Source: Marsupella aquatica | Taxonomy: Eukaryota > Plantae > Marchantiophyta | Reading direction: 5' to 3' | NCBI GenBank assembly: GCA_973895155.1 | Contig: OZ316894.1 | Span: 681,968 to 745,967, forward strand | DNA length: 64,000 bases | Shown: piece after piece, positions 1 through 64,000 of the stretch | How the letters are laid out: each line of letters begins with the position of its first letter | Position numbering within the stretch: position 1 is the first letter of the stretch | Notes under the pieces: generated by a model | The model's input: the letters and a program-made list of their open reading frames with translations, nothing else | Databases searched by the model: none | What the model was told of the DNA's origin: nothing | Made by a program: the position numbers and the translations under genes

Positions 1-2394
1 GGACCGGGTTGAGGGGGAGATTAGTCATGATGCTGTTCATGACAGGAGAGATGGAGAAGCTTCGGGCTTGGAGCTGGTTCCTATGATGGAACAAGAGGAG
101 CAGATTGTTGTTGGGGTACCTCAAATTCAGCCAGCAGCAGCAGCAGATCAGCCTAAATCATCTACTAGAAGAACTTCTAGTCGTTCTACTAGAGCTCCTA
201 CCAGGTATGGTCAATGGGCATACTCATCTAAGCTAGATGATATTGACATTGCAGCTGATGAAGATGATATGGCTTTGATCTTGAAAGAAGGAGAGCCTTC
301 TTCATACAGTGAGGCTTGTGCTTCAGAGCAGAAGCATGAGTGGAATGCAACAATGCAGAGGGAGTTGCAATCTTTGAATGACAACAAGACATGGGAGCTA
401 GTGGAGCTTCCAAGAGGCCAGCAAGTGGTGGACAGCAAGTGGATTTACAAGTTGAAGGATAGTCTTTCAGAGGGTGGAGACAAGATCTACAAGGCAAGGC
501 TTGTTGCCAGGGGATTCACTCAGGAGAAATGAGTGGATTACAATGAGGTCTTTTCACTGGTGGCTAAGTATTCCACAATTCGGATCTTGTATCAGCTTGT
601 TGTGTTTTTTGGTTTGGTGATGGATCAGATGGATGTTGTTACTGCTTTTCTCTATGGCAACTTGGAAGAGATGATCTTCATGAGACAGCCACTAGGCTTT
701 ATGAAGAAGGGCCAAGAGAACTTAGTTTGCAGATTGCTCAAGTCCTTGTATGGATTGAAGCAATCTCCCAGACAGTGGAACAAGCGGTTTGATGATTTCA
801 TGTTTGCTCAAGGTTTTACAAGGATGGTGTATGATCCTTGTGTGTATACGAAATCAGTCAAGAATGATGTGTTTGGTTTCATCATTTTGGTTATTTATGT
901 GGATGACATGCTGATTGTGGCTAAAGATCAATCTGAGGTTGACAGTCTCAAGGCGAAATTGAGTGCTGAATTCAGGATGAAAGATCTTGGTAAGGCTAAG
1001 AAGATCTTAGGGATGGAGATTTTTAGGAACTCTGATACTGGACAGTTGTGCTTGAGTCAAGGCCAGTATGCAAGGAAAGTACTTGCACGATTCAACATGG
1101 AAAACTGTAAGCTAGTGAGTATTCCTATAGCTTCACATTTCAAGTTATCATCAACTTTCTCTCCTACGGATGCTGTGGAGAAAGGTCTGATGGCTAAGAT
1201 TCCTTATGAAAAGGCAGTAGGCAGTCTGATGTATTTGATGACTTGTACTAGGCCTGATTTGGCCCTAGCGATGGGCAAGGTTAGCAGATTCATGTCAAAT
1301 CCAGGGAAGGTACATTGGGAAGCTGTGAAATGGATTCTCAGGTATTTGAAAGGAACACAGGACTATGGATTACTATTTGATAACAGATCAGATAGAACGT
1401 TAGTTGGCTATGTAGATTCTGACTATGGAGGCTTCTGGATACAAGGAGGTCTACAATTGGTTTTGTATTTACTCTTGGAGGAGGATGTATCAGTTGGAAA
1501 TCTACCTTGCAGAAGTGTATATCTCAGTCTACTACAGAAGCAGAATATGTTGCAATAGCAGAAGCAGCAAAGGAAGCAATTTGGTTGGACAAGTTGATCG
1601 CGGAGATGGGTTTAGAGCATGGAAAAATGACTCTAAATTGTGATAGTCAGAGTGCTCTTCACTTGGCTGCTAACCAGGTGATGGATAGCAGGGTGAAGCA
1701 CATTGATATTAGGTACCATTTTATCAGGCAAACAGTGTTTGATAAAACTTTTGAGCTAGTCAAGATTGGAGGAAAGCTCAATCCCGCTGATGTCTTTACC
1801 AAAGTGATTCCTTTGGAGAGTTTCTCAAGACATCGTGCTACTTTGCAAATTTTGCAGTTGTAGTACAAGTAGAGTTATTTAGCAATGTGTGGCTATTTGT
1901 ACATGGATTACTCATTCCAGTTTGGCTACGGCTTAGTTCTAGTTAACCCTTAGTTAACCCTTGTGGTTTTTAGGGGGAGACCTGGTTTGGTGATTGTCTA
2001 GAACTTCCCGCTGAGGATTCCATATGGTAGCATTTAGTCCAGTCCACAAGACAAGAGTCAAGGGGGAGTTTGTTAGATATTGCTCTAGTCTTGTGACTCA
2101 TGAGCTAACCACAGTTAGTCTAACTCGGGTTAGGACTTAGCTAATGTTAGCGGTAGTGCTATTGTGCATATAGCCAGGGTTGATGCCAGACCCTGGTGGA
2201 ACTTAGGCTCATTATTACGGAGCTAGTTGAGAGATAGGGAGAGCTTGCGCTGTGGATGCTTGGTATGGCCTGTCGGCCTAGAGTGCAGTAAAGCTCTTGT
2301 GTGTTCTCGTGGACGTAGCCTCATGTGGAGGTGAACCACGTATCTCTCTGTGTTGACTCTTGTGCGTTGGATGGTTCATGGGCTTGCCGTTACA
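1..2394 (+). mobile_element. 3' part of a Ty1/Copia LTR retrotransposon (pol, PPT, 3' LTR), inserted into the gag of a second Copia element
   Basis: RT/RNaseH ORFs are followed by a PPT (AAGGGGGAG, 2060-2068) and an LTR from TGTTAG (2071) to TTACA (2394). Gag sequence of another element starts immediately at 2395. Confidence 0.9.
68..1863 (+). pseudogene. Copia pol (RT + RNaseH), disrupted
   Basis: Motifs present: KARLVARGF, QMDVVTAFLYG, LYGLKQSPRQW, YVDDML, GYVDSD, STTEAEY, KHIDIRYHF. There is an in-frame TGA at 530-532 and a frameshift near 1432. Confidence 0.93.
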
Positions 2395-3574
2395 AATGTC
2401 GTCTATGCTCAACAGTAATAGTTGATGTTTTTCGGCCAACAACATATGTGCGATCAACTCAGAATATTTAGTGAAGTTCATGTTCCTGTATTGTGTGGAT
2501 AGGACTAGGTTGGTGGAGTGGAATGTGGACAATGTTTTCTCAATCTGCTCTTCATCTCCCACTGGTTGTCCACAGATGGCCAATTGTGCAACAATTCTGA
2601 ATAGTTTGCTTTTGTAATTGACAATAGTTTTGTGGTCTTGAACTCTAAGATTAACCCAGTCATGCCTTGCTACAGGTAGAAAAATTGAGCGCATGTGGTC
2701 AAATCTTGAGTGTAGGTCATCCCAGAGGATGCGGGGAATATATTCATTCCTGTACTGGCATTTTAGGGAGTCTACAAGGTGATGTCTAATTAGAATTAAG
2801 GCTTTAGCCTTCTGCTGCAAAGTCGGACCGGCATCCGTTGAATGGTGTCTTGCAGATCTTTAGAGGCAAGGCGTTCTTCGATATCTAGAGACCAAGATAG
2901 ATAGTTGGATCCGTCTATATTCAACGCTTGGAAGTAGAGTTTTTTGATAGTATTTGTGGTCATTGTGGGTGTCCAAAGATTGAGGGGAATTTGTGATTCT
3001 CAATTGAATGATCATTGTATGAGATACAGTAAAATGGGAAAGTCACTTATCTTTTGTAATTTGCGCCTGCACCTTTCTCGTTTCCTTGTCCCGGAGTTAT
3101 TATTGGGTAGACATTTCTTGCTCAGCTGTTTGTAGTAGCATTCAACGCTGTCCGGATTTGAGGATTGGCTGCCTTGGATGTGCTTGGGGAGATTGCTCGG
3201 ATGTTCGATTGTATCCTTGAATAAAGTTATGGAGATTGGTTGGCGATATCATTAGGCGGTGAATGTTTGGTGGGATGGAATCGCCTATGTGGGAAATGGA
3301 CTAATTTGCAATCCAAATCTCATGCCAATTTTACAGAGATCTGTGTATAATTTCGTAAGGAGACCCCTCCACATCTAATTCTCACTTCTAAAGGAAAAAA
3401 TTGAATGTAGAGCCTACTCATGCTGATAACGTGTTGAGTACTACATTGAATACTCTTCTCATTCATGTAGGGAAACATATATACATAGAGGTAGTTACTC
3501 AGGTGGTTGTAGTAACTACCTTAGGTTAGTGGTTACACCATGATTTGGAGTAGACTTAACCTTAGGTTACAACA
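2395..3574 (-). mobile_element. Bianca-like Ty1/Copia 5' remnant: short 5' LTR (3432-3574), PBS (3418-3431), degenerate gag (2963-2395)
   Basis: The 143-bp LTR runs TGTTG...CAACA. The PBS reads CGTTATCAGCATGA on the minus strand. Gag motifs NYLSWSLD, QQKAKALILIRHHL and EKTLSTFH are present. It is homologous to the copy at 45103-61402. Confidence 0.82.
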
Positions 3575-3930
3575 GCTTTTAAATATGTGGAGGAGGTCCA
3601 CATTTGGAATGAGAATTATTCAGACGGAAGTCAAAGATTAATCAGATATTGGTCATCGTGACTTATTTTCCGAACAATCAGGTCCGCCTCGCTAGCCATT
3701 TCCAGTGTCGCTAGCAAAATTTCCTGTTTTCTCGTTGAATTGTCAGCCGAGGATTGAGGAAAACAACTGCCAGATTGGCATTCCAGTGTCAAGAACATTA
3801 AATTTAGTGGTTGATTGCTGCCTGACTGTTTTTGGATTAATTCCAAGGAAGAATGTTGTCTTTCCACCAGACGTCTTCAACATCTCACCCAAGCAAATTC
3901 AAGCCAAAAAGAAGAGATAACAGATTAAGC

Positions 3931-4023
3931 GCAGCTACTATGGTAAGAGCAGGAGTTTTTATGATAGCAAGGTGTTCTCCTTCATTTGAATACTTACCTA
4001 ATGCTCTGATTGTTATCACTTCT
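3931..4023 (+). other. nad5: NUMT: fragment of mitochondrial nad5
   Basis: Translates as [31 protein letters not shown], matching the plant Nad5 segment [31 protein letters not shown]. The flanks are not nad5. Confidence 0.8.
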
Positions 4024-5006
4024 CTCTCAAGACCTTCTATACACATGAATCTATTTTCTTGAAGTAGGCATGGGCCCAGCAGAAGCAACAGACGCATGCC
4101 ACTCCACTATTCCTTGCAGAACTATGCTCCCTTCTACGTTCACGCGCACGGTCTATGAGCTTTCGGATTCATTCATGCCGTCAACGTAGCAAAGTTTCTA
4201 CTGCAAATACAGTCCACTTTCCTGCCTTGTCCGATAATCCTTCACGATAGTACTGTACAGTGCATCATTCCATTCTCGCGTCATTTGAGAATTATTCCCT
4301 TACGCCTTCCCTAACCCCAGAGTAGCTAACAAGCTTTCGAGCACGTTTCACGACCGTATCTTGCGTGAGAAGCTCAGACAGTTGAGATGCAGATGGAACT
4401 TCATATCGTTTTGGTCGAATCCAGACTGTCAACTCCCTTTGAAGCAGAAGAACATGGCCACTTTACTAGAATTGAATTATCTAATCTTCGACATGGATGT
4501 ATTCGAAGATCTGAATACATCCATCAGTCTCGGCCAAAGGCTTCCTGCAAGTCGATGAACTCGAAGACTCATTGCTTGAAGTTTTCTGCTGGTGGAGGTC
4601 GCCATCCGCGCATTTGATCTTTATGCCCTTGATTTTCGTCTCCTGTCACCAATGTGAGTTCCCTTCCAGTACCATGTTCACAGCAAGGCAGCTACTGTAT
4701 GCAAACTCTTCTTTTGATCTAAGGACAATACTCAACTAAGATGTCAAAAGAGGTTCTTATATATCAAGCCAACAGCTTGATTTCACGCACCTATAATTTC
4801 GACACTCAAAACGAAACTTGCGTGATATTTCTCTTACATGAAATGGTCTTTCAGCCAGAAGAGGGCTAGGTACAACCCCCAATTGCAGAATCTCAAAATT
4901 AATGTTACAGAATTGCGACACCCAAAACCTGATTGTATCTGCGCTGCCAGTGACTACTGATTTGAAGTCACTTTCCAGCCAGCCCAACACAGCTTTCAAT
5001 CTGGGT

Positions 5007-8000
5007 TCACCAGAAATCACCACAAGAACACATTCCATCTTTAAAATGGTGGAACCGATTTGCATCCCTTGCAATAATCTCGCGTCCGGTCACCTTAGAG
5101 ATATACTTGGTTGCTGAGTGGCAATCTGAACACACCCGAAGGTTCTTACTTACACGAATAGGTTCTCCCCAAGGTAGGTGCATAAGTCCGTAAGCCATAG
5201 CCAACTTCTCACTATGAGAGCAAAGAGCTAGCTCTTTATCCTCTTCATTGATATCATGCAATACAAGCTGGGTATCCGGAATGTAGCCTTCCGCCTTCAG
5301 TTTTTCACTCAATTTATTCAGCTCAGTATAGATTGCCTCCGCTTCTGGGTGAGATGTATCCCCCACCACAAATTCATGGATCTTGTTATGAACTTCGATC
5401 CAGCTACGTCCTGGCTCCTTCCGAACACCTCTCTCTTGCATCATAGTGCGCACAGATGACACCTTCTCCCACATCCCAGCTGCAGCATAAATATTGGAGA
5501 GCAGCACATATGTAGAGGCCTTACCGGGTTCCAACTTGAAAAGCTCGTTAGCGGCCAGTTCACCCAGCTCCACGTTACCGTAAGTTCTACAAGCCCCAAG
5601 CAAGGCTGTCCAAGTTACATCATCTGGTTCGATCGGCATCTCACTGATCAACTGCTTTGCTTCTTCCACGTGTCCCGCCCGCCCAAGAATATCCACCATG
5701 AGGGTATAGTGCAAAACAGTACGCTCGATACCATATTCTTGCGTCATAGCAGAAAAGATTCTACGACCATCATCAACAAGGCCTCCATGAGAACAGGCTG
5801 ACAACACAGCTGTGAATGACGTCTCGGTGGGCTTCACATGGCCTGCATTCATTTGTCTGAAAAGTTCCAGGGCTTCCTGCCCATATCCGTGTTGTGCAAG
5901 TCCACCGATCATTATGTTCCAAGTGACTACATCGCGTTTCTCCATTCTGTTAAAAACAAGTCGGGCGTCAGCTATACTGCCACTCTCTGCATACATGTGA
6001 ACGAGTGCACTACCCACACGCAAATCCGACTCCAGTCCGGCTTTGCTAGCGTGGCCATGAAGCTCCTTCACCCACTCCAAAGCCCCCGCACTTGCAGATG
6101 CATTCAGAATACTCGCATAAGTGAATGCATCTGGTTCAAAGCCTTCCCGTCTCATTTGGAGAAACAACCAATATGCGTCATGCCCAGATCCATGTTGTGC
6201 AAGCCCTCCTATCATTACATTCCATGTGATTACATCGCGTTTCTCCATTCTGTCAAAGACCAGTCGGGCATCATCTATACTGCCAATCTTCGCATACATG
6301 TGAACGAGTGCATTGCCCACACGCAAATCCGACTCCAGTCCGGCTTTGCTAGCGTGGCCATGAAGCTCCTTCACCCACTCCAAAGCCCCCGCACTTGCAG
6401 ATGCATTCAGAATACTCGCATAAGTGAATGCATCTGGTTCAAAGCCTTCTCGTCTCATTTCGAGAAACATTCGATATGCTTCATGCCCAGATCCATGTTG
6501 TGCAAGCCCTCCTATCATTACATTCCATGTGATTACATCGCGTTTCTCCATTCTGTTAAAAACAAGTCGGGCGTCAGCTATACTGCCACTCTCTGCATAC
6601 ATGTGAACGAGTGCACTACCCACACGCAAATCCGACTCCAGTCCGGCTTTGCTAGCGTGGCCATGAAGCTCCTTCACCCACTCCAAAGCCCCCGCACTTG
6701 CAGATGCATTCAGGATGGTCACATAAGTGAATGCATCTGGTTCAAAGCCTTCCCGTCTCATTTGGAGAAACAACCGATATGCTTCATGCCCACATCCATG
6801 TTGTGCAAGCCCTCCTATCATTACATTCCATGTGATTACATCGCGTTTCTCCATTCTGTCAAAGACCAGTCGGGCATCATCTACAGTGCCAATCTTCGCA
6901 TACATGTGAACGAGTGCATTGCCCACACGCAAATCCGACTCCAGTCCGGCTTTGCTAGCGTGGCCATGAAGCTCCTTCACCCACTCCAAAGCCCCCGCAC
7001 TTGCAGATGCATTCAGGATGGTCACATAAGTGATTTCATTTGGTTCGAAGCCTTGGCGTCTCATTTCAAGAAACATTCGATATGCTTCATGCCCAGATCC
7101 ATGTTGTGCAAGCCCTCCTATCATTACAGTCCATGTGATTACATCGCGTTTCTCCATTCTGTCAAAGACCAGTCGGGCATCATCTATACTGCCAATCTTC
7201 GCATACATGTGAACGAGTGCACTACCCACACGCAAATCCGACTCCAGTCCGGCCTTGCTAGCGTGGCCATGAACCTCCTTCACCCACTCCAAAGCCCCCG
7301 CACTTGCAGATGCATTCAGGATGCTCGCATAAGTGATTGCATTTGGTTCGAAGCCTTCGCGTCTCATTTGGAGAAAAAATCGATATGCTTCATGCCCACA
7401 TCCATGTTGTGCAAGTCCCCCGATCATTACGTTCCATGTGAATACATTGTGTTTCTCCATTCTCTCAAAAACAAGTCGGGCGTCATCTATACTGCCACTC
7501 TTTGCATACATGTGGACCAGTGCAGTGCCCACACGCAAGTCTGACTCCAGTCCTGCTTCGGCAGCATGGCCATGAATCTCCTTCACCCACTCCAAAGCCC
7601 CCGCACTTGCAGATGCATTCAGGATGCTCAGATAAGTGATTGCATCTGGTTCGAAGCCTTCAAGTCTCATTTGGAGAAACAGTCCATATGCTTCATGCCC
7701 ACATCCTTGTTGTGCAAGTCCACCGATCATTACAGTCCATGTGACTACATCGCGTTTCTCCATTCTGTCAAAAACCAGTCGGGCGTCACCTATCCTGCCA
7801 CTCTCTGCATACATGTGAACCAGCGCAGAGCCCACACGCAAATCTGACTCCAGTCCCGCTTTCCTAGCGTGGCCATGAACGTCCTTCACCCATGCCAAAC
7901 CCCCATCACATGCGGATGCATTCAGGATGCTCGTATAGGTGATTGCATTTGGTTCGAAGCCATCCCGTCTCATTTGGAGGAATAGTCGATATGCTTCCAC

Positions 8001-8780
8001 ACCATCACCACGTTGTGCACATGCTCCAATCATAACATTCCATGTAATGACATTTCGATTAGTCAACTTTTCAAAAACTTTCCTTGCCTCGGTGATGCAC
8101 CCACATTTAGCGTACATCAGTACGAGAGCAGACCCTACACGCACGTCCGATTCAAAGCCGGCATGTCGAATACCCTGATGAATTTCTTTTCCCCAATTGA
8201 GAGCTAATGGGCTTGAACATGCATTCAGGATGCTCAGATACGTGATCTCATTCGGCTTCACGCCTTCTTGGCGCATTAGATTGAAAATTTCGAGTGCAGA
8301 TTCAGCATGATCACTCCTAGCGTATCCCGCAATCATGCTGGTCCAAGTAATAACACTCTTCTTCTGAATTTCATCAAAAACTCTACGTGCATCCGATAAA
8401 CCTCCGCATTTGATATACACATTCAAAAGCGTGATTGCCACATATGAATTTTCGTGAATTCCACTCTCGATGATGCAATCATGAATTTGCTTGGCTCCTG
8501 AAAGGTCCTTCTGTTGCAAGCACATTTGCAGAACTTTAACATATGTGTACGAGTCTATAGCAATGCCTCGCTGTAGACGATCTTTCAACATAGCAATTGT
8601 TTGACCCGTGGTACCAGGATGCATATGCCTACTGCCAATACCTTTTGCAGTGACTTGAGACCGATCTCTCGTGCAATAACTAACATTAGATGGAAATCTG
8701 CAGTGAGTAACCAAATTCGCCCTTGCCTTAACCCACGCTGGGGTTGACCATCCATCCACCCAAAGAGCTAGTCTTGTCAA
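5007..8780 (-). CDS. PLS-class PPR protein with E1/E2 and DYW cytidine deaminase domains (organellar C-to-U editing factor)
   Basis: The ORF is uninterrupted: L-S, 8x(P-L-S), P2-L2-S2, E1, E2, PG box (PGRSWIEV), HSEKLA, CSDCH, and a C-terminal DFW. The start is uncertain: the first in-frame ATG is at 8624, and a possible splice acceptor near 8699 hints at an upstream exon. Confidence 0.95.
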   Translation of the reverse strand: MTRLALWVDGWSTPAWVKARANLVTHCRFPSNVSYCTRDRSQVTAKGIGSRHMHPGTTGQTIAMLKDRLQRGIAIDSYTYVKVLQMCLQQKDLSGAKQIHDCIIESGIHENSYVAITLLNVYIKCGGLSDARRVFDEIQKKSVITWTSMIAGYARSDHAESALEIFNLMRQEGVKPNEITYLSILNACSSPLALNWGKEIHQGIRHAGFESDVRVGSALVLMYAKCGCITEARKVFEKLTNRNVITWNVMIGACAQRGDGVEAYRLFLQMRRDGFEPNAITYTSILNASACDGGLAWVKDVHGHARKAGLESDLRVGSALVHMYAESGRIGDARLVFDRMEKRDVVTWTVMIGGLAQQGCGHEAYGLFLQMRLEGFEPDAITYLSILNASASAGALEWVKEIHGHAAEAGLESDLRVGTALVHMYAKSGSIDDARLVFERMEKHNVFTWNVMIGGLAQHGCGHEAYRFFLQMRREGFEPNAITYASILNASASAGALEWVKEVHGHASKAGLESDLRVGSALVHMYAKIGSIDDARLVFDRMEKRDVITWTVMIGGLAQHGSGHEAYRMFLEMRRQGFEPNEITYVTILNASASAGALEWVKELHGHASKAGLESDLRVGNALVHMYAKIGTVDDARLVFDRMEKRDVITWNVMIGGLAQHGCGHEAYRLFLQMRREGFEPDAFTYVTILNASASAGALEWVKELHGHASKAGLESDLRVGSALVHMYAESGSIADARLVFNRMEKRDVITWNVMIGGLAQHGSGHEAYRMFLEMRREGFEPDAFTYASILNASASAGALEWVKELHGHASKAGLESDLRVGNALVHMYAKIGSIDDARLVFDRMEKRDVITWNVMIGGLAQHGSGHDAYWLFLQMRREGFEPDAFTYASILNASASAGALEWVKELHGHASKAGLESDLRVGSALVHMYAESGSIADARLVFNRMEKRDVVTWNIMIGGLAQHGYGQEALELFRQMNAGHVKPTETSFTAVLSACSHGGLVDDGRRIFSAMTQEYGIERTVLHYTLMVDILGRAGHVEEAKQLISEMPIEPDDVTWTALLGACRTYGNVELGELAANELFKLEPGKASTYVLLSNIYAAAGMWEKVSSVRTMMQERGVRKEPGRSWIEVHNKIHEFVVGDTSHPEAEAIYTELNKLSEKLKAEGYIPDTQLVLHDINEEDKELALCSHSEKLAMAYGLMHLPWGEPIRVSKNLRVCSDCHSATKYISKVTGREIIARDANRFHHFKDGMCSCGDFW
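5890..7990 (-). repeat. Coding tandem array of near-identical 303-bp (101-aa P-L-S) units with a higher-order 606-bp duplication
   Basis: TGTTGTGCAAG recurs every 303 bp. The S motifs alternate GNA..AKIG and GSA..AESG in the last four units. Confidence 0.93.
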
Positions 8781-11037
8781 CTTCTGATTGAACTCAGGTG
8801 CTCTGGGCTTCCTCTGTCAGCACCACAACCCACGATCAGATCTGCTACCAGGATAAAATCCAGGAGATTCCACGAGGTGCAATGAATTTGTAGTTATTTC
8901 TTGACGACTATGTTTCCAGTGATCTTTCTACAATGAGTGTTCAGAAATGGATAGCAGACCGGTAAGCCTCTCGAGTTCTAGGGTGCATTCCTACCTCCGT
9001 CCAAAGATGTATTTTCTTGTCTCCCTTGTTCTGCTGTGATCTTTGGTACAGATAACTTGCAAAAGTTAAATGACTCCTTTCCAACTGAGAGTAACGGCTA
9101 TCTGTCAAGAATGCAATGATCTTAGAATAGAATATTGAAATAATTGTGAAAGGCATATCCAGGTATCAACAAGCTCGTTCCTTCTCCCGTATTTCACTGT
9201 ACCCACAGAAAGGACAGAGTCAAGAGCCTATCGAATTGGTACTAAAATACTTCAGCCAGAAGTCACATGTTATCCTTGGGTTGTGTACAGGACAGACTCT
9301 TAGGGCATCTTGACAGGCGTTCATTTGTAAGTTGCCTACACTGTCCTTTCTGCGCTATACACAAACCAGAATCTCAGGTTTCTGAAAAGAGACTACTTAG
9401 AAATAAAGCCTGGCCATCATCTGTAGAATCCATCGTGATTAGACACAGATGACATGAACGTGAAAGCGCTTCCCTCCCTCTCTCCTACAATTCAGAAATA
9501 AAGGCTATCCATCATTCTTGAACTTGGCTCTTATACAATCCGTGAAGAGACACATACGACATGAATGTAACAGCCTCCCCTCCCCTCCCCTCCCCTCCCC
9601 CCCCACCCTGTGCTTCTTAACACGAAAAAGGAATCAAACTTGAAGTTCAACTCAAGTTCAACTCAAGTTCATAAGCCTCATAGCAGGAAATTCCCGCAAC
9701 TATAAATGTCACACCGTGGTGCTGGAACAAGAGTTTCTGTTTAAAAGTAGGTACGCATAACGTTGAAATCGCTCTTCAGTCTCATTACCTGAAGGCCGTG
9801 TACAAGAACAATGGCGGATGCCAATACCAATCAAACCGGAAGATGAAGGATAAACTCTGCAAATCAAACGTCTTTGTTGAGAATGTATTCAAGGTCGTTT
9901 GGTCACATCAAATCCAACAAAATGACATGCATACAAAATTAATCATACCTGGCTGAGGACTGTTGCCTAAAGCGGTCCATATCCAAAAGTTCCATCGAGT
10001 CAGCTCCGTTCCCGTGCCGGGAATACGGAGCTCAATGGTACAGTTTTGAGAAATACGATCTTACCTGTTTGACAAAGGTTCAAATCAGTCTAAGTAGTGC
10101 AATCTTGCAGAGCCCTCAAATTTCAAGTCTCATCTTTCCTTCCCATGGACTAAGGAAAGAATATTCATTACGCGAAGGCTCTGTTGGGGAAACCTTGCCC
10201 GGGCAGAGGAATCTCCGCTCAGCGTAACAGTTGGAGGAAGCCCTAGAAGCATAGCAGTAGCGGTATCTTCTCCAGGATCAATTCCTCCTGCTGGACTCTT
10301 TACGAATCATCCCAGCTTTGCCATCAAAACTTGAGAATCACAAGTTTTGAGAAGAAAAAGTATGAGAAGATCTTCCATCCAAACCCCAAAGCAACCCACC
10401 GTCATACCTGTACATTGCCCTCTGAAAAACTATGGCGCGAGTGCTCTTGTTTATCGCCCTCCAAGAAAGAACCCTTTCCAACTGACGTGTCCTGCATACC
10501 AAACGAAGAATTGACGACATTTCTTCAAAGAAGAACTGCCGAACAAGTGTTATGCAGACCGTGTAAGTAGCAAATTGGGCAGGCTCGACAATTCGTTCAG
10601 AACAACAAGTTGAAGCAAGTGGCAACAAAATTGATCTAGATTGTGACGGGAAATCAGGAGACGGGCAGCAGGAGACGTCATGCAAGAAATGAGCAGGACT
10701 TGAACCAGGATGGACAGTATCCCGGGCTGAAAAAGAGATTCTGTCCCGCTTCCTTGGGCGCTCAGAGGTGAGAAGTATTGTTGCCCAGCAATCTAAGGTC
10801 GAAACGCAGAAGAACATCCAGTATAGCTAGGGCCTTACTAGGAATTCTCTGCCCAAAGGACATGACGAGAGGCGGTGTAAAAGTGGTAACGCGAACCTAA
10901 CAGGGATCACTGGATTCGTCAGCATGTAGCTACGCACAGCTCGATACCAACTCCCCGAGAAGTAACTATAGCAATTCAGCAATCCGAAGCCACTACGACA
11001 AGTAATTCTTAGCAGATTGTGAATTCTACAAGGATTG

Positions 11038-11613
11038 TTAGCTCATTAAATTAACTGCTGAACCACCATCCAATAATACATTCTTAATCTTGGTTCCTTT
11101 TATATTTAACTGTACCATTGCTCCCTTATCAGCTAATATTGTCTTTTCCAACTTATAAGTTGGTGTTCGTGGTATTTCCTGCTGATTATCTTCTTCATTT
11201 CTTGTTGTAGTTGTCCTTTCCCTTACCTCGCTGGTATTTGGTACTGCTGTCTCTTGTGCTCCCTCACTCATTTTCTTGAACAATGCTTCTATGCATTGTG
11301 CAGCTATACATAACAATTCTTCAACAGTTAAGTCCACTTTAGCCTTTGAAATAACCTCTACCAATTTCTTTATAATCTCTTGCTCACTTTTCTCTCTGAT
11401 TTGTTCCGTTCTCAATGGTTCTTCCCTTAATGATTCATCACTTATTGGGTCTTCCTCATGTGTAAAGGACTCTCTGATTTCTTCTTTAAAACTCTCATCA
11501 GACTCTAAAATTTCAGCTCCATCTTCTATTCTATCATCCAAACCCATTAATCTTTCTGGTCTTGGCAGCAATCCTGTAGCGAACCTAGAGGATGAGGAGA
11601 CCATGATGAGCAT
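11038..11613 (-). pseudogene. Ty3/Gypsy gag-protease fragment
   Basis: Retroviral-type aspartic protease motif VLLDGGSAVNLMS, preceded by an acidic gag-like linker. The fragment is truncated. Confidence 0.7.
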
Positions 11614-12015
11614 ATTACACCGGACAAGTAGGGACCGTTGGGTTTAGCATATAGGCATGGGCTTGTGGCAAGACACTTAGAATCTAAAGTAAGGGCTGAC
11701 TAAACCTCAAGGGTTGAGTTCAAACCATCGAGACGGTTTGGAAGCATGAGTTTGAATGTTAAAGGAAGTACATGTCAAATGCATATTGGTGTTATCAAAG
11801 CATGTGTAAACATTGGAACATGGGAGTAGCGGAAATGCAAACCTCATAGGAGCAATGGCAGCATGTGAGGAAGGTCCTCAACTGACATATTGATCTCCAA
11901 TTATGGTGGGGGAAAGATCGAAATACAAAGGTGGGAGGTCCCACAACTGGAGCATAGATCGGCACGCATGGACCATAATGGTGTCATGGGCATAACTCTT
12001 ACCTTGGAAGTTGAG

Positions 12016-12837
12016 AGAGTTACTTTGAGTTTAGGGGGTTTGGTTGGGGGTTGAGGGAGACAGTTTGGAGTTGAGTTTAGGGTTTAGGGAGTTTGGGTTG
12101 AGGGGGTTGGGGAGTGGTGTAGTGGGGGTTTAGGGAGTTTGGGTTGTCACACCATTCTAGATGTTGTTGTAATATATAGTGCTAGTTGAGTATGTACGTT
12201 TTGTATGTGTGCTATTGGAGCCGATAGGGTTCCATTAGGTTTGTGTGAGAGGGTAGTTCTCTCTTGTGAGGCATTGAAAGGTTATCTTTCAATGTTGAGC
12301 CTTGGAGAGGGGAGCTTGTGTGGTGGCTATGGTGGTTGAGAGCTCTCTCTATGTAGCATGGATTCCTTGAGTGCAAGGTGCGTTGGCTCGACATATGTGT
12401 GTGATTGGATCGGACGGGATTGAGTGCGTATTGTTGGCGTCGATCGTTGTTCCGATTGTATTGAGGTTATTGTGGGTTTTGGACATGTGTGGACATGAGT
12501 TCCACTTGTATTTCATTCTCTTGTGTTTGTGATGCTACATTGTGGATATGTTTGGATGTGTGTGACAAGCGATGTATGTTGTGTAGCAATGTGTATGCGC
12601 ACGACAGGGTTTAGCGGGTTTGGTTGTGGGTGAGGGAGTTGTGTGTTGGGGGTGGAGGGAGTTTGGTTGGAGAGGAGTTGAGGGAGTTACTTTGAGTTTA
12701 GGGGGTTTGGTTGGGGGTTGAGGGAGACAATTTGGAGTTGAGTTTAGGGTTTAGGGAGTTTGGGTTGAGTGGGTTGGGGAGTGGTGTAGTGGGGGTTTAG
12801 GGATTTGGAGTGAGGGAGTTTAGGGGTTAGGGTTTAG
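12016..12837 (+). repeat. Degenerate telomere-like G-rich tracts, with a ~120-bp block duplicated on both sides of a solo LTR
   Basis: TTTAGGG and TTAGGG variants. The block AGTTACTTTGAGTTTAGGGGG...GGGGGTTTAGGGA occurs at about 12018-12136 and about 12685-12803. Confidence 0.75.
12145..12606 (+). mobile_element. Solo LTR (~460 bp)
   Basis: Runs TGTCACACC...CACGACA and is flanked by GGGT/GGGT. Its 3' part and its first 16 bp match LTR sequence at 63465-63609. Confidence 0.7.
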
Positions 12838-13397
12838 GATTTGCGTGTGGGCAATGCAATGGTTCACATGTATGCAAAGAGTGGCAGTATAGGTGACGCC
12901 CGACTTATTTTTGACAGAATGGAGAAATGTGATGTCACACGTGGAATGTAATGATCAGTGGTCTTGCACAACATGGATGTGGGAATGAAGCCCTGGACCT
13001 ATTTGATCAGAAAAAGGCCTTGTTGATGACGGCTGTATTGTCTTTACAGCTATGACGCAGGACTATGGCATCAAGCCTGAAATTGTGCATTATAATTGCA
13101 TGGTTGATCTTCTTGGGCGGGCTGGACATTTGGCGGAAGCAAAGCTCTTCATTAGTGACATGCCAGTTGAACCAGGTGAAGTAACTTGGAAAGCCTTGCT
13201 TGGTGCTTGCAGAACTTATGGTAATGTGGAGTTTAGGGTTTAGGGTGCCGCTAAAGAGCTTCTGAAGTTGAGTCCCAAAGATGCTTCTGCATATGTGCTC
13301 CTCTCCAACATCTATGCTAGAGCTGGCAAATGGGAGAAGAAGTCATTGGTGCGCACCATGATGCAAAAGAGACGTGTTTGGAAGGTGCCAGGACGTA
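12838..13397 (+). pseudogene. PPR-DYW paralog, piece 1 (S, P2, partial L2, S2, E1, E2, start of PG box)
   Basis: Reads DLRVGNAMVHMYAKSGSIGDARLIFDRMEK...HYNCMVDLLGRAG...YVLLSNIYA...VPGR. It carries a frameshift, an internal deletion and a telomeric patch. Confidence 0.9.
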
Positions 13398-14419
13398 CAC
13401 TAGAAGAAAACCTGTGTTTTACTACTACAGGCCCTGCAACTACTTTGCCTAAATAACTCATACGTGGTGCCAACCACTGTTTTTTTAATGGGTTGTAATA
13501 ATCTGCATTTTATTACTCTACTTAGAACTATGTTACCTTAATCACTGATTACAACTCTCTTTTTTGCCACTAAAACTTAGATCACTTGAATTAGAGTTGT
13601 ATATTACACAAATTTACAAATCACTACAATCCACCGTTCACTCCACCGTTGATGTGTACAACTCTATTTTCAACTAAGATTTTACTGCTGACTGAAACCA
13701 CTACAAATACAAGTACCACCAATATTTGAATGGTAAAGGTGCTTTTTCAATCAACTCCCAATCAAGTGAAGCTTTTCCAAGTGATCTTAATTACTTGAAA
13801 TAATGTCATTTGTGAGCACACCTTTTGTTACTGTAAATATCACCAATAGTGGAGTCACAAATGAATTTTGGCAAAATTATTTAAAATATTTTAGTGACAA
13901 GGAAATTCTTACAAACAACTTAAGATTGAGTGAATTAATTCTCAATGTACAAAATTTCTTTAATAAAGTCATTATTATCACAAATTGTCTGACTACAAAT
14001 ATCATTAATATTAGAGTCCAATAAATATTATTTGATGCAACTTCAAACCAAGTGCCACATCCTCCTTAGTCCAAAATCACTCTAAAGAATGTCATTCTCT
14101 TCGCACATTTTAGTGACTCCAAATACCACTAAGAGTAGAGTGTCAATGCAGGACCTTGCAAATGACTTGAAATAAAGTAGATCATTTTCCATTCTTATTC
14201 AAGTAATGTCATTCTTTAAATACATTTTGCCACTGCAAATGCCACCAACATTAGAGTGTCAAAACAGTTTTGATAAATGACTAAAAATTAAACAGATTAT
14301 TTTGTGATGTCCAAAACCTCTCCCCATGGTGTCATTATCAACACACATTTTCAGTCACAATATGCATGCCGCCGGAATTATAGCGACAAACAATTTTTTT
14401 ATTTACAAATTGTACCCAA

Positions 14420-17170
14420 ACCACTACACAACAGGTGCTTTGAGGGTTTTGGGCACCTGTCACTTGAAATACCACCATGTTTTAACTTAGGAAAGTTATG
14501 TGTTTGAACTTCCAATCAAGTGCATTGGTAAATACAAGCCCAAACCACTTAACATAAGGTCCTTTCGGGCTTTCATCTTCTTGCCACTACAAATTGCACC
14601 CATATTTGAGTGATGAGGCACACATTGGTGCGACCACTTGCCATGAACTAGTGCTAAAAGGAGTGAATTGTGTGGATGCATCACATAAGCCCCATATTTG
14701 TAATTCCGTAGAGTCTTGGAGTGATTTGTGTGGAGTTCATGATGTTGCAACACTTGGGTGCCTCAAATCTCTCCACCTTGGCAATTTATGCGTCACAACT
14801 TCATTGTCGTTGCTATAACTAGTTGGCACACGTGATGGGGGTGTCCCATGGCTTCACCATGGGGGGGCTAACACGGAGGAATTATGGTGGAGGCGGGCCC
14901 AACCCTCCTCCTTTAATCTTGGCCCTCCGAGAATTGCCGCAAGGTGGATCCACTTCTCATTATCCATTGTAAGTTTGTTACTCCCCAAATCACTAAAAAC
15001 CATGTTCTTCAAAGCCCTCATTTCTAGCGCGACTAACACTATCACTCAAGATGGGGTGGTACATAACGCATCCCTCTAAACCACTTCTCATGAAGTGGTA
15101 GTCCTAGAGTGATTGGGGGGCAAACCACTACAAATGATGTGGTTTTAGGGTTTAGGGCAAATGCAACTTAAGATAACACCTTTATTTGAGTTGAGAAGTT
15201 GGGGGTGAACACTTGCAATGAAGTGTATTTATATGTACACGCCCAATTGACTCGGAAAAAGGTCCTTTCAGGCCCTCGCCTTTTGGCGACTACAAATTGC
15301 ACCTGTATTTGAGTGATGCAGCACACTTTAGTGTGACCACTTGCCATGAACTAGTGCTAAAAGGAGTGAATTGTGTGGATGCATCACATAAGCCCCATAT
15401 TTGTAATTCCGTAGAGTCTTGGAGTGATTTGTGTGGAGTTCATGATGTTGCAACACTTGGGTGCCTCAAATCTCTCCACCTTGGCAATTTATGCGTCACA
15501 ACCTCATTGTCGTTGCTATAACTAGTTGGCACACGTGATGGGGGTGTCCCATGGCTTCACCATGGGGGGGCTAACAAGGAGGAATTGTTATGGCGGTGGG
15601 CCCAACCCTCCTCCTTTAATCCTGGCCCTCCGAGAATTGCGGCAACGTGGATCCACTTCTCATTATCCATTGTAAGTTTGTCACTCCCCAATCACTAAAA
15701 ACTCTGTTCTTCAAAGCCCGCATTCTAGCGACTAACATTGTCACTCAGGTTGGGGTGGTACATCATGTATCCCTCAAAACAACTTCTCATGAAGTGGTAG
15801 TCTAAGAGTGATTGTTGTTCCCAAACCACTACAAATGAGGTAGTTTTAGTGTTTAGGGGAAATGCGACTCAAGATACCACCGTTATTTGAGTTGAGAAGT
15901 AAATTGGGTATGAACACTTGCAATGAAGTGCATTTGTAAGTACCAGCCCAAACCACTTGACATAAGGTAGTTTTGGGCCCTCGCCTTCTGGCGACTTCAA
16001 CTTGCACCCGTATTTGAGTCATGCAACACACATTGGTGCCACCACTTGCCATGAACTAGTGCTAAAAGGAGTGAATTGTGTAGACGCATCACATAAGCTC
16101 CATATTTATAATTCTGTAGAGTTTTGGAGTGATTTGTGTGGAGTTCATGATGTTGCATCACTTGTGTACCTCAAATCTCTCCACCTTGGCAATTTATGCG
16201 TCACAACCTCATTGTCGTTGCTATAACTAGTTGGCACACGTGATGGGGGTGTCACATGGCCTCACCATTGGGGGGCTAACATGGAGGAATTGTTATGGCG
16301 TCAGCCCAACCCTCCTCCTTTAATCGCGGCCCTATGACAATTGTCGCGAGGTGGATCCACTTCTCATTATCCCTTGTAAGTTTGTCACTCCCCAAATCAC
16401 TAAAAACTCTATTCTTCAAAGCCCGCATTTCTAGCGACTAACATTGTTACTCAGGTTGGGGTGGTACATCATCCATTCTCAAAACAACTTCTCATGAAGT
16501 GGTAGTTTGAGGGTGATTGTTGTTCCCAAACCACTACAAATGAGATGGTTTTAGGGTTCAAATTGCACCCGTATTTGAGTCATGCAACACACATTGGTGC
16601 CACCACTTGCCATGAACTAGTGCTAAAAGGAGTGAATTGTGTGGATGCATCACATAAGCCCCATATTTGTAATTTCGTAGAGTCTTGGAGTGATTTGTGT
16701 GGAGTTCATGATGTTGCATCACTTGGGTGCCTCAAATCTCTCCACCTTGGCAATTTATGCGTCACAACCTCATTGTCGTTGCTATAACTTGTTGGCGCAC
16801 ATGATGGGGGTGTCCCACGGCTTCACCATGGGGGGGCTAACACGGAGGAATTGTTATGGCGGCGGGCCCAATCCTCCTCCTTTAATGATGGCCCTCCGAG
16901 ACTTGCCTAAAGCTAGATGGCCTACATATTCTCTTTGTAAGGTTGTCACCCCCCAAACCACTCAAAATAATATGCTTCAAAGCCCTCATTTCTTGTGACT
17001 AAAACTTTCACTCAAACTTATGTGGTACATGACGCAGTCCTCCAAAGAACTTCTGATGTAGTGGTAGTCGTAGGGTGGCCATAATTCCCAAACCACTGCA
17101 AAAGAGGTAGTTTGAGGGTGTAGGGAAATTCCACTTAGAATATCACCGTTATTTTAGTGGAGAAGTAAGT
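14420..17170. repeat. Tandem array of ~703-bp units (~4 copies) inside the CACTA 5' region
   Basis: The TTGCACC..TATTTGAGT anchor occurs at 14594, 15297, 16002 and 16563 (periods 703, 705, 561). Confidence 0.9.
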
Positions 17171-20100
17171 GGAATGGGGTAAATTGTGTGTAAACACTTT
17201 CAATAACAATGTGGTTCCAAACTCTCACATGTATTCTAGTGTTAGTACCATCACCTAGTCTTGAGTGATAAATGACATAATGTTGTAATTTACAAATAAC
17301 TGACAATCAAGTAAGGGACAGAGATCTTGTAAATACCACTACAGATCATGTCATACCGGATTCTCACCACAGTGCAGTAACAATGTCACCAACACTTTAG
17401 TGATAGACTGCTGAAACCACTGGCAAAGAGGTAGTGGGTTTTTGAGGGCTGGCAAAAGCACTTTGAATGTGGTGGTTTGGTTCCCCATTTTTGTGATACA
17501 ATAATTATAGTTTCTTTTTAACAACTTGCAATCAAGTAAGTGGTGGGGTGTTTTTTAGGATTGGCCAAAACCACTTTGGATGTGGTGGTTCCCAAGGATT
17601 ATACCTGCAAGACTACATATATACCACTTAACATTGACAAAAAACATATTGATTGAAGGTCGGAGTGGATAATTAAATTACCAGAGAAGTTAAGTGAATG
17701 GTGCCAAGGGATAATAATATATCCAGAGAATATGATAGCAATTTAAATGAAGTACAGGGTTTAGGGCACGTAGAAGCGAGGGGTTTCCGGATGGTTTATG
17801 TAACTCTCAACTGAGTGTCATAGAAAAAGTATTGTTTGGTGGCCTGGCACCACCTACATTTCTTCTCAAGCTTTGTGTGATTTGTAACACACTTTAAAGG
17901 AGTACTAGGGTATTAAAATTGGTAATAGGCAAAAAGTGATAGCTCATTGGGTACTCTATAAAATAAAATATGGGTTTAGGACAAATGTTTGAATTGGCAT
18001 TATATTAGTCAGACTCGTATTAGATCATTTCATTAATGACACAAAAAAGTCCATATGGATGATGTCATTTTTCACACAAAGAAAGTCTAGTGCATGCGAC
18101 AATACTTACTAGTACCTAATTATACCACCTAATATTGTTGGTGGCATATTGGAAATTATTGGTTTTTTGCTATACATTGAGAGGGCAGAGTTGTCATGAC
18201 TTAGCACTTATTTTGTGGGGTTAGACAATGCTTGGAGTGTAATTGAGACACTTGAAGTAGAGGGATTGGGGGCCTTGGCTTAACATCAAATTCAGCCTCA
18301 TTGATGGTTGAGATCACTCAAGGCAGTCTCATTTCATCCGGACGGCTGAGATCACTCTAGGGGCCGGCTGACATGTCAGTTAGATTTGCGCCAAACGGCT
18401 CTTTGCACCCGCGGGCCTGTGAGTCAAGTTTTATTTTTCCCACAAACTATCGAGACTCAACGTTGAATGTTGTGTTTGTGTGTCTGCCACAAAGCGTTTA
18501 GGGCGAGGGAGTCGAGGGGTTTAGCCCCGGGTTTAGCAAAGTTGCGCTTCTGTTTTGCCCAAAGAGTTTGCAATCAGATCAGGGCTCGTGGAGCTGCGGG
18601 AGTGTTGTGTAGTGTGCTGCGGGAGTGCTTTGGTGAGCGCTACGGGAGGGCTGTGCAGGAGTGTTGTGCTGTGCGGAGCTGCGCGTCCAAGCTAGCTCAC
18701 TGTTATCCGATTGAGCTGGGTCCATTATCATTCTTCTCGGCAGTGGGTCACGGAGATTTGCGCAGGAGTGTTGTGTTGTGCAGTGTGCTGCGGGAGTGCT
18801 TTGCGGAGCGCTGCGGGAGGGCTGCGCAGGAGTGTTGTGTTGTGCAGAGCTACAAGCTGTTGGAGCGAGCTACGGGCTTTGATAGAGTTCTCAATCATTG
18901 CAAGCTGCAATTTAGGGTCTGCCAACTGTGAGCTGGTACTTCATTGAGTTGAGCTTCAACCTGGGTAACACTTTTTCCAAACGGGAGTTGGATCTGCAGG
19001 CAGTCTAGGTCTGAATGTGGTCTGTTGCCTTGTGAGAATGTGAGACTGTGAGCTCACCGCTGCGGAATTCTTTCTTTTGCTGATGAACTCATCGGGCTTC
19101 GCCTCTCCAATCGCTGCCCTAGCTGCACGAGGTCACGGCTGCGGGATCCATCAGGCTTCGGCTCCTCCAATCGCTGCCCAACTGTACTTGCTATCATTGA
19201 GCGAGCGGCAGCCAGCCCCAACTTGGGTTCATTTTGTGAAGACTTACGGTAACTCCTCTCACTTCCGTTGATTGCAAAAACCTTCGATCCTTAGCTGTAT
19301 TAGGGAGCTTCTTGCATATTCTCTCACTGAGGAGGTTGTGCAAGGGTTATCAATTGCAACTGAGTCTGGGATGTGCGCATGCTGTTGTTGCATCTGATTG
19401 AGCTGGTAAGTTGCTGTCTCCGATTGAGCTGGTAAGTTGCTGTCTCCAATTGAGTTTGACTGTTTGGGCTGCGCTTACATTGCTGCTTTGGGCATCTGAG
19501 ATGCGACTTGCAGTTTGAGGAGCCGCAACAACATTAGTTGTAGGAGGCGCAGCAACATCAGTTTGAGGCTCAGACGACTTGACATGCGACTTGCAGTTTT
19601 AGGAGGTGCAGCAAGATCAGTTTCAGGAAGTGACTTGTTGCTGCTGATCAAGTTTGAGTAACAGTGAGTTAAAATTCTGTTGCAACCTTTGAGTTGGGCT
19701 ACACTTGTAATGCTGCAAGATTTGAGGTGAACTCAATTGACGTCTGCCAACTGCTACGATGGTGAGTTCACTTGCGCTGCAAGTTGCTGTGAGTTTTATT
19801 AGCTAGAACTTCATTAAAATTTGTTATATAGGTGTTTGAGTGATCAGCGATCGACTTGCTAGGTTTGAGAGCTGGGATTGAGGTGCAAATTTGAGAGTTG
19901 GGAGTGAGGTACGAGTTTGAGGGCCACTGCAAGTTTGAGAGGCAAGACTCAGCTACAACTTTGAGAGTCGGGATTCAATCAGCTGCAAGTTTGAGTGGCG
20001 GTCGAGAGCAAGGTTTAGGTTGCTAGCTACTCCGCTTTGTTGCTTGGGCTTCAGAATCTCATCCTCTGTACCTATTGGCTATTTTGGATTCCCATCATCC

Positions 20101-20866
20101 GTGTCATTGCCTTCTTCTCTGCAGTTTTGCTCATTGTATGGACTACCCCTATCCCTCGTTGGTGGATGGCCGTGTTCACCGGAATTCCTGTCAAAAGCCT
20201 CTCTTTAAGGTCACATATTGCTGGTCTGTAAGGCTTACAGAAGCATACTGGTCACATATTGCTTGCTGTTTGCTATAGATGAGTACAGAATGGAAGAATG
20301 AAATACTCTTTAGTCTTGTCATTTAATAGTCTTGTCATTTAATAGTCTTGTCCTCTCCACGTCCCGGGTTAACTGTTTAAATAGAGACTAATGGTTCACA
20401 GTTGAAATAGAGACAAACTGGTTTTGTTGTAGAGAAGAAGCTCTTTACTTGCTATACTAGTATCAGAGTTTTGTCTGTCTTGATCAATGCTAGGCCTACT
20501 GTCGGTCTTGCCGTCCGATTGAAAACTCTGGTATGGTCAATGGTATGTTTTGAGTTTCTTCATCTTGTCTCCTGCTGTTGCTTCTCTTTTATGAATCTTG
20601 GAATCCTATTTGGTACTCTATTATGGTTAATGGAGTCTTGTTTGTGTTTGGGGTACATAGAATGACCAACTGTTGGCATTGGGAAAGTCTTGAGCCTGTC
20701 TGAGCTTGTCCTTTAAAACGTTCAGGGATTCATCCCTGTATATAAACTGAAATTCTGGGTCAGTGATGAAATCTCCAGTTTTTTAACCATGGTCTTATAG
20801 TTTCAGGAGCGAGTGGACCTGCTGTGGACGTGAGCAAAGCAGCACAGGACGTGATCGAGAAAAGCT

Positions 20867-21313
20867 ATGGTGAGGACTCGCAGCGCTCATTCTCAGAGTC
20901 TTGCAGGCACCGCAGAGAGATTGCGTCTGGAGTTTGTCAGACGTGGCACATGGCCAGCCCACTCTGCATGGTATTTTCGTTATCCAGTTGTAGTCCAGAA
21001 TGACTACAGCCAGCCTCCACCTGTGGCATTACCCTTTCCCACATCCGTGGTGTATGTGTCACTTATTGGCAAAGTGCCACACGTCAAGGCCATCCTAGCG
21101 CATGGATGTATCCATTCTTGCCAGTATGACTGCGTTGCTTGTAGGGTGGTCAACCCAAAAACCCTGGTCGGTGCTGACAAAGCCGCTAAACAAAGTAGGA
21201 GGATATGCATCCTTTGGAATCACTTTGCATTGTTGAATGGTGTGGATAGTGATCTCGGGTGTCCAGCCTGCCCAACCCCGCTATTGGGGGTTTCTCGGAC
21301 ACATCATGTTTGA
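20867..21313 (+). CDS. CACTA cargo ORF, 148 aa, Cys/His-rich; possibly a degenerate His-Me-finger zinc-binding loop
   Basis: Intact ATG-to-stop ORF containing C..C.VVNPKTLV.......SRRIC...CPAC. Confidence 0.45.
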   Translation: MVRTRSAHSQSLAGTAERLRLEFVRRGTWPAHSAWYFRYPVVVQNDYSQPPPVALPFPTSVVYVSLIGKVPHVKAILAHGCIHSCQYDCVACRVVNPKTLVGADKAAKQSRRICILWNHFALLNGVDSDLGCPACPTPLLGVSRTHHV

Positions 21314-22149
21314 TTTGAAGTTAGTTTACAGCTGCAGGAATTCTAACACAATATGCACGTACCAGGATGCAATGAGATAAGGCATATTTTTGGATGAAAT
21401 AGTAACTTAAACACTGAGAAATAACTTGAACTGCTCTGACTTTTTCTATATTCGTACAATTTTGGATTGAGGGTTTGAACACCTCAGTGGAATTAAAGTT
21501 TTGAAGTATATTGCAAAAATCCTATCTACTAAGCACAACATTTTAATCTAAGATGTCACCAGTCCACTCAACATCTCTGTTCAAGACTCTGTTCCAGAAG
21601 GCCCACAATCTACTGTTAACTGAAAGTTGAATCCAATAGTTAAAGTCTCTGTCAATGACTCCCACTCCCCCCTCGCACATATGCCTTATGGCTCTAGATC
21701 GGGTACAGTGAATGAAGAAAGTTGAAGAGTGTCCATGCAATTATTTTTCTGAGTTCAATGGGTAGCCTATTGTCCTTTGCATAATTGGAATAGTATTGAA
21801 TGAGTCTGAGGCAACCTTTAGTTACAGAAGGAGTTTGAAACAAAACATCAGATGCATGTATACAGTAGTCCAATGACTATTTTGTGTCACATTTGTGTTG
21901 TTGCAGATTATGAATCCTTGTTTTACATCTTGTGACGTGAGAGGGGATTGAGATCTACATCTGAAACCGATCAAGACAATCTCCAAATTTCAGTGCCTTC
22001 CTCTTGGTTGAGTACAGTTGGTGAGTCCTCTGCATCCTGGCCCCATATTGGATTGCAATATGCAAGTGGTAGTACGTGTTTTATGACAGCCAATTTAGCA
22101 GTGTAATAACTCTTCAAGTTTTCTTGTTCATGAATGTCCAGTGGTCTTA

Positions 22150-22803
22150 ATGGCTAGGACCAAGCATAAAGCCAGAAAGAATGATACTCGAACGAGAAAG
22201 GAGGAAGATGTGTTGATGATTGAATTGTGGTTAGACATTGAGAAACGTCAGTGTAGTCCCCAGCTTTGTGGCATTTGTGACTGGCATGGAGATCTGGCCA
22301 TGTGTGATGGGGCTTGCCATCGGCACTTCCACCATGTTTCCAAAGTTGGTGAAGCTGTCGGCACGTGCCCTGCCGTATTTATTGCACTAGGCAAGGATGA
22401 TGATCCTTGGTATTGTCCAGAGTGTAAGGATAAGACATACAGGTGTTTTCAGTGTGGCATTGTCTCTGCTGTAGCCAGGAAGTGCCCCCAGCCATATTGT
22501 GTTCATTTTTATTGTCATGGATGCTTGCCACTTGATGTGGAGTCTTGCCCCATCCATACATGTGTTGCATGCCAGCAAGACCATCGTGACCCTCATCTGG
22601 CAGAGGCCGTGCAGTGTTTGAGATGTCCCAAAACTTGGCATCGTACTTGCCTAGCCGAGAGCCAGCGTCAAGGTTTTGCACCGGACAGAGTGCCCTGGCA
22701 TCATACTGCACATGACCAGGGACGTTGGATGATTTACTGTCCTGACCATCCTATTGACCCTGCTCTAGGCACAGCAGCTCATGATCACATCTCCTGGCTT
22801 TGA
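22150..22803 (+). CDS. CACTA cargo: histone-H3-tail-like N-terminus plus EDM2/NSD-type composite PHD fingers
   Basis: N-terminus MARTKHKARK. Also CGICDWHGDLAMCDGACHRHFH...WYCPEC, CFQC..CPQPYCVHFYC, CPIHTCVAC, CLRCPKTWHRTCL and IYCPDHPIDPALGTAAHDHI. The ORF is intact. Confidence 0.8.
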   Translation: MARTKHKARKNDTRTRKEEDVLMIELWLDIEKRQCSPQLCGICDWHGDLAMCDGACHRHFHHVSKVGEAVGTCPAVFIALGKDDDPWYCPECKDKTYRCFQCGIVSAVARKCPQPYCVHFYCHGCLPLDVESCPIHTCVACQQDHRDPHLAEAVQCLRCPKTWHRTCLAESQRQGFAPDRVPWHHTAHDQGRWMIYCPDHPIDPALGTAAHDHISWL

Positions 22804-23307
22804 TTGACGTGGTCCATTTTGGTTCAAATACATCAATACTACTATAGACATCGATACACTTAGTTAGTTAATGGAACAATGACGTTTTGTCCGCATCACA
22901 CATTTTGTTTACACATTTTGTTCACACATTTTATTCACTGTGTGAATGGTTAGCACGAGCATGGAGACAATGCTCTGGGTTTAATTGACTAAGGCCAGCT
23001 GTCTAGAAAATCAAAGTACTCAAACTCTACTTATTTATTTGGTAATTATTTTGTATACCAGTATGAGGTCCATCCTAGTTGATGTTTATGGATGTCAATA
23101 CTGTGGATGTGATTGAATTGTTTGGACCCAGTGTTTATCTGGTTGTCTTGTTTGTTGGGTGTCATGGATGGGGCATTGTCAATGGGGTATTTTCTTCAAC
23201 CTGCTGTCTGTGGGTAGCAATAGAGTTTCAGGTTTGAAAGAAGCATCCTAAACACATGAAACAAAGACATAAAACGTAAAACTTTTCTGCAAATAAAAAT
23301 TCACAGT

Positions 23308-24179
23308 ATGAACTCAAAAGAGAAAACTATGGAGTGGCAAGTACAAATTATGAGGGAGCTGAGCTTATTGTCATGTCCATGTTGTAGGTTCTCACCAGTG
23401 AATGTTGGAGGTGAAACACTACACTCGGTATGTCATTTATTCCAGACCGCCACACCATATGTAGACTCCTCATACGGGTGGCTACATGGATGTATTTTGT
23501 GGTGGTTTGGCTGGTTGGTTTGGTAATCCGACAATTTGTACCCCCACCTGGCAGAACCATTGTCAACCTTGAATCTGTTGTACAGTATTGTAAGGCAGAT
23601 GAGGAGGAGGTTTACTTTTCGGCAGATGAGTGTGAAGCCGGGTGTGAAGAGGATGATGAGGAATGTAGTAGTTTGCTACATGTTTTGCCATATGATTTAG
23701 TAGTCACAAATGTATGGCCTAGGGTTCTTTCCATGTCATCAGCGCAGGACATTTGCCAATATCGACTCATTAGTACCCAATGGAGGGACTTGGTAGCCAT
23801 GTCCCCACAATGGAAGGCATTGAAACTACTACTTGTAGGCACAGATCGTAGACCACCATGGCATGATCTTGGGTTAGACTTAGATGACTTAATGTACTTG
23901 CCTGAGTACCTGAGGGTTGACTATCATCGAGCACAGGAGTGGTATTTGTACTGATCTGATAAGATTCACAGATCTGATATCACTCTAGTGGAGTGGGTTT
24001 CTATGACTACACACCATTGTATTCTGATATGGTCATGGATGTACATGCAGAGTAGCCTAGAGGTGTGGAGTCCAGTGCTGGTACCATTAGAGTGGAGGAT
24101 TGCAGTATCCAGAGAGCTTGCAGAGGTTGCAAGGTACGTGGGTCCTCTGCATTTTGGCAAATTGAGTGGAAGACATTGA
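23308..24179 (+). pseudogene. CACTA cargo: F-box-like gene with a possible degenerate MBD-like N-terminal region
   Basis: F-box-like segment LLHVLPYDLVVTNVWPRV...ICQYRLISTQWRDLVAMSPQWKAL. The in-frame TGA at 23952-23954 is followed by the same frame to 24179. There is a probable frameshift near 23500. Confidence 0.55.
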
Positions 24180-24206
24180 TTGGATTGACTTGAAGTGCCT
24201 GAAACA

Positions 24207-27200
24207 ATGTTGAGGAACTTTCGTGGTAGTCAAGATGACTTGAATAGGAGGGATGACAAGTTGTGGCGTCGACAGACTGCAGCCTGTAGAGCTGCTGGGA
24301 TGACAAAGATAAAATGTCCTTGCTACATTTGCAACTGTAGGGGTAATCGTGTTAGTCTAGGGACTGTTAAAAAGCACCTCATTCAGAATTCTCGCCACCC
24401 ATCGCAAAGGTATTGGTGGGGAGAGGACTGTGACTCTTCTGATGATGAGTGGAATGCACGATGCATGGAGGGGGATGGTGCATTTGAGGGCCCTGTGGAC
24501 AATGCAAGATGTGCAGAGGAACTTGCCAATGATATGGATTGTGGCATAGATATCCCTGGGATACTAGAGGACCTAGCAATACCAAGTGAAACTGCTAGTG
24601 CCAGTGAACCCGTCCAAGAAACCACTGCAGAGGAGCCCACTCTGCAGGAAAGTGAAGAGGGTCTCTTCAACATGGATGATCTTCTGGAGGCGGACAGTAC
24701 ATCTGGAGAAGCAACACCTTAGATTTGGGACCAACAGGCAGAGGAGAAGATGATGCGAGCATTTGAAGAGGCGTGTGCCCCTTTGTATGAGGGGTCCACT
24801 ACTTCCCAATTGTCATTTGTGCTGACATTTCTAAACACATGCCATAATCATGGTTTCACCAACTCTGGAGTTGATGAACTGCTTTCGTTGATGGGGAAAC
24901 AGTTGATGCCTGCTAAGAATCTGCTGCCTAAAAACCTGTATGCATGCAAGAAGCTAATCAGTCATGCTGGCTTGGATTATGTCAAAATTCATGCTTGTGA
25001 GGATGGATGTGTCCTATTTAGAAAGGAGCATGCTGATTGCGATGAGTGTCCACTGTGCAAAAAGCCTAGGTATAAGCAGGTTGGGCAATCAAAGCAACCT
25101 ATGAAAGTCCTTCGACATTTCCCCCTCATACCCAGGTTGAAACGAATGTACAGGTGCAAGGCTATTTCAGAGTTGATGACATGGCATAAGGACAGTAAAA
25201 GCACAGATGGAAAGGTCCGGCATGTTGCAGATTCTAGGGCATGGAAGGAGATTGATACAACAATTGATCCAACATTTGAAGCAGAGCCTCGCAATGTACA
25301 CCTTGGATTGGCTCTGGATGGTGTGAATCCCTTTGGGGAAAACAACCTCAAGCATTCTACGTGGCCTGTGGTATTGTTGAATTACAATTTGCCCCCTTGG
25401 TTGTCCACCAAGAAGTTCTTCATTATGTTATCTTTGCTGATCCCTGGGCCTGATTCAGTGACTGACCGCAACATTGACATTTACATGGCTCCATTGTTGG
25501 AGGAGCTTTTGGAGCTCTGGGAGGGAGTTCCATGCTTTGATTCACTTGATAGGCCTGGCCTGAATAAGTGGTTCAATCTACGGGCCATTCTATTGTGGAC
25601 AATGAATGACTATCCAGCTTTGGGTCTCATATCGGGTCAAGTCACAAAAGGATATCATGGATGCATTGTGTGTGGTCCCAATGTGAGCTGCAGAAGGTCT
25701 GCTGCTCTATCCAAAAATGTATTTCTGGGGAGTAGAAGGTGGTTGGAGGAGAACCATAAGTACCGCTCCCAAAGTTATGCAGCAAAATTTGATGGGGAGT
25801 GCGAGCCACGGGGGCCTCCCCCAAGGATGACTTGTGAGCAAAAATTAGCCTTTGCTGCTGAGGTGGAAGAGTACTTGAAAACACCTGGGGCCAAACAAGG
25901 AAGCAAGAACTGTCCTTCGAAGCTTCATGGGGTGAAGAGGACACAAGAGCTTGCAAAGCTGCCATACTGGTCGGTGAGTAAAATCACACTTGCATTCACG
26001 TTTTTTACTTGAAGATATTGCAACCAGCATTGTACACACATGTCAATTTGCAGTTGGACTGATTTGCTTTTTGTTGTTTGCATACAGAAACTTCTGATCA
26101 ACCATGTGCTGGATCCCATGCACACAGAGAAGAACATTGCTCAGAATTTGATTCACACTACTTCTGGGAAGAAGGATACCACTGCTGTGCGGAATGATAT
26201 GGAGGCTGAAGGCATTCACGAGCAGCTATGGATGAAGCCTCATCCAAACAATAAGAAGGATCACTTTGTGAAGCCCAAGGCGCCCTATGTGATGAGCAAA
26301 CCAGAGCTGGAGAAGTTTCTGGGCACTTTGAAGAACTTGAAAGTTCCCACAGATTTTGGTAGCTCATTGGCAAAGTGTGTGAGAGCCAGCAATAAGTTGG
26401 CTGGTCTCAAGTCTCATGACTACCATTGCCTAATGCAGCAGATACTTCCCTTGGCATTGAAGGACTTGATGGCAACAGGACCTCGAATGGCTATCATTAG
26501 TGTGTGTCGTGTGTGGCGTAAAATTTGCTGTAAGGTTTGGGACCCTAGCACTAAGGATGAACTGATGACAGATGTGGCACATACTTTGTGTGCTCTGGAA
26601 ATGCATTTTCCAGCTTCATTTTTTGATGTCATGACACATTTGATGGTGCATATAGTGGAAGAGCTAGATATATGTGGACCTGTATCACAACGGTGGATGT
26701 ATCCAATCGAGAGATACCTGAAAAACCTAAAGGGTTTTGTAAGAAATAGGGCACGACCAGAGGCATCTATGGCTGAGGGTTATATCCTAGAGGAGGCATT
26801 GGGATTTCTCACAGAGTATATGGTTCAGTGCCAAGTAACTCGGCAGCAGGTCTGGGACTCTGAAGAAGAGGCAGGGGTTAAAGGTGTGGTCCTGGAAGGG
26901 GCCTCAAGTAAACTGTCTCTAACTGTTGCTGATCGAGATGCTGCCCACACCTATTACCTACAGAACCATGTACAGGTTGCACCATGGCTCAGGTACATGA
27001 TAAGCTCATTTTGTTTATGGCTGTCTCAGTGTTCAGTAATGTAGTTCTAAATGCGCTTTCACAATATGACAGTATTTCTTTTATGATATCTGACATTGTT
27101 CTTTGCTTGCTTGGAAGGTTGTATGAGTCAGAAGAGGAGGAGCGAAGGATAGAAAGGGAAGCTGTTGTAAGACAAAATAATGCAGAACGACGACGAGGCA

Positions 27201-28048
27201 GACGTCAAGCAATGGCCTGTCCTGCTGAATTTGCTTCCATTCCTTTTGGAGTGTGGTTCAGGGATACAATACACAAGGCTAACCTGGATGACAATGAGGA
27301 CAAGTTGTTGTTGACTGCAATTTCTTTTCCACCAAGCCAGAAGGCTTTGTCTTACAATTCAATGAAGGCTTTTGGGAACCATTACAGAGTGATGCGCTGC
27401 AAAGATAGGAATGGTGAATGGCGTGAGATGTCCACTCTCAGGGACACTGATTGTCAAGGATATGCTACATTCAATTCAGGGGTGGCCACAACTTTCCATG
27501 AGCAGATCAGGGAAGAAACTGGAGTGAATTTGGCCAAGCTTACATATGTGGGGGTTATGACACAGATACTTGTGCTTGACTATGGACCTCTGTTACATTC
27601 TGAACCAGCCATAATCTTGAAGGCAAAGTGGGTGCGGTCTAAGTGGGGAGAGCAGAGGTCTAATCCATCAATGAAACATGACGAGACTGGCCTATGGCTT
27701 GCTAATTTTAATATGCCTTATCCCTCAGCTGAGAAATTAGATTATGTCTTGCCCAGTCAGATTGAGCAGGTTTTCTTTTACCCAAACACAGCCAGGGCCT
27801 CTTGGAGACATGTCCTCCATAAGGAAGGGAGGTCTCGACGAGTTGTTGAGGGTATAAATGACCTTGAGTTTAATGATCTTGTGGATCGTCATGAGGCTGT
27901 TGAGGCTGAGCTTGTTGCAGCAGCTAACAGACGAGTGCCCTTGGATGAAGGAGAAATTGTAGTTTTTCAGGAGATGGCAGTGTTGACAAGAAGTGATAGT
28001 GATGATGATGATGTCTGGGAAGATGAAGAAGATTCAGATGAAGAGTGA
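24207..28048 (+). pseudogene. CACTA TnpD-type transposase (3 exons) with one premature stop
   Basis: Motifs: transposase-associated CPCYIC..KHL, LALDGVNPF, YNLPPW, LDPMHTEKN, GLKSHDYH, RWMYPIER. Predicted introns are 25974-26087 and 26993-27117. There is an in-frame TAG at 24720-24722. Confidence 0.93.
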
Positions 28049-28121
28049 GAATGTGCCTCTTGGGGCAGGAAGTACTGATTGCTCTTTGGTGATAGTGTTT
28101 TTTATGCAGTTTTGAATTGAA

Positions 28122-31096
28122 ATGCATGATCGGTCTGGGGTGAAAGGTTCTGAGAATGCCTATGAGGCACAGAGGAATAAGAACATAGCAGCCAACCAAG
28201 CTATACTTGACCAGTTTGTAGGAACTGCTGCAAGAGATTTAAAGTATGTACTCTATCCCTATATAGTTTTGAATTTATGCCTTGACTTTATTACTAATTA
28301 ATGGTTCACACTCATGACATTGCCAGGGTGATTGCAGTTTACAGGGTGAGGCAAGGGTCAAGCGTCTATCTAAGTTGTCAAAGAAGACTGAACAGAATCA
28401 GCCGTCTATAGCAAAGCGTAGGAGTTCACGATTACTTGGCAGGCACCTGGAGAAAATCATGGAGAGTGACAACAGTGGGAGTGATGAGTCTGAAAAATCA
28501 GCTGACACAAATTATGGGGCAGGTTTAAGTGATGATCACGAATCAGATGGTGTTCAAGAGCTACGTAAGGTAAGAGAAGACTCACTATCATTTTCTACTT
28601 CACTTGAAGCTAATTGCATTAATTGTCCAATTTCTGTATATCTCAATCTGGTGCTACTGTTACTAATTACTTGAATGTGCACACTGTTATCCTCAGGCTC
28701 CCCGAAAGTCAGGGCTTAAATATTATGTGGATCCTAGGACAAAGGAAGTGAGTGTGTGTAAGTAATTTATTCATTACCTCACTTGCCATGAACTTGTTTT
28801 TGACTTGCCAAGTGAATCCTGAGTTCAGAGTTCTCACAGTTGCAGATTGATTGTCACAAGTTACATTAATGTTTGACTTGCTAATAGAATCTCTTTGGTT
28901 GGTTGTGGTAGTGACACCCTTGCCTAGAGCATCTGCTCGTGATCTGGATGATGGAATTGTCACAGAAAGATCAGAACAGACACACGTACGACAATCATCT
29001 CGTGCTGCAAAGAAACAATGGGAAGAGAACACAAGCGAGCGTCGCAAGTTGGGCATGAAGAAAGCTGCAATCACTGTATGTTGCTTGTGAAAGATCATGC
29101 TTGTGATTTATTGTTTGTCCTTTGTTATTGGTCTCTTATGATGCATTGTGTGCAGATTTGGAACAATGATGTTGATCCCAATGATCCATATCGGGCACGT
29201 TGGGGAGATGATCTTCGTGCTGTGTGTATGGGTAAACTGAATCCTTCTATCCGTGAGATTAAGAAGCAAGACTCAGGGGTTCTTCTTCATGTTTATGTTG
29301 TGTTGGAGAACGATTGGGCATATGTACAGGGGACTCTGTCAATGAAGAAGTTCAGGTCTCATTGTTCAGCAGTAATGAAAGCACAGCGAGCAAGACTCCA
29401 CAAACATTTTCAGGAAGGTGGAAGACGCTTGGACAAGAAGCCCCCTGAGAATGTGAAGCCTGAACATTGGAAGGCATTGTGTGAGTGGTGGCTGTCTCCA
29501 GAAGGGATGTCTAGCATTGACAAGATGAAGTATGCAAGATCTAAAGTCATTAATCCATCAAGGGTTGGACGAGGTGGCTACCGTGGGAAGGAGTCTGACT
29601 TTGTAAGTATACAAGATTCATTTACAGTTATTATGAATGTTTGTAAACAACAAGTAGGCTTACAGCATGTGTCTTCCTTTGTTTTAGCAATTGGTATGCA
29701 AAGAAGCAAGAAGTTTCATTCTAATATGTATTGTTTGGTTTCATTGCTCAGAAGAGAAAAAGAGGGGAAAGTCCACCTCTGTCTGAGCTACGCTCAAAAG
29801 ATGATAGATTTGGAGTATCAAGTGTGAGATCTGTCACAGGACAGACCACACCATCTCATCGGAGAGGCAGAAAGTCAATTGTGAGTATTAGTTCACAAGT
29901 CCAATTTTTGATTTCCAAATTGCCAAGTCTAGGTGATATCCACTAACTTTTGTATGATTGTTCAATGGTTGCAGACACCAGGTTCCAGGGCTATGATGGG
30001 AGACGAGGAAGGACGTGATGAGCATATGTTGAGTACAATTGTGAATGCAATAAGTACAGGGATGAGTATTGGGTTTAAGCAAATGTTAACTGTTTTGACA
30101 AAACCTAGCCTAAGTCAAGATGTGGAAGAAACCAGAACTGTCCCAGTTGGGCCGGGACAGTCTTCAATGCCCTCACGAATGAGTTCAGTTCCGAAAAGTC
30201 ATTCAGGCCGTAGTACTTCAGCTGTGAAACTAGACTTTTTGGTGGACTTGACCAAAGAAGGTATGTTCTTTATAGAGGACAGTTAAAGTATGTGTAATCA
30301 AGCATGCATGACTTGGATTAGTGAATGTTTTCTAATGTCTTGAAATGTTAATGGGCAGTTGAAGATGATCAGGGGATTGATCTCAATGCTGCTGTGGAAT
30401 ACAATTATGACCCAGTGATTGTGAAGCAAGAGATCAATGAAGAAACAGAGGTGGTATACAGTTCGCCTGCGCAGCATGATCAAGCAGGCAAAGATAAGGT
30501 TGGAATACCATCTAAACCCTAAACTTTGTACTATTAATGTGTTCATTATCCCATGAATTTGTAATGTGAACCTGGTAGGGCATGCTTATGTAAGTTGTCT
30601 CACCCTAATCTATTTTGTAGGAGATAATAGAAGCTTTGACACCTGAAGTTGTTTTGACAAAGTCATCTGAAGAAGCCATTGTTACAGAGTTTTCAAAGTC
30701 GATCCCTTCACCTTTTGTCTTGAAGGTGAGCAAAAGCAAATGATTGCTTTCAATACATGTCCTATTCGTTTATTTGCTGTAACTTGTCATTAACAAGTCT
30801 AAGTAATGAAATGGCTGTGTTATGTTGTTGATGTGTGACAGTTTAAAGTAGGAGACATGGTGAAATTGAAATCACCAGTGGATCAGCAGGTGATTGCTAT
30901 TGCCAGAATCGATGGAGTATGTGGACTTGATCGATATTATGACAACCCAGTTCCTACTGGCTTCTTGATTGTCAAAGCTGTTTCTATTTTGAATGGAGAT
31001 GCACCTCTCCAAGAAAAGCACCCAGAAGGCTTGGTAGCCCTCAAACATGTGAAGGGGCACCCATTTTTGTGGAGGCAGAAGTTAATGAGGAAGTAG
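28122..31096 (+). CDS. CACTA TnpA/Ptta-like multi-exon gene (exon structure not fully resolved)
   Basis: Contains AYEAQRNKNIAANQAIL, a Transposase_24-like segment PPENVKPEHWKALCEWW...SRVGRGGY, and C-terminal VKLKSP...PFLW. Many GT-AG boundaries are visible. Confidence 0.7.
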
Positions 31097-31802
31097 GATT
31101 AGTAATTGAGGAGTAGAGCTTGCAATAGAGAATCCATGTGATTGAAGAAGTATGTAGGTTCCCATATAGGTAGCATGGATACTATTGTGCAACTATGGCT
31201 CTCAGTTTTTGGATTCCCAGATGTGTATCACTCTGGAATTTTGTTGGTGTTTGAAATGATGACTTACTAAGATTGTGTCATTTCTCAAATTTATTTGAAT
31301 GTGTATGTGAGACATTTGAGGTTTTTGCTATTGCTATTTAGGGTTTAGAACTTTAAAACTAATGACTCTACATCTAGTGATTCGACATTCCAATGTACTA
31401 TCATTCAAGTTCTATAGTACACCCAAATCACTACAATTGAAGTGATCAATACTAGATTGTGGCCATACTACTGCAACTATAGTTATCAAAGATATGATGT
31501 TCATCACCCATTTTAAAGTTGTAACGTAGCAATCTATAACACTTAAGATGTAGTCATATAGCAAGTAATAATGGACTGAATGATAGGTCTGTAAATACAG
31601 TCATATATAACAAATAACAAAAGCTTTACAATTACTACTTCAATTTAAGACATATATCAAGAACTAAATTGTAAAATAATATCTTTATTACGTTAAACTT
31701 AGTTATATAGCTGCAAGTACTACATGTGTCTAATATGTCATGTTATCACTTTAAATTTAGTGTCACTACAAGTTGTAAATGTAATTTGGTTATGATTTCA
31801 AT

Positions 31803-32340
31803 TCTAGTCATATAACTAGTATTAAAAGTTGACACAAAGTATCTTTAAGACTCAAAATCTAGTCATATAGTGGCAAGGGCTATATAGTTTCTACTTGAAT
31901 TCTAGTCATGAAATAAGTTATTTGAGGTTCAGGGTGCATTGATCACAATTGACTTTTGGCAATTGTCACCCCCAATGATTCTGGAGACCGCCACATGTTT
32001 AGGTATCATTTGTCAAAAAAAGTCACCATAGTAGTCGTTTTGGGCAAAATTTAATAATTGTTATTTTTCTAGTCATATAACTAGTATTAAAAGTTCGACA
32101 CAAAGTATCTTTAAGACTCAAAATCTAGTCATATAGTGGCAAGGGCTATATAGTTTCTACTTGAATTCTAGTCATGAAAGAAGTTGTTTGAGGTTCAAGG
32201 TGCATTGACCACAATTGACTTTTGGCAAATGTCACCCCCAATGATTGTGGAGACCGCCACATGTCTAAGTATCATTTGTCAAAAAAAGTCACCATAGTAG
32301 TTGTTTTGGGCAAAATTTAAATAACTGTTATTTTTCTAGT
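31803..32340. repeat. 265-bp tandem duplication in the CACTA 3' subterminal region
   Basis: TCTAGTCATATAACTAGTATTAAAAGTT occurs at 31803 and 32068, each followed by near-identical sequence. Confidence 0.88.
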
Positions 32341-32547
32341 TATTTAAGACCGTTGGGTTTGAAACCGACGGTGACATAAACCACTCATACATTTTGAGTA
32401 CTTGTTATAAACGACTTCATGCTCAATACGACTAGTTGTCTAAAGCGACTGACATTAGTGCACTCAAACCATTGAGTTGTAAATTGTCCGTTATCACTCT
32501 GAAACAAGTGAATTAGGTAGTGATAAAATCCCGATTTCCTTCTAGTG

Positions 32548-32906
32548 GTAGTTGGATTGAATTTGACAAGAAGATCCATAAATTTGTTTTAGGAGATAGA
32601 TCTCACCCAGAAGCGAAGGCAATATATACTGAGCTCAATAAATTGACTGAAAACCTGAAGGTTGAAGGCTACATTCCGGATACTCAACTTGCGTTGCATG
32701 ATATGAATGAGAAGGATAAAGACCTAGCTCTTTGCTCTCATAGTGAGAAGTTGGCTATTGCTTACGGACTTATGCACATACCTCAGGGGAAGCCAATTTG
32801 AGTATGGAAGAACCTTCGGGTGTGTTCAGATTGCCATACTGCAACCAAGTTTATCTCTAAGGTGACTGGACACGAGATTGTAGCCAGCGATACCAATCGC
32901 TTTCAC
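32548..32906 (+). pseudogene. PPR-DYW paralog, piece 2 (DYW core)
   Basis: Reads SWIEFDKKIHKFVLGDRSHPE...HSEKLAIAYGL...[13 protein letters not shown]...DTNRFH, with a premature TGA at 32799-32801. Confidence 0.93.
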
Positions 32907-33758
32907 GAGGTTTTTCCCCATGACAGGAAACAGAAAATAGTAACAATCATAACAGGAAAAATAGAGGAACAAAACAGGAGATTTGGTACTAGCATACACA
33001 AAAGATGACATAATTTTGGACAAAAAAGGAGGCCAATTTCAATAGGAACTCCAATATGTTTAGAGTTCTCTACAGTAATTATGGAAAGACAAGTTTTACT
33101 AGCGCCGAGCGCTAACCAAGAGTTTGTTGCCGTTCAAAACAACATTAACAAAATGTCCGTTCAACGTATCGTCGAATGATCAAAATTCCAATAAACCATG
33201 CAGATTCTCCCTTCCTACGATGAACTGGAGTTCTCCGACATTCAAAATTGGCTGGCTGGTAAGACCGAATACATCGGATGAAGCTTAAAGATTGTTTTGT
33301 CAGAGGGCTTTCCATTTGACAGGAACCCGATTCCAGTAACAGGAAACAACCAATTTCAACAATAAAAGAGCCACTAATAGTATTCGCAACATATTTGGAG
33401 GACACAAGAAAAAGAAGAGATGAAAGACACAATTTTATAGAGGCGGGTTTACATAATTGTGGAGGAGAACATAACATATAATAGTAGCGCCAGGCGCTAG
33501 CGACACGCGCTACTTGAAAAAGAAATTACATTGATATCCAGAAGGTAATAAAAGTCCATAACCTTCAAGAAAAAGAAATAACCCTAATAACATACTCAAA
33601 AAACCTAATGCGATAATAAAACGAAAGGAGCAATAAAGCTAACTCGGCCAAACCGGAGCCCCCATTCAAAAAGATGACATGAATCAAACTCATGAACGAC
33701 TCCAACAATGAGATGAAAGCTAGCACCAGGCGCTAGTGTCAAAGAAGAAATCCACTCT

Positions 33759-34229
33759 CTAGGAAGTAGAAGACATGCAGTCGTCGTCCAATCCAGCTTT
33801 GAACCTATCCTCATCCTGTCGAAACCCATCCTCTCGATCCAGAAAAAAATGAGGTCCGGGATAGCGATTCCGACTCCGGTCGTTCGGGATGTTCGAATCT
33901 GAAAAGTTCACACGTCCGGTGTCTGCTTGGATGTCTCTGAAAAAAGCTGTCCTTTCCACCCGATACACATTGGAAGGATCCGGGTCGTGAACAGAGAACC
34001 TCTCTCGGAAAGGAAGTGGAGGCGAAGGATCACGCGATGGAAGGTGTCCAGTTCTGTGGCTAATACCCTCATCCGGGGCCAGCCACAACCTGTTCCTCTC
34101 GGTCGACGTCTCTGGGCACTGCGTAAAAGATGGAGTCAAATCTAAACCCGGATCTCTAATCGACCTCCAAACCATCGCCTTTGGCGGATTGCAGCTCTCC
34201 AATTTTGCTATTTGCTTTCCCTTATCCAT
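33759..34229 (-). CDS. Small MULE cargo ORF of unknown function (starts MDKGKQIAK)
   Basis: Open frame from the ATG at 34229, just downstream of a 39-bp tandem repeat. No domain was recognised. Confidence 0.35.
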   Translation of the reverse strand: MDKGKQIAKLESCNPPKAMVWRSIRDPGLDLTPSFTQCPETSTERNRLWLAPDEGISHRTGHLPSRDPSPPLPFRERFSVHDPDPSNVYRVERTAFFRDIQADTGRVNFSDSNIPNDRSRNRYPGPHFFLDREDGFRQDEDRFKAGLDDDCMSSTS

Positions 34230-34270
34230 TGAGTTGATGGAAACAACGGATGCAAAACTCAGGGAGAAGA

Positions 34271-34387
34271 GAAGAGGTGAGTCCGGGCAGACCAGAAATG
34301 AAACGAAGGGAAGAGGTGAGTCTGGGCAGTGCACAAATGAAACGAAGGGAAGAGGTGAGTCAGCGCCTCACAGAAATGAAAGGGAGA
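34271..34387. repeat. 39-bp tandem repeat, 3 copies
   Basis: GAAGAGGTGAGTC occurs at 34271, 34310 and 34349. Confidence 0.85.
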
Positions 34388-35079
34388 AATGTGTTTAGGG
34401 TTGAACAAACACGAAGTTGAACAATCCCGAAGTTGAACAAACACTACACTTTGAGAGAGTCCAAATGATCATATCAACCACAAACAAAAATATGTACAGA
34501 CTGAAGGTATAATTATTCATCGTACAACTGTATGAGTACATGCATTTCTGATATCTGCACAAATATGCACTCAGGAAAGAGACTCCCGGTGCGTTTATCT
34601 CCTTTAAAGTCTCAGATCCGAACACCCTGTTTAATAGCGTCGGGCGCTAGTACAAGGTTCCAAAGAAAACATTAGAAATTCCCACTCAACCTATTCCAAG
34701 TCAGAAGACTCGGACTCGCTACTGCCAGACCTATCTGTAGACTCAGCTTCATCATCTATAAATTTGCTTCTAGGTCCATCGTTGAGTAAAGGCTGATGGA
34801 TGAATTTCCTATCTGAACCTCTTCTTAACTTAAGCCCTTACTCTCCCAAGTAAGTGTTCTCCTCTGTTCTTCTTTGCGTGCAGCATATTCTGCATACGAG
34901 GGCAACACGAAAGGCTTCTGAGGAGAAACGAGAACTTTTCTCGAGTATTTCCTCCGAAGATTAAAACGTTCTTGAAGATTCCACTCCGATCTGGAAGAGG
35001 AACGGAACCATATTAGAATTGAAAATGAAAATGGGACAGTAACAGAATCGATAATGTAAAGTGAAGTAGCTTACGGGCA

Positions 35080-38000
35080 TTACTCAGAAGAATCCGAATC
35101 TTCTATTTCTTCCGTCGTATGCCTCTCCTTCTCATCCCCTTCATTTTCCTCTCCTTGTCCTCCTGAAGCAGCATCTCCAACAGCATCTCCATCCTCTTCA
35201 TCTTCAGAGTCAAAATTTAAGACAGAGCGAACTTTATCTTTTTGTTTTCTTCCCACATCTTTAGCGGGAGATGAGGAACTGACATCCTTTGGAATCAATA
35301 AATCCATCCATGTCTTTTCCGCAATCTCAACAAACTCTTTTTGGTTTTCTATACCAAGAATAAAACGACCACAATAGTCACCAGCAACAAATGTACTTTC
35401 CGAACCCACAGTCCAGTCCATGACAATGTCACCCGGCCGAGTGATTAACTCTAACACAGATTGCATGAACCCAACGGACAAGCGTCCATTGCCAGCAAAC
35501 GCTGCTGAAGGAGTTGGATCCTTCCTCACACTCGGGAGACCAATAAGGTTAGTGATAGAAGGATCTTCAGTTGCAGAGAGGGGTCGAAACTTGGGGTCCT
35601 TTGGAACCTTAACCTTTGACGAAACACGACTGAATAGATCCAATCTCAATGTGAAAACCTGTGAAATCCCAACAAACTCCATTGTTAAGATGTCGACGAT
35701 CCAACCAGAAAATCATTTAAATCACGGCATAACAATGAATTTTGGATAGCGCCAGGTGCTAACAAAGAATATCCCCTTAATCAAAGGGTATATGAAAACA
35801 TTTTTAGCTAGCGCTTGGCGCTAACAAAGGACAGCACGAAGAGTGAGAGAATTTACCTGGCAATCACTTCGGGCCATGTACATTGGAACTCCCATAACCA
35901 CGTTCAGGGTTTTCACACACTGAAACTTTTGAGACTCCTGGCTCGCGCCGATGACCTGCGAGATCTGATCATACTTGCCGGTATGGAAAATGGCCAATAT
36001 ACCATCATCTGCTAGAAAGGGGTCCATTGCGCAAAAGAATGAACCAACAATTCTGTGATCTGGGGAATTCCATTTTGGAGACTTCTTCTCTAAAAGGGAT
36101 GGGCGCAGTCCAGTTGGGAGGTAAACGAATCCAGCATCAACTCCAAATGATCTTATCTTTCCTCCTCTTATGACTCCTTTCTCCCTTAGACCAAGCAAGA
36201 CTAGGTCTTCACCCACTTCTCCACATTTGACACCCAAGCCGGTTTCTGCTCTTTCATGAACACACTCTCAAAGAAGTCCATTACGCTGGACTCAACAAAA
36301 ACATGCCTAGAAGTCTTAGACTTGAACTGTCCAACATCTCGTTGAACACCAGTAGAAGCGACCGAATCCCGAGAGGAAAATCCATGATCCAAAGATTTCT
36401 TTTTCTTTTTCTTCGTGCTGGTGGCATCTGCAGGTCGCACCATCTTCTCCGTGTTGGGAGGAGTCTGTTCATCAGGGATATCTTGTTCCCCCGTATCAGC
36501 TTCAGAGACTCCAGGAGTGACAGTCGTCTTTGCATCTTGTGTTTCTTCTCCATCCGATTTCCGTCCACCTAGAAAAAGATACAAAAGTTTCCAAGATTAC
36601 GGTCCACATAACACCAGCGTCGGGCGCTAACCAAACTGCCCCAAAAATCAACCGATAAATAGACAACTTGATCTGCAGCGCTCATCAAAAGTCACCGACA
36701 TAATCAAGCTGGTGGAGAGAAAATACAGAATGCCAATGGAAAATAACACCAGCGCCGGGCGCTAACCAAACTGCACAAAAATCAAGCAATAAAGGGACAC
36801 CAACATCTGTGGCGCTAAACAAAAAGTCACCTAAATATCCAAACTAGTGAAGGGAAAATACGGAATGCCAATGAAAAATAGAAGAATCTCACGTTTCTTC
36901 CCGGATCTCGTTGATGGGCTGGTTACTCCAGTGTCTACTTTTGCTTTCGCCCGGGGTTTTCGACTCCTGTCTACATGCAAAACTTCTGTTTCGCAATGTT
37001 TCTGCAGCTCGCTCACCGAGGCATCTACATCTTTCGATAAACCTTGTTTCATTTTAGAGAGAACTTTTCAAGGCACTAAAGACTTTGATAATTTCAGAAA
37101 TGCATCCTTTTCAGCTTCATCGAAAGGGGTGTCCCACTTATCTATGTCAAGATACCATGGACAGTGGGTTATCTCCCACAATGAAATGTCACGTGGTGGA
37201 ACGTCCCCTTCGGCAGGGTGCATTGAGTAAACTTCGCTAGAAGCATCCCCCTCTAGAACGGACCATTTCTGGAATGCAGGAGGGTAAGCCCAAAAATACT
37301 CTGGAGAACTGGTCTCCATCGCCATGTAGAAGCGATACAGATATCTCTTGGCTCGCTTCTGGTTGCGAATGGTATAGTCTTCCTTGTCTCCGTACTTGGA
37401 CTGCCAAATTGTGCTAAAAAACTTCGCCTTCACTGTTTCACCGTATGTCTTGAAATCATTGGTGATGTTCAAGACCAAAGCTTCAAATGTCTCCACTCCT
37501 CCTAGCGTCAGACGATCAGCAGGTAGGATCGACTGGACTTGCGAAAGAGATGTCTGTAACATTGCAATTGCAATTCCTTCCACCAAACTCCACATGTGCC
37601 ATGTATGACACCACTGTTTAACAGGGTCATCATTCACACTCGGGGGATGGTAAAATTGTTTTTTGAGCTTGGGTGTACAGTGAGCGACAAGAAGAGTACA
37701 GCGCAGTTGTGGATCCAAGTAGGAGACAGCAGTGAATAGACGCGCGCGGTCCATTGTACATACTACAGAGTCCGGCTTCTTTTCTCGTTTCTTCCTCTCC
37801 GTAAGAATGTACATTTCTGCACAAGTTGACAGAAAATCACCAAACTCTGGGCTTATCAGGGGGTAATCTTGGATGTCTTTATGCTCCACTCCTTCGTTGC
37901 CTCCTTCATCATGGCAGCATACCGCTTACCAGTCTCTTCAGATGACCACGGGCGACCTTGACTTGTCGCAACAGCCAAGTCAAGCTTAAATTGAAGTGAA

Positions 38001-39040
38001 TACGACTTAATCTTGTTTTCACACAAGATGTAAACCAATGCTTCCAATGGCATCTGCTTGGTATACCAAGACCCCTTTCTTGTTTTGGCACGAATAGTTT
38101 GAAATCGCTTGAAGCTTCCGGGGTCGATGATCGGCTTGTAGGCCTCCAAGTCATGAGTTAAAATCCGATTGATTCTATCAGCATCGAGAATCCACAATGG
38201 TTCCACCACAGCTTGCCCTAACCTGTAAGATATAATGGCAAATATTAGCGCCTGGCGCTAACTAACCTTGCAAAAATCAAGCGCAATTGACCGAATTCAA
38301 TAGCGTTTATGCAACTTGAGGAATACTTACTGGTTCACCATGTGCATAGCCGCTTCAAGCTCAACTAGAGAACCTCGATCTCCCTTAAAAACAGTGCATT
38401 GAACACGCGGATGGTACTTGATATTGTCTGGATTCTCATTTGTTACTTGGGTCCACGAGTAGAGTCGATGATTCCCGTCAAAAACACAGAACATCTTATC
38501 CTTCAGAATGTGGAAATCTGGATCAGTAGCACATTCTGCTTCAAACAAGTCGTTCTGGGCAACCCAAACAGCATCCCAGGTCTCCCGAATTTCAGGCGTG
38601 CAGAATTGAACAACTCCTTCTGAATCCGTGGGCTGGACGTAAAACCGCATCCCAATTGAAGAGTTGTACCCAGAGCTCCGAAACGAATCCTTGAGCTTAT
38701 CGATAGATGCACTATTTTTCTGTAAGGTCCAAACGATTTCCATGTGAACAAGCCGACAAAGAGGGATACGCGGCGGCTCTTTCTTCTCCCCTCTGAAATC
38801 GACTCCAAACGACATTGCATATTTCTCGATCACAGCATCCATGGACAAGACTTCCTCGCCCCCGTCCTCCATCGCAAAATCTCCGTATGACTCCATGATG
38901 CCTCGTTTTGGCTTTGGAATCGCCTGACTAATGTTTCGCAAAGAGTTCGACGCAGACGAACGAGTGACTCTCCGAGTATAAACTAATCCGGAGAATGAGG
39001 ACTCGGATGTTTCAGAATGGCCAGGAGAATGATTCTCCAT
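35080..39040 (-). pseudogene. MULE cargo: spliced gene encoding an N-terminal ParB/Srx-like domain and a C-terminal beta-class N4C/N6A DNA-methyltransferase fold
   Basis: ParB-like motif VFDGNHR. MTase-like motifs VDAGFVYLPTG...FLADDGILAIF and LELITRPGDIVMDWTVGSESTFVAGDYCGRFILGIE. Phase-compatible introns at 38330-38223, 36892-36569 and 35856-35659. One stop (37068) and about two frameshifts in this copy. Confidence 0.75.
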
Positions 39041-40274
39041 GTTTGTTTAAGATGCACACACATGGGGAACCCGCACTGCAACGTGCTTCTTGCGTGATGC
39101 AACGTTTCTTGTGGTGCTATACCGATATGGACGAATGATTGACAACGATCCTAAACGTGCGCAGAGGTCGTTCTAACGAGCAAGGAAGACACTATCGCGA
39201 AAAGATCTTATCTGATATACCCTGTGGCAGACCAACATGTATCACAAGTACACATCGAAAAGCACGAGCATCCAAAAGTAGACCTACTAAAGGTTGACAC
39301 TTGTCACATTTTAACTAGTTTATAGGTACTCGTGAATATATTTATCCAGGAATTCGTTATAAATTGTAACGATAAACGGTCAAAGTTACCGTTTAAAAAG
39401 ACCGTTTATGTCAGTATTCTACTTTGATCTAATATTAGCGCCTGGCGCTATTATTATGCTAGACTAAAATATATCTTAAAATGAAAGATTTTAATAATAG
39501 TGCCTGGCGCTAGTAACATTGTACTAAAAAATCATGCAAATGATTGGACTGAAGTGAGAAAGATTTTGTAATAAACGGCTTCTATTTCTATAAAGTTTAT
39601 GAAAGTGCCAGGCGCTATTTTTCTTTTAGTCTCAAATAGGGCTCAAATGTGTAGATTTCAATAATAGCGCCCGACGCTAGTAACGAGACACCTCAAAATG
39701 GTAGATGTTTGGACAAAAAATGTGTAAGTTTCTATAAATAATGTACGAGTACATCTTGACATTTTTATGAATTTTATGATAGCGCCTGGCGCTATTATTA
39801 TGATAGCTTCTACTCGATCTCAAATGGATCGATTTTAATATTAGCAGAGGGTAATATTGTCGTCTGACATAAATAAGGGTCTATTTCCAAGGAAACCCGA
39901 TATATTTCCAAGGAAACCCGATACCTGTCGTAGGATGTTAACCTGTGTGAGTAACCAAAATGGCCAATGATCTTTGCTTTTGTTGTTCATTTTTTGGGCT
40001 CTTTCAGATGTGGAAAATGCTAGCGCCTGGCGCTACTATATTACCCCTTTGGTTACAACGTCAAAACCATTAATTCAACAGTAACTATCCGCTGAATTGA
40101 TGGTTTTGTCATTTCTTGAACGGTAAGAAAATCCGTACCCAACGGATCCTATAACCGCTCGACGGCTCTTTCCGTTTGAGACTTGGATTTAGAAGAAACC
40201 CTCAACCATACAAACTAGCTTCATTTTACCATGTATCATTATTTTATGTAGTCGGTTATCTTTGGGGAGTTAGA

Positions 40275-43200
40275 ATGTCTCGCATTATTGGAATAATGTG
40301 TCCGAATACAGGTGACGTTGTGATGATCCCTGTGTTGATTTCCGAAACCAAGAAACGTGTTAGTGATAATTACCTGTGTGGAAGATTTGGGGTGACGAGA
40401 AAACATATTTTGAGTATCAGAACTTTGAACGATGGGCCCGCTCATTTTGATACTGAAGCGGAGGACGTTGTTTGGAATCTCAAATATGGCGTGGAGTACT
40501 TGATTTTCATTCAACTAAGGGACATCGTTCATGTCAAGGTGGAGACGCATCAGGTCGCTCACGATGTGATTGACCTTACGTCCGACGCTGAATGCTCTGA
40601 GGGTTCTCCACCAATCTCAAAGGGTGGTGAGGTCAATAAGGAGGGCGGAAGTACCAGTTTGTTGATGCCCCAGATACCCCCCGTATTGATTGCGTCGGAG
40701 GAGTCTGATGATGGAGACACTCTAACTCGTCCTGTTCTGGTTGTGTACAGAAGAAGCGCACTTGATGCCTTGTTGAAGTCAACTGGACAAAGTGAGTTAT
40801 CGCGCTTTGTTAGGTCCGAGGCATTCATTCACAAACAGGTTGAATGCTTACCTGTAGAGTACAATGGGAATACCATATTTGAGCTTCCACCTGTTGAAGG
40901 TGTTGGCTCGAAAGGGGATCGTCTGCGAAACATGGATTGATGCAAGGACTGCTACCTCTGGACTAGAATCCTTCCTACTTCTGCTAATGTCGTTCCGAAG
41001 AAGATGTGGGAGTTTGGGAAAGTAAGTTGTAGTGGTTCTCTCGAATGCCGAAATAGAGCATGTGAGTTTTACACCAGGACTCAAGTCAGAAACTGTAATG
41101 GATGGGATGGGACCCCCAAGCTCTCTGGTCAGCATTGTCCTGGGAGGTTTATCGATGCTGGAGGAATTGTTTGTCGCTATTGCCTTCAAGTTCCATTTTG
41201 TGTTGAGTCTTGTCCAGCAAAAATGTTTTATATGTACCCGCAAGTTTTGATCGAAAATGACACTGCAAAACACATGTCACGACTTGCAATCCATATGGGA
41301 GTGCACAACCATCCATGTCGGAAGGTCTGGTCTAGAAGTGCTGAGAAAATAGCAATAGAAGAAATACGGAGACAGCATAAGAAGTCTCCTTCTTCTACAC
41401 CGTGCGTTTTGAAAAATGAGATCACTGGATCTTTAATGGATGCCGTAGGTGAGTCTGTGGATGACATTTCAAAGCTAGAAGAATCAGAAATCTGGAAATC
41501 ACTTATGCTCGTTTCAACGCCTCAGAAGTTTTCTGCGTTATTTAAGAGCGTTCGCAAAGATCAGGTTGGTCGAGGTGATTTGGAATATCTGGTTCGCATG
41601 CAGAAGAATGTTACGTTTCCTTTTCTCCAAAGATATCTTCTTCCTGGGCAGGGCTGTAAAGGTGATAGAGCGCATATTTTCAAAATGACTATCAAAGGTC
41701 ATGGATCGGGAGTAGATTTATTGCGTCAGATGAAGAAAGGGGGGCCTCTACAAGGAGCATGGGTGAGCTTTGACATGATGAAAAGGATGTCGAAAGAATG
41801 GAGTACTTTTAGTGCACATGTGTATGACCATAACTATCGAGCTTTGTGCACAATATTTACTTGTGAACTCAAAGCAGAGGACACTGCATCGCTTGAGAAA
41901 GCTTGGAGGTTGATGATCGAAGTCGCTTTGGAGAACGGTTTAAACGGTGTGGAAATCCATGGTTTCATGGCGGATAATGCTCAGGCGGGATGGATAGCGG
42001 TTAGGAATGTCTTCTTTGACGGCCATCCAAACCCGGAGAGAGAGCGATCGGATGCATTCCACTTTTATCAGTCTTTGCATCGGCACTCTATCGAAGGAGT
42101 ACTTGAAGAAAAACGTGTTGAACATTGAATCCTTTGGGACAAGTTGCGGAATGCCGCTTCATTTGTGGAAGCCTACAGGGTATCACGAGAGATTGATTCA
42201 TGGTGGAGATCTGGAAATTGTATTCCTGGGAAACTTAGAATGTTGCAAGGATGGATCGCTTGGTGGGTTGTGAGGTGGCGTCAGTGGGGAAATTTCATAC
42301 GTTTGGTGAGTCAATGTATACTAGCGCCTGGCGCTAGTATTAATATCCCTTTTCTAATTGTGATATTTACCGATGTTTTTGCCAGCGCCGGGCGCTAACG
42401 TACAAATAGCTTGATAGCTTCTTCAATCTTCACAATCATCATGAAAACATTCATACCTTTCGTCCGCCCATTTTGAAGTTCTACTTTTTTTATTTGATAT
42501 ATTGTACTGAATTTGACAAAACTCTTTTTCAGAGCAAAAGTGCACTTGAAGGGGGGATGATTCCCAATTGCACTGGTTCTGAAGCTGTTCACGGAATCAT
42601 GAAAGCATGGCAGGGAAAGAAAACAGTTGGTTTGTTCGAAGGATGTAAGACCGATCACAACAGAGCAATCTCACAAATAGCAGCCTATACAGCATATCGT
42701 GAAGGGCTCCATCAGGGTACCCGTCCAACAGTGTTTGAATTGGCTTTTCGTTCGGCTGACCAAGCAGGGTCCCCGAAACTCTTCGAAGAAGCCTCTAATA
42801 TGTTACTCGCAAATGCAGCAGAATTTGATTTGGAGAGGGATTCTCCGTTGAATGGGGATTTTGTGACAAAGTCTATGAAAAGAAAAGGTCCAACGACCGG
42901 GAATGTCTCTCCACAAGACTCCCATCGACATGACACGGTTCTCATAACTATGCCAAACACCCAAGGTTGCAAGAGGAGAAATTTGACCTCAGCCGAGTTT
43001 GAGCACATTCTGATACTTGGAACTCCTCCTTCGAATCCAGTTATCGATTTGTCTGAAAGTGGCTCTCCAGTTTCCCATCATGTCACTCAATCTTCCGAAG
43101 TTCCAGAAAGTGTTCCGAACACCACTCCATTCATTCTTGTAGACACTTCGCTTTTTGAAGAGGACGTTGTACCCAGGTCGTGGCATTTGCGGAGAGTTTC

Positions 43201-44026
43201 CAGACACGGTGCTGGACCACAGTGTAATGGGACGTTGTCTGGAAGTTGTGATCGAGATGAGTGTCGTAATTGAATTAAGAAGGTCGGATATCCTTCAAAT
43301 GCAGGGGTTGTCGGAATAGTCGTCAAAGGTTACCGCTTATTCAGAGGTGAACACCATCCAGAGCTTGTTTGGTTCTGCCCCACTCGTGATTGCTGGAAGA
43401 GCCACCCTCGTCGAGGTATTGTGAACCTCCCTACTTGCCCAAACTTTTTGCCAGTACAGAAAGGCACTCATCTTTCAAGTCTGGAGTTGAATTTCCTTCA
43501 CGAGCAGGGCATTGAAGTCTCGAGAGGAGGTGCTGTTTCACGTTGTCCTTCTCCATTTGAACTGAGAATCAACATTGACGTTTTCCCTGAAAAGATCGAT
43601 CTTGCACAAGTCAACATCCATTTTCAAACGAGAAACGGGCATGCGATGAGCTCCAGATCAAATCTCACTCAGGAATATCATAAAAGGATTGAATCAGCAA
43701 CAAAAGAAACAATGACTTTGATCAAAACTATGGAAGTTTCATCGGGAAATTCATACCAAAAACGATTCCAGATACGCACACATGCACATTTATGAACTGC
43801 AAATACTTACTGGGTGCAGATTTGCATTTTCCCTTGTTGCTCTTGTGAAGATTTCTTTCGTCGACATTCTCGAGGGAAACCTTTCATGCCATGTAAACAC
43901 TTGTATTGGGTTTACAAAGTTATCTGCAAGCTTGATCTTGTGGACAATATCCTCCCAAGCCAACCGATTCTTACCATTGCGGAACTACATTATATTCTAG
44001 CAAGGCAGAATGCTTATGGTTTATAG
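40275..44026 (+). pseudogene. Mutator-type DDE transposase with GCM/WRKY-like zinc region and C-terminal SWIM
   Basis: Motifs: CSGSLECRNRAC...HMGVHNHP; VSFDMMKR...FMADNAQA...DAFHFYQS...GSEAVHG; SWIM CSCEDF...PCKHLYWVY. Intron at about 42306-42532. In-frame TGAs at 40938, 42126 and 43271, and a frameshift near 43790. Confidence 0.82.
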
Positions 44027-44672
44027 GAAGGCTTAGTATTCTAGTTTACGGTCAACGGGTATGTAGGACTTGTCGTTTCGTAACGGTAACTTTGTTTTAG
44101 TTAGCGCCCGGCGCTAGTAAACAACATTTGGTTTCTTTTCAACACGGCTCAATGTTTTGTGGGTTGCTCAAAACGCTTAATTTGTTTTTACAATTTTACG
44201 GATGTGTAATTTTCATTGTACGGGTAACAGAGATTTCTTTGTATTCAATCGTCACTTGGACTTCAGTTTTGTTAGCGCCCGGCGCTAGACTTCATTTCCT
44301 TACTTGGTTTCAGTTTGTAGTTTCCAGGTCTGAACGTGTGGATTTCTTTCGCATGCATTCTCAAGGATGACCTTTTCTTGCCTTAGAAACCGTTATCCTC
44401 TGATCATTCCGGTAGATGGTGTGCGGGTATTTTGTTAATGATATTTTTTAACGGTATCAAACGCTTGGTTAGGACTAAGCGCTAGTAAAGGCATCTTCCG
44501 ATAATTGTCGTTTTCCCCATCTTTTTGAGTTGATGTTGAATTTTACCTCTTTGGTTTGGTCCAAAATTAAGCCGTTTTTTGTCAATGATAGTACCAATTC
44601 TCCTGTTTTGTTCAACTATTTTTCCTGCTATGATCATCACTGTTTCCTGTTTCCTGTCACGGAGGTCGGGCC

Positions 44673-44723
44673 CGCTTTCACCATTTCAAAGATGGGATAT
44701 GTTCTTGTGGCGATTACTGGTGA
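44673..44723 (+). pseudogene. PPR-DYW paralog, piece 3 (C-terminus)
   Basis: Reads RFHHFKDGICSCGDYW*. The downstream CCAGATTGAAAG...GAAAGTGAC matches the 3' flank of the intact gene. Confidence 0.93.
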
Positions 44724-47700
44724 CCAGATTGAAAGTTGGTTTGAAAGTGACATGAAAGAAGAACTCACTCATCCCCATTTGTCCTTATGTTCCAATCTGT
44801 CTTGTTCAAGAAATGAGTGATGAAGCATGCTTCATTAGACAGATTCGCCAAACAGAGATGATCCCTCTAAATTCACACTATATCAAGGTCAAGTGAAAAA
44901 TAATTTATGCACATATAGAGTAAATTTTGAAAAGATTCCAATAGGCAGATGGGAGAGGGGATACATACAAAGGAACCCTACTCGTCCATTAATTTCAAAA
45001 GAATGTCGCAAGTGGCAGCATTATTTGCATTGGTTTTTCTGACCAGTGGTCCTAATTTGAAGGCTCTATAAGAACCTAATGTCTTGCTAAATATGTGATA
45101 ATTGTTACAACCCAAGGTTGAGTCTACCATTAACCTGGGTTAAACCTCCTCCTTTAAGTAGTTACCCTAACATCCTTAGTAACTACTGTGATGCCTAGCC
45201 AGGAATCACTAGGCCAGTTTAAATAGTAAAATCAGGAGTGTACCCTGGAAACACATTAGTATGGTAACAAAAAACTGGAAAATATAAACAATTAAGGGTG
45301 ACTATGGAACCCGAGCCGAGGCCGGAAGTAAGGACGCTGGGGGAGGGAACACGATTAGGGTTAGGGCGCGCTAAGTGTCAGCGGTTATGGGTAACCAACA
45401 GGAAGGAAGACCAGACAAGGGGGGGTAAGGACCGATCGCAAGGAATGGTGGCTCATTTGCAAGCACGAACTAAGCAGATGACTATGGGAGGCCAACTACT
45501 GTCAGCTGCTTAGGCAAGCACTCAGGGTGGGAGCAGATACCGACTATCAACTCAAGAAGGGTATGAGCAACGTCAATCAAGCTGATCATTTTTGTGGATG
45601 CCTGTTCGAACGGGCAACTGAGTACATTGGGACCTACAAAGATGAAGAATTTGAGAGAGCAGCTCGAGAACGGCAGGAGCTCGCTCGACTGTGGGAGCTG
45701 CAGAAGTCTGCCTTCTTAGGAGGAGAACTCATCAACGCTGAATTCTTGTGGACACCGACTGGCAACAAACTAGACGACCTTCTGTTTTGCGAGAACAAAA
45801 TCATCGGCATCCGAGAAGCCATCAACTGCTGCAACAACATACATTGGGAGTTGAAGGGTAGCACGGAGGGGTGGATAAAGGCAACCGTGCTGGGAGAAAC
45901 ATCCACGGCAGCCGCTATGAAGAGGAAAGGGAACAGCAACGAAGAGGCCACCCCTGTGAAAAGAACGAGGTCGACGGCACCCAAGAAGCCAGCAGAGTAG
46001 GGAAGCAGGAGGCAGGGAGAAGCCGAAGAAGAGGAGGTCATTCCAACAAGAGATGACACCTAGAAAGGCTGGGCGGCGACCCTTCCCAAGGAAGTGCAAC
46101 TACACTTTGCACGTGAAGAGGATGCATGCTTTACGGCTATGCAGACTCGGAAGTACCAGGGTTTCATAACCGGATCCGGCTTGGAAGCCTTCGTGAAATT
46201 ACCATGGCTGAAACCGGAGGTGCCGGATTCAGACTTACTAGAATTTGTGGGATCATGGGAGCCCGAGACCAATTGGGTGTATGGGAAGGATTTCTATCTC
46301 ACTCCCCGGGTGATTGCCAAAGCGTTTGGCTTGCCAATGGGCAATAAGACCAAAGTAGATACCAGGAAGACCTTGCCAGACAAGGAGTTCCGGTCGTTCC
46401 CAGGGCCATCAACGAAGAATGGCTTCTTCCGAAACACCTACACCAACCCGCACATCGGAGAAATGATCGATTTCTTGCGGGTGACCATGCATTGCAACTT
46501 GCCAAGGCTAGAGATCGGCAAGGCACAGGTCTACGTGGCGGAGAGGCCAAACCCAAGCCGGGACTACAACGGGTACCTCCTCACCCAACTGAAGAAGATC
46601 TCGAAGGAGGAACAGCAGGTGATCGGCATGGGAAGCGTGTCTCAGCTTGGCTATCACATGCCGCTGTTGTGCCGGTATGCCCGAAGTCAAATCTTTGCCC
46701 CGGTACTTCCCCTGCAGGCAAGGGCACCAGAATAGGTTTCGGAACAGAGGCCAGCAGCAGAGAAACCCAACCAGCCCGACAGTCCTACAATCGAGCAGGT
46801 GTTTAGGCCAAGGACGAAAGACTTGCCGATGCAGCAACCAGGCATGCAGAATTTGCTGAAATTGCTGGAGAAGGAAAAGAGAACGGCAACGACACCGATA
46901 CATAACACTGCTCCAGAAGTCGGCCTAAGCCGACTTACAAGGGAAAACCCCTTTATCGGAGCCAAGCAGAGAAGGAGGCCGGAACACGAGCCGGGGGTTT
47001 GAATGTATGTGGGATCAAGCCCCGAATCTGAGGCAGAGCAGCCTAAAGCTCCTATTCACGGTAAACAGAGGGAGAAGACAGCCTGGAAGCCAGAGGAGGA
47101 ACCAGGACCCGTGAGCTATGAGGCCGTGTTCACGGCAAGACCAGGGGAGCAGCAGGGGGAGCAGGTAGTCCAAGCCGTGGAGGAGGCGGTGGAGGACTAC
47201 GGCAATGATAACTCCGGCTACGGGTCAGACCATCATGTTCCAGGAGTAAGGACCTGTGGCCGGTTTATCCCCACTCTTCCAGCAGTAGTTCGAGGGGACC
47301 CCACCCAGCAGAGCAGCCCCAAGTCTCCCCCACCAGATGTCACTCCCCCGAGCTTTGACGGAATAAACAGACGGCACAGGAATTTCAGGAGCAACTCAGG
47401 GAGGAAGAGAAGGCAGCCCTGGCTAGGGAGAAAGATTTACAAGGAGGAGAATGGCCAGAGGACATCAGACGGCTTGCAGAAAAATGAAGCAACCCTCCAG
47501 CCACGATAGAAGAAATCTGAAAGGTGGCTTGGGAAGAAAGGCCGTGGTGGTTGATGCCGATGACTTCTACTCACTCCACCTATATGCTAAAGAAAGAGCC
47601 ATGGAGTACGGGGAGATGTGTGGGGAACTTGCGCTCAACATCTTTGGGGAGGAGTTGGAGCAGGGACCCTTTTTCCAGAGGGAGATATTGGAAAAATGCC

Positions 47701-48739
47701 GATTAGAAGAAGTGGTGGCTTTGGAGAGAAGCAAGAAGGACGAGGTCATCCGATGGCTTAGGGTGAAGGTAGCCGAGGCAGAGGACCAGAAGGCGGCCAA
47801 GAAAGCCCAATATGAGCTACAAATTAAGCGGCATGAGCTAAACATCATGCAGGGGCAATTGGATACCGCTCAGTCTGATAATCGGATTATCAAGGATAAA
47901 CTGACTCGGACCCAAGGAGAGTTGGCCGATGCGGTCAAGGAAAGGGAAAAGTGGAAGCAGGAGCTGAGGGGCGTAGAGGAGGCCCACATAGCCGCCAACA
48001 GCCAGGCCATGGCGGAGACCCAGAGAAGGGAGAGGGCGTTGAAGGGGGAGCTCGAGGATATCCGCGGAGCCCTTGAGCAAAAGGAGGCCAAGTTAGGGAA
48101 ATCCTATCAAGGGATTATTGTGCTGCAGCAGGAGCTTGCATCCCTGTCGGCCGGCTTCAAGCCGCAGTATTTAAGTGCTTGGCTTCATCAGGTCCAACTC
48201 CAATTGGGGCAACCAAGTTGCCAGGAGTAGTACTGGCCGAAGGACAAGCCGCGACACTCACACCGGTGCCGGAAGTAAGTGGCAAGGGGAAGGGACCAGC
48301 TGCCGAACCAGGGAAGAAGAAGAAGCGGAAACCTTCTGGGTCAGGGAGTAATGCGGCTTCTCAAGCCGTCATGACCAAGGAGGTAAACCCATCACCAACC
48401 TCAGGCAGGGTCACGACAAAGGATCCAACTGCCTTAGAAGGCGGGGATGGCAAAGCCAAGGCCAGGACACTCAGTGATGAAGCCGGGGTACCGGATCCAC
48501 CACTAGAGCATGTCGGGGAGGCCGTAGCCGTATTAGGGGCCATGGCTGATGCTGAGGCCGAAGCCGATGCTGGACCCAGTCAGGCCACGGGTAAGTTGAC
48601 TGGGTCTGGGGCAGGTAATCTGTCAGAGGACAGACCTACGGCAGTGGCTGCGAAGGAAGCGTTGGGGGCGTCCATTGAGGACCAGCCACCACTGCCATGA
48701 CGGTGGTGGGGGGCCGCTCCTTTTAAGGAGGGCGGACAT

Positions 48740-51700
48740 TGTGGTTCGTCCCATGGCTCCCCAAACCCAAGAAACCCCCCTGCGCAAGCCGATTCCCGCA
48801 GGTTTCGTCCTTGGCGAGGCCGTTTCCACGGCTTGGCGGCATGGGACGCTGCTAACCTCCTCCTACTGCTACTATTAACATTTTACACACATATACTAGA
48901 CAGATCCTTCATCGGGTCATGAGATACGTAGCCGGCCTAATCTAGGCCTTCCCTTGTCTTCCCCTCTCCTTCTGGTTAGGTATATTTAGATTCCGTCGCC
49001 GGATTGATCCCCAATTGGCTTGGTTAAGCCGCTAAGACCTCTCTCAGCTCGACACATCCAACTCTCACTCCCTTGCTTACTTCCCTTCTCTCTATTAGTT
49101 GATGTGGGCACTCTTCAAACAAGTTAATGCGACACACAAATAGCAAAATGACTCCTTCTGACTAAGTTATACCATGCACTTGCCATACAAACAGTACATC
49201 TCATACACAAGCTCTGCGAACTAAGCCGTGAGGCCAACTCTATTCAGCTCTTAGGCATGAGGAAACATGAATATACACAAGGGTCACTGTATAACTAACC
49301 GAGAGCTTCTCTTACTACTAGATCCCAGCCCTGCTGGTGCAACTAAAAACTTGATAAAGAAGAGGCCCTGGACTCCCCGCTGCCCAGGTATTTATCCTGG
49401 CAGTGGATCTGTCCAATTCCTTGCAGTGTAAGCTTAATCTATCCTACCTGTAATCTACCTAACTGTAACCTACCTATGTACAGCGAGGCAGGAGCACAAG
49501 TGTTGCTCCTACCAGTGGATCCGCCATCCCACTAATCTAAGTGTCAGGGCCGTCTCCTGGTCCTGATCCTAAGCCTAAACTTGGAGATCCGAGCCCGCCC
49601 TGCCCACTCACGCCTCCTACCTCCACGTCCGCCCTTCCTAAAAGGAACGGCGCCCTTGCACCATCACAACACCGGTGGTGGATCCTCAATGGACGCCCCC
49701 AATGCTTCTCCCGCAGCCACTGCCGTCGGTCCGTCCTCTGACAGATTACCTGCCCCAGACCGAGTCAACTCTTCTTCGGCCTGACTGGGTCCACCCTCGG
49801 CTTCGGCCTCAGCATCGGCCACGACCTCTAATATGGCTACGGCCTCCTCGGCCTACTCTAGTGGTGGGTCTGGTACACCGACTTCATTACTGAGCATTTT
49901 GGCTTGGGCCGTGCCCTCCCCGCCTACTAGGGTAATTGGATTTTCTGCCGTGACCCTGCCTGTTGTTGGTGTTGGGTTTACCTCCTTGGTCACAATGGCT
50001 TGAGAAGCCGCATTACTCCCTGACCCATAAGGTTTCTGCTTCTTCTTCCCTATGTCGGCAGCTGGTCCCTTCCCTTTGCCACCTACCTCCGGCACCGGGG
50101 CGTGTGTATCGGCTTGTCCTTCGGCCAGTACCACTCCTGGTAACGGGGTTCCCACAATTGGAGTTGGAATAGATGAAGCTAAGCATTTGAATATTGCGGC
50201 CTGTTTCTTTAGCCGCTCCATTTGGTTGTCGGCCCGCCGCTGTAAGTTCTCCATCTTCCGCGTGCGTTCCTCTAACTCCTCCTGCACTTCGTCCAGGTCC
50301 TTCCGTACCGCCTGCAGCTCCTTCTTGGCCTCCTCCAATTCCTTATGGGCTTCCTCCAATTCCTTATGGGCTTCCTCCAATTCCTTCTAGGCTTCCTCCA
50401 ATTCCTTCTTTAAGGTAGCCCTTTCCTCCTGGGTTGCTCTTAGCTCCTTGTCAAGCTCCGTTACGACCTCAGACTCCATTTTATTCATCTTGGCATAGTC
50501 TGGTCGAGCTGGTCGTCCTTCTCACGAAGGTCGGCCTTGAAGCTGGCCGTCAGGGATGCAAGCTCCTGCTGTAGCATAATAATCCCTTGATAGGATTTTC
50601 CTAACTCGGCCTCCTTCTGCTCCAGGGCTCCGCGGATATCCTCGAGTTCCCCCTTCAACGCTCTCTCCCTTCTTTGAGTCTCCGCCATGGCCCGGTTGTT
50701 GGCAGCTATGTGGGCCTCCTTTGCGTCTCTCAGCTCTTGCTTCCACTTCTCCCTCTCTTTGACCGCCTCGGCCAACTCTCCTTGGGTCTGAGTCAGTTTA
50801 TCCTTGATAATCTGATTATCAGACTGCGCGGTATCCAACTGCCCCTGCATGATGTTTAGCTCATGCCGTTTAATCGGTAGCTCATCTTGGGCTCTCTCGA
50901 CCGGCTTTAGGTCTTCCATCTCAGCTTCCATCTCCCTAAGCTGCCGGATGACCTCGTCCTTCTTGCTTCTCTCCAAAGCCACCGCTTCTTCTAATCGGTG
51001 CTTCTCCAACATCTCCCTCTGGAAAAAAAGGTCCCTGCTCCAACTCCTCCCCAAAGATGCTGAGCGCAAGTTCCCCACACATCTCCCCGTACTCCATGGC
51101 TCTATTTTTAGCATAGGTGGAGTAAGTAGAAGTCATCGGCATCAACCACCGCGGCCTTTGTTCCCAAGCCGCCTTGCGGATTTCTTCTATGGTGGCAAGA
51201 GGGTTGCTTCTTTTTTTGGCAAGCCGCCTGATGTCCTCCGGCCAATCTCCTCCTGGTAAATCTTTCTCCCTAGCAAGGGCTGCCTTCTCTTCCTCCCTGA
51301 GTCGCTCCTGAAACTCTTGTGCCGTCTGCTTTATGCCGTCAAAGCTCGGGGGAGCGACATCTGGTGGGGGAGACTCGGGGCTACTCTACTGGGTGGGGTC
51401 CCCTCGAACTACTCTTGGAAGCATGGGGATAAACGGGTTACAGGTCCTTACTCCTGGAACATGATGATCCGACCCATAGTCGGAGTTATCATTGTTGTAA
51501 TCCTCCACCGCCTCTTCCACTGCTTGGACTCCCGGCTTCCCCCTCTGTTCCCCTGGTCTTGCCGTGAAAACAGCCTCACAGATCACGGGCCCTGGTTCCT
51601 CCTCTGGCTTCTTGGCTGTCTTCTCCCTTTGCTTTCCGCGGGCAGGAGCCTTAGGCTGCTCTGCCTCCGATTTGGGGCTGGAGGCTCCCACATACATTCG

Positions 51701-54700
51701 AATTCCTGGCTTGTGTTCTGGCCTCCTTCTCTCCTTGGCTCCGGTAAAGGGGTTTTCCCTCATGAGTCGGCTTAGGCCGACCTCTGGGGCAGTGTCCTGT
51801 ACCGATGCCGTTGCCATTGCTGTTGCCGGAACTGGTGCCGGTGCCGTCCTCTTCTCCTTCTCCAACAATTTCAGCAGATTCTGCATGCCTGATTGCTGCA
51901 TCGGCAAGTCTTCTTTCCTTGGCCGAAACACCTGCTCAATCATAGGACTGGCGGGCTGGTTGGGCTTTTCTGTTGCCGGCCTCTGCTCCGGGACTTCCTC
52001 TGGTGCCCTCGCCTGCAGGGGAAGTACTGGGGCTGCAAAGATCTGACTTCTGGCATACCGGCACAACAGCGGCATGTGATTGCCAAGCCGGGACACGCTT
52101 CCCATGCCGATCACCAATTGTTCCTCCTTCAAGATCTTCTTCAATTGGTTGAGGAGGTACCCGTTGTAGTCCCGGCTTGGGTCTGGCCTCTCTGCCAGGT
52201 AGACCTGTGCCTTGCCTATCTCTGCCCTTGGCAGGTTGCAATGCATGGTCACCCGCAAGAAATTGATCATCTCTCTGATGTGCGGGTTGGTGCAGGTGTT
52301 CCGGAAGAAGCCATTCTTCGTTGATGGCCCTGGGAACGACCGGAACTCCTTGTCAGGCAAGGTCTTCCTGGTATCTACTTTGGTCTTATTGCCCATCGGC
52401 AAGCCAAACACTTCGGCAATCACCTGGGGAGTGAGATAGAAATCCTTCCCATACACCCTCGTGGAATTGGTCTCGGGCTCCCATGACCCCACGAATTCTA
52501 ATAAGTCTGAATCCGGCACCTCCGACTTCAGCCATGGTAGTTTTACGAAGGCTTCCAAGCCGGATCCGGCCATGAAGCCCTGGTACTTCTTGGTCTGCAT
52601 GGCCGTAAAGCATGCATCCTCCTCCCGTACAAAATGTAGTTGCACTTCCTCGGGAAGAGTCGCCGCCCAGCCTTTCCAGGTGTCATCTCTTGTTGGAACG
52701 ACATTGATGGGGTCGACTTCCTCCTCTTCGGCTTCTCCCTGCCTCCTGCTCTGCTGCTCTACGGGCTTCCTTGGTGCCGTCGACCTCGTTCTTTTTGCCG
52801 GGGTGGCCTCTTCGTTGTTGTTTCCTTTCCTCTTCATCTCGGCTGCCGTGGATGTTTCTCCTAGCACGGTTGCCTTTGTCCAACCCTCCGTGCTACCCTT
52901 CAACTCCCACTGTACGTCATTGCAGCGGTTGATGGCTTCCCGAATGCCAACGATTCTATCTTCGCAAAACAAAAGGTCGTCGAGTTGATTGGCAGTAGGA
53001 GTCCACAAGAACTCGACCTTGATGAGTTCTCCTCCTAAGAAGGCAGATTTCTGCAGCTTCCACAGTTGAGCGAGCTCTTGCCGTTCTCGAGCTGCTCTCT
53101 CTGATTCTTCGTCCTCATAAGTCCCAATGTACTCAGTTGCCCGTTCGAACAGGCATCCCCAAAAATGTGCTGCTTGATTGACATTGCCCATACCCTCCTT
53201 GAGTCGATCGTCGGTATCTGCTCCGCCCAGAGTGCTTGCCTAAGCAGCTGAGAGTAGTTGGCCTCCCGTAGTCGTCTGCCCAGTTCGTGCTTGCAAATGA
53301 GCCACTATTCCTCGCGAGCGGTCCTTACCCCTCCCTCCTCTGGTCCTCCCTCCCATTGGTTACCCCTAGCCGCCGACACTTAGCGCGCCCTAACCCTAAT
53401 CGTGTTCTCTCCCCCGACGTCCTTACTTCCGGCCTCGGCCCGGGTTCCATAGTCACCCTTAATTGTTTATATTTTCCTTGTTTTTGTTACTATACTAATG
53501 TGTTTCTAGGGTACACTTCCGTTTTCCCCACTTAACCGGCCTAGTGATTCCTGGCTAGGTGTAATATAGTAGGTTAAGTAGGAATCATACAAAACAGTAA
53601 ATTTTTAAAAATTTTGTAACTAACAAAGACTTTATATCTACCCTGGGTAGTGTTATAGAGACTTAGAAGTTATTAGGAGTTAAAACACCATTTACACTGT
53701 AGACTAGAAACTAGTTGTTAGTTCGGAGAGAAGATCAACACCTCAAGATCAACCAAGAGGATCGACCTAATCCTCCCTGCGCACCAAAGAAGAGAAATAC
53801 GCAGCCCCGAACCCCTCTAAGCACAGACCTCGCGACGTCTACCCCAGCGCCGCGATCTTTTCTTTTTCCCGGAAGAAGCTAAGGCATTTTAGCGCTTTTG
53901 CGCTTTCGCGTCTTTGCGATTTGGAGCGATTGCGCTTTTGCGCTTTGGAGTTTTTACGCCCTTGCGTTTTTGACAAGTTTACCATGACTTCACTCACAGG
54001 AAGCGATGAGGACCTTGCAGAAGGCGACAGCCTTCCAAGAGCAGTACCAACACTACTTCCAACACTTCCTCAGGATTTGATGGCACTCGCCGAGGCACTA
54101 AAAGAGATGGATCTTGCACGACTCCTTCTTATGCCCTGGAACACTATTTCTCCTACATACTTACAGGGATTTCAGGATCGTTCCCTGCATCTCGAAGGTA
54201 TGGAGGATACAGTGAGAGCCAAACCGGAATGATGGGACATCGACTTATTTGCCCGAGCTTTTCATTGTCCTTCGACTGGTATTAATCTGGTATCTGGAAG
54301 GGGCACGGTTTCCGAATCCATGTTTGCAGGAGTTCGACGAAGTAAACACGGTTGGAAACTGCATCAGTGTATTGACTACACATTCCGATTGATTCTTGAT
54401 TTCCTTGTCCCTATCCTGCATCCGAATTGACCCCAGATGGTTCCTGTATCTTTAGCTAACACTCTATACATTTCTTGGGAGAAGATTGCTGAAGTAAATT
54501 GGGCTCTGCTGCTACGAAGGACAGTGCTCTCACAAGTAAAGGAAGTCAAAACTGGAAAGCTAAACTGTTTACCTGCTTATCTCAGCCAGCTTTACTTCCA
54601 GGGAAATTGCTTGTTGCTTGAGGAGAAAATGGAGCGTCGAAGGCTACTTGATGAACTTCCCTTTGAAATTCCGGAAGAAGAGGCACCAATACCTTCCCCA

Positions 54701-57700
54701 ATAGATCCGCAGCATGATCCTACCAGTGAGGAAAGGAGTCTCGTTGCACCATCAAGCTCACCTCTCCTTCTCAAACCCGCTGAAGTTATTCCTCCTGCAG
54801 CTGTTCCACTGATAGATTGTGTTGAGACTCCCCAAGTTCCTCTCTCCCCAGTAGATCCACTTGATCAAGAAGCCAGACAGATTTTCTATTACCAAGGAAT
54901 TGTAGAAGCCTTGACTGAGATTTTATCTTGTAGCCCTGGAGAAGTAGTTACTCTTGTACGTGACTTGAAAGCGGTCCCACAGAGAGAAGTTTTTCCTGAT
55001 GTCCTTATCTCTGAACCTCAGGACCCTACCTCTCTGTACTCACCCACCGAAGGACCTCTAGCTGTTATCCAAAGTTTGTTACAGCAACCCCCTTCTCATG
55101 AAGTTGAAGAACAAGTCGGTAGTGAGGATATGGACATTGATATTGTAAGGATTTCAGAAGATCATCAACAAGTGGCTGATATTAATCAGCAGCTCCTACA
55201 GCAACCTCCGATACCGCAGCATGCTTCAGGAGAGGTTCAGTATTATTCTGAATTAATTGCAAAGATTACCTCTGTGTTAGAGTGTGATCCAGAGCACATA
55301 GTTGAAGTGACGGAGGAAGTATTACAGAGAGCCATTGTTGCTATAAGTCAAGATCATCACTTGGAGTATTGTGAGAATCTTGTTTCCAGGCTTGCCCAGA
55401 TGTTCAACTGCAAACCTACTCAAGTATACGCTGCAGTATACTACCACACCTCCAAGTTTGGTTCCCCCCTCTCCCACTCTTCTCCTGATCACTCTCCCAC
55501 CTCACCTTATAGTCCTTCCGATCGTCCTGATCACCATTTTCCTAGTTTTCCAATCCCTACCATCACACCCACAGATGAAGCTCTGGCTGTCAGTTACCCC
55601 GATTCCCTACCTCCTGGGAAGAATAAATCCTGCCAAGTTAATCTTATCCCTACCATCCATATAGATCCTAAGACCACCACAGAGAATATCAAACTCTTTT
55701 CTGAATTCCTTAAAGTAGTAGATCTCAGAACTCCTCCCATCTTAGAATACTGGAATTACTATCAGAAGAGGAGAATTGAGTGCCTCTATATCTTGAAGCT
55801 ACGCTTGAGGGATACCACTCGTTTGGAGATAGCTGAGATGGATGAAATCTGGACTGAGGCAGAATATTTCAGGCCCATTCTTGCTGCCATGATTCTGATT
55901 GGTGACATTGTGTTGGAAAATGGAGATTTAGCTTTAGCTTATTTCGGAAATCTTTCTGCCTATCATCTTGAGTTTATTATCTCATTTTTGAAGCAGACCA
56001 ACAGGAAGAGTCGAGTTGATCCTCGTACCATCCCGGAAAACCCTTTCATCAAACAGAAGTTTATCACTCCAGTTACTGAGAAACAAAGAATCTGGGATAA
56101 CATCACTTCCCAGCGACTCAAAGATTATACTAGGAAATGGCGTGCTCTTTCCTCTACCATCCATCCACTTCTCGATTTGGCTCGAGATACTAAAACATTC
56201 ATTCGGAAATTCCCACATAACTATCATGCTTCCTGTTGTTCCTATGACCTCGTTGGTATTTACATGCAAGCCAGCAAGATCAACACCATGTTTACTAGGC
56301 GGTTACTTCCAAAGCTGAATATGGAGCGTCAGCGAAAATCACTTCCTCTCATTCGACATCACCCCAATGATATGGATATGATCCGTGAAGTCATCCAGAG
56401 TGAGACCTTCAGACGAGTACAACAACCAGACCCTGAGGCTCTAGTGCAGCAAGATTAAATTTTCGCAGTTAGAATAGATTCGTTGTTAAAGTGTTGAAGT
56501 ATTCAGGGATGCCTGAAACCTCACTAGTAGATAACCCTTATATATTTTAGAAGTTATAACATTTCTAGTTTTACTTAAGCGTAATTGCGTAAACGCGCAA
56601 CAACGCCTTTACTCCAAAGCGCCAAAGCGCAATCGCGCTTCCGACACTTAGAAAATTTTCCGGAAAAAATGCATTTTTTATATCCGACAGCACTTTTACC
56701 TATTTTATTGAGGCACTTAGGCACCTCAGAAAAGTCTCATATTTTGCTGGCATGAAGAATATACATCAGAGATCACTTTAGCAAAATATCACTTTTTTCT
56801 GACTTTTAGTTGAGAAACTAAAATTAGGACAAAGCTACTGATTATCATTTTTACCACAGTTTCACTTTTACAGTAGTTAGCCTCTGAAATACCTTTTAGT
56901 TAGTTTTTCATTCCAGGAATATTCCACTCAACCCTAAGTACTCCTGTAGTACACTTTTATTACTTTTATTTTAGCCTATGACCCTTGAGATAAGAAGGGG
57001 CGTGTCTCTTCGGTGTCTCTCTTCCTTTGGGTTCTTGCTGACCTATATGTAGCCAACTTTGTGACACTTTTCCAAGAGGAAATTATGTAGCCCTGTGTTG
57101 CAGATTTACAGCATGGCAAGCTTCACTTTGTAGAGAGAAACTCTGACTTTTGTAAAGAGTGAATGAATACAAAGGATTTCTTCCTCCTTCCTTGACTCGG
57201 GATGTTGTGAATTCTGAGCAATGAAGTAAAGCATAGTTCCTTGTCAAAATCTTTTGAATGTATAGAGATAGATTCCATGGTGGTGAAGACTATACATCCT
57301 CAAGTTCTTGATGCATGTAGTTTTGGGATTTGACATTGCTTGTGCACGACTTGCAAAGAATGTCATTGATCAATTTTCCATGATTTAGTTTGTTGATGAC
57401 GGTGATTGTGATTTGTAACTCCAAGTACCGACTGGATACTGAAGTGATTGGTTGTTAATCCTAACTGAGTACCTCGGAAGGAAAGGTTGAGACGTGTAGC
57501 CGGCATCTTAACAACCATCCTAGTAAAGTATTCCATTCCAGAAATGTCCTTGCAAGATCAATACCTTAAATCATCCCAAATTAAGTGTTGTTGAGAAGTT
57601 ACCTTGGTGTTTTCCAGACTCTCTCATCATACCTCAAGATTTCCTTGTGTTTTGTTAATTTCATCCATTTTTGTTAATTATATTTACAATGTCAAGCAGA

Positions 57701-57891
57701 CATTTAAATCTAGGCCTTGCTGAGCATTCAAAGTAAAAGGCTTATCTTTGTGTTTTTGTTGCCTTAGTCATTCATTTATGTTAAATCATTGTAAACCATT
57801 CCCAACATGTTCTTCCATGGGAACGAATACCGAGTTTTAGAGCTTAAATGATGATTTTTATCCCTAGTACAATACTACACTAGGCATCACA
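48740..57891. mobile_element. Element B: ~4.8-kb unit of the same family as A, inserted inverted into A; ORF on the - strand (~53191-49660)
   Basis: Ends are TGTGGTTC and GCATCACA. The TSD is GACAT/GACGT (48735-48739 and 57892-57896). It is colinear with A and has an extra coiled-coil segment with 21-bp repeats (~50326-50410). Confidence 0.82.
53560..57879 (+). mobile_element. Element C: 4.32-kb solo-LTR-like unit of a different family, inserted near the end of B; ORF 53984-56458 with two in-frame TGAs
   Basis: Ends are TGTAATAT and ATACTACA. The TSD CTAGG is at 53555-53559 and 57880-57884. The ORF contains LLLMPW, GWKLHQC, LDFLVPILHP and VNWALLL. Confidence 0.8.
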
Positions 57892-59469
57892 GACGTGGAG
57901 GGAGGAGGCGTGAGTGGGCAGGGCGGGCTCAGATCTCCAAGTTTAGAATTAGGACCAAGAGGCAGCCCTGACACTTAGATTAGTGGGATTGCGGATCCAC
58001 TGGTAAGAGCAACACTTGTGCTCCTGCCTCACTGTACATAGGTAGATTATAGTTAGGATAGATTAGGCTTACACTGCAAGGAATTAGGCGGATCCACTGC
58101 CAGGATAAGTACCTGGGCAGCAGGGAGACCAGGGCCTTCTTCCTTAGCAAGTTTTTAGTGCACCAACAGGGCTAGGATCAAGTAGTAAAAGAAGCTCTCG
58201 GGTAGTTATACTGTGACCCTTGTGTATATTCATGTTTCCTCATGCCTAAGAGATGAATAGAGTTGGCCTCACGGCTTAGTTCGTAGATCTTGTGTATGAG
58301 AAGTACTATTTGTATGGCAAGTGCATGGTATAACTCAGTCAGAAGGAGTCATTTTGCTATTTGTGTGTCGCATTAACTTGTTTGAAGATTGCCCACATCA
58401 ACCAAGAGAAGGGAGTAAGCAAGGTAGTAAGAGTTGGATGTGTCGAGCTGAGAGAGGTCTTAGCGGCTTACCCAAGCCAGTTGGGGATCATTCCGGTGAC
58501 GGAATCCAAACATACCTAAAGGAAGACCAGGAGAGGAGGACAAGGGAAGACATAGAAGAGGCCGGCTACGTATCTCATGACCCGATGAAGGATCTGTCCA
58601 GTATATGTGTGTAAAATGTTAGTAGAGAGTTAGCAGCGTCCCATGCCGCTAAGCCGCAGAACCGACCTCGCCGAGAGCAAAAACCTGCGGGAATCGGCTT
58701 GTGCAGGGGGTTTCTTGGGTTTAGGGAGCCATGGGACGCACCATAACTACCTCTTGTATAAACTCTTTCCCTATGAATGAGAAGATTGGTCATTTTCATG
58801 TTGTGGTGTTTACAACACGTTATCAGCACGAAGCTCCTGACATTTTTTTCAACAAGGTTGAATTGAAAGAGGATCAAAATCTGGGATCAATTTGGGGAGA
58901 ATCGTGGGTGCAAATCTGATCAAGAAAGGAACAATCAAAGTTGGAGAATCGTAAAGACTCAGTTTGAATCTCAAGTTGATTTACACCACAATTTTCCTTT
59001 ATGAGATCCATACTGACCAACCTAAAAATGGTTCTAGGATCAGGCAGCACAAAATTCAACATTGAGATTGCAGCAGATTCTGATTAACAAGGCAAAATTA
59101 ATTAAGAGGAAATGGAGACGAGAGCATAATTGTCCACAATTCAACCATGTAAAGGCTCTATTACCCAATTTCCCTATCGTCTTTCTCCAAGATTGAAACT
59201 CAAAATATAACTTACAATAATTTCATAACTCCCAACTGAGATCTGGAATACAATTCTCTACTAATTGAATTGTGAGCCACCGATACCTGAATTTAAATCA
59301 TGGCTACAAATACAACTGAAAAACTACACTTTCAAGCACTAAAGATAGATGGATCAAACTATCTTTCATGGTCCTTAGACACAGAAGCACATTTGGCCTC
59401 CAAAAACCTCCAGGATGCAATCCTAACAGACAATGGCCCGACCTTGCAACAGAAGGCCCAAACACTTAT

Positions 59470-60580
59470 TGTGGTAAGTGGAAACAACCCAAATGTGTGT
59501 AATTTGTCCTTAAATACCAAGGTTCGGTCCCGTGAGGAATAAGTGAAACAAATGATGTAGGTGTTTATGTGCTTTGAAATCACAAAGTAATTTCTTCACT
59601 GTTTTCTTGTACATACAATTCTACAACAATATTTCAATAGATTTCAATAGATCAATAAATTTATAAGTGTTTATTTCTTATCAATAGGTAATCTGTATTT
59701 CATTCATTATCAACTTCCATATACTCAACAGAGATCGGTTCCATGTCGAATACCTCACTACAATTCTCTTTTCCCTAGATCTCAAAGTTTTCTCTTACAA
59801 ATTCATGATTCTTATGACATTCATCCATGAACTTGAGACAAATGTTATAATTCCAATGAAAAAGTGTGGTACAATTCCTCTTGGTTTAATCTTCCCTCCT
59901 AAACCCAAAACTGGCATGAGAGAAAGACCCAAAACTGGTCAAAGATTAACATTCCAAGGAAAAGACAATGAAAAATGGTCTTGTAGGCTCCCTCAAAGAC
60001 TTGAGATGCCAAAAGGTTTAAAAGTCTACAAACCTTTTCTTATCTAAACTTAAAGTCCTAAAAGGTAAGATGAGTCTAAGACCCTCTAAATCTAACTCCT
60101 AAGGGTGTCCTAATCTAAGTCTCTATATCCTATTCTATCCAACTAATAAAAGTTCAAAAGGTGCAAAAGAGATAGAAAACGGTTTAAGTAACATATGCCG
60201 AAAACCCTTGGAGAATCGGTTTGGGATATTTTGAAGTTGGTCTTTTGGGTCCAAACTAGAATTCTCCTTATAGCCCTTGACAAGAGCTTTTCAATGCACC
60301 AAAAAGCTCCTCAAACTTACATCGGGCCGACCTGCAATCGTCCGTCAAAGTTCCTGCCAAAAGTCTAAACCGATTCTGCAGCTTTCAAAGCGATTTCTTT
60401 CGGAGAGCTCCCAAAGCAATTGTTCCGTCAAAAACTCAATCTCTCAACTTTCTCCAAAACGTTCCTTTGAGGCTTAAAATGAATTAAGGGTGGTTTATTG
60501 ACTTGGAGAAGCTTTCAGTAAGGCCAAAAAGTTTTAAAATGTACCATTTTCACTTCAATGCTCCTTTTTGCCATTCCACA
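59470..60580. mobile_element. Solo LTR (1111 bp) inserted in the Bianca-like gag
   Basis: Ends are TGTGG and CCACA. The TSD CTTAT is at 59465-59469 and 60581-60585. Gag resumes after it. Confidence 0.85.
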
Positions 60581-62194
60581 CTTATACTAATTTGACACCA
60601 TATGGCGGAACCACTCAAAAGGCAGTACATGAATGAGTATAACCCATGCCTACTATGGGATGAACTGCATTCCCGATTTGACCACACTCGCACAATATCC
60701 CTTCCTGTGGCCAAGCATGACTAGGTCAATCTCAAAGTGCAAGACCATAAGACCATAGCAGATTATAACAGTGAACTGTTCCAAATCGTATCTCAATTAG
60801 CGATCTGTGGGCAGTCGGTGGGAGATGAGGAACAAATCAAAAAAACGTTGTCAACATTCCATTCATCTAATCTTATCTTATCAACTCAGTATACGAATAT
60901 GCGTTTTACAAAGTACTCCGAATGAATTGCACACATGTTATTGGCAGAGAAACACCAATTGCTACTGCTACAAAATACCAAAGTGAGGCCACCCGGCACA
61001 CTCCCACAGCAACCACAAGCAGAAATATACTTCAATCAACCAAGAGATAATGGTACTGCTAGGGTCCAGTCCCGAGTAGAGGGGTCCGCCCAGTGCCCCG
61101 CACCACCCTCGGCATCCCGCTGTGCTTGGCCCTCTCAAAAAGAAGCAGGTCCCCACATCAAAGCCCCCCGTCCCCCTGACCAGCATACCTCCGCTGATTG
61201 GAAGTCATCATTTATGAAAGATAGGAAAACTAGCCCAACGGAGGAAACACCACGGGTCGAATTGATAGGTCAAGATTCAGCAAAAAGGAGGAAGAGCGAG
61301 CATTTACCCTTCCAGCCAACGATGCTCGATCACCTAAGCATAAACATTACCAAAGGAGAGCCCGCAGCGGAATCCATTGAAATGCCCTCCTTATTAGGCT
61401 GAAGAGACCATCACCAAGCATTGTGTAGGCAAAAGAGCGTTGTCATCCAGCTAATCCATTGAAAAGAAGAATCAGAAGCCACGTCTGGAGTGGGAATCCG
61501 TGCCACCGAGGTCTTAGATATAATCCTCGCTCCTTAGAGAGACAACTTCTCTAAGCCCGAGAGTCCAGAAGCGAACAATTGCAGTCCCAACTTGGCCGGC
61601 TCCATCTCTCCTTCACGCGGCAGTTCCGCTTGTTACTCACTTCAAGGACCGTCTCGGTGCCTCAATCACCTAAGGACGATGCCACCCAAGCAAGCAGAGA
61701 TTCTGTCTCTCACCAAAAGCTTGATATTCCTTCACCTCAAAACCACCTTGATCCTACCTTGCTCCGAATGCTCGCACGCCCTTTGCGTTAAACCCCCATC
61801 CACTGGAAATGCATAAACCTCAAAGAGCCGTAATCATGTTTACCTAAGAACATCGAGACCCTAATCCCAGCTAATGTGCTCATGCATCAGCGGTACCTTA
61901 TCAAAAGAGATCAAGTTTGTTTCAAAAGACAGCGGTGAGTACCTCCACTCCGGAGGTAAAAGCACACAGTTCACAGCAACACAATCGACCAGCAATGTTG
62001 ATTTGAAGGCCCACATGAGACAAAACTAGAGTGCTTCAGTCCTTTCAGCTCCGCCAGCGCACTTGTTTCAGTCCTCTCAGTCACTTTCAAGATTTCCAAC
62101 TCGTCTCTTTATGCTAATAATTATGGACTCCTATATCTACTTTGTACGTACTAAATACGGATTAAGCCATATTACTGATTACCAGCCATGCTGG

Positions 62195-63290
62195 TGGTGT
62201 CACAACCAATCATGGGTTTGGGGTACAGATGGAGTTTGGACTTTGCTGGTCCATTACCTCTTACCTAACAACATAATCAGTATGTTTTGGTCATGGTGAA
62301 GCACTTCTCCAAGTGGATTGAGCTAGTGGCGTTGCCAGATAAAGCTAGTGGAGGAGTTACTGCCACATTTTTGGATCGTGTACTCAGTCAGTTTGGAGCA
62401 CCAGCTGAGGTGTTGACTGATCAGGGAACAGAGTTCCGTGGGGAGTTTGAGAGTTTGTGTGAGCAAGCTCTGATTGATCATCATACTACTTCTTGTGATC
62501 ATCCTGAGGCAGATGGATTGGCTGAGAGAGTAGTGCAAATCGTGAAGAGAGGGTTGTGCAAGTATGGCTTGCAGGTTGGTCATCTGGGAGATTGGGATCT
62601 CTAGTTACCTTGGTTAGCTATGGGCTACCATTTCAGCCGACAAGCATCACTTGCATCCTTCTCACCTTATTTCTTGCTCTATGGTAGAGAAGTACCAACT
62701 ATGCAGATTTGCCAACATCTATTTGTCGTGATGTTGCATCAGTTGTGAACTTGGCTGATCCTGATGTTTGGGTCAAGGTTTGTTCTGAGAGGGGCAAGGT
62801 TTTTGAGAGAATCATGCCCATGGCCTTTGACAACCTTGCCATCGCCCAACATCGTGATACTCTACGGTATGCCACTATTCGTGGAGAAGGTTATCGTGCC
62901 AGGATTCGGCAATTGTATCTTGGTGATTATGTTCATTTGCAGCAGACAACTTCAACTACACTTGATGTGACCGCAGTCGGACCATTTTACGTGTGCGTGA
63001 AGTGTTGCCTTTTGGTGTCCTAATGTTGGAGGGACATGACGATATGGTTTGGAAGGATCATGTGCGCAATTGTGCACCATGTCATCTTCCAAACATTGAT
63101 GGTATAGTAGATCCAAGCTTGGCACATGTTCGTGCTGGCTTGAAGTGTATGTTGTGTGGATCGATCTGCTTAGGGAGGAGCTACTATGTTGATTTGTGAT
63201 AAGTGTTCTAGAGGATGGCACATGTCATGTTTGACACCACCATTGCAGGTGACTCCTAGTGAAACATGGTTGTGTCCTCAATGTCGATAA
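62195..63290 (+). pseudogene. Ty3/Gypsy integrase (5' truncated) with C-terminal PHD finger
   Basis: Integrase motifs WSLDFAGPL, HFSKWIELV, LTDQGTEF and HPEADGLAER. PHD motif CMLC...LICDKCSRGWHMSCLTPPL...WLCPQC. Stops and frameshifts are present. Confidence 0.85.
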
Positions 63291-63451
63291 AGTCGCCTAG
63301 TTATCATTTGTATTCTCTTGGAAGATATGGATTGCAGGTAGGTGATTGATGGGGCTCACTTGCAAGCGGCCTCTTGATCTTCACACCTAAAAAGGTGTAT
63401 ATCCACCTTCTAGAACTCATGGCTAGCTAGAGTTAGGGGACCTTACTCCCA

Positions 63452-64000
63452 GCTAGGGGGCGATTGTGGGTTTTGGACATGTGTGGAGATGAGTTCCACT
63501 TGCAGCCCATTCTCTTATGTTTGTCTGTACTCATGTTTGTATATGTGTGACATGCAATGTATGTTGTGTAGCGATGTGTATGCGCACAACAACTGTCACA
63601 CCATTCTAGGTAGCATTAGAGTATAGGTCAAGTGCAAGCTAGAGGGGTACTGAAAGGATCTTCATTTTCTCCACCAAAAGGACATAGGTCCTTGGTAAAA
63701 GCAATCACTAGCAGACAAAAAGACCAAAATGTTAATATATGGAATGGCCAAGATTGTTTTGGTGAGATTGAAAGGTTAGATCATGCATGCCAAATGTTTG
63801 GAAGTGTGTCCAAATGTTTTGGAATTGTAGAAGTGTGCCCAATCTTTTTGGAAGTGTGCACAACATTGTTGGCAGTGCCCCCAATTGTTTGGAAGTGTGC
63901 CCAACTTTTTTGGGAGTGTGCTCAACTAAATTTGAATGACATTTCTAGTCCTTTCCCTCTCCTTTTTGAGCTAGACCTTGGGGACTCCTTTGGTACCCCT
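63452..64000 (+). mobile_element. PPT and LTR sequence of the Gypsy element, with ~21-bp degenerate repeats at ~63790-63926
   Basis: PPT-like AGGGGGCGA, then TGTGGG...CACAACA (63465-63591), then TGTCACACCATTCTAG at 63594. The repeat unit is approximately TTGGAAGTGTGCCCAA. Confidence 0.6.

What the first reader, a model, noticed from the sequence alone, without database searches (positions are those of the whole stretch)
22150..22803. CACTA cargo protein: histone H3 tail mimic fused to EDM2-like PHD fingers
Seen: an intact 217-aa ORF beginning M-ARTKHKARK. H3 is ARTKQTARK, so R2, T3, K4, R8 and K9 are in register. Tandem atypical PHD fingers follow, ending CLRCPKTWHRTCL...IYCPDHPIDPALGTAAHDHI. 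The ORF is intact while the neighbouring TnpD has a stop. Known: this C-terminal pattern resembles the composite PHD region of Arabidopsis EDM2, which reads H3K9me2-containing tails and promotes full-length transcription through heterochromatin with ASI1/AIPP1. Inference: a transposon-borne stand-alone reader carrying a decoy tail, which could compete with or recruit host silencing machinery. Caveat: MARTK-like starts also occur in other plant TE ORFs.
Basis: partly seen in the sequence, partly recalled or inferred. Interest (0 to 1): 0.8.

Follow-up and report, generated by a model that had tools for sequence, protein, structure and literature searches.

The report
Transposon-borne histone reader with H3-like tail
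A complete plant jumping gene carries a small, long-conserved gene made of the zinc-finger module of the chromatin regulator EDM2 behind a short start spaced like the histone H3 tail, which likely lets the element engage its host's silencing machinery, though no binding has been shown.

Summary
The 217-aa ORF is real and lies inside a complete 19.15-kb plant CACTA element (13398-32547; terminal repeats, GTA duplication, empty site seen in a paralog). It encodes a stand-alone EDM2/NSD-type triple PHD cassette with all zinc ligands (model pLDDT about 95 over residues 31-210) behind a disordered 24-residue tail. It belongs to a clade of short proteins, 35-77% identical, on a long branch apart from full-length EDM2-like proteins, and is under purifying selection. 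The tail motif is conserved in 19 of 24 members, but as [AS]R-x-K-x-x-A-x-[KR]: H3's A1, R2, K4, A7 and K9 spacing is kept, while T3, Q5, T6 and R8 are not, and only 9 of 19 would expose a free A1. This copy's 7-of-9 match overstates the family. The cassette lacks EDM2's RFD and methyltransferase-like domains and the acidic residue before PHD1, so it is not an EDM2 orthologue. 'Intact while TnpD has a stop' is no evidence (P 0.83). Best reading: a transposon accessory chromatin factor with a likely H3-tail bait; a nuclear-import or generic basic motif is the main rival. No expression or binding data.

The parts
13398..32547 (+). Complete CACTA/EnSpm element, 19,150 bp, inserted in the E+ region of a decayed PPR-DYW gene copy
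   Evidence: Termini match 12 of 13, 23 of 30; GTA on both sides; the inverted paralog near 5405 reads through with a single GTA
13395..13410 (+). Left target-site duplication (GTA) and left terminal inverted repeat
32535..32550 (-). Right terminal inverted repeat and right target-site duplication (GTA)
14410..17435 (.). Left subterminal array (units of about 700 and 560 bp, with AAACCACT-type motifs)
   Evidence: families D5-D9, D11, D20
31802..32347 (.). Right subterminal duplication (two units of about 266-280 bp, 95% alike)
18400..19000 (+). Possible element promoter or leader (inferred only: GC-richer, less CpG-depleted than the element body)
   Evidence: CpG observed/expected 0.65 in 18001-19000 against 0.22-0.38 in 21001-31000; sequence; no RNA data
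22139..22141 (+). Likely splice acceptor (CAG), 8 bases before the ATG
   Evidence: other copies lack 4 bases at 22130, just upstream; inferred, no spliced read seen
22150..22803 (+). Single-exon ORF, 217 aa: H3-spaced tail plus EDM2/NSD-type PHD1-3 cassette
   Evidence: other copies have A at -3 where this copy has T (4 of 4 runs)
22153..22179 (+). Tail motif, residues 2-10 (ARTKHKARK); family form [AS]R-x-K-x-x-A-x-[KR]; predicted disordered
   Evidence: pLDDT under 50 for residues 1-14 and 18-24
22267..22425 (+). PHD1, C4HC3 (C40, C43, C52, C56, H61, C73, C89, C92); invariant D53-G54; no acidic residue at position 37
22444..22557 (+). PHD2-like finger (C99, C102, C112, C117, C122, C125, C133, H136); Cys at 122 where long proteins have His; about 18-20 residues shorter than in long proteins
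22561..22800 (+). PHD3, C4HC2H (C138, C141, C156, C159, H164, C167, C197, H200), and the C-terminal extension shared with EDM2-like proteins
   Evidence: C4HC2H named as the EDM2/NSD1 pattern in PMC3776765 (passages)
20867..21313 (+). Second cargo ORF, 148 aa, starts MVRTRS, no family found
23415..23954 (+). Third cargo ORF with a weak F-box match
   Evidence: PF00646 E 0.0014, 18.9 bits, under the 20.5 cut-off
24207..28048 (+). TnpD transposase region (introns inferred near 25.98-26.09 kb and 27.0-27.1 kb); in-frame TAG at 24720-24722
   Evidence: Transposase_21 E 1.8e-70, DUF4218 E 1e-34
28100..31096 (+). Multi-exon TnpA-like region (inferred)
   Evidence: Transposase_24 E 0.084 only; exon-like frames

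Best explanation
This is a conserved accessory gene of a plant CACTA transposon that encodes a stand-alone EDM2/NSD-type triple zinc-finger cassette behind an H3-spaced basic tail, and it likely works as a chromatin-docking protein whose tail would bait host histone-tail enzymes or readers and so help the element escape silencing. Shown: the element, the ORF, the fold, the family, selection on the fingers and conservation of the tail motif. Inferred, step by step: (1) an EDM2-like cassette was captured long ago and lost the RFD and methyltransferase-like domains; (2) it is probably made from a spliced transcript, with an acceptor 8 bases before the ATG; (3) the cassette likely binds chromatin or chromatin proteins, with a specificity changed from EDM2's, because the acidic residue before PHD1 is gone; (4) the tail would present R2, K4, A7 and K9 in H3 spacing, fitting factors that need R2 and K4 better than K9 writers that need Arg-Lys at 8-9 (that requirement is recalled, from no call); (5) the net effect would be to divert silencing factors from, or keep transcription running through, the element's long multi-gene unit.
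For: Element with terminal repeats, 3-bp duplication and an empty site. Family of short proteins at 35-77% core identity that forms one clade, SH-aLRT 97, on a long branch (22 of 51 rows), also seen in a 162-row tree (support 0.93). Zinc ligands C40-H136 kept in 20-21 of 21 family rows, later ones in 16-21 of 21. Among diverged copies, 9 of 16 variable places in codons 29-60 are synonymous against 18.75% expected, P 0.0009, rough dN/dS 0.18 without transition correction (table classed by hand). Motif in 19 of 24 family rows; at the two positions not used to find it, A7 is kept in 15 of 19 and K or R9 in 16 of 19, while the columns after it vary freely. Summed H3 match of 14 tails 59, against shuffled mean 36.0 and maximum 47 in 20,000. 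The fuller pattern occurs upstream of PHD1 in 1 of 98 non-family rows, so it is not simply inherited linker. Met stands 1 or 3 residues before the motif in 15 of 19, and other copies have A at -3. Precedent for transposon-carried epigenetic factors: VANC (PMC5735166, abstract); TET, SET and Vandal cases (PMC12730594, passages).
Against: T3, Q5, T6 and R8 are not conserved (3, 3, 0 and 3 of 19); position 6 is mostly K (11 of 19); only 9 of 19 have Met directly before the motif; 5 of 24 rows lack it (some may be truncated or frameshifted). The first 25 residues hit nothing in the PDB at E up to 10. The motif was located with a pattern that fixes positions 1, 2 and 4, and family rows are related, so the shuffle figures overstate independence. 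PHD1 lacks the acidic residue that is key for H3 binding in AIRE (D297; PMC3526288, passages; the equivalence is my inference from alignment). One short protein from a different clade, P0046, carries the same R-P-K-M-K-A-S-K as P0010, which could mean that the motif is an older generic signal. A link to a transposon is shown only for this locus; no DNA context was obtained for the distant members. This copy itself is drifting. The anti-silencing effect has no direct support.
Confidence: 0.45

Rival explanations
1. The gene is a selected transposon accessory factor, but the tail is a nuclear-import or generic basic binding motif (DNA, or an arginine anchor for nucleosomes); the close H3 look of this copy is drift at variable positions.
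For: Conserved residues are mostly basic; K at position 6 (11 of 19) is not H3-like; T3 and R8 vary even among the three closest homologues; extra N-terminal residues in 10 of 19; host EDM2-like proteins have basic stretches before the cassette, and EDM2 is described with putative nuclear localisation signals (PMC3632883, passages); P0046 shares the motif.
Against: Fixed spacing with a conserved Ala at 7 (15 of 19) and basic residue at 9 (16 of 19) is more than an import signal usually needs (recalled); several members lack the K-K/R-x-K/R pattern (recalled consensus; sequences); the fuller pattern is in 1 of 98 non-family rows.
Confidence: 0.3
2. The tail is a built-in pseudo-ligand for the protein's own PHD1 (self-inhibition or oligomer formation), released by modification or by real H3.
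For: The L49-x-x-C52-D53-G54 strand is invariant in 21 of 21 family rows; the family profile finds unmodified-H3K4 readers such as AIRE PHD1 (E 0.0005); the motif lies 28-45 residues before the first Cys, enough to reach.
Against: The confident model leaves residues 1-24 unplaced (weak evidence, since such models often miss peptides); 10 of 19 would lack the free A1 that such pockets need (recalled); the acidic K4 contact is missing.
Confidence: 0.1
3. The cassette tethers the transposition complex to a chosen chromatin state and steers insertion; silencing is not the target.
For: Reader domains that guide integration are known in other mobile elements (recalled); this copy sits in a gene-derived sequence.
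Against: The protein is separate from TnpD, and no link to it was tested; one insertion site shows no preference; an H3-spaced tail is not needed for this.
Confidence: 0.1
4. A passively captured EDM2 fragment that rides along without function.
For: This copy's three listed coding differences are all non-synonymous; several homologues look frameshifted or cut short; intactness is uninformative; CACTA elements capture gene fragments (PMC13317346, passages).
Against: Zinc ligands, start, stop position and length are kept down to 35% identity; synonymous excess among diverged copies; family-specific invariant residues that differ from long proteins (Q34 in 21 of 21, C122 in 20 of 21).
Confidence: 0.04

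Closest known systems
Arabidopsis EDM2 and EDM2-like (ELP) proteins (PMC7529245, PMC3632883, PMC9910501, PMC4980392: passages read)
   Same: Atypical PHD cassette ending in C4HC2H, with the same C-terminal extension; 29-31% identity over about 185 residues to long EDM2-like proteins
   Different: 217 aa against about 1,300; no RFD, no methyltransferase-like ELP domain; acidic residue before PHD1 lost; His-to-Cys change and shorter loop in PHD2; own clade; carried by a transposon; H3-spaced tail
NSD1/2/3 PHD1-PHD3 cassette
   Same: Profile match E 2.7e-15 to NSD2; best structural match NSD2 PHDv-C5HCH, 9gbf_A, Z 6.0, rmsd 2.2, 74 aligned (a middling Z)
   Different: No PWWP or SET domain; plant-type C-terminal extension
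VANC anti-silencing proteins of VANDAL (MuDR) and TnpA of Spm (PMC5735166 abstract; bioRxiv 10.64898/2026.08.24.746577 passages and section 6)
   Same: Accessory gene of a plant DNA transposon with a plausible role against silencing
   Different: Those bind DNA motifs of their own element; this protein is a host-derived histone-reader-type module with no DNA-binding domain found and no shown activity
TET/JBP- and SET-carrying DNA transposons, including fungal EnSpm (PMC12730594, passages)
   Same: Host chromatin module kept as transposon cargo
   Different: Those are enzymes; this is a non-catalytic cassette with a peptide motif; 'PHD' occurs 0 times in that paper's main text
Histone mimics of viral proteins (PMC11738798, passages) and of chromatin enzymes such as SetDB1 (search listing only)
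   Same: Short H3-like motif in a non-histone protein
   Different: Here the motif is N-terminal, degenerate at T3/Q5/T6/R8, fused to a PHD cassette and carried by a plant transposon; that paper itself warns that such motifs may have no function

Membership tests
CACTA/EnSpm transposon | CACTA...TAGTG terminal inverted repeats | tested here: met
   13398 and 32547, 12 of 13
CACTA/EnSpm transposon | 3-bp target-site duplication | tested here: met
   GTA on both sides; single GTA in the inverted paralog
CACTA/EnSpm transposon | TnpD transposase (Transposase_21, DUF4218) | tested here: met
   E 1.8e-70 and 1e-34; one in-frame TAG in this copy
CACTA/EnSpm transposon | Subterminal repeats | tested here: met
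   14.4-17.4 kb and 31.8-32.3 kb
CACTA/EnSpm transposon | TnpA-like gene | tested here: inconclusive
   Transposase_24 E 0.084 only
EDM2/ELP proteins | Repeated atypical PHD fingers, last unit C4HC2H | tested here: met
   ligands listed; pattern from PMC3776765; model pLDDT 89.6 overall
EDM2/ELP proteins | N-terminal RFD domain (PF12047, found in 5 of the 25 hits scanned) | tested here: not met
   no such match in P0001 or in 16 of 16 rows of alignment A2; only 39 residues precede PHD1; an unseen upstream exon is not excluded
EDM2/ELP proteins | C-terminal methyltransferase-like ELP domain | tested here: not met
   stop codon 17 residues after the last zinc ligand, at the same place in most homologues
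EDM2/ELP proteins | Binding of H3K9me2-bearing tails; work with ASI1 and AIPP1 | not testable with these tools
   acidic residue before PHD1 is D/E in 77 of 80 long proteins, P/A in 20 of 21 family rows, so specificity may differ
Histone H3 tail mimic | Match to H3 1-9 above chance | tested here: met
   7 of 9; 1 of 2,613 Met positions in the window; 0.02% of shuffles
Histone H3 tail mimic | Conservation of R2, K4 and K9 spacing across relatives | tested here: met
   motif in 19 of 24; A7 15, K9 12 and R9 4 of 19
Histone H3 tail mimic | Conservation of the full ARTK..ARK form (T3, R8) | tested here: not met
   T3 3 of 19, R8 3 of 19, T6 0 of 19
Histone H3 tail mimic | Free N-terminal Ala1 | tested here: inconclusive
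   Met directly before the motif in 9 of 19, 3 before in 6, 7-8 before in 4; true starts unknown
Histone H3 tail mimic | Bound or modified by H3-tail readers or enzymes | not testable with these tools
   needs biochemistry
VANC-type anti-silencing factor | Sequence-specific binding to and demethylation of its own element | not testable with these tools
   no methylome or RNA data; no DNA-binding family among the Pfam matches

The most novel reading that the evidence does not exclude
A plant DNA-transposon lineage has built a histone-mimic counter-silencing protein from two parts: the reader module taken from the host's own heterochromatin read-through factor EDM2, and an H3-tail decoy kept for a very long time. 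It would be a plant transposon that uses histone mimicry against its host's chromatin enzymes.
Probability: 0.3. Interest if true: 0.88.

Novelty: new variant of a known kind. Interest (0 to 1): 0.62.

Why it matters
Few transposon-encoded defences against silencing are understood in plants, and the known ones (VANC, TnpA) bind DNA. A conserved, stand-alone EDM2-type cassette on a CACTA element points to a different route, through histone-tail recognition, and aims at the pathway that lets genes be read through heterochromatin. The protein is small, single-exon and well folded in the model, so peptide arrays, methylation assays and expression tests are direct. Even if the tail is only an import signal, the family is a natural variant series of the EDM2 PHD module, for which my PDB searches found no plant structure.

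Tried and rejected
No whole genome is held, so copy number and linkage in this genome could not be counted. No RNA holder was listed; expression and splicing are open. Both lays used contigs only: no listed piece spans 20.4-25.2 kb, depth is no copy number, and no GT-AG joint was seen. Among near-identical copies no variant at 2% or more fell in codons 1-27; this says little about selection, and the diverged contigs stop aligning before about 22213, so their tails were not seen. Scans of metagenome and viral contigs found no relative (313, 12 and 38 pattern matches, none confirmed), so distant members have no DNA context. A single-sequence search for longer relatives found none among 275 candidates; the profile search later found many. 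Complex prediction of residues 2-31 against 22-217 gave no verdict (score 0.00, alignment not used) and is not used either way. Foldseek against the PDB never ran; VIA-align gave 4 chains at Z 2 or more of 48,161. The Atlas gave a Streptophyta PHD_NSD cluster at 0.91 and nothing usable for residues 1-30. The shuffle test clipped the first motif residue of P0003 and was redone (14 of 15 rows; P0016 too short). Mimicry of the SUVH6 peptide read by ASI1-BAH was considered (PMC9910501) and dropped: the residues named there do not show the family's spacing, but I saw no full peptide. Whether other copies read through the TnpD TAG could not be told (40 of 310 variant rows shown). Literature searches (background 41, 66, 78) listed no paper on a PHD cassette or H3 mimic in a plant CACTA element; 'PHD' occurs 0 times in the main text of PMC13547354, PMC13317346, PMC12730594 and bioRxiv 10.64898/2026.08.24.746577. 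No supplements were read; the 962 Spm protein models of that preprint and repeat libraries may hold this family. PMC4203584 and PMC3890799, the primary EDM2 binding papers, are not held.

Full report
Observation. Its residues 2-10 match the quoted H3 motif at 7 of 9 positions. Of 2,613 Met positions in the six frames of the window only this one reaches 7, and two reach 5. Shuffling the tail's own residues reaches 7 in 0.02% of 20,000 trials. The look is more than chance for this copy.

Setting. A scan for CACTA ends found one pair with both a terminal match of 12 of 13 and a 3-bp duplication: 13398-32547, flanked by GTA. The flanks are a decayed PPR-DYW gene copy; its inverted paralog near 5405 reads through the same place with a single GTA, which fixes the insertion point. 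Inside lie subterminal arrays, a 148-aa orphan ORF, this ORF, a weak F-box ORF, TnpD (Transposase_21 E 1.8e-70, DUF4218 E 1e-34) and a TnpA-like region, all on one strand. TnpD has an in-frame TAG at 24720-24722. So the gene is CACTA cargo. The stretch is held by 6 runs of 3 coded organisms in 4 studies, and contigs of 4 of 4 laid runs cover this ORF, the F-box-like ORF and TnpD, though no piece spans them. The host is a land plant; the PPR gene looks moss-like to me, which is an impression from recall, not a result.

The fingers. Pfam gives four PHD/NSD models below cut-off. A profile of 16 sequences hits NSD2 PHD1-3 at E 2.7e-15. Against 1.84 billion representatives it finds 1,039 proteins at E up to 0.001, of which 150 were returned; many are 1,000-1,400 aa with the cassette near residues 220-430, and 5 of 25 scanned carry the RFD domain in front, the layout I recall for EDM2. 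P0001 aligns with one of these over residues 32-214, C-terminal extension included (29%). The last finger is C4HC2H, the EDM2/NSD1 pattern (PMC3776765, passages). A model from 75 sequences has mean pLDDT 89.6, 90-98 in every block from 31 to 210, and under 50 for most of residues 1-24. Its best structural match is an NSD2 PHD pair (Z 6.0, rmsd 2.2, 74 aligned), a middling score.

The family. Two searches gave short homologues of about 210-245 aa at 35-77% core identity. In a tree of 162 cassettes (169 proteins held; 4 near-duplicates and 3 fragments left out) 23 short rows form one clade, support 0.93; in a 51-row tree 22 rows do, SH-aLRT 97, on a long branch whose sister group is unresolved. 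Zinc ligands are kept, and the family has its own fixed residues: Q34 in 21 of 21, C122 in 20 of 21 where long proteins have His, and P or A at 37 in 20 of 21 where long proteins have D or E in 77 of 80. By alignment that last place is near AIRE D297, which is needed for H3 binding (PMC3526288, passages), so the family may not read H3 as EDM2 does. Several members look frameshifted or cut short, as decaying transposon copies would, but their DNA context could not be fetched.

Selection. Diverged contigs laid on codons 29-60 differ at 16 places, 9 synonymous by my hand count, none at a zinc ligand or D53; 18.75% of sites are synonymous, P 0.0009, rough dN/dS 0.18 without transition correction. 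This copy is itself drifting: S28L, A108V, Q111K and A-to-T at -3 differ from nearly all laid contigs (40 of 310 rows were shown).

The tail. Of 24 family rows checked (2 rows without an N-terminus left out), 19 carry [AS]R-x-K 28-45 residues before PHD1. In these, position 7 is Ala in 15 and position 9 Lys in 12 or Arg in 4; position 3 is Thr in 3, 5 Gln in 3, 6 Thr in 0 (Lys in 11), 8 Arg in 3. Columns after the motif vary freely. Five of the six conserved positions equal H3's; shuffling the consensus columns gives that in 0.17% of 200,000 trials, and the summed match of 14 tails is 59 against a shuffled mean of 36.0 and maximum of 47. Both figures overstate the case, since the rows are kin and the search pattern fixes positions 1, 2 and 4. 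The fuller pattern appears before PHD1 in 1 of 98 non-family rows, P0046, itself short and from another clade. Met is 1 residue before the motif in 9, 3 before in 6, and 7-8 before in 4. A CAG lies 8 bases before the ATG and other copies have A at -3, which fits a start here after a spliced leader; CACTA elements are known to splice several products from one precursor (PMC2613891, passages). No RNA was available to show it.

How it likely works. Shown: an old, selected, stand-alone EDM2-type cassette with a disordered, conserved, H3-spaced tail, carried here by a CACTA element. Inferred: the cassette docks on chromatin or its proteins, and the tail baits host factors that read or write the H3 N-terminus, more plausibly those keyed to R2 and K4 than K9 writers that need Arg at 8 (recalled). 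The gain would be less silencing or better read-through of a long multi-gene unit, the job EDM2 does for host genes with ASI1 and AIPP1 (PMC9910501, PMC7529245, passages); lacking the RFD and ELP domains, the protein would more likely compete than substitute. I put this at 0.45, an import or generic basic motif at 0.30, a self-ligand at 0.10, target-site steering at 0.10 and a passive fragment at 0.04.

Comparison and novelty. It is a member of the CACTA superfamily's cargo and of the EDM2/NSD PHD fold family, not an EDM2 orthologue. It works, if the reading holds, like VANC, TnpA or the TET and SET genes of other transposons, but through histone recognition. Seven targeted paper searches listed no description; supplements and repeat libraries were not seen. 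Earlier scan notes hold no look-alike sequence but do describe a fungal mobile gene with an H3-like start and PHD-like finger, and a case where an H3-like tail proved likely coincidental; both are unchecked leads. Verdict: new variant of a known kind, interest 0.62.

Noticed in passing
window 5007-8816 (-): Intact 1,269-aa PPR-DYW frame with eight 303-bp tandem units; a decayed inverted paralog (about 12837-13397 and 32548-32906) is the target that the CACTA element split.
   Followed up: partly
window 20867-21313 (+): Second cargo ORF, 148 aa, starting MVRTRS, with a Cys/His-rich second half; no Pfam or PDB match; covered by contigs of 4 of 4 laid runs.
   Followed up: partly
window 23415-23954 (+): Third cargo ORF with an acidic stretch and a sub-threshold F-box match; an F-box beside a chromatin module could point to targeted degradation of a host factor. 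Untested.
   Followed up: no
protein P0046: A second short EDM2-like cassette (280 aa), from the clade of P0028-P0031 and P0040, carries the same R-P-K-M-K-A-S-K as family member P0010: a second capture, a swap, or an older signal.
   Followed up: partly
window 22213-22330, contigs of runs X2, X3, X4, X6: Diverged subfamilies of this gene (about 83-90% alike) are present in the same runs as the near-identical form.
   Followed up: partly
window 45207-53546: Inverted duplication of about 8.3 kb in all, arms 83-92% alike, with long decayed frames.
   Followed up: no
window 33098-44290: Region with repeated TAGCGCC..GGCGCTA palindromes and several decayed frames, probably another DNA transposon.
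   Followed up: no
window 47451 (+): A decayed frame contains MARGHQTACRK, 5 of 9 to the H3 motif; the paired arm reads differently, probably chance.
   Followed up: no

Follow-up and report, generated by a model that had tools for sequence, protein, structure and literature searches.

The locus raises the question of which protein reads a palindrome repeated throughout the non-coding DNA of a transposon of Marsupella aquatica, and to what end. The transposon lies in a stretch of 64,000 nucleotides, which was analysed computationally and is called the window here. Our tentative answer, to which we give somewhat less than an even chance, is that the ParB-like cargo protein encoded by the element loads, as a dimer, at the 19 palindromes and is predicted to keep the element unsilenced.

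Structure of the Host Element

The element is Mutator-like, spans 11,766 bp (32907 to 44672) and interrupts a PPR gene in the end that codes for DYW. It is flanked on both sides by a 9-bp target-site duplication and has long terminal inverted repeats (TIRs), the combination by which Mutator-like elements (MULEs) are recognised (Table 1). Contigs of read runs X2 and X3 connect 32899 directly to 44675, skipping 11,775 nucleotides, that is, the element and one duplication. The window holds a decayed copy of a multi-copy family, and 30 of 30 bins were covered in three of the four runs. The word CAGGARA occurs ten times in the element, and seven of these copies lie within 75 bp of an end; judged from the sequence, the terminal copies are likely to be the putative transposase sites. 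The ends carry this repeat of their own, separate from the palindrome, where transposase binding would be expected.

Table 1. Features of the element and of its insertion site, with coordinates counted from the first letter of the window.
Feature	Coordinates	Strand	Remarks
Target-site duplication, left, CGCTTTCAC	32898–32906	+	9-bp duplication
TIR, left	32907–33182	+	about 73% like the right TIR; three CAGGARA repeats in the first 75 bp
Site in left TIR, one mismatch	33100–33114	.	pattern search
Perfect site with overlapping degenerate copy at 33498	33485–33512	.	pattern search
Site immediately 3′ of ORF3	33721–33735	.	pattern search
ORF3, 156 aa, possible third gene	33759–34229 (34229–33759)	-	absent from the earlier note
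Site between ORF3 and cargo stop codon	34635–34649	.	pattern search
Cargo gene, five exons (~39043–38331, 38222–36893, 36568–35857, 35658–35075, 34990–34691)	34691–39043	-	stops and frameshifts
Site pair, 62 bp apart, cargo intron 3 (35747, 35809)	35747–35823	.	pattern search
Two sites, cargo intron 2 (36615, 36750)	36615–36764	.	135-bp local duplication; pattern search
Perfect site, cargo intron 1	38246–38260	.	pattern search
Six sites between the divergent genes (39436, 39498, 39603, 39665, 39780, 40021)	39436–40035	.	spacings 62, 105, 62, 115, 241
Transposase gene, two exons, intron 42306–42532	40275–44026	+	several stops; no Pfam match
Site pair, 61 bp apart, transposase intron (42322, 42383)	42322–42397	.	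pattern search
Two perfect sites 3′ of transposase (44102, 44273)	44102–44287	.	pattern search
TIR, right	44401–44672	-	four CAGGARA repeats in the last 75 bp
Decayed site in right TIR, mirror of 33100	44470–44484	.	four mismatches, one half intact
Target-site duplication, right, CGCTTTCAC	44673–44681	+	9-bp duplication

Number and Placement of the Palindromes

A search of the 64-kb window for TAGCGCCNGGCGCTA with up to two mismatches returned 20 matches, compared with 0.03 in shuffled sequences (largest count 1 among 100 shuffles). All of them fall between 33100 and 44287, inside the element, and the other 52 kb is empty; raising the tolerance to three mismatches gave no additional match in the window. 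Eight matches are perfect, nine have one mismatch and three have two. The match at 33498 overlaps the one at 33485 and carries transversions, which leaves 19 separate sites. None of the 19 overlaps an exon, though exons make up about 65% of the element (p ~2.5 × 10−9; p = 7 × 10−5 with 12 independent sites and one frame in three barred by TAG). Within the window, the motif is thus enriched in the non-coding parts of its element, as is characteristic of a VANC-type motif.

This analysis confirmed the claim of the earlier note that the window has about 19 palindromes, all of them in non-coding stretches of the transposon, and the exon exclusion that it proposed to check was found within the window. 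Its six sites between the divergent genes and its extension of one palindrome to 23 bp in the transposase intron (42318–42340) were also found as described. The note has sites in all three predicted introns of the cargo gene; the gene has a short fourth intron (34991–35074), which is site-free, and sites thus occur in three of four introns.

Architecture and Conservation of the Sites

The full site is about 25 bp long and reads WWNRH-TAGCGCC-N-GGCGCTA-DYNWW. All 38 half-sites have A at position 2 and G at position 3; position 9 is a pyrimidine in 37 of them, and position 11 is A or T in the same number. Across the sites, no co-variation links the left flank to the right one (p = 0.63), so the shared flank letters fit reading by a protein and not a hairpin; a hairpin or cruciform role was ruled out on this ground.

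Four of the ten neighbour distances below 300 bp in the window are 61–62 bp, often exactly six DNA turns. The spacers of these pairs are of three types that are mutually unrelated (9–17 of 46–47 letters alike). Motif-to-motif joints listed from contigs of other family copies measure 62, 62, 62, 51, 32, 32 and 116 bp. Expressed in turns of 10.4 bp, eight of the ten distinct distances deviate from an integer by no more than 0.17 (p = 0.015, with the joints selected among those listed). The phasing is weak when judged from the window by itself, with p = 0.04, or p = 0.30 when the 62-bp pairs count once; these pairs might descend from one copied module.

Among the family copies, three of 40 listed variant places lie inside sites, compared with 7.1 expected. 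Two of these three restore the consensus, and the remainder gives p = 0.005 for the 40 listed places; these are 40 of 47, and the deficit would be gone (p = 0.59) if all the other seven lay in sites. The sites appear, from these variants, to be better conserved than their flanks. The decay of the window copy has affected nine of 122 CG/CHG cytosines in the sites and none of 68 CHH cytosines, from which it follows that the sites in this copy were probably methylated like ordinary silenced DNA. The nine deviations at positions 2–14 are all C>T or G>A, as the note had stated for internal deviations, but position 1 differs in four sites in another way (T>C in three, T>A in one).

A neutral origin of the palindromes, through local duplication or small insertions, or a function as hairpins has a very slim chance of being right. 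Some of the sites do have a duplication origin (36615/36750; 39436–39679; the TIR copies), and the array of the relative L001, described below, is a tandem repeat. However, the flanks of most sites are unrelated, the spacing is fixed despite unrelated spacers, variants are deficient in the sites, the flanks do not pair, and the centre is a single base. The half-site consensus, the fixed 62-bp pairs and the apparent conservation support the view that the sites behave like those of a dimeric DNA-binding protein. The ~25-bp site, the 61–62-bp pairs, the conservation and the separate terminal repeat are new relative to the earlier note.

Transposase and ORF3 as Candidate Binders

The predicted transposase has a Cys/His-rich N-terminal region, acidic motifs D..D..DAFH and a C-terminal CxC..CxH finger, all read by eye, which may be the MULE DDE, C/DxxH and SWIM finger signatures of a Mutator-type enzyme. 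It matched nothing in Pfam or among PDB sequences. The same searches gave no support for a GCM-like identity of its zinc domain, which was dropped.

The transposase might bind the sites via its N-terminal zinc domain and thereby activate or organise its own element, which we consider unlikely. FAR1 and FHY3, which are Mutator-derived factors, bind a GCGC-containing word, and each TIR has one site, at mirror positions. Nevertheless, 18 of the 19 sites lie internally, the copy in the right TIR has decayed, and the element ends possess their own repeated word. One report describes a Mutator transposase of Arabidopsis that by itself binds cognate copies and activates them, but the AtMu1 transposase peaks at TIRs (bioRxiv 2026.08.24.746577). 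Transposase and TnpA are described at the termini of Arabidopsis elements, and VANC throughout their non-coding parts.

ORF3 matched no family in PHROGs or Pfam. The product of ORF3 appears low in structure. The binder could be ORF3 or a host transcription factor, and this we regard as improbable. A contig of another family copy aligns to the ORF3 region (33753–34116) with 59 differences and without a gap, and transposons can amplify the sites of host factors; the half-site also resembles the E2F core, GGCGC. Against a host factor, the invariant A and G at positions 2 and 3 differ from the E2F word, and a host site would be expected neither to change between related elements nor to be missing from the other 52 kb.

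The Cargo Protein

The domain order of the cargo protein is ParB/Srx-like, helical and beta-class amino-methyltransferase-like. Its homologs come from a full HMMER scan, in which the ParB-like exon matched 211 clusters at 50% identity; word-based searches with the ParB and methyltransferase exons were empty among longer proteins. Species with homologs include Riccia sorocarpa, Calypogeia fissa and Adiantum nelumboides. Two fold searches with a model of a liverwort homolog placed ParB, Noc, KorB, PadC and sulfiredoxin on top, with 7BNR first in one search and KorB as the best structural match in the other. The best ParB/Srx match had Z 7.7 and rmsd 2.6 over 93 aligned residues, and the Foldseek E-values were 0.47 or worse. 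Among 150 homologs, G144 is kept in 131 of 139, N145 in 136 of 139, R147 in 112 of 136 and N191 in 92 of 94. Two hallmarks of a ParB/parS clamp, an N-terminal ParB/Srx fold and Box II GxxR, were both found, the latter as a conserved GNHR. The modelled N-domain is ParB/Srx-like, with conserved residues of predicted nucleotide binding and a middling structural match. The nucleotide preference of ParB-type domains is described as unpredictable from sequence (PMC12704722, in part).

A search after the ParB domain identified no helix-turn-helix; a single match to DeoR was weak (Z 4.8). When folded by itself, the middle domain had no clear match among known folds, which does not imply that its fold is novel, and no VANC-related Pfam family matched the cargo. 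The C-terminal domain matched PF01555 (E 2.5 × 10−7), DpnA and phage methyltransferases, and the motif X-I-II-III region is present. The catalytic motif IV of such enzymes is (D/S/N)-P-P-(Y/F/W). The five homologs that show this motif have DMPS, DLPT, DLPT, DMPT and DVPF, the window copy has YLPT, and the aromatic residue is therefore absent in four of the five. The beta-class 4mC enzyme of Marchantia has TSPPY.

The cargo could be catalytic at the sites, writing 4mC in CCNGG and blocking host 5mC. The PF01555 and DpnA matches speak for this, as does the fact that 4mC enzymes of the same class work in Marchantia; set against the motif IV of the Marchantia enzyme, that of the cargo makes the idea very unlikely, as does a conserved site five times the length of CCNGG. 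The proposal in the earlier note that CCNGG is the target of an N4C-methyltransferase is weak for these reasons, the catalytic aromatic being absent in four of five homologs and the site being about 25 bp, not 5 bp.

It is also possible that the cargo is the binder but represses or doses the divergent genes in the manner of KorB, or condenses the 12-kb element to join its ends for transposition. The six-site cluster between the divergent genes would suit repression, KorB, the best structural match, is reported as a long-range repressor, and the in-phase pairs suit bridging. We consider this explanation improbable: the sites occupy three introns as well as the two 3′ regions, which is the VANC pattern, although the results obtained here fit either outcome.

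Relatives of the Element

Locus L001, which is 59% identical in the ParB part, lacks a TAGCGCCNGGCGCTA-type motif. Its matching intron contains 15 copies of a different palindrome, RAGCYYNNRRGCTY, compared with 0.6 expected. The array is a 20-bp tandem repeat and could be self-amplifying filler. The co-variation of motif and protein that the earlier note proposed to check may be reflected in this changed palindrome, in a single relative and in a tandem array. L002 showed no array in the ~100 bp of intron visible, and L004 and L005, which are decayed distant relatives, had neither the motif nor a transposase match. L003, L006, L007 and L008 were rejected as relatives, being short matches to the GNHR word (L007 and L008 are single matches in virus or prokaryote genomes). 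No motif pair, extended motif or transposase relative was found in virus contigs.

Proposed Role of the Cargo Protein

If the cargo loads at the palindromes, its dimer would use the many in-phase sites to occupy the element. Pairs may be bound on one helix face by a tetramer or by bridging, and the clamp would undergo nucleotide-gated closure and then spread, in the manner of KorB or VirB. The methyltransferase domain would be mostly non-catalytic, a DNA-binding or shielding module, and the predicted outcome is relief of host 5mC silencing. The element would label copies of itself and hold them in an active state, and each family would evolve its own palindrome along with its own protein, like the VANDAL families. 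The earlier idea of a VANC-like cognate pair is retained in this form: the dimer-type sites, the VANC-like layout, the ParB/Srx-like N-domain and the L001 palindrome favour it, and its N4C target part is weak. Counting against it are the missing helix-turn-helix, the middling ParB match, a co-variation seen in one relative and the probable methylation of the sites in the window copy.

A wider reading has a small chance of being correct. Non-seed land plants would have a large transposon family with a ParB-type nucleotide-gated sliding clamp on chromatin, which would load at family-specific, helically phased palindromes and spread, with a dead methyltransferase fold shielding the DNA against host methylation; this would be a eukaryotic counterpart of VirB anti-silencing and a natural library of protein-site pairs that differ in specificity. 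The Marsupella element provides an exactly defined candidate site with a rule for its spacing, L001 adds a second pairing of protein and motif, and the plant group has tractable models; these make a ParB clamp on eukaryotic chromatin directly testable. If true, the proposal would mean that sequence-specific anti-silencing can be reached by a new route, and the 211 clusters would be a source of DNA-targeting modules.

Comparison with Known Systems

A search of the literature (mostly open-access papers and bioRxiv main texts) found no description of the Marsupella land-plant family or of its motif. The idea that such a protein binds its own element is not new in kind; it was previously proposed, and is so far a proposal, for the ParB-type cargo of red and brown algal transposons (bioRxiv 2025.02.11.637652, PMC12477816). 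In the first of these texts, VANC is the sole accessory protein listed for which binding and modification of its own transposon are known (bioRxiv 2025.02.11.637652). Because a ParB-type cargo and adjacent inverted-repeat arrays were already reported in algal transposons, we regard the present element as a variant from a land plant in which the site architecture is new.

The PAG3 gene of Plavaka elements in the red alga Bostrychia is described as having an N-terminal ParB-like domain with 7BNR as best hit, and inverted-repeat arrays were proposed as its own binding sites. It differs in belonging to an EnSpm/Plavaka element, in the fusion of ParB to a 2OG oxygenase and in a methylase on a separate gene. 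Its arrays are tandem and adjoin the gene, whereas the Marsupella sites are spread through all non-coding parts; binding is a proposal in both (bioRxiv 2025.02.11.637652, main text). Sola1-1_Ec32 of Ectocarpus encodes, on the strand opposite the transposase, a ~1100-aa protein with ParB-like and N4C/N6A methyltransferase parts, for which binding and modification of its own element were proposed. This element, which we liken by description, is of the Sola superfamily and from a brown alga, and the main text names no binding motif (PMC12477816).

KorB, VirB and BisD, which are regulators on mobile DNA, share with the cargo the ParB/Srx fold with GxxR and, as in parS loading, palindromic sites. 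VirB is described as an anti-silencer, and VirB and BisD as ParB-family activators on mobile DNA. These proteins are bacterial and read DNA by a central helix-turn-helix, of which none was found in the cargo, and nucleotide binding by the cargo is a prediction (PMC13768133, PMC12704722, in part). The outer TAGC..GCTA resembles the operator of KorB, which was taken as coincidence.

The VANDAL/VANC system of Arabidopsis likewise consists of a Mutator-like element with an accessory gene (PMC5735166, PMC10398659), and a short motif is reported to have accumulated in its introns, intergenic DNA and terminal non-coding DNA (PMC5735166). Unlike VANDAL, the Marsupella element keeps long TIRs, has a cargo with ParB and methyltransferase folds, and is known from sequence alone. 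The motifs of related VANDAL families seem to differ from one another; that of VANC21 is 9 bp long, is not palindromic and recurs in tandem in the same orientation, whereas the Marsupella element has a palindrome of 15–25 bp that is mostly dispersed and occurs in 62-bp pairs (PMC5735166, PMC10398659).

Distribution and Anatomy of the Palindrome

The 64-kb window was searched for the parS-like palindrome at up to two mismatches. The search gave 20 matches, all at 33100-44287, versus 0.03 expected; one match overlaps another, so 19 separate sites were counted. No additional matches appeared in the window at three mismatches. None of the 19 sites overlaps an exon, although about 65% of the element is exonic (p ~2.5e-9, or 7e-5 by a cautious count). 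The motif is thus a real feature, confined within the window to the Mutator-like element and absent from its exons, as an earlier note had claimed. That note described a 15-bp palindrome, which is present, but the site extends further. Read outward, the 38 half-sites have GGCGCTA followed by D (36/38), Y (37/38), any letter, W (37/38) and W (34/38). The centre base is unconstrained (T 7, G 5, A 4, C 3). No co-variation was detected between the left and right flanks (p=0.63), which argues that selection acts on the letters themselves instead of their pairing. The site looks protein-read.

All nine internal deviations fall at CG, CHG or CCG cytosines (9/122 vs 0/68 for CHH; p=0.03). Judged from the sequence, this is the pattern of host 5mC decay, in agreement with the decay of methylated cytosines suggested earlier. 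At 39410-39830, with 40 of the 47 variant places listed, three lie inside the five sites versus 7.1 expected, a deficit that the other seven could cancel and to which the sites themselves may contribute by aiding contig alignment. Two in-site variants restore the consensus, at 39501 (all covering depth in the public run X2) and 39674, and the third lies within the already decayed site 39603. These data argue moderately for conservation of the sites among family copies.

Spacing of the Sites

Four of the ten neighbour distances below 300 bp are 61-62 bp. The corresponding pairs lie in intron 3 of the cargo gene (the ParB-MTase gene), twice in the intergenic region and in the transposase intron, and their spacers are unrelated except in one duplicated pair (31/47 letters alike). 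For other copies of the family, 12 listed contig joints have intervening letters, with four further rows beyond the listing; five of the 12 connect site to site, at 62, 62, 62, 51 and 32 plus 32 bp; an additional site-to-site distance is 116 bp. Of ten distinct distances, eight deviate from an integral number of helical turns by no more than 0.17 turn (p=0.015); one more 62-bp distance, obtained by arithmetic between two related modules, was excluded from this test. With window distances alone the p value is 0.04, and 0.30 with pairs collapsed. The fixed 62-bp pair is firmer than general phasing, which is suggestive.

The word AATATCCCYTT occurs at 35768, 40040 and 42342, each time near a palindromic site with the two centres 17-19 bp apart, and at a joint in the public run X3; it may be a partner site or the trace of a copied module. 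At 38223-38260, the palindrome of another copy (joint 38225 to 33101) is equally distant from the intron 1 acceptor, yet the 21 intervening letters are different ones.

The Element and Its Genes

Main features of the element
Feature	Position	Strand	Remarks
Element	32907-44672		9-bp duplication CGCTTTCAC on both sides
Transposase gene	40275-44026		one intron
Cargo gene	39043-34691	-	five exons; divergent from transposase gene
ORF3, possible third ORF	34229-33759	-	156 aa, starts MDKGKQ
Decayed palindrome copy	44470		additional to the 19 sites

The element has TIRs of ~270 bp and lies inserted in a PPR gene, interrupting its DYW end. Contigs of two public runs, derived from this locus or from a paralogous PPR gene, bridge the insertion point, omitting exactly the element and one duplication. 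Thousands of short contigs cover the element at 80-100% identity, which indicates a multi-copy family, contig depth not being copy number. Both main genes contain stops or frameshifts, so the window copy is dead. Named homologs come from liverworts and one fern, which makes a non-seed land plant the probable host. At 43982-44121, part of the left end recurs internally in inverted orientation (~69% like 33095-33233), and this copy contains site 44102; the right end thus carries a duplicated TIR segment. ORF3 is a possible third accessory gene and gave no family match. Three 39-bp repeats precede it, and another copy keeps it gap-free.

The non-coding DNA of the element is ~6x denser in AACGG/CCGTT words (16 in 4.1 kb) than the DNA around the element (33 in 52 kb); they are seen at 39375-39410, 40119, 44082, 44389 and 44450. 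These words resemble the MSA element, a target of MYB3R factors, and this likeness hints at cell-cycle control.

Elsewhere in the window there are two DYW-type PPR genes, an intact 1269-aa ORF at 5007-8816 (-) and the element-split gene at ~32500-32906 / 44682-44720 (+). ORFs at 24189-29827 (+) resemble, by eye, an EnSpm/CACTA-type transposase and accessory gene, and this region holds no copy of the palindrome. Related GC-rich ORF blocks, mutually inverted, at 45482-48700 (+) and 49853-53239 (-) are probably retroelement-derived.

Domains of the Cargo Protein

At the 50% cluster level, 211 relatives of the ParB-like exon were identified. The model of a liverwort homolog has a mean pLDDT of 65, high in the folded part, and in both structure searches its top matches were ParB, Noc, KorB, PadC and sulfiredoxin, with middling scores. 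GNHR and a downstream Asn are conserved among the homologs, and we infer that they correspond to Box II and Box III. For the helical domain that follows, the structure searches gave no clear fold match and demonstrated no helix-turn-helix. The C-terminal domain matches beta-class amino-methyltransferases. Motif IV has no aromatic residue in four of five homologs and in the window copy, so this domain is probably inactive or atypical. In phages, such methyltransferases are commonly fused to ParB (PMC12704722, section 7).

Relatives and Possible Motif Turnover

One metagenome scan gave six loci, two of them clear relatives. In the first (L001), the intron that follows the ParB exon is again present and holds 15 copies of RAGCYYNNRRGCTY versus 0.6 expected, mostly with a 20-bp period. 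Along this intron (422-998), the arrangement of RRGCYY half-sites changes, from 9+11/12 bp to 8+12 bp, so odd- and even-centred palindromes coexist. The second (L002) is 28% identical, with little intron visible. None of the eight loci searched contains the window motif, nor does the window contain exact L001-type words. A different palindrome in the same intron fits motif turnover by family, but this is a single case and the array could be filler.

Candidate Binder and Proposed Mechanism

In Arabidopsis, binding by the AtMu1 transposase and TnpA is terminal (bioRxiv 2026.08.24.746577, sections 4 and 7), whereas VANC21 occupies non-coding DNA in introns, between genes and at the termini (PMC5735166). 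The palindrome layout resembles the VANC21 pattern and not the terminal pattern. A different word, CAGGARA, has 7 of its 10 copies in the element within 75 bp of its ends. We favour the cargo protein, with modest confidence, as the binder of the palindromes. The combined reading, in which it binds them and the outcome is anti-silencing, is more tentative, slightly short of an even prospect.

Cargo dimers would occupy the palindromes, and pairs on a single helical face would permit binding that is cooperative or bridged. A clamp would close once nucleotide is bound and would then spread along the element. Occupancy, aided by the presumably dead methyltransferase fold, could exclude or reverse host methylation, and this relief would make both divergent genes transcribable. 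Beyond the sites, layout and folds, we infer each step from VANC and from the ParB-family regulators KorB, VirB and BisD (PMC13768133).

Comparison with Known Systems

Further background was taken from PMC10398659, PMC4738411, PMC6446971 and a Marchantia 4mC preprint. In the literature covered, supplements aside, we found no account of the land-plant family or the site; the supplements of two algal papers may describe motifs. As for parS clamps, the cargo protein has a predicted ParB fold, but its clamp role is only proposed. The system is like VANC in layout and is a candidate for VANC membership only. In red algal Plavaka elements, inverted-repeat arrays adjoin a ParB-domain gene, and self-binding has already been proposed (bioRxiv 2025.02.11.637652), a hypothesis common to them and the window element. 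The latter contributes three things that make the published self-binding idea testable: a defined site, a rule for its spacing and a second protein-motif pair.

Follow-up and report, generated by a model that had tools for sequence, protein, structure and literature searches.

The window analysed here, a 64,000-nt stretch of Marsupella aquatica DNA, contains a dead, 11,764-bp copy of a land-plant Mutator-like transposon (Table 1). Its terminal inverted repeats (TIRs) are ~265 bp long and align at 73% identity over 268 columns (32918-33182 versus 44662-44401; E 1e-35), and the two copies of its 11-bp target-site duplication (TSD) differ by one mismatch. Mutator-like elements (MULEs) are defined in an excerpt of PMC6446971 by a TSD of 8-11 bp; such a TSD and long TIRs are both present. 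The element's two flanks are contiguous in the uninterrupted paralogue near 5050, supporting the insertion and its TSDs, and the halves of the interrupted PPR-DYW pseudogene are 78% and 88% identical in amino acids to the intact paralogue at 5010-8816. The copy illustrates the landing of such an element in an RNA-editing (PPR-DYW) gene. Coding sequence makes up 62% of the element. One further ORF, of 156 codons, has neither a library match nor a relative among the proteins retrieved.

Table 1. Features of the Mutator-like element and its insertion site (window coordinates).
Feature	Position	Strand	Remarks
Host target, DYW domain of PPR-DYW pseudogene	32550..32908, resuming 44673-44723	+	
Left target-site duplication	32898..32908	+	11 bp
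Whole Mutator-like element	32909..44672		11,764 bp, GG...CC ends; from TIR alignment and TSD scan
Left terminal inverted repeat	32909..33182	+	from TIR alignment
ORF of 156 codons	33759..34229	-	
Cargo exon 4, methyltransferase motifs X-I-II and acidic tail	35080..35658	-	
Cargo intron 3	35659..35856	-	198 nt, palindrome pair at 62-bp spacing
Cargo exon 3, basic/acidic linker, then methyltransferase-like N-half (YLPTG)	35857..36568	-	frameshift near 36210
Cargo intron 2	36569..36892	-	324 nt, 135-bp duplication with two palindromes
Cargo exon 2, conserved middle region	36893..38222	-	frameshift near 37860, TGA 37068-37070
Cargo intron 1	38223..38330	-	108 nt, one palindrome
Cargo exon 1, ParB/Srx-like domain (VFDGNHR)	38331..39040	-	
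Shared spacer between the divergent cargo and transposase genes	39041..40274		six palindromes, highest CpG retention
Transposase exon 1, Cys/His-rich segment, first two acidic residues of DDE-like core	40275..42305	+	two premature TGA
Transposase intron	42306..42532	+	227 nt, palindrome pair at 61-bp spacing
Transposase exon 2, putative catalytic Glu, SWIM-like CxC...CxH	42533..44026	+	two premature TGA
Right terminal inverted repeat	44401..44672	-	from TIR alignment
Right target-site duplication	44673..44683	+	11 bp
Palindromes 1-10	33100, 33485, 33498 (overlapping partial), 33721, 34635, 35747, 35809, 36615, 36750, 38246		
Palindromes 11-20	39436, 39498, 39603, 39665, 39780, 40021, 42322, 42383, 44102, 44273		
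Degenerate palindrome mate	44470		

The transposase gave no match in Pfam, NCBIfam or PDB sequence searches; its D...D...DAFH...E residues and CxC...CxH segment, read by eye, form a possible MULE-type DDE/SWIM pattern. Head-to-head with this dead gene (ATG at 40275, + strand), and likewise within the element, lies a cargo gene (39040-35080, minus strand) whose four exons splice to 3331 nt, or ~1110 codons. An earlier, sequence-only reading of this DNA had placed a single spliced gene of roughly 1100 codons inside the TIRs of a Mutator-like element, divergent from the transposase and joined by three phase-compatible GT-AG introns; the TIRs, the TSDs and the conserved introns bear this out, and every motif it quoted is found in the order given. 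Its five ORF pieces are in fact seven open pieces in four exons, broken by two frameshifts and one premature TGA that also agree with its description of a decayed copy.

Splicing of the cargo exons is inferred from relatives, the named ones being liverworts, whose overlapping sequences tie the exons into one gene. In 4/4 loci, intron 1 has a GTAAGT donor and interrupts the same codon, predicted Calypogeia proteins run continuously across the intron-3 junction, and protein P0001 spans the exon 3 frameshift with 52% and 78% identity on its two sides. Exon 2 matches exon 2 of locus L003 over 119 aa (E 3e-14) and protein P0022 (E 8e-7); this middle region matches nothing in Pfam or NCBIfam, nor was a DNA-binding domain, helix-turn-helix or other, recognised in it. 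Full-length intact fused relatives were found in neither of two sets of candidates (467 and 6823), a result of little weight. In exon 1, pN is 0.28-0.49 against a saturated pS of 0.77-0.95 in 10/10 pairs, and by this measure the cargo family is conserved at the protein level.

Comparison of exon 1 with its relatives, six proteins at 44-76% identity and four metagenome loci, reveals an invariant FDGNH (11/11 sequences) followed in 10/11 by the Arg of GNHR. An upstream Arg is conserved in 9/11 together with an L..F...GY segment; matched by eye, the two stand in what we take to be the order expected for Box I. A family-conserved Arg of exon 1 is Trp in the present copy. GNHR itself corresponds to the phosphate-binding Box II motif, GxxR, which an excerpt of PMC12704722 names as defining for the ParB-CTPase fold. 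Profile searches returned weak matches to TIGR03187 (DGQHR) for 3/11 sequences (best E 0.0022) and to PHROG 1033 for 4/11 (best E 0.047), and a Pfam ParB-clan match for 0/11. Atlas recognition of exon 1 was 2191, below its mark of 2300, with ParB_N (0.90) only at rank 27. PDB sequence searches with exon 1 gave nothing credible, and the structure models (pLDDT 31 and 49) were too poor for fold comparison. We retain the earlier ParB/Srx assignment in a weakened form: the conserved DGNHR and the weak profile matches suggest that the N-terminal domain likely resembles ParB.

A direct prokaryotic origin of the fusion, as formerly proposed, finds no support in our searches. GTDB genome scans for a close prokaryotic relative confirmed 0/7 and 0/31 pattern matches, tblastn of exon 1 against phages gave nothing below E 0.9, and the Riccia protein gave weak DNA-methylase matches only (best listed E 0.03). 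Two viral-contig loci, L005 and L006, had one weak match each and were set aside as chance, that of L006 being 14 residues long. The Atlas clusters nearest to exon 1 are fungal DUF3723 (score 0.94-0.96), with PF12520 on 14-71% of their members.

The C-terminal part is, at the level of sequence, related to beta-class amino-methyltransferases, as had been claimed. Exon 4 matches Pfam N6_N4_Mtase (PF01555) with 31.3 bits (cut-off 26.7), although only over profile positions 166-221, a family profile matches DpnA, CcrM and MboIIA, and hhalign gives 97%. At E<=0.001 the methyltransferase part matched 81 proteins, only 6 of them canonical prokaryote-type enzymes. The order IV - TRD - I is also found, with X-I-II at the C-terminal end and motif IV placed N-terminally through Riccia P0036, which covers Pfam profile positions 2-212 and matches exon 3 by tblastn (E 8e-7). 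Against bacterial methyltransferases the motif-IV half scored 16.9, not above column-shuffled controls (1/20 shuffles reached 16.9), and the assignment of the N-half consequently leans on the Riccia DPPT member.

Motifs were tallied over the 75 proteins left after excluding the 6 canonical enzymes, using 33, 46 and 40 motif-covering rows for motifs IV, I and II. Motif IV, (D/N/S)-P-P-(Y/F/W), is canonical in 0/33 rows; its second position is Leu in 28/33, its fourth is aromatic in none, and the present copy reads YLPT. Because the change is family-wide, we reject decay of this copy as its explanation. Motif I mostly keeps its Asp (40/46) and two Gly (34/46 and 38/46), the second Gly being lost in the present copy only; its Phe is replaced in the family, with a neighbouring Trp in 36/46. 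Motif II is acidic (Glu/Asp) in 38/40. Both motifs IV and I had been called divergent; the change in motif IV holds across the family, while residues of motif I are mostly kept. The loss of canonical motif IV argues that the methyltransferase-like domain is probably non-catalytic, as had been suspected.

Alternatively, the domain could itself write 4mC or 6mA through a non-canonical active site, or serve as the inactive partner in a heterodimer that does so, with the marks placed on or near a palindrome of the element (see below) whose core is CCNGG; some bacterial N4C methyltransferases target CCNGG/CCWGG. Residues of motifs I and II are conserved across the family and one Riccia member retains DPP, while excerpts of the literature describe beta-class enzymes as dimers with a division of labour (PMC7544214) and an Ectocarpus accessory protein as a predicted writer (PMC12477816). 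However, the first residue of motif IV abstracts a proton and the aromatic fourth stacks on the base (PMC7544214, in part), and the two occur together in 0/33 family rows; the motif I Phe is replaced, and the element yielded no gene for an active partner. We consider this reading quite unlikely.

The best clue to mechanism is a feature that the sequence-only reading overlooked, an element-specific palindrome array. The 15-bp palindrome TAGCGCC-N-GGCGCTA has 20 matches (<=2 mismatches) in the 64 kb, all inside the element, against 0.03 expected by chance and a largest count of 1 in 100 shuffles. None of the 20 lies in coding sequence; palindromes occur in all three cargo introns and in the transposase intron, and six lie between the two divergent start codons. 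Four pairs are spaced 61-62 bp apart (~six helical turns), with two unrelated spacer sequences.

Each TIR contains one palindrome, ~190 bp from the end, as might be expected if the palindromes were sites of the transposase, which would activate or pair its own copies and leave the cargo protein with another target or with no sequence preference. A MULE transposase alone can indeed activate cognate copies sequence-specifically (bioRxiv 10.64898/2026.08.24.746577, in part). No palindrome is terminal, however; most are found within introns in the interior of the element, as far as ~5 kb from either end. Moreover, a different cargo-gene lineage is accompanied by a different palindrome: intron 1 carries another palindrome in two related loci, with two copies in L002 and one near copy in L003, the proteins of these loci being mutually closest in the set, and L001 and L004 match neither palindrome in the locus DNA examined. 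This swap has two short loci as its basis. We find the transposase reading very unlikely.

Duplication of 135-bp and 167-bp units has multiplied some palindromes, and the copy is dead, so that the gene might be seen as inert captured cargo and the palindromes as by-products of local duplication. This view is highly improbable and largely refuted by the protein conservation at saturated synonymous divergence, the conserved intron positions, and the palindromes' strict exclusion from exons and their setting in unrelated flanking sequence.

With the palindromes masked, CpG observed/expected is 0.78 in the element and reaches 1.01 at 38-40 kb, compared with 0.25-0.33 in a neighbouring CACTA and 0.19 in a Copia. 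CpG retention extends beyond the element (0.57-0.77 in a block at 46-54 kb), and like retention would be expected of a family that is young or was recently imported. Nine of 11 changes at inner palindrome positions are C-to-T or G-to-A; the copy has decayed by such changes, and any protection was therefore not lasting.

We tentatively favour, with confidence just short of even, a reading in which the cargo protein is a self-targeting, non-catalytic anti-silencing module with putative binding to the palindromes. Its N-terminal domain would have the ParB/Srx nucleotide-binding fold, and a dimer would recognise the two-fold palindrome, probably via the middle region. The protein would load at the intronic and shared-promoter sites and spread along it in the manner of bacterial VirB and KorB, so as to cover the element. 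The methyltransferase-like domain would keep a SAM/SAH pocket and, by analogy with METTL14 or MTA9, may act as a DNA-engaging scaffold or reader, not as a writer. The outcome would be a VANC-like anti-silencing of cognate copies, with the element beyond the reach of host methylation.

A fuller version appears doubtful to us: a nucleotide-gated ParB-type sliding clamp in a land-plant nucleus, which would load at parS-like palindromes present in each intron of its transposon and spread, its SAM-binding pseudo-methyltransferase blocking host cytosine methylation and protein and palindrome changing together between lineages. If true, this would add a second VANC-like anti-silencing system, of independent evolutionary origin and assembled from prokaryotic parts.

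Binding of the palindromes could also be mechanical or repressive, the cargo protein bridging or compacting the 12-kb element so that its ends can pair, tethering excised copies, or damping the divergent promoter like KorB, a ParB-family clamp that reportedly acts in long-range silencing. The phased palindrome pairs at 61-62 bp, the sites near both ends and the six between the start codons are in keeping with such a role, which nevertheless leaves the CpG retention and the retained methyltransferase-like domain unexplained, and we deem it rather unlikely.

In sum, this land-plant element, which has named liverwort relatives, pairs a candidate protein with an exactly defined candidate site, so that self-binding can be tested directly. 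If the anti-silencing module is real, a ParB-type switch acts on eukaryotic chromatin and a pseudo-methyltransferase family counters host silencing; it could yield a site-specific tool for unmethylated transgenes.

Bacterial-type amino-methyltransferase domains are known in eukaryotes: bdelloid N4CMT is reportedly one. In the comparisons that follow, the cited sources are represented by excerpts. Marchantia DN4MT1 is the product of a host gene, contains TSPPY and has been shown to function in 4mC (bioRxiv 10.1101/2021.02.12.428880). It shares such a domain and its occurrence in liverworts with the present family, which differs as transposon cargo with a ParB-like domain and without TSPPY. Since SPPY/DPPY is missing, membership among writers of the Marchantia or bdelloid type is unlikely. 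DUF3723, a conserved cargo of the fungal mobile elements called Starships (bioRxiv 10.1101/2021.12.13.472469), names the Atlas clusters nearest to exon 1, although Pfam DUF3723 matched no piece scanned; we treat it as a lead only.

With bacterial ParB-parS, VirB-virS and KorB the present system shares the GxxR box and palindromic sites; among these, the anti-silencer VirB is of ParB type and both loads and slides (PMC10770331), and the pairing of ParB and N6N4-methyltransferase domains is frequent in phages (PMC12704722). In contrast to bacterial and phage ParB, the present gene is spliced and nuclear, has ~60 additional residues ahead of the DGNHR strand, and comes with no recognised HTH, no ParA and no close prokaryotic relative found.

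Closer in setting are algal transposons, for which the architecture and the idea of self-marking were already published (PMC12477816; bioRxiv 10.1101/2025.02.11.637652), so that the novelty formerly claimed was overstated; their ParB-type accessory proteins are, in these two sources, predictions only. A land-plant Mutator version was not found in the full-text literature, most subscription papers being outside this scope. Ectocarpus Sola1-1_Ec32 encodes a ParB + N4/N6-methyltransferase accessory protein of 1104 aa, proposed to bind and modify its own element (PMC12477816). The present protein resembles it in length (~1110 aa), in its ParB-like (weakly assigned here) and N4/N6 methyltransferase-like domains, and in being encoded inside a DNA transposon on the strand opposite the transposase. 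This likeness is one of architecture, not of sequence comparison, between a brown-algal Sola and a land-plant Mutator element; moreover, the Sola protein is predicted to be a writer, but the present family has lost motif IV throughout, and the excerpted text of PMC12477816 describes no palindrome array.

Red algal Plavaka elements carry PAG2/PAG3, found also on Chondrus Mutator elements, with a ParB-like PAG3 and adjacent inverted-repeat arrays (bioRxiv 10.1101/2025.02.11.637652). Common to both systems are a ParB-like protein of a DNA transposon, inverted-repeat arrays proposed as its sites, and a PF01555 methylase in the cassette. The fusion differs, ParB being joined in the PAG system to a 2OG oxygenase with the methylase as a separate gene, and the PAG repeats form tandem arrays beside the gene, unlike the present palindromes dispersed through introns.

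In the same source, the Bostrychia paper, VANDAL is given as the only transposon for which binding and modification of its own sequence are known (bioRxiv 10.1101/2025.02.11.637652), and VANC21 binds motifs in intronic, intergenic and terminal non-coding parts of its own MULE (PMC5735166). Like VANDAL, the present element is a MULE with an extra gene and element-specific short non-coding motifs multiplied by local duplication. The proteins, however, are unrelated: VANC has DUF1985/DUF287, for which no piece scanned gave a Pfam match, and it recognises non-palindromic 8-9-mers, in contrast to the 15-bp palindrome here.

The element spans 32909-44672, as defined by GG...CC termini, terminal inverted repeats (TIRs) that share 73% identity over ~265 bp, and an 11-bp duplication whose two copies differ at one position. 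It interrupts the DYW part of a PPR-DYW pseudogene, whose intact paralogue contains the insertion site once; relative to that paralogue, the last pseudogene residues before the element recur after it. The duplication and TIR length fit a Mutator-like element, or MULE (PMC6446971). The transposase carries four premature TGA codons over two exons; its DDE and SWIM-like motifs were identified by eye and no library model matched it, so the predicted MULE membership, already proposed in the sequence-only reading, is borne out by the ends rather than by the transposase.

The cargo gene lies on the minus strand where that reading had placed it, with four exons, three GT-AG introns and a predicted spliced length of 3331 nt, and all motifs cited there were found in order. 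The reading frame shifts near 37860 and again near 36210 and meets one TGA (37068-37070), which confirms the proposed decay and leaves seven open pieces instead of five. All three intron lengths are multiples of three (chance ~1 in 27). A further GT-AG pair downstream suggests that a fifth exon is possible if the stop at 35080 reflects decay; no supporting relative of this candidate was found.

Features of the window, in order of position
Feature	Position	Strand	Remarks
Copia fragments	1-2900		RVT_2 on +, gag on -
PPR-DYW paralogue	5010-8816	-	Uninterrupted 1269-codon ORF carrying E, E+ and DYW motifs; a 303-bp (101-codon) unit occurs eight times almost unchanged, which suggests that the gene expanded internally not long ago
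G-rich, TTTAGGG-like repeats	12000-13250		667-bp duplication; part inverted relative to PPR repeats
PPR-DYW pseudogene pieces	13016-13399, 32550-32908, 44673-44723	+	Interrupted by the element and by a 19-kb stretch of other repeats
Tandem unit	14400-17170		Four copies of 560-705 bp
CACTA/EnSpm	~22000-32350	+	Decayed; Transposase_21, DUF4218, PHD-variant finger; strongly CpG-depleted
156-codon ORF	33759-34229	-	Tandem repeats of 39 and 16 bp lie ahead of it; may represent a third gene carried by the element
Candidate fifth cargo exon	35074-34690	-	GT-AG pair 35074-34991, in-frame continuation to 34690; ends in acidic FIDDEA-type stretch
Cargo exon 4	35658-35080	-	Last exon
Cargo intron 3	35659-35856	-	198 nt, GT-AG
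Cargo exon 3	36568-35857	-	
Cargo intron 2	36569-36892	-	324 nt, GT-AG
Cargo exon 2	38222-36893	-	
Cargo intron 1	38223-38330	-	108 nt, GT-AG
Cargo exon 1	39040-38331	-	ParB-like part
AACGGT-like motif	33124, 39373-39410, 44082		Second short motif
Transposase exon 1	40275-42305	+	
Transposase exon 2	42533-44026	+	
GC-rich 3.5-kb unit	45200-53550		Two inverted copies, 83-92% alike; coiled-coil ORFs, no clear Pfam family
Open 675-codon frame	54431-56455	+	No Pfam match
Further inverted pieces	57900-58500		Touched by ends of the inverted 3.5-kb units

Overlapping relatives link successive exons and thereby show, by sequence comparison, that the predicted exons belong to one gene. The exon 1 boundary falls at an identical codon, followed by a GTAAGT donor, in 4/4 related metagenome loci, and all six exon 1 protein matches align to that exon end, where four stop and two read on. 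In locus L003, the exon following this intron matches 119 residues of cargo exon 2 (E 3e-14), with a weak continuation across the first frameshift (score 32 versus 24-25 in other frames). P0022, a Calypogeia predicted protein, matches distal exon 2 (E 8e-7; score 82 versus a maximum of 53 in 2000 shuffles) and also exons 3-4. Another relative, P0001, bridges the second frameshift, while Calypogeia P0002 and P0003 run uninterrupted across the intron 3 position. Candidate searches found no single full-length intact relative. Among 30 proteins looked up, organism-named relatives came from Calypogeia fissa (n=5) and Riccia sorocarpa (n=1). The presence of a PPR-DYW gene in the window points to a land plant as the host. 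Metagenome locus L004 (479-1620) is a more distant relative that has extra introns after exon 1 and whose introns are very T-rich.

Exon 1 is probably of ParB/Srx ancestry, a predicted fold judged from its motif pattern. FDGNH is invariant (11/11), GNHR is present in 10/11, and an upstream Arg occurs in 9/11, this copy having TGG at that codon. The ParB claim thus keeps its DGNHR motif and gains weak but convergent profile matches (DGQHR 3/11, ParB-like PHROG 4/11), whereas Pfam matched 0/11 exon 1 sequences and the Atlas placed fungal DUF3723 clusters at the top of its list and the ParB_N one only 27th, with a recognition value below its mark. DUF3723 is conserved cargo of Starship elements (bioRxiv 2021.12.13.472469). 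Nonsynonymous divergence is 0.28-0.49 against a saturated synonymous divergence of 0.77-0.95 (10/10 pairs); that the gene is inert cargo seems highly improbable. The middle region (~440 residues) is conserved and has no Pfam or NCBIfam match. Derivation from a prokaryotic module is plausible, given how often phages encode ParB-N6N4-methyltransferase fusions (PMC12704722), but that origin would be remote: phage tblastn and GTDB genome scans found no close prokaryotic relative.

The proposed amino-methyltransferase C-terminus holds directly for the last exon, which matches Pfam N6_N4_Mtase at 31.3 bits (cut-off 26.7) over profile 166-221; the family profile matches DpnA, CcrM and MboIIA via motifs X-I-II, and hhalign of the methyltransferase part gave 97% over 64 columns. 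In the N-half, LPTG aligns with DPPY but the score is not above shuffled controls (1/20 reached it); its assignment relies on the Riccia member, which has DPPT at motif IV, matches Pfam over profile 2-212 and matches exon 3 (E 8e-7). Motifs were tallied on 75 of 81 protein matches, leaving out six canonical prokaryote-type enzymes and counting covering rows only. Motif IV is canonical in 0/33, with Leu at position 2 in 28/33 and position 4 never aromatic, and its reported divergence therefore extends to the whole family. In motif I, Asp (40/46) and the two Gly (34/46 and 38/46) are mostly kept, and the second Gly is lost in this copy only. Motif II retains Glu/Asp in 38/40. By the residue roles in PMC7544214, base-stacking and proton-abstracting residues are gone and the SAM side is largely kept. 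The alignments point to loss of catalytic residues across the family and retention of the SAM side, and we regard an unconventional writer as unlikely. Inactive N6A methyltransferase domains have been noted in the DIRS1 transposon (PMC4738411).

The element also carries a palindrome array absent from the sequence-only account. TAGCGCC-N-GGCGCTA, allowing up to two mismatches, has 20 matches versus 0.03 expected, all at 33100-44287 and none in the other 52 kb of the window. None of the 20 lies in coding sequence, which makes up 62% of the element (nominal P ~1e-8, overstated because some sites arose by duplication). No intron of either gene lacks one; six are found between the start codons of the two genes, and each TIR has one, the right-hand one degenerate. 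That the palindromes are transposase-binding sites is a reading we consider slightly less likely still than a writer. Four pairs have a spacing of 61-62 bp, the intervening DNA being of two unrelated sequences. At inner positions, 9/11 changes are C-to-T or G-to-A, consistent with later host methylation of the dead copy. With palindromes masked, the element has a CpG observed/expected of 0.78 and reaches its maximum, 1.01, near the shared promoter, versus 0.25-0.33 in CACTA, 0.19 in Copia, 0.66-0.74 in the PPR gene and 0.57-0.77 in the block at 46-54 kb. Intron 1 of metagenome locus L002 (883-999) has two copies of a different palindrome, ATCTCGGC-N7-GCCGAGAT, with one near copy in L003 (743-763), its closest relative in the set; neither palindrome was found in the L001 and L004 sequences. 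Among the occurrences of the AACGGT-like candidate motif is a TAAACGGT-N7-ACCGTTTA palindrome located 5' of the cargo gene and close to either end of the element.

Tentatively, and at somewhat less than even odds, we favor a model in which the cargo protein, as a dimer, would bind the palindromes of its own element, spread from them, and use its non-catalytic methyltransferase fold to hold host silencing off cognate copies; binding, spreading and the direction of effect are all conjectural steps. Among the alternatives, the strongest, though less likely than this model, would have the same palindromes serve a mechanical or repressive function.

The cargo gene in its element is a real feature. 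As novelty, the fusion and self-marking idea of the sequence-only reading were preceded in algae: in Ectocarpus, the strand of Sola1-1_Ec32 opposite the transposase encodes a 1104-aa protein that combines a ParB-like with an N4/N6 methyltransferase part. The study groups it into a proposed class of accessory proteins that would modify their own element, reports of which also exist for green and red algae (PMC12477816). Red algal Plavaka elements carry ParB-like PAG3 with inverted-repeat arrays, and Plavaka accessory genes have been found on Mutators of Chondrus as well (bioRxiv 2025.02.11.637652). Literature searches aimed at this architecture found no land-plant report. What appears new, judging from sequence, is the land-plant Mutator-like carrier, the family-wide erosion with SAM-side conservation, and the dispersed candidate binding site; protein and candidate site together make the proposed mechanism directly testable. 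Comparable motif erosion is seen in METTL14 and MTA9 (PMC7544214), the palindrome sites mirror the target distribution of VANC in VANDAL elements (PMC5735166), and VirB, a ParB-type clamp able to act as an anti-silencer, offers an analogy for the cargo protein (PMC10770331).
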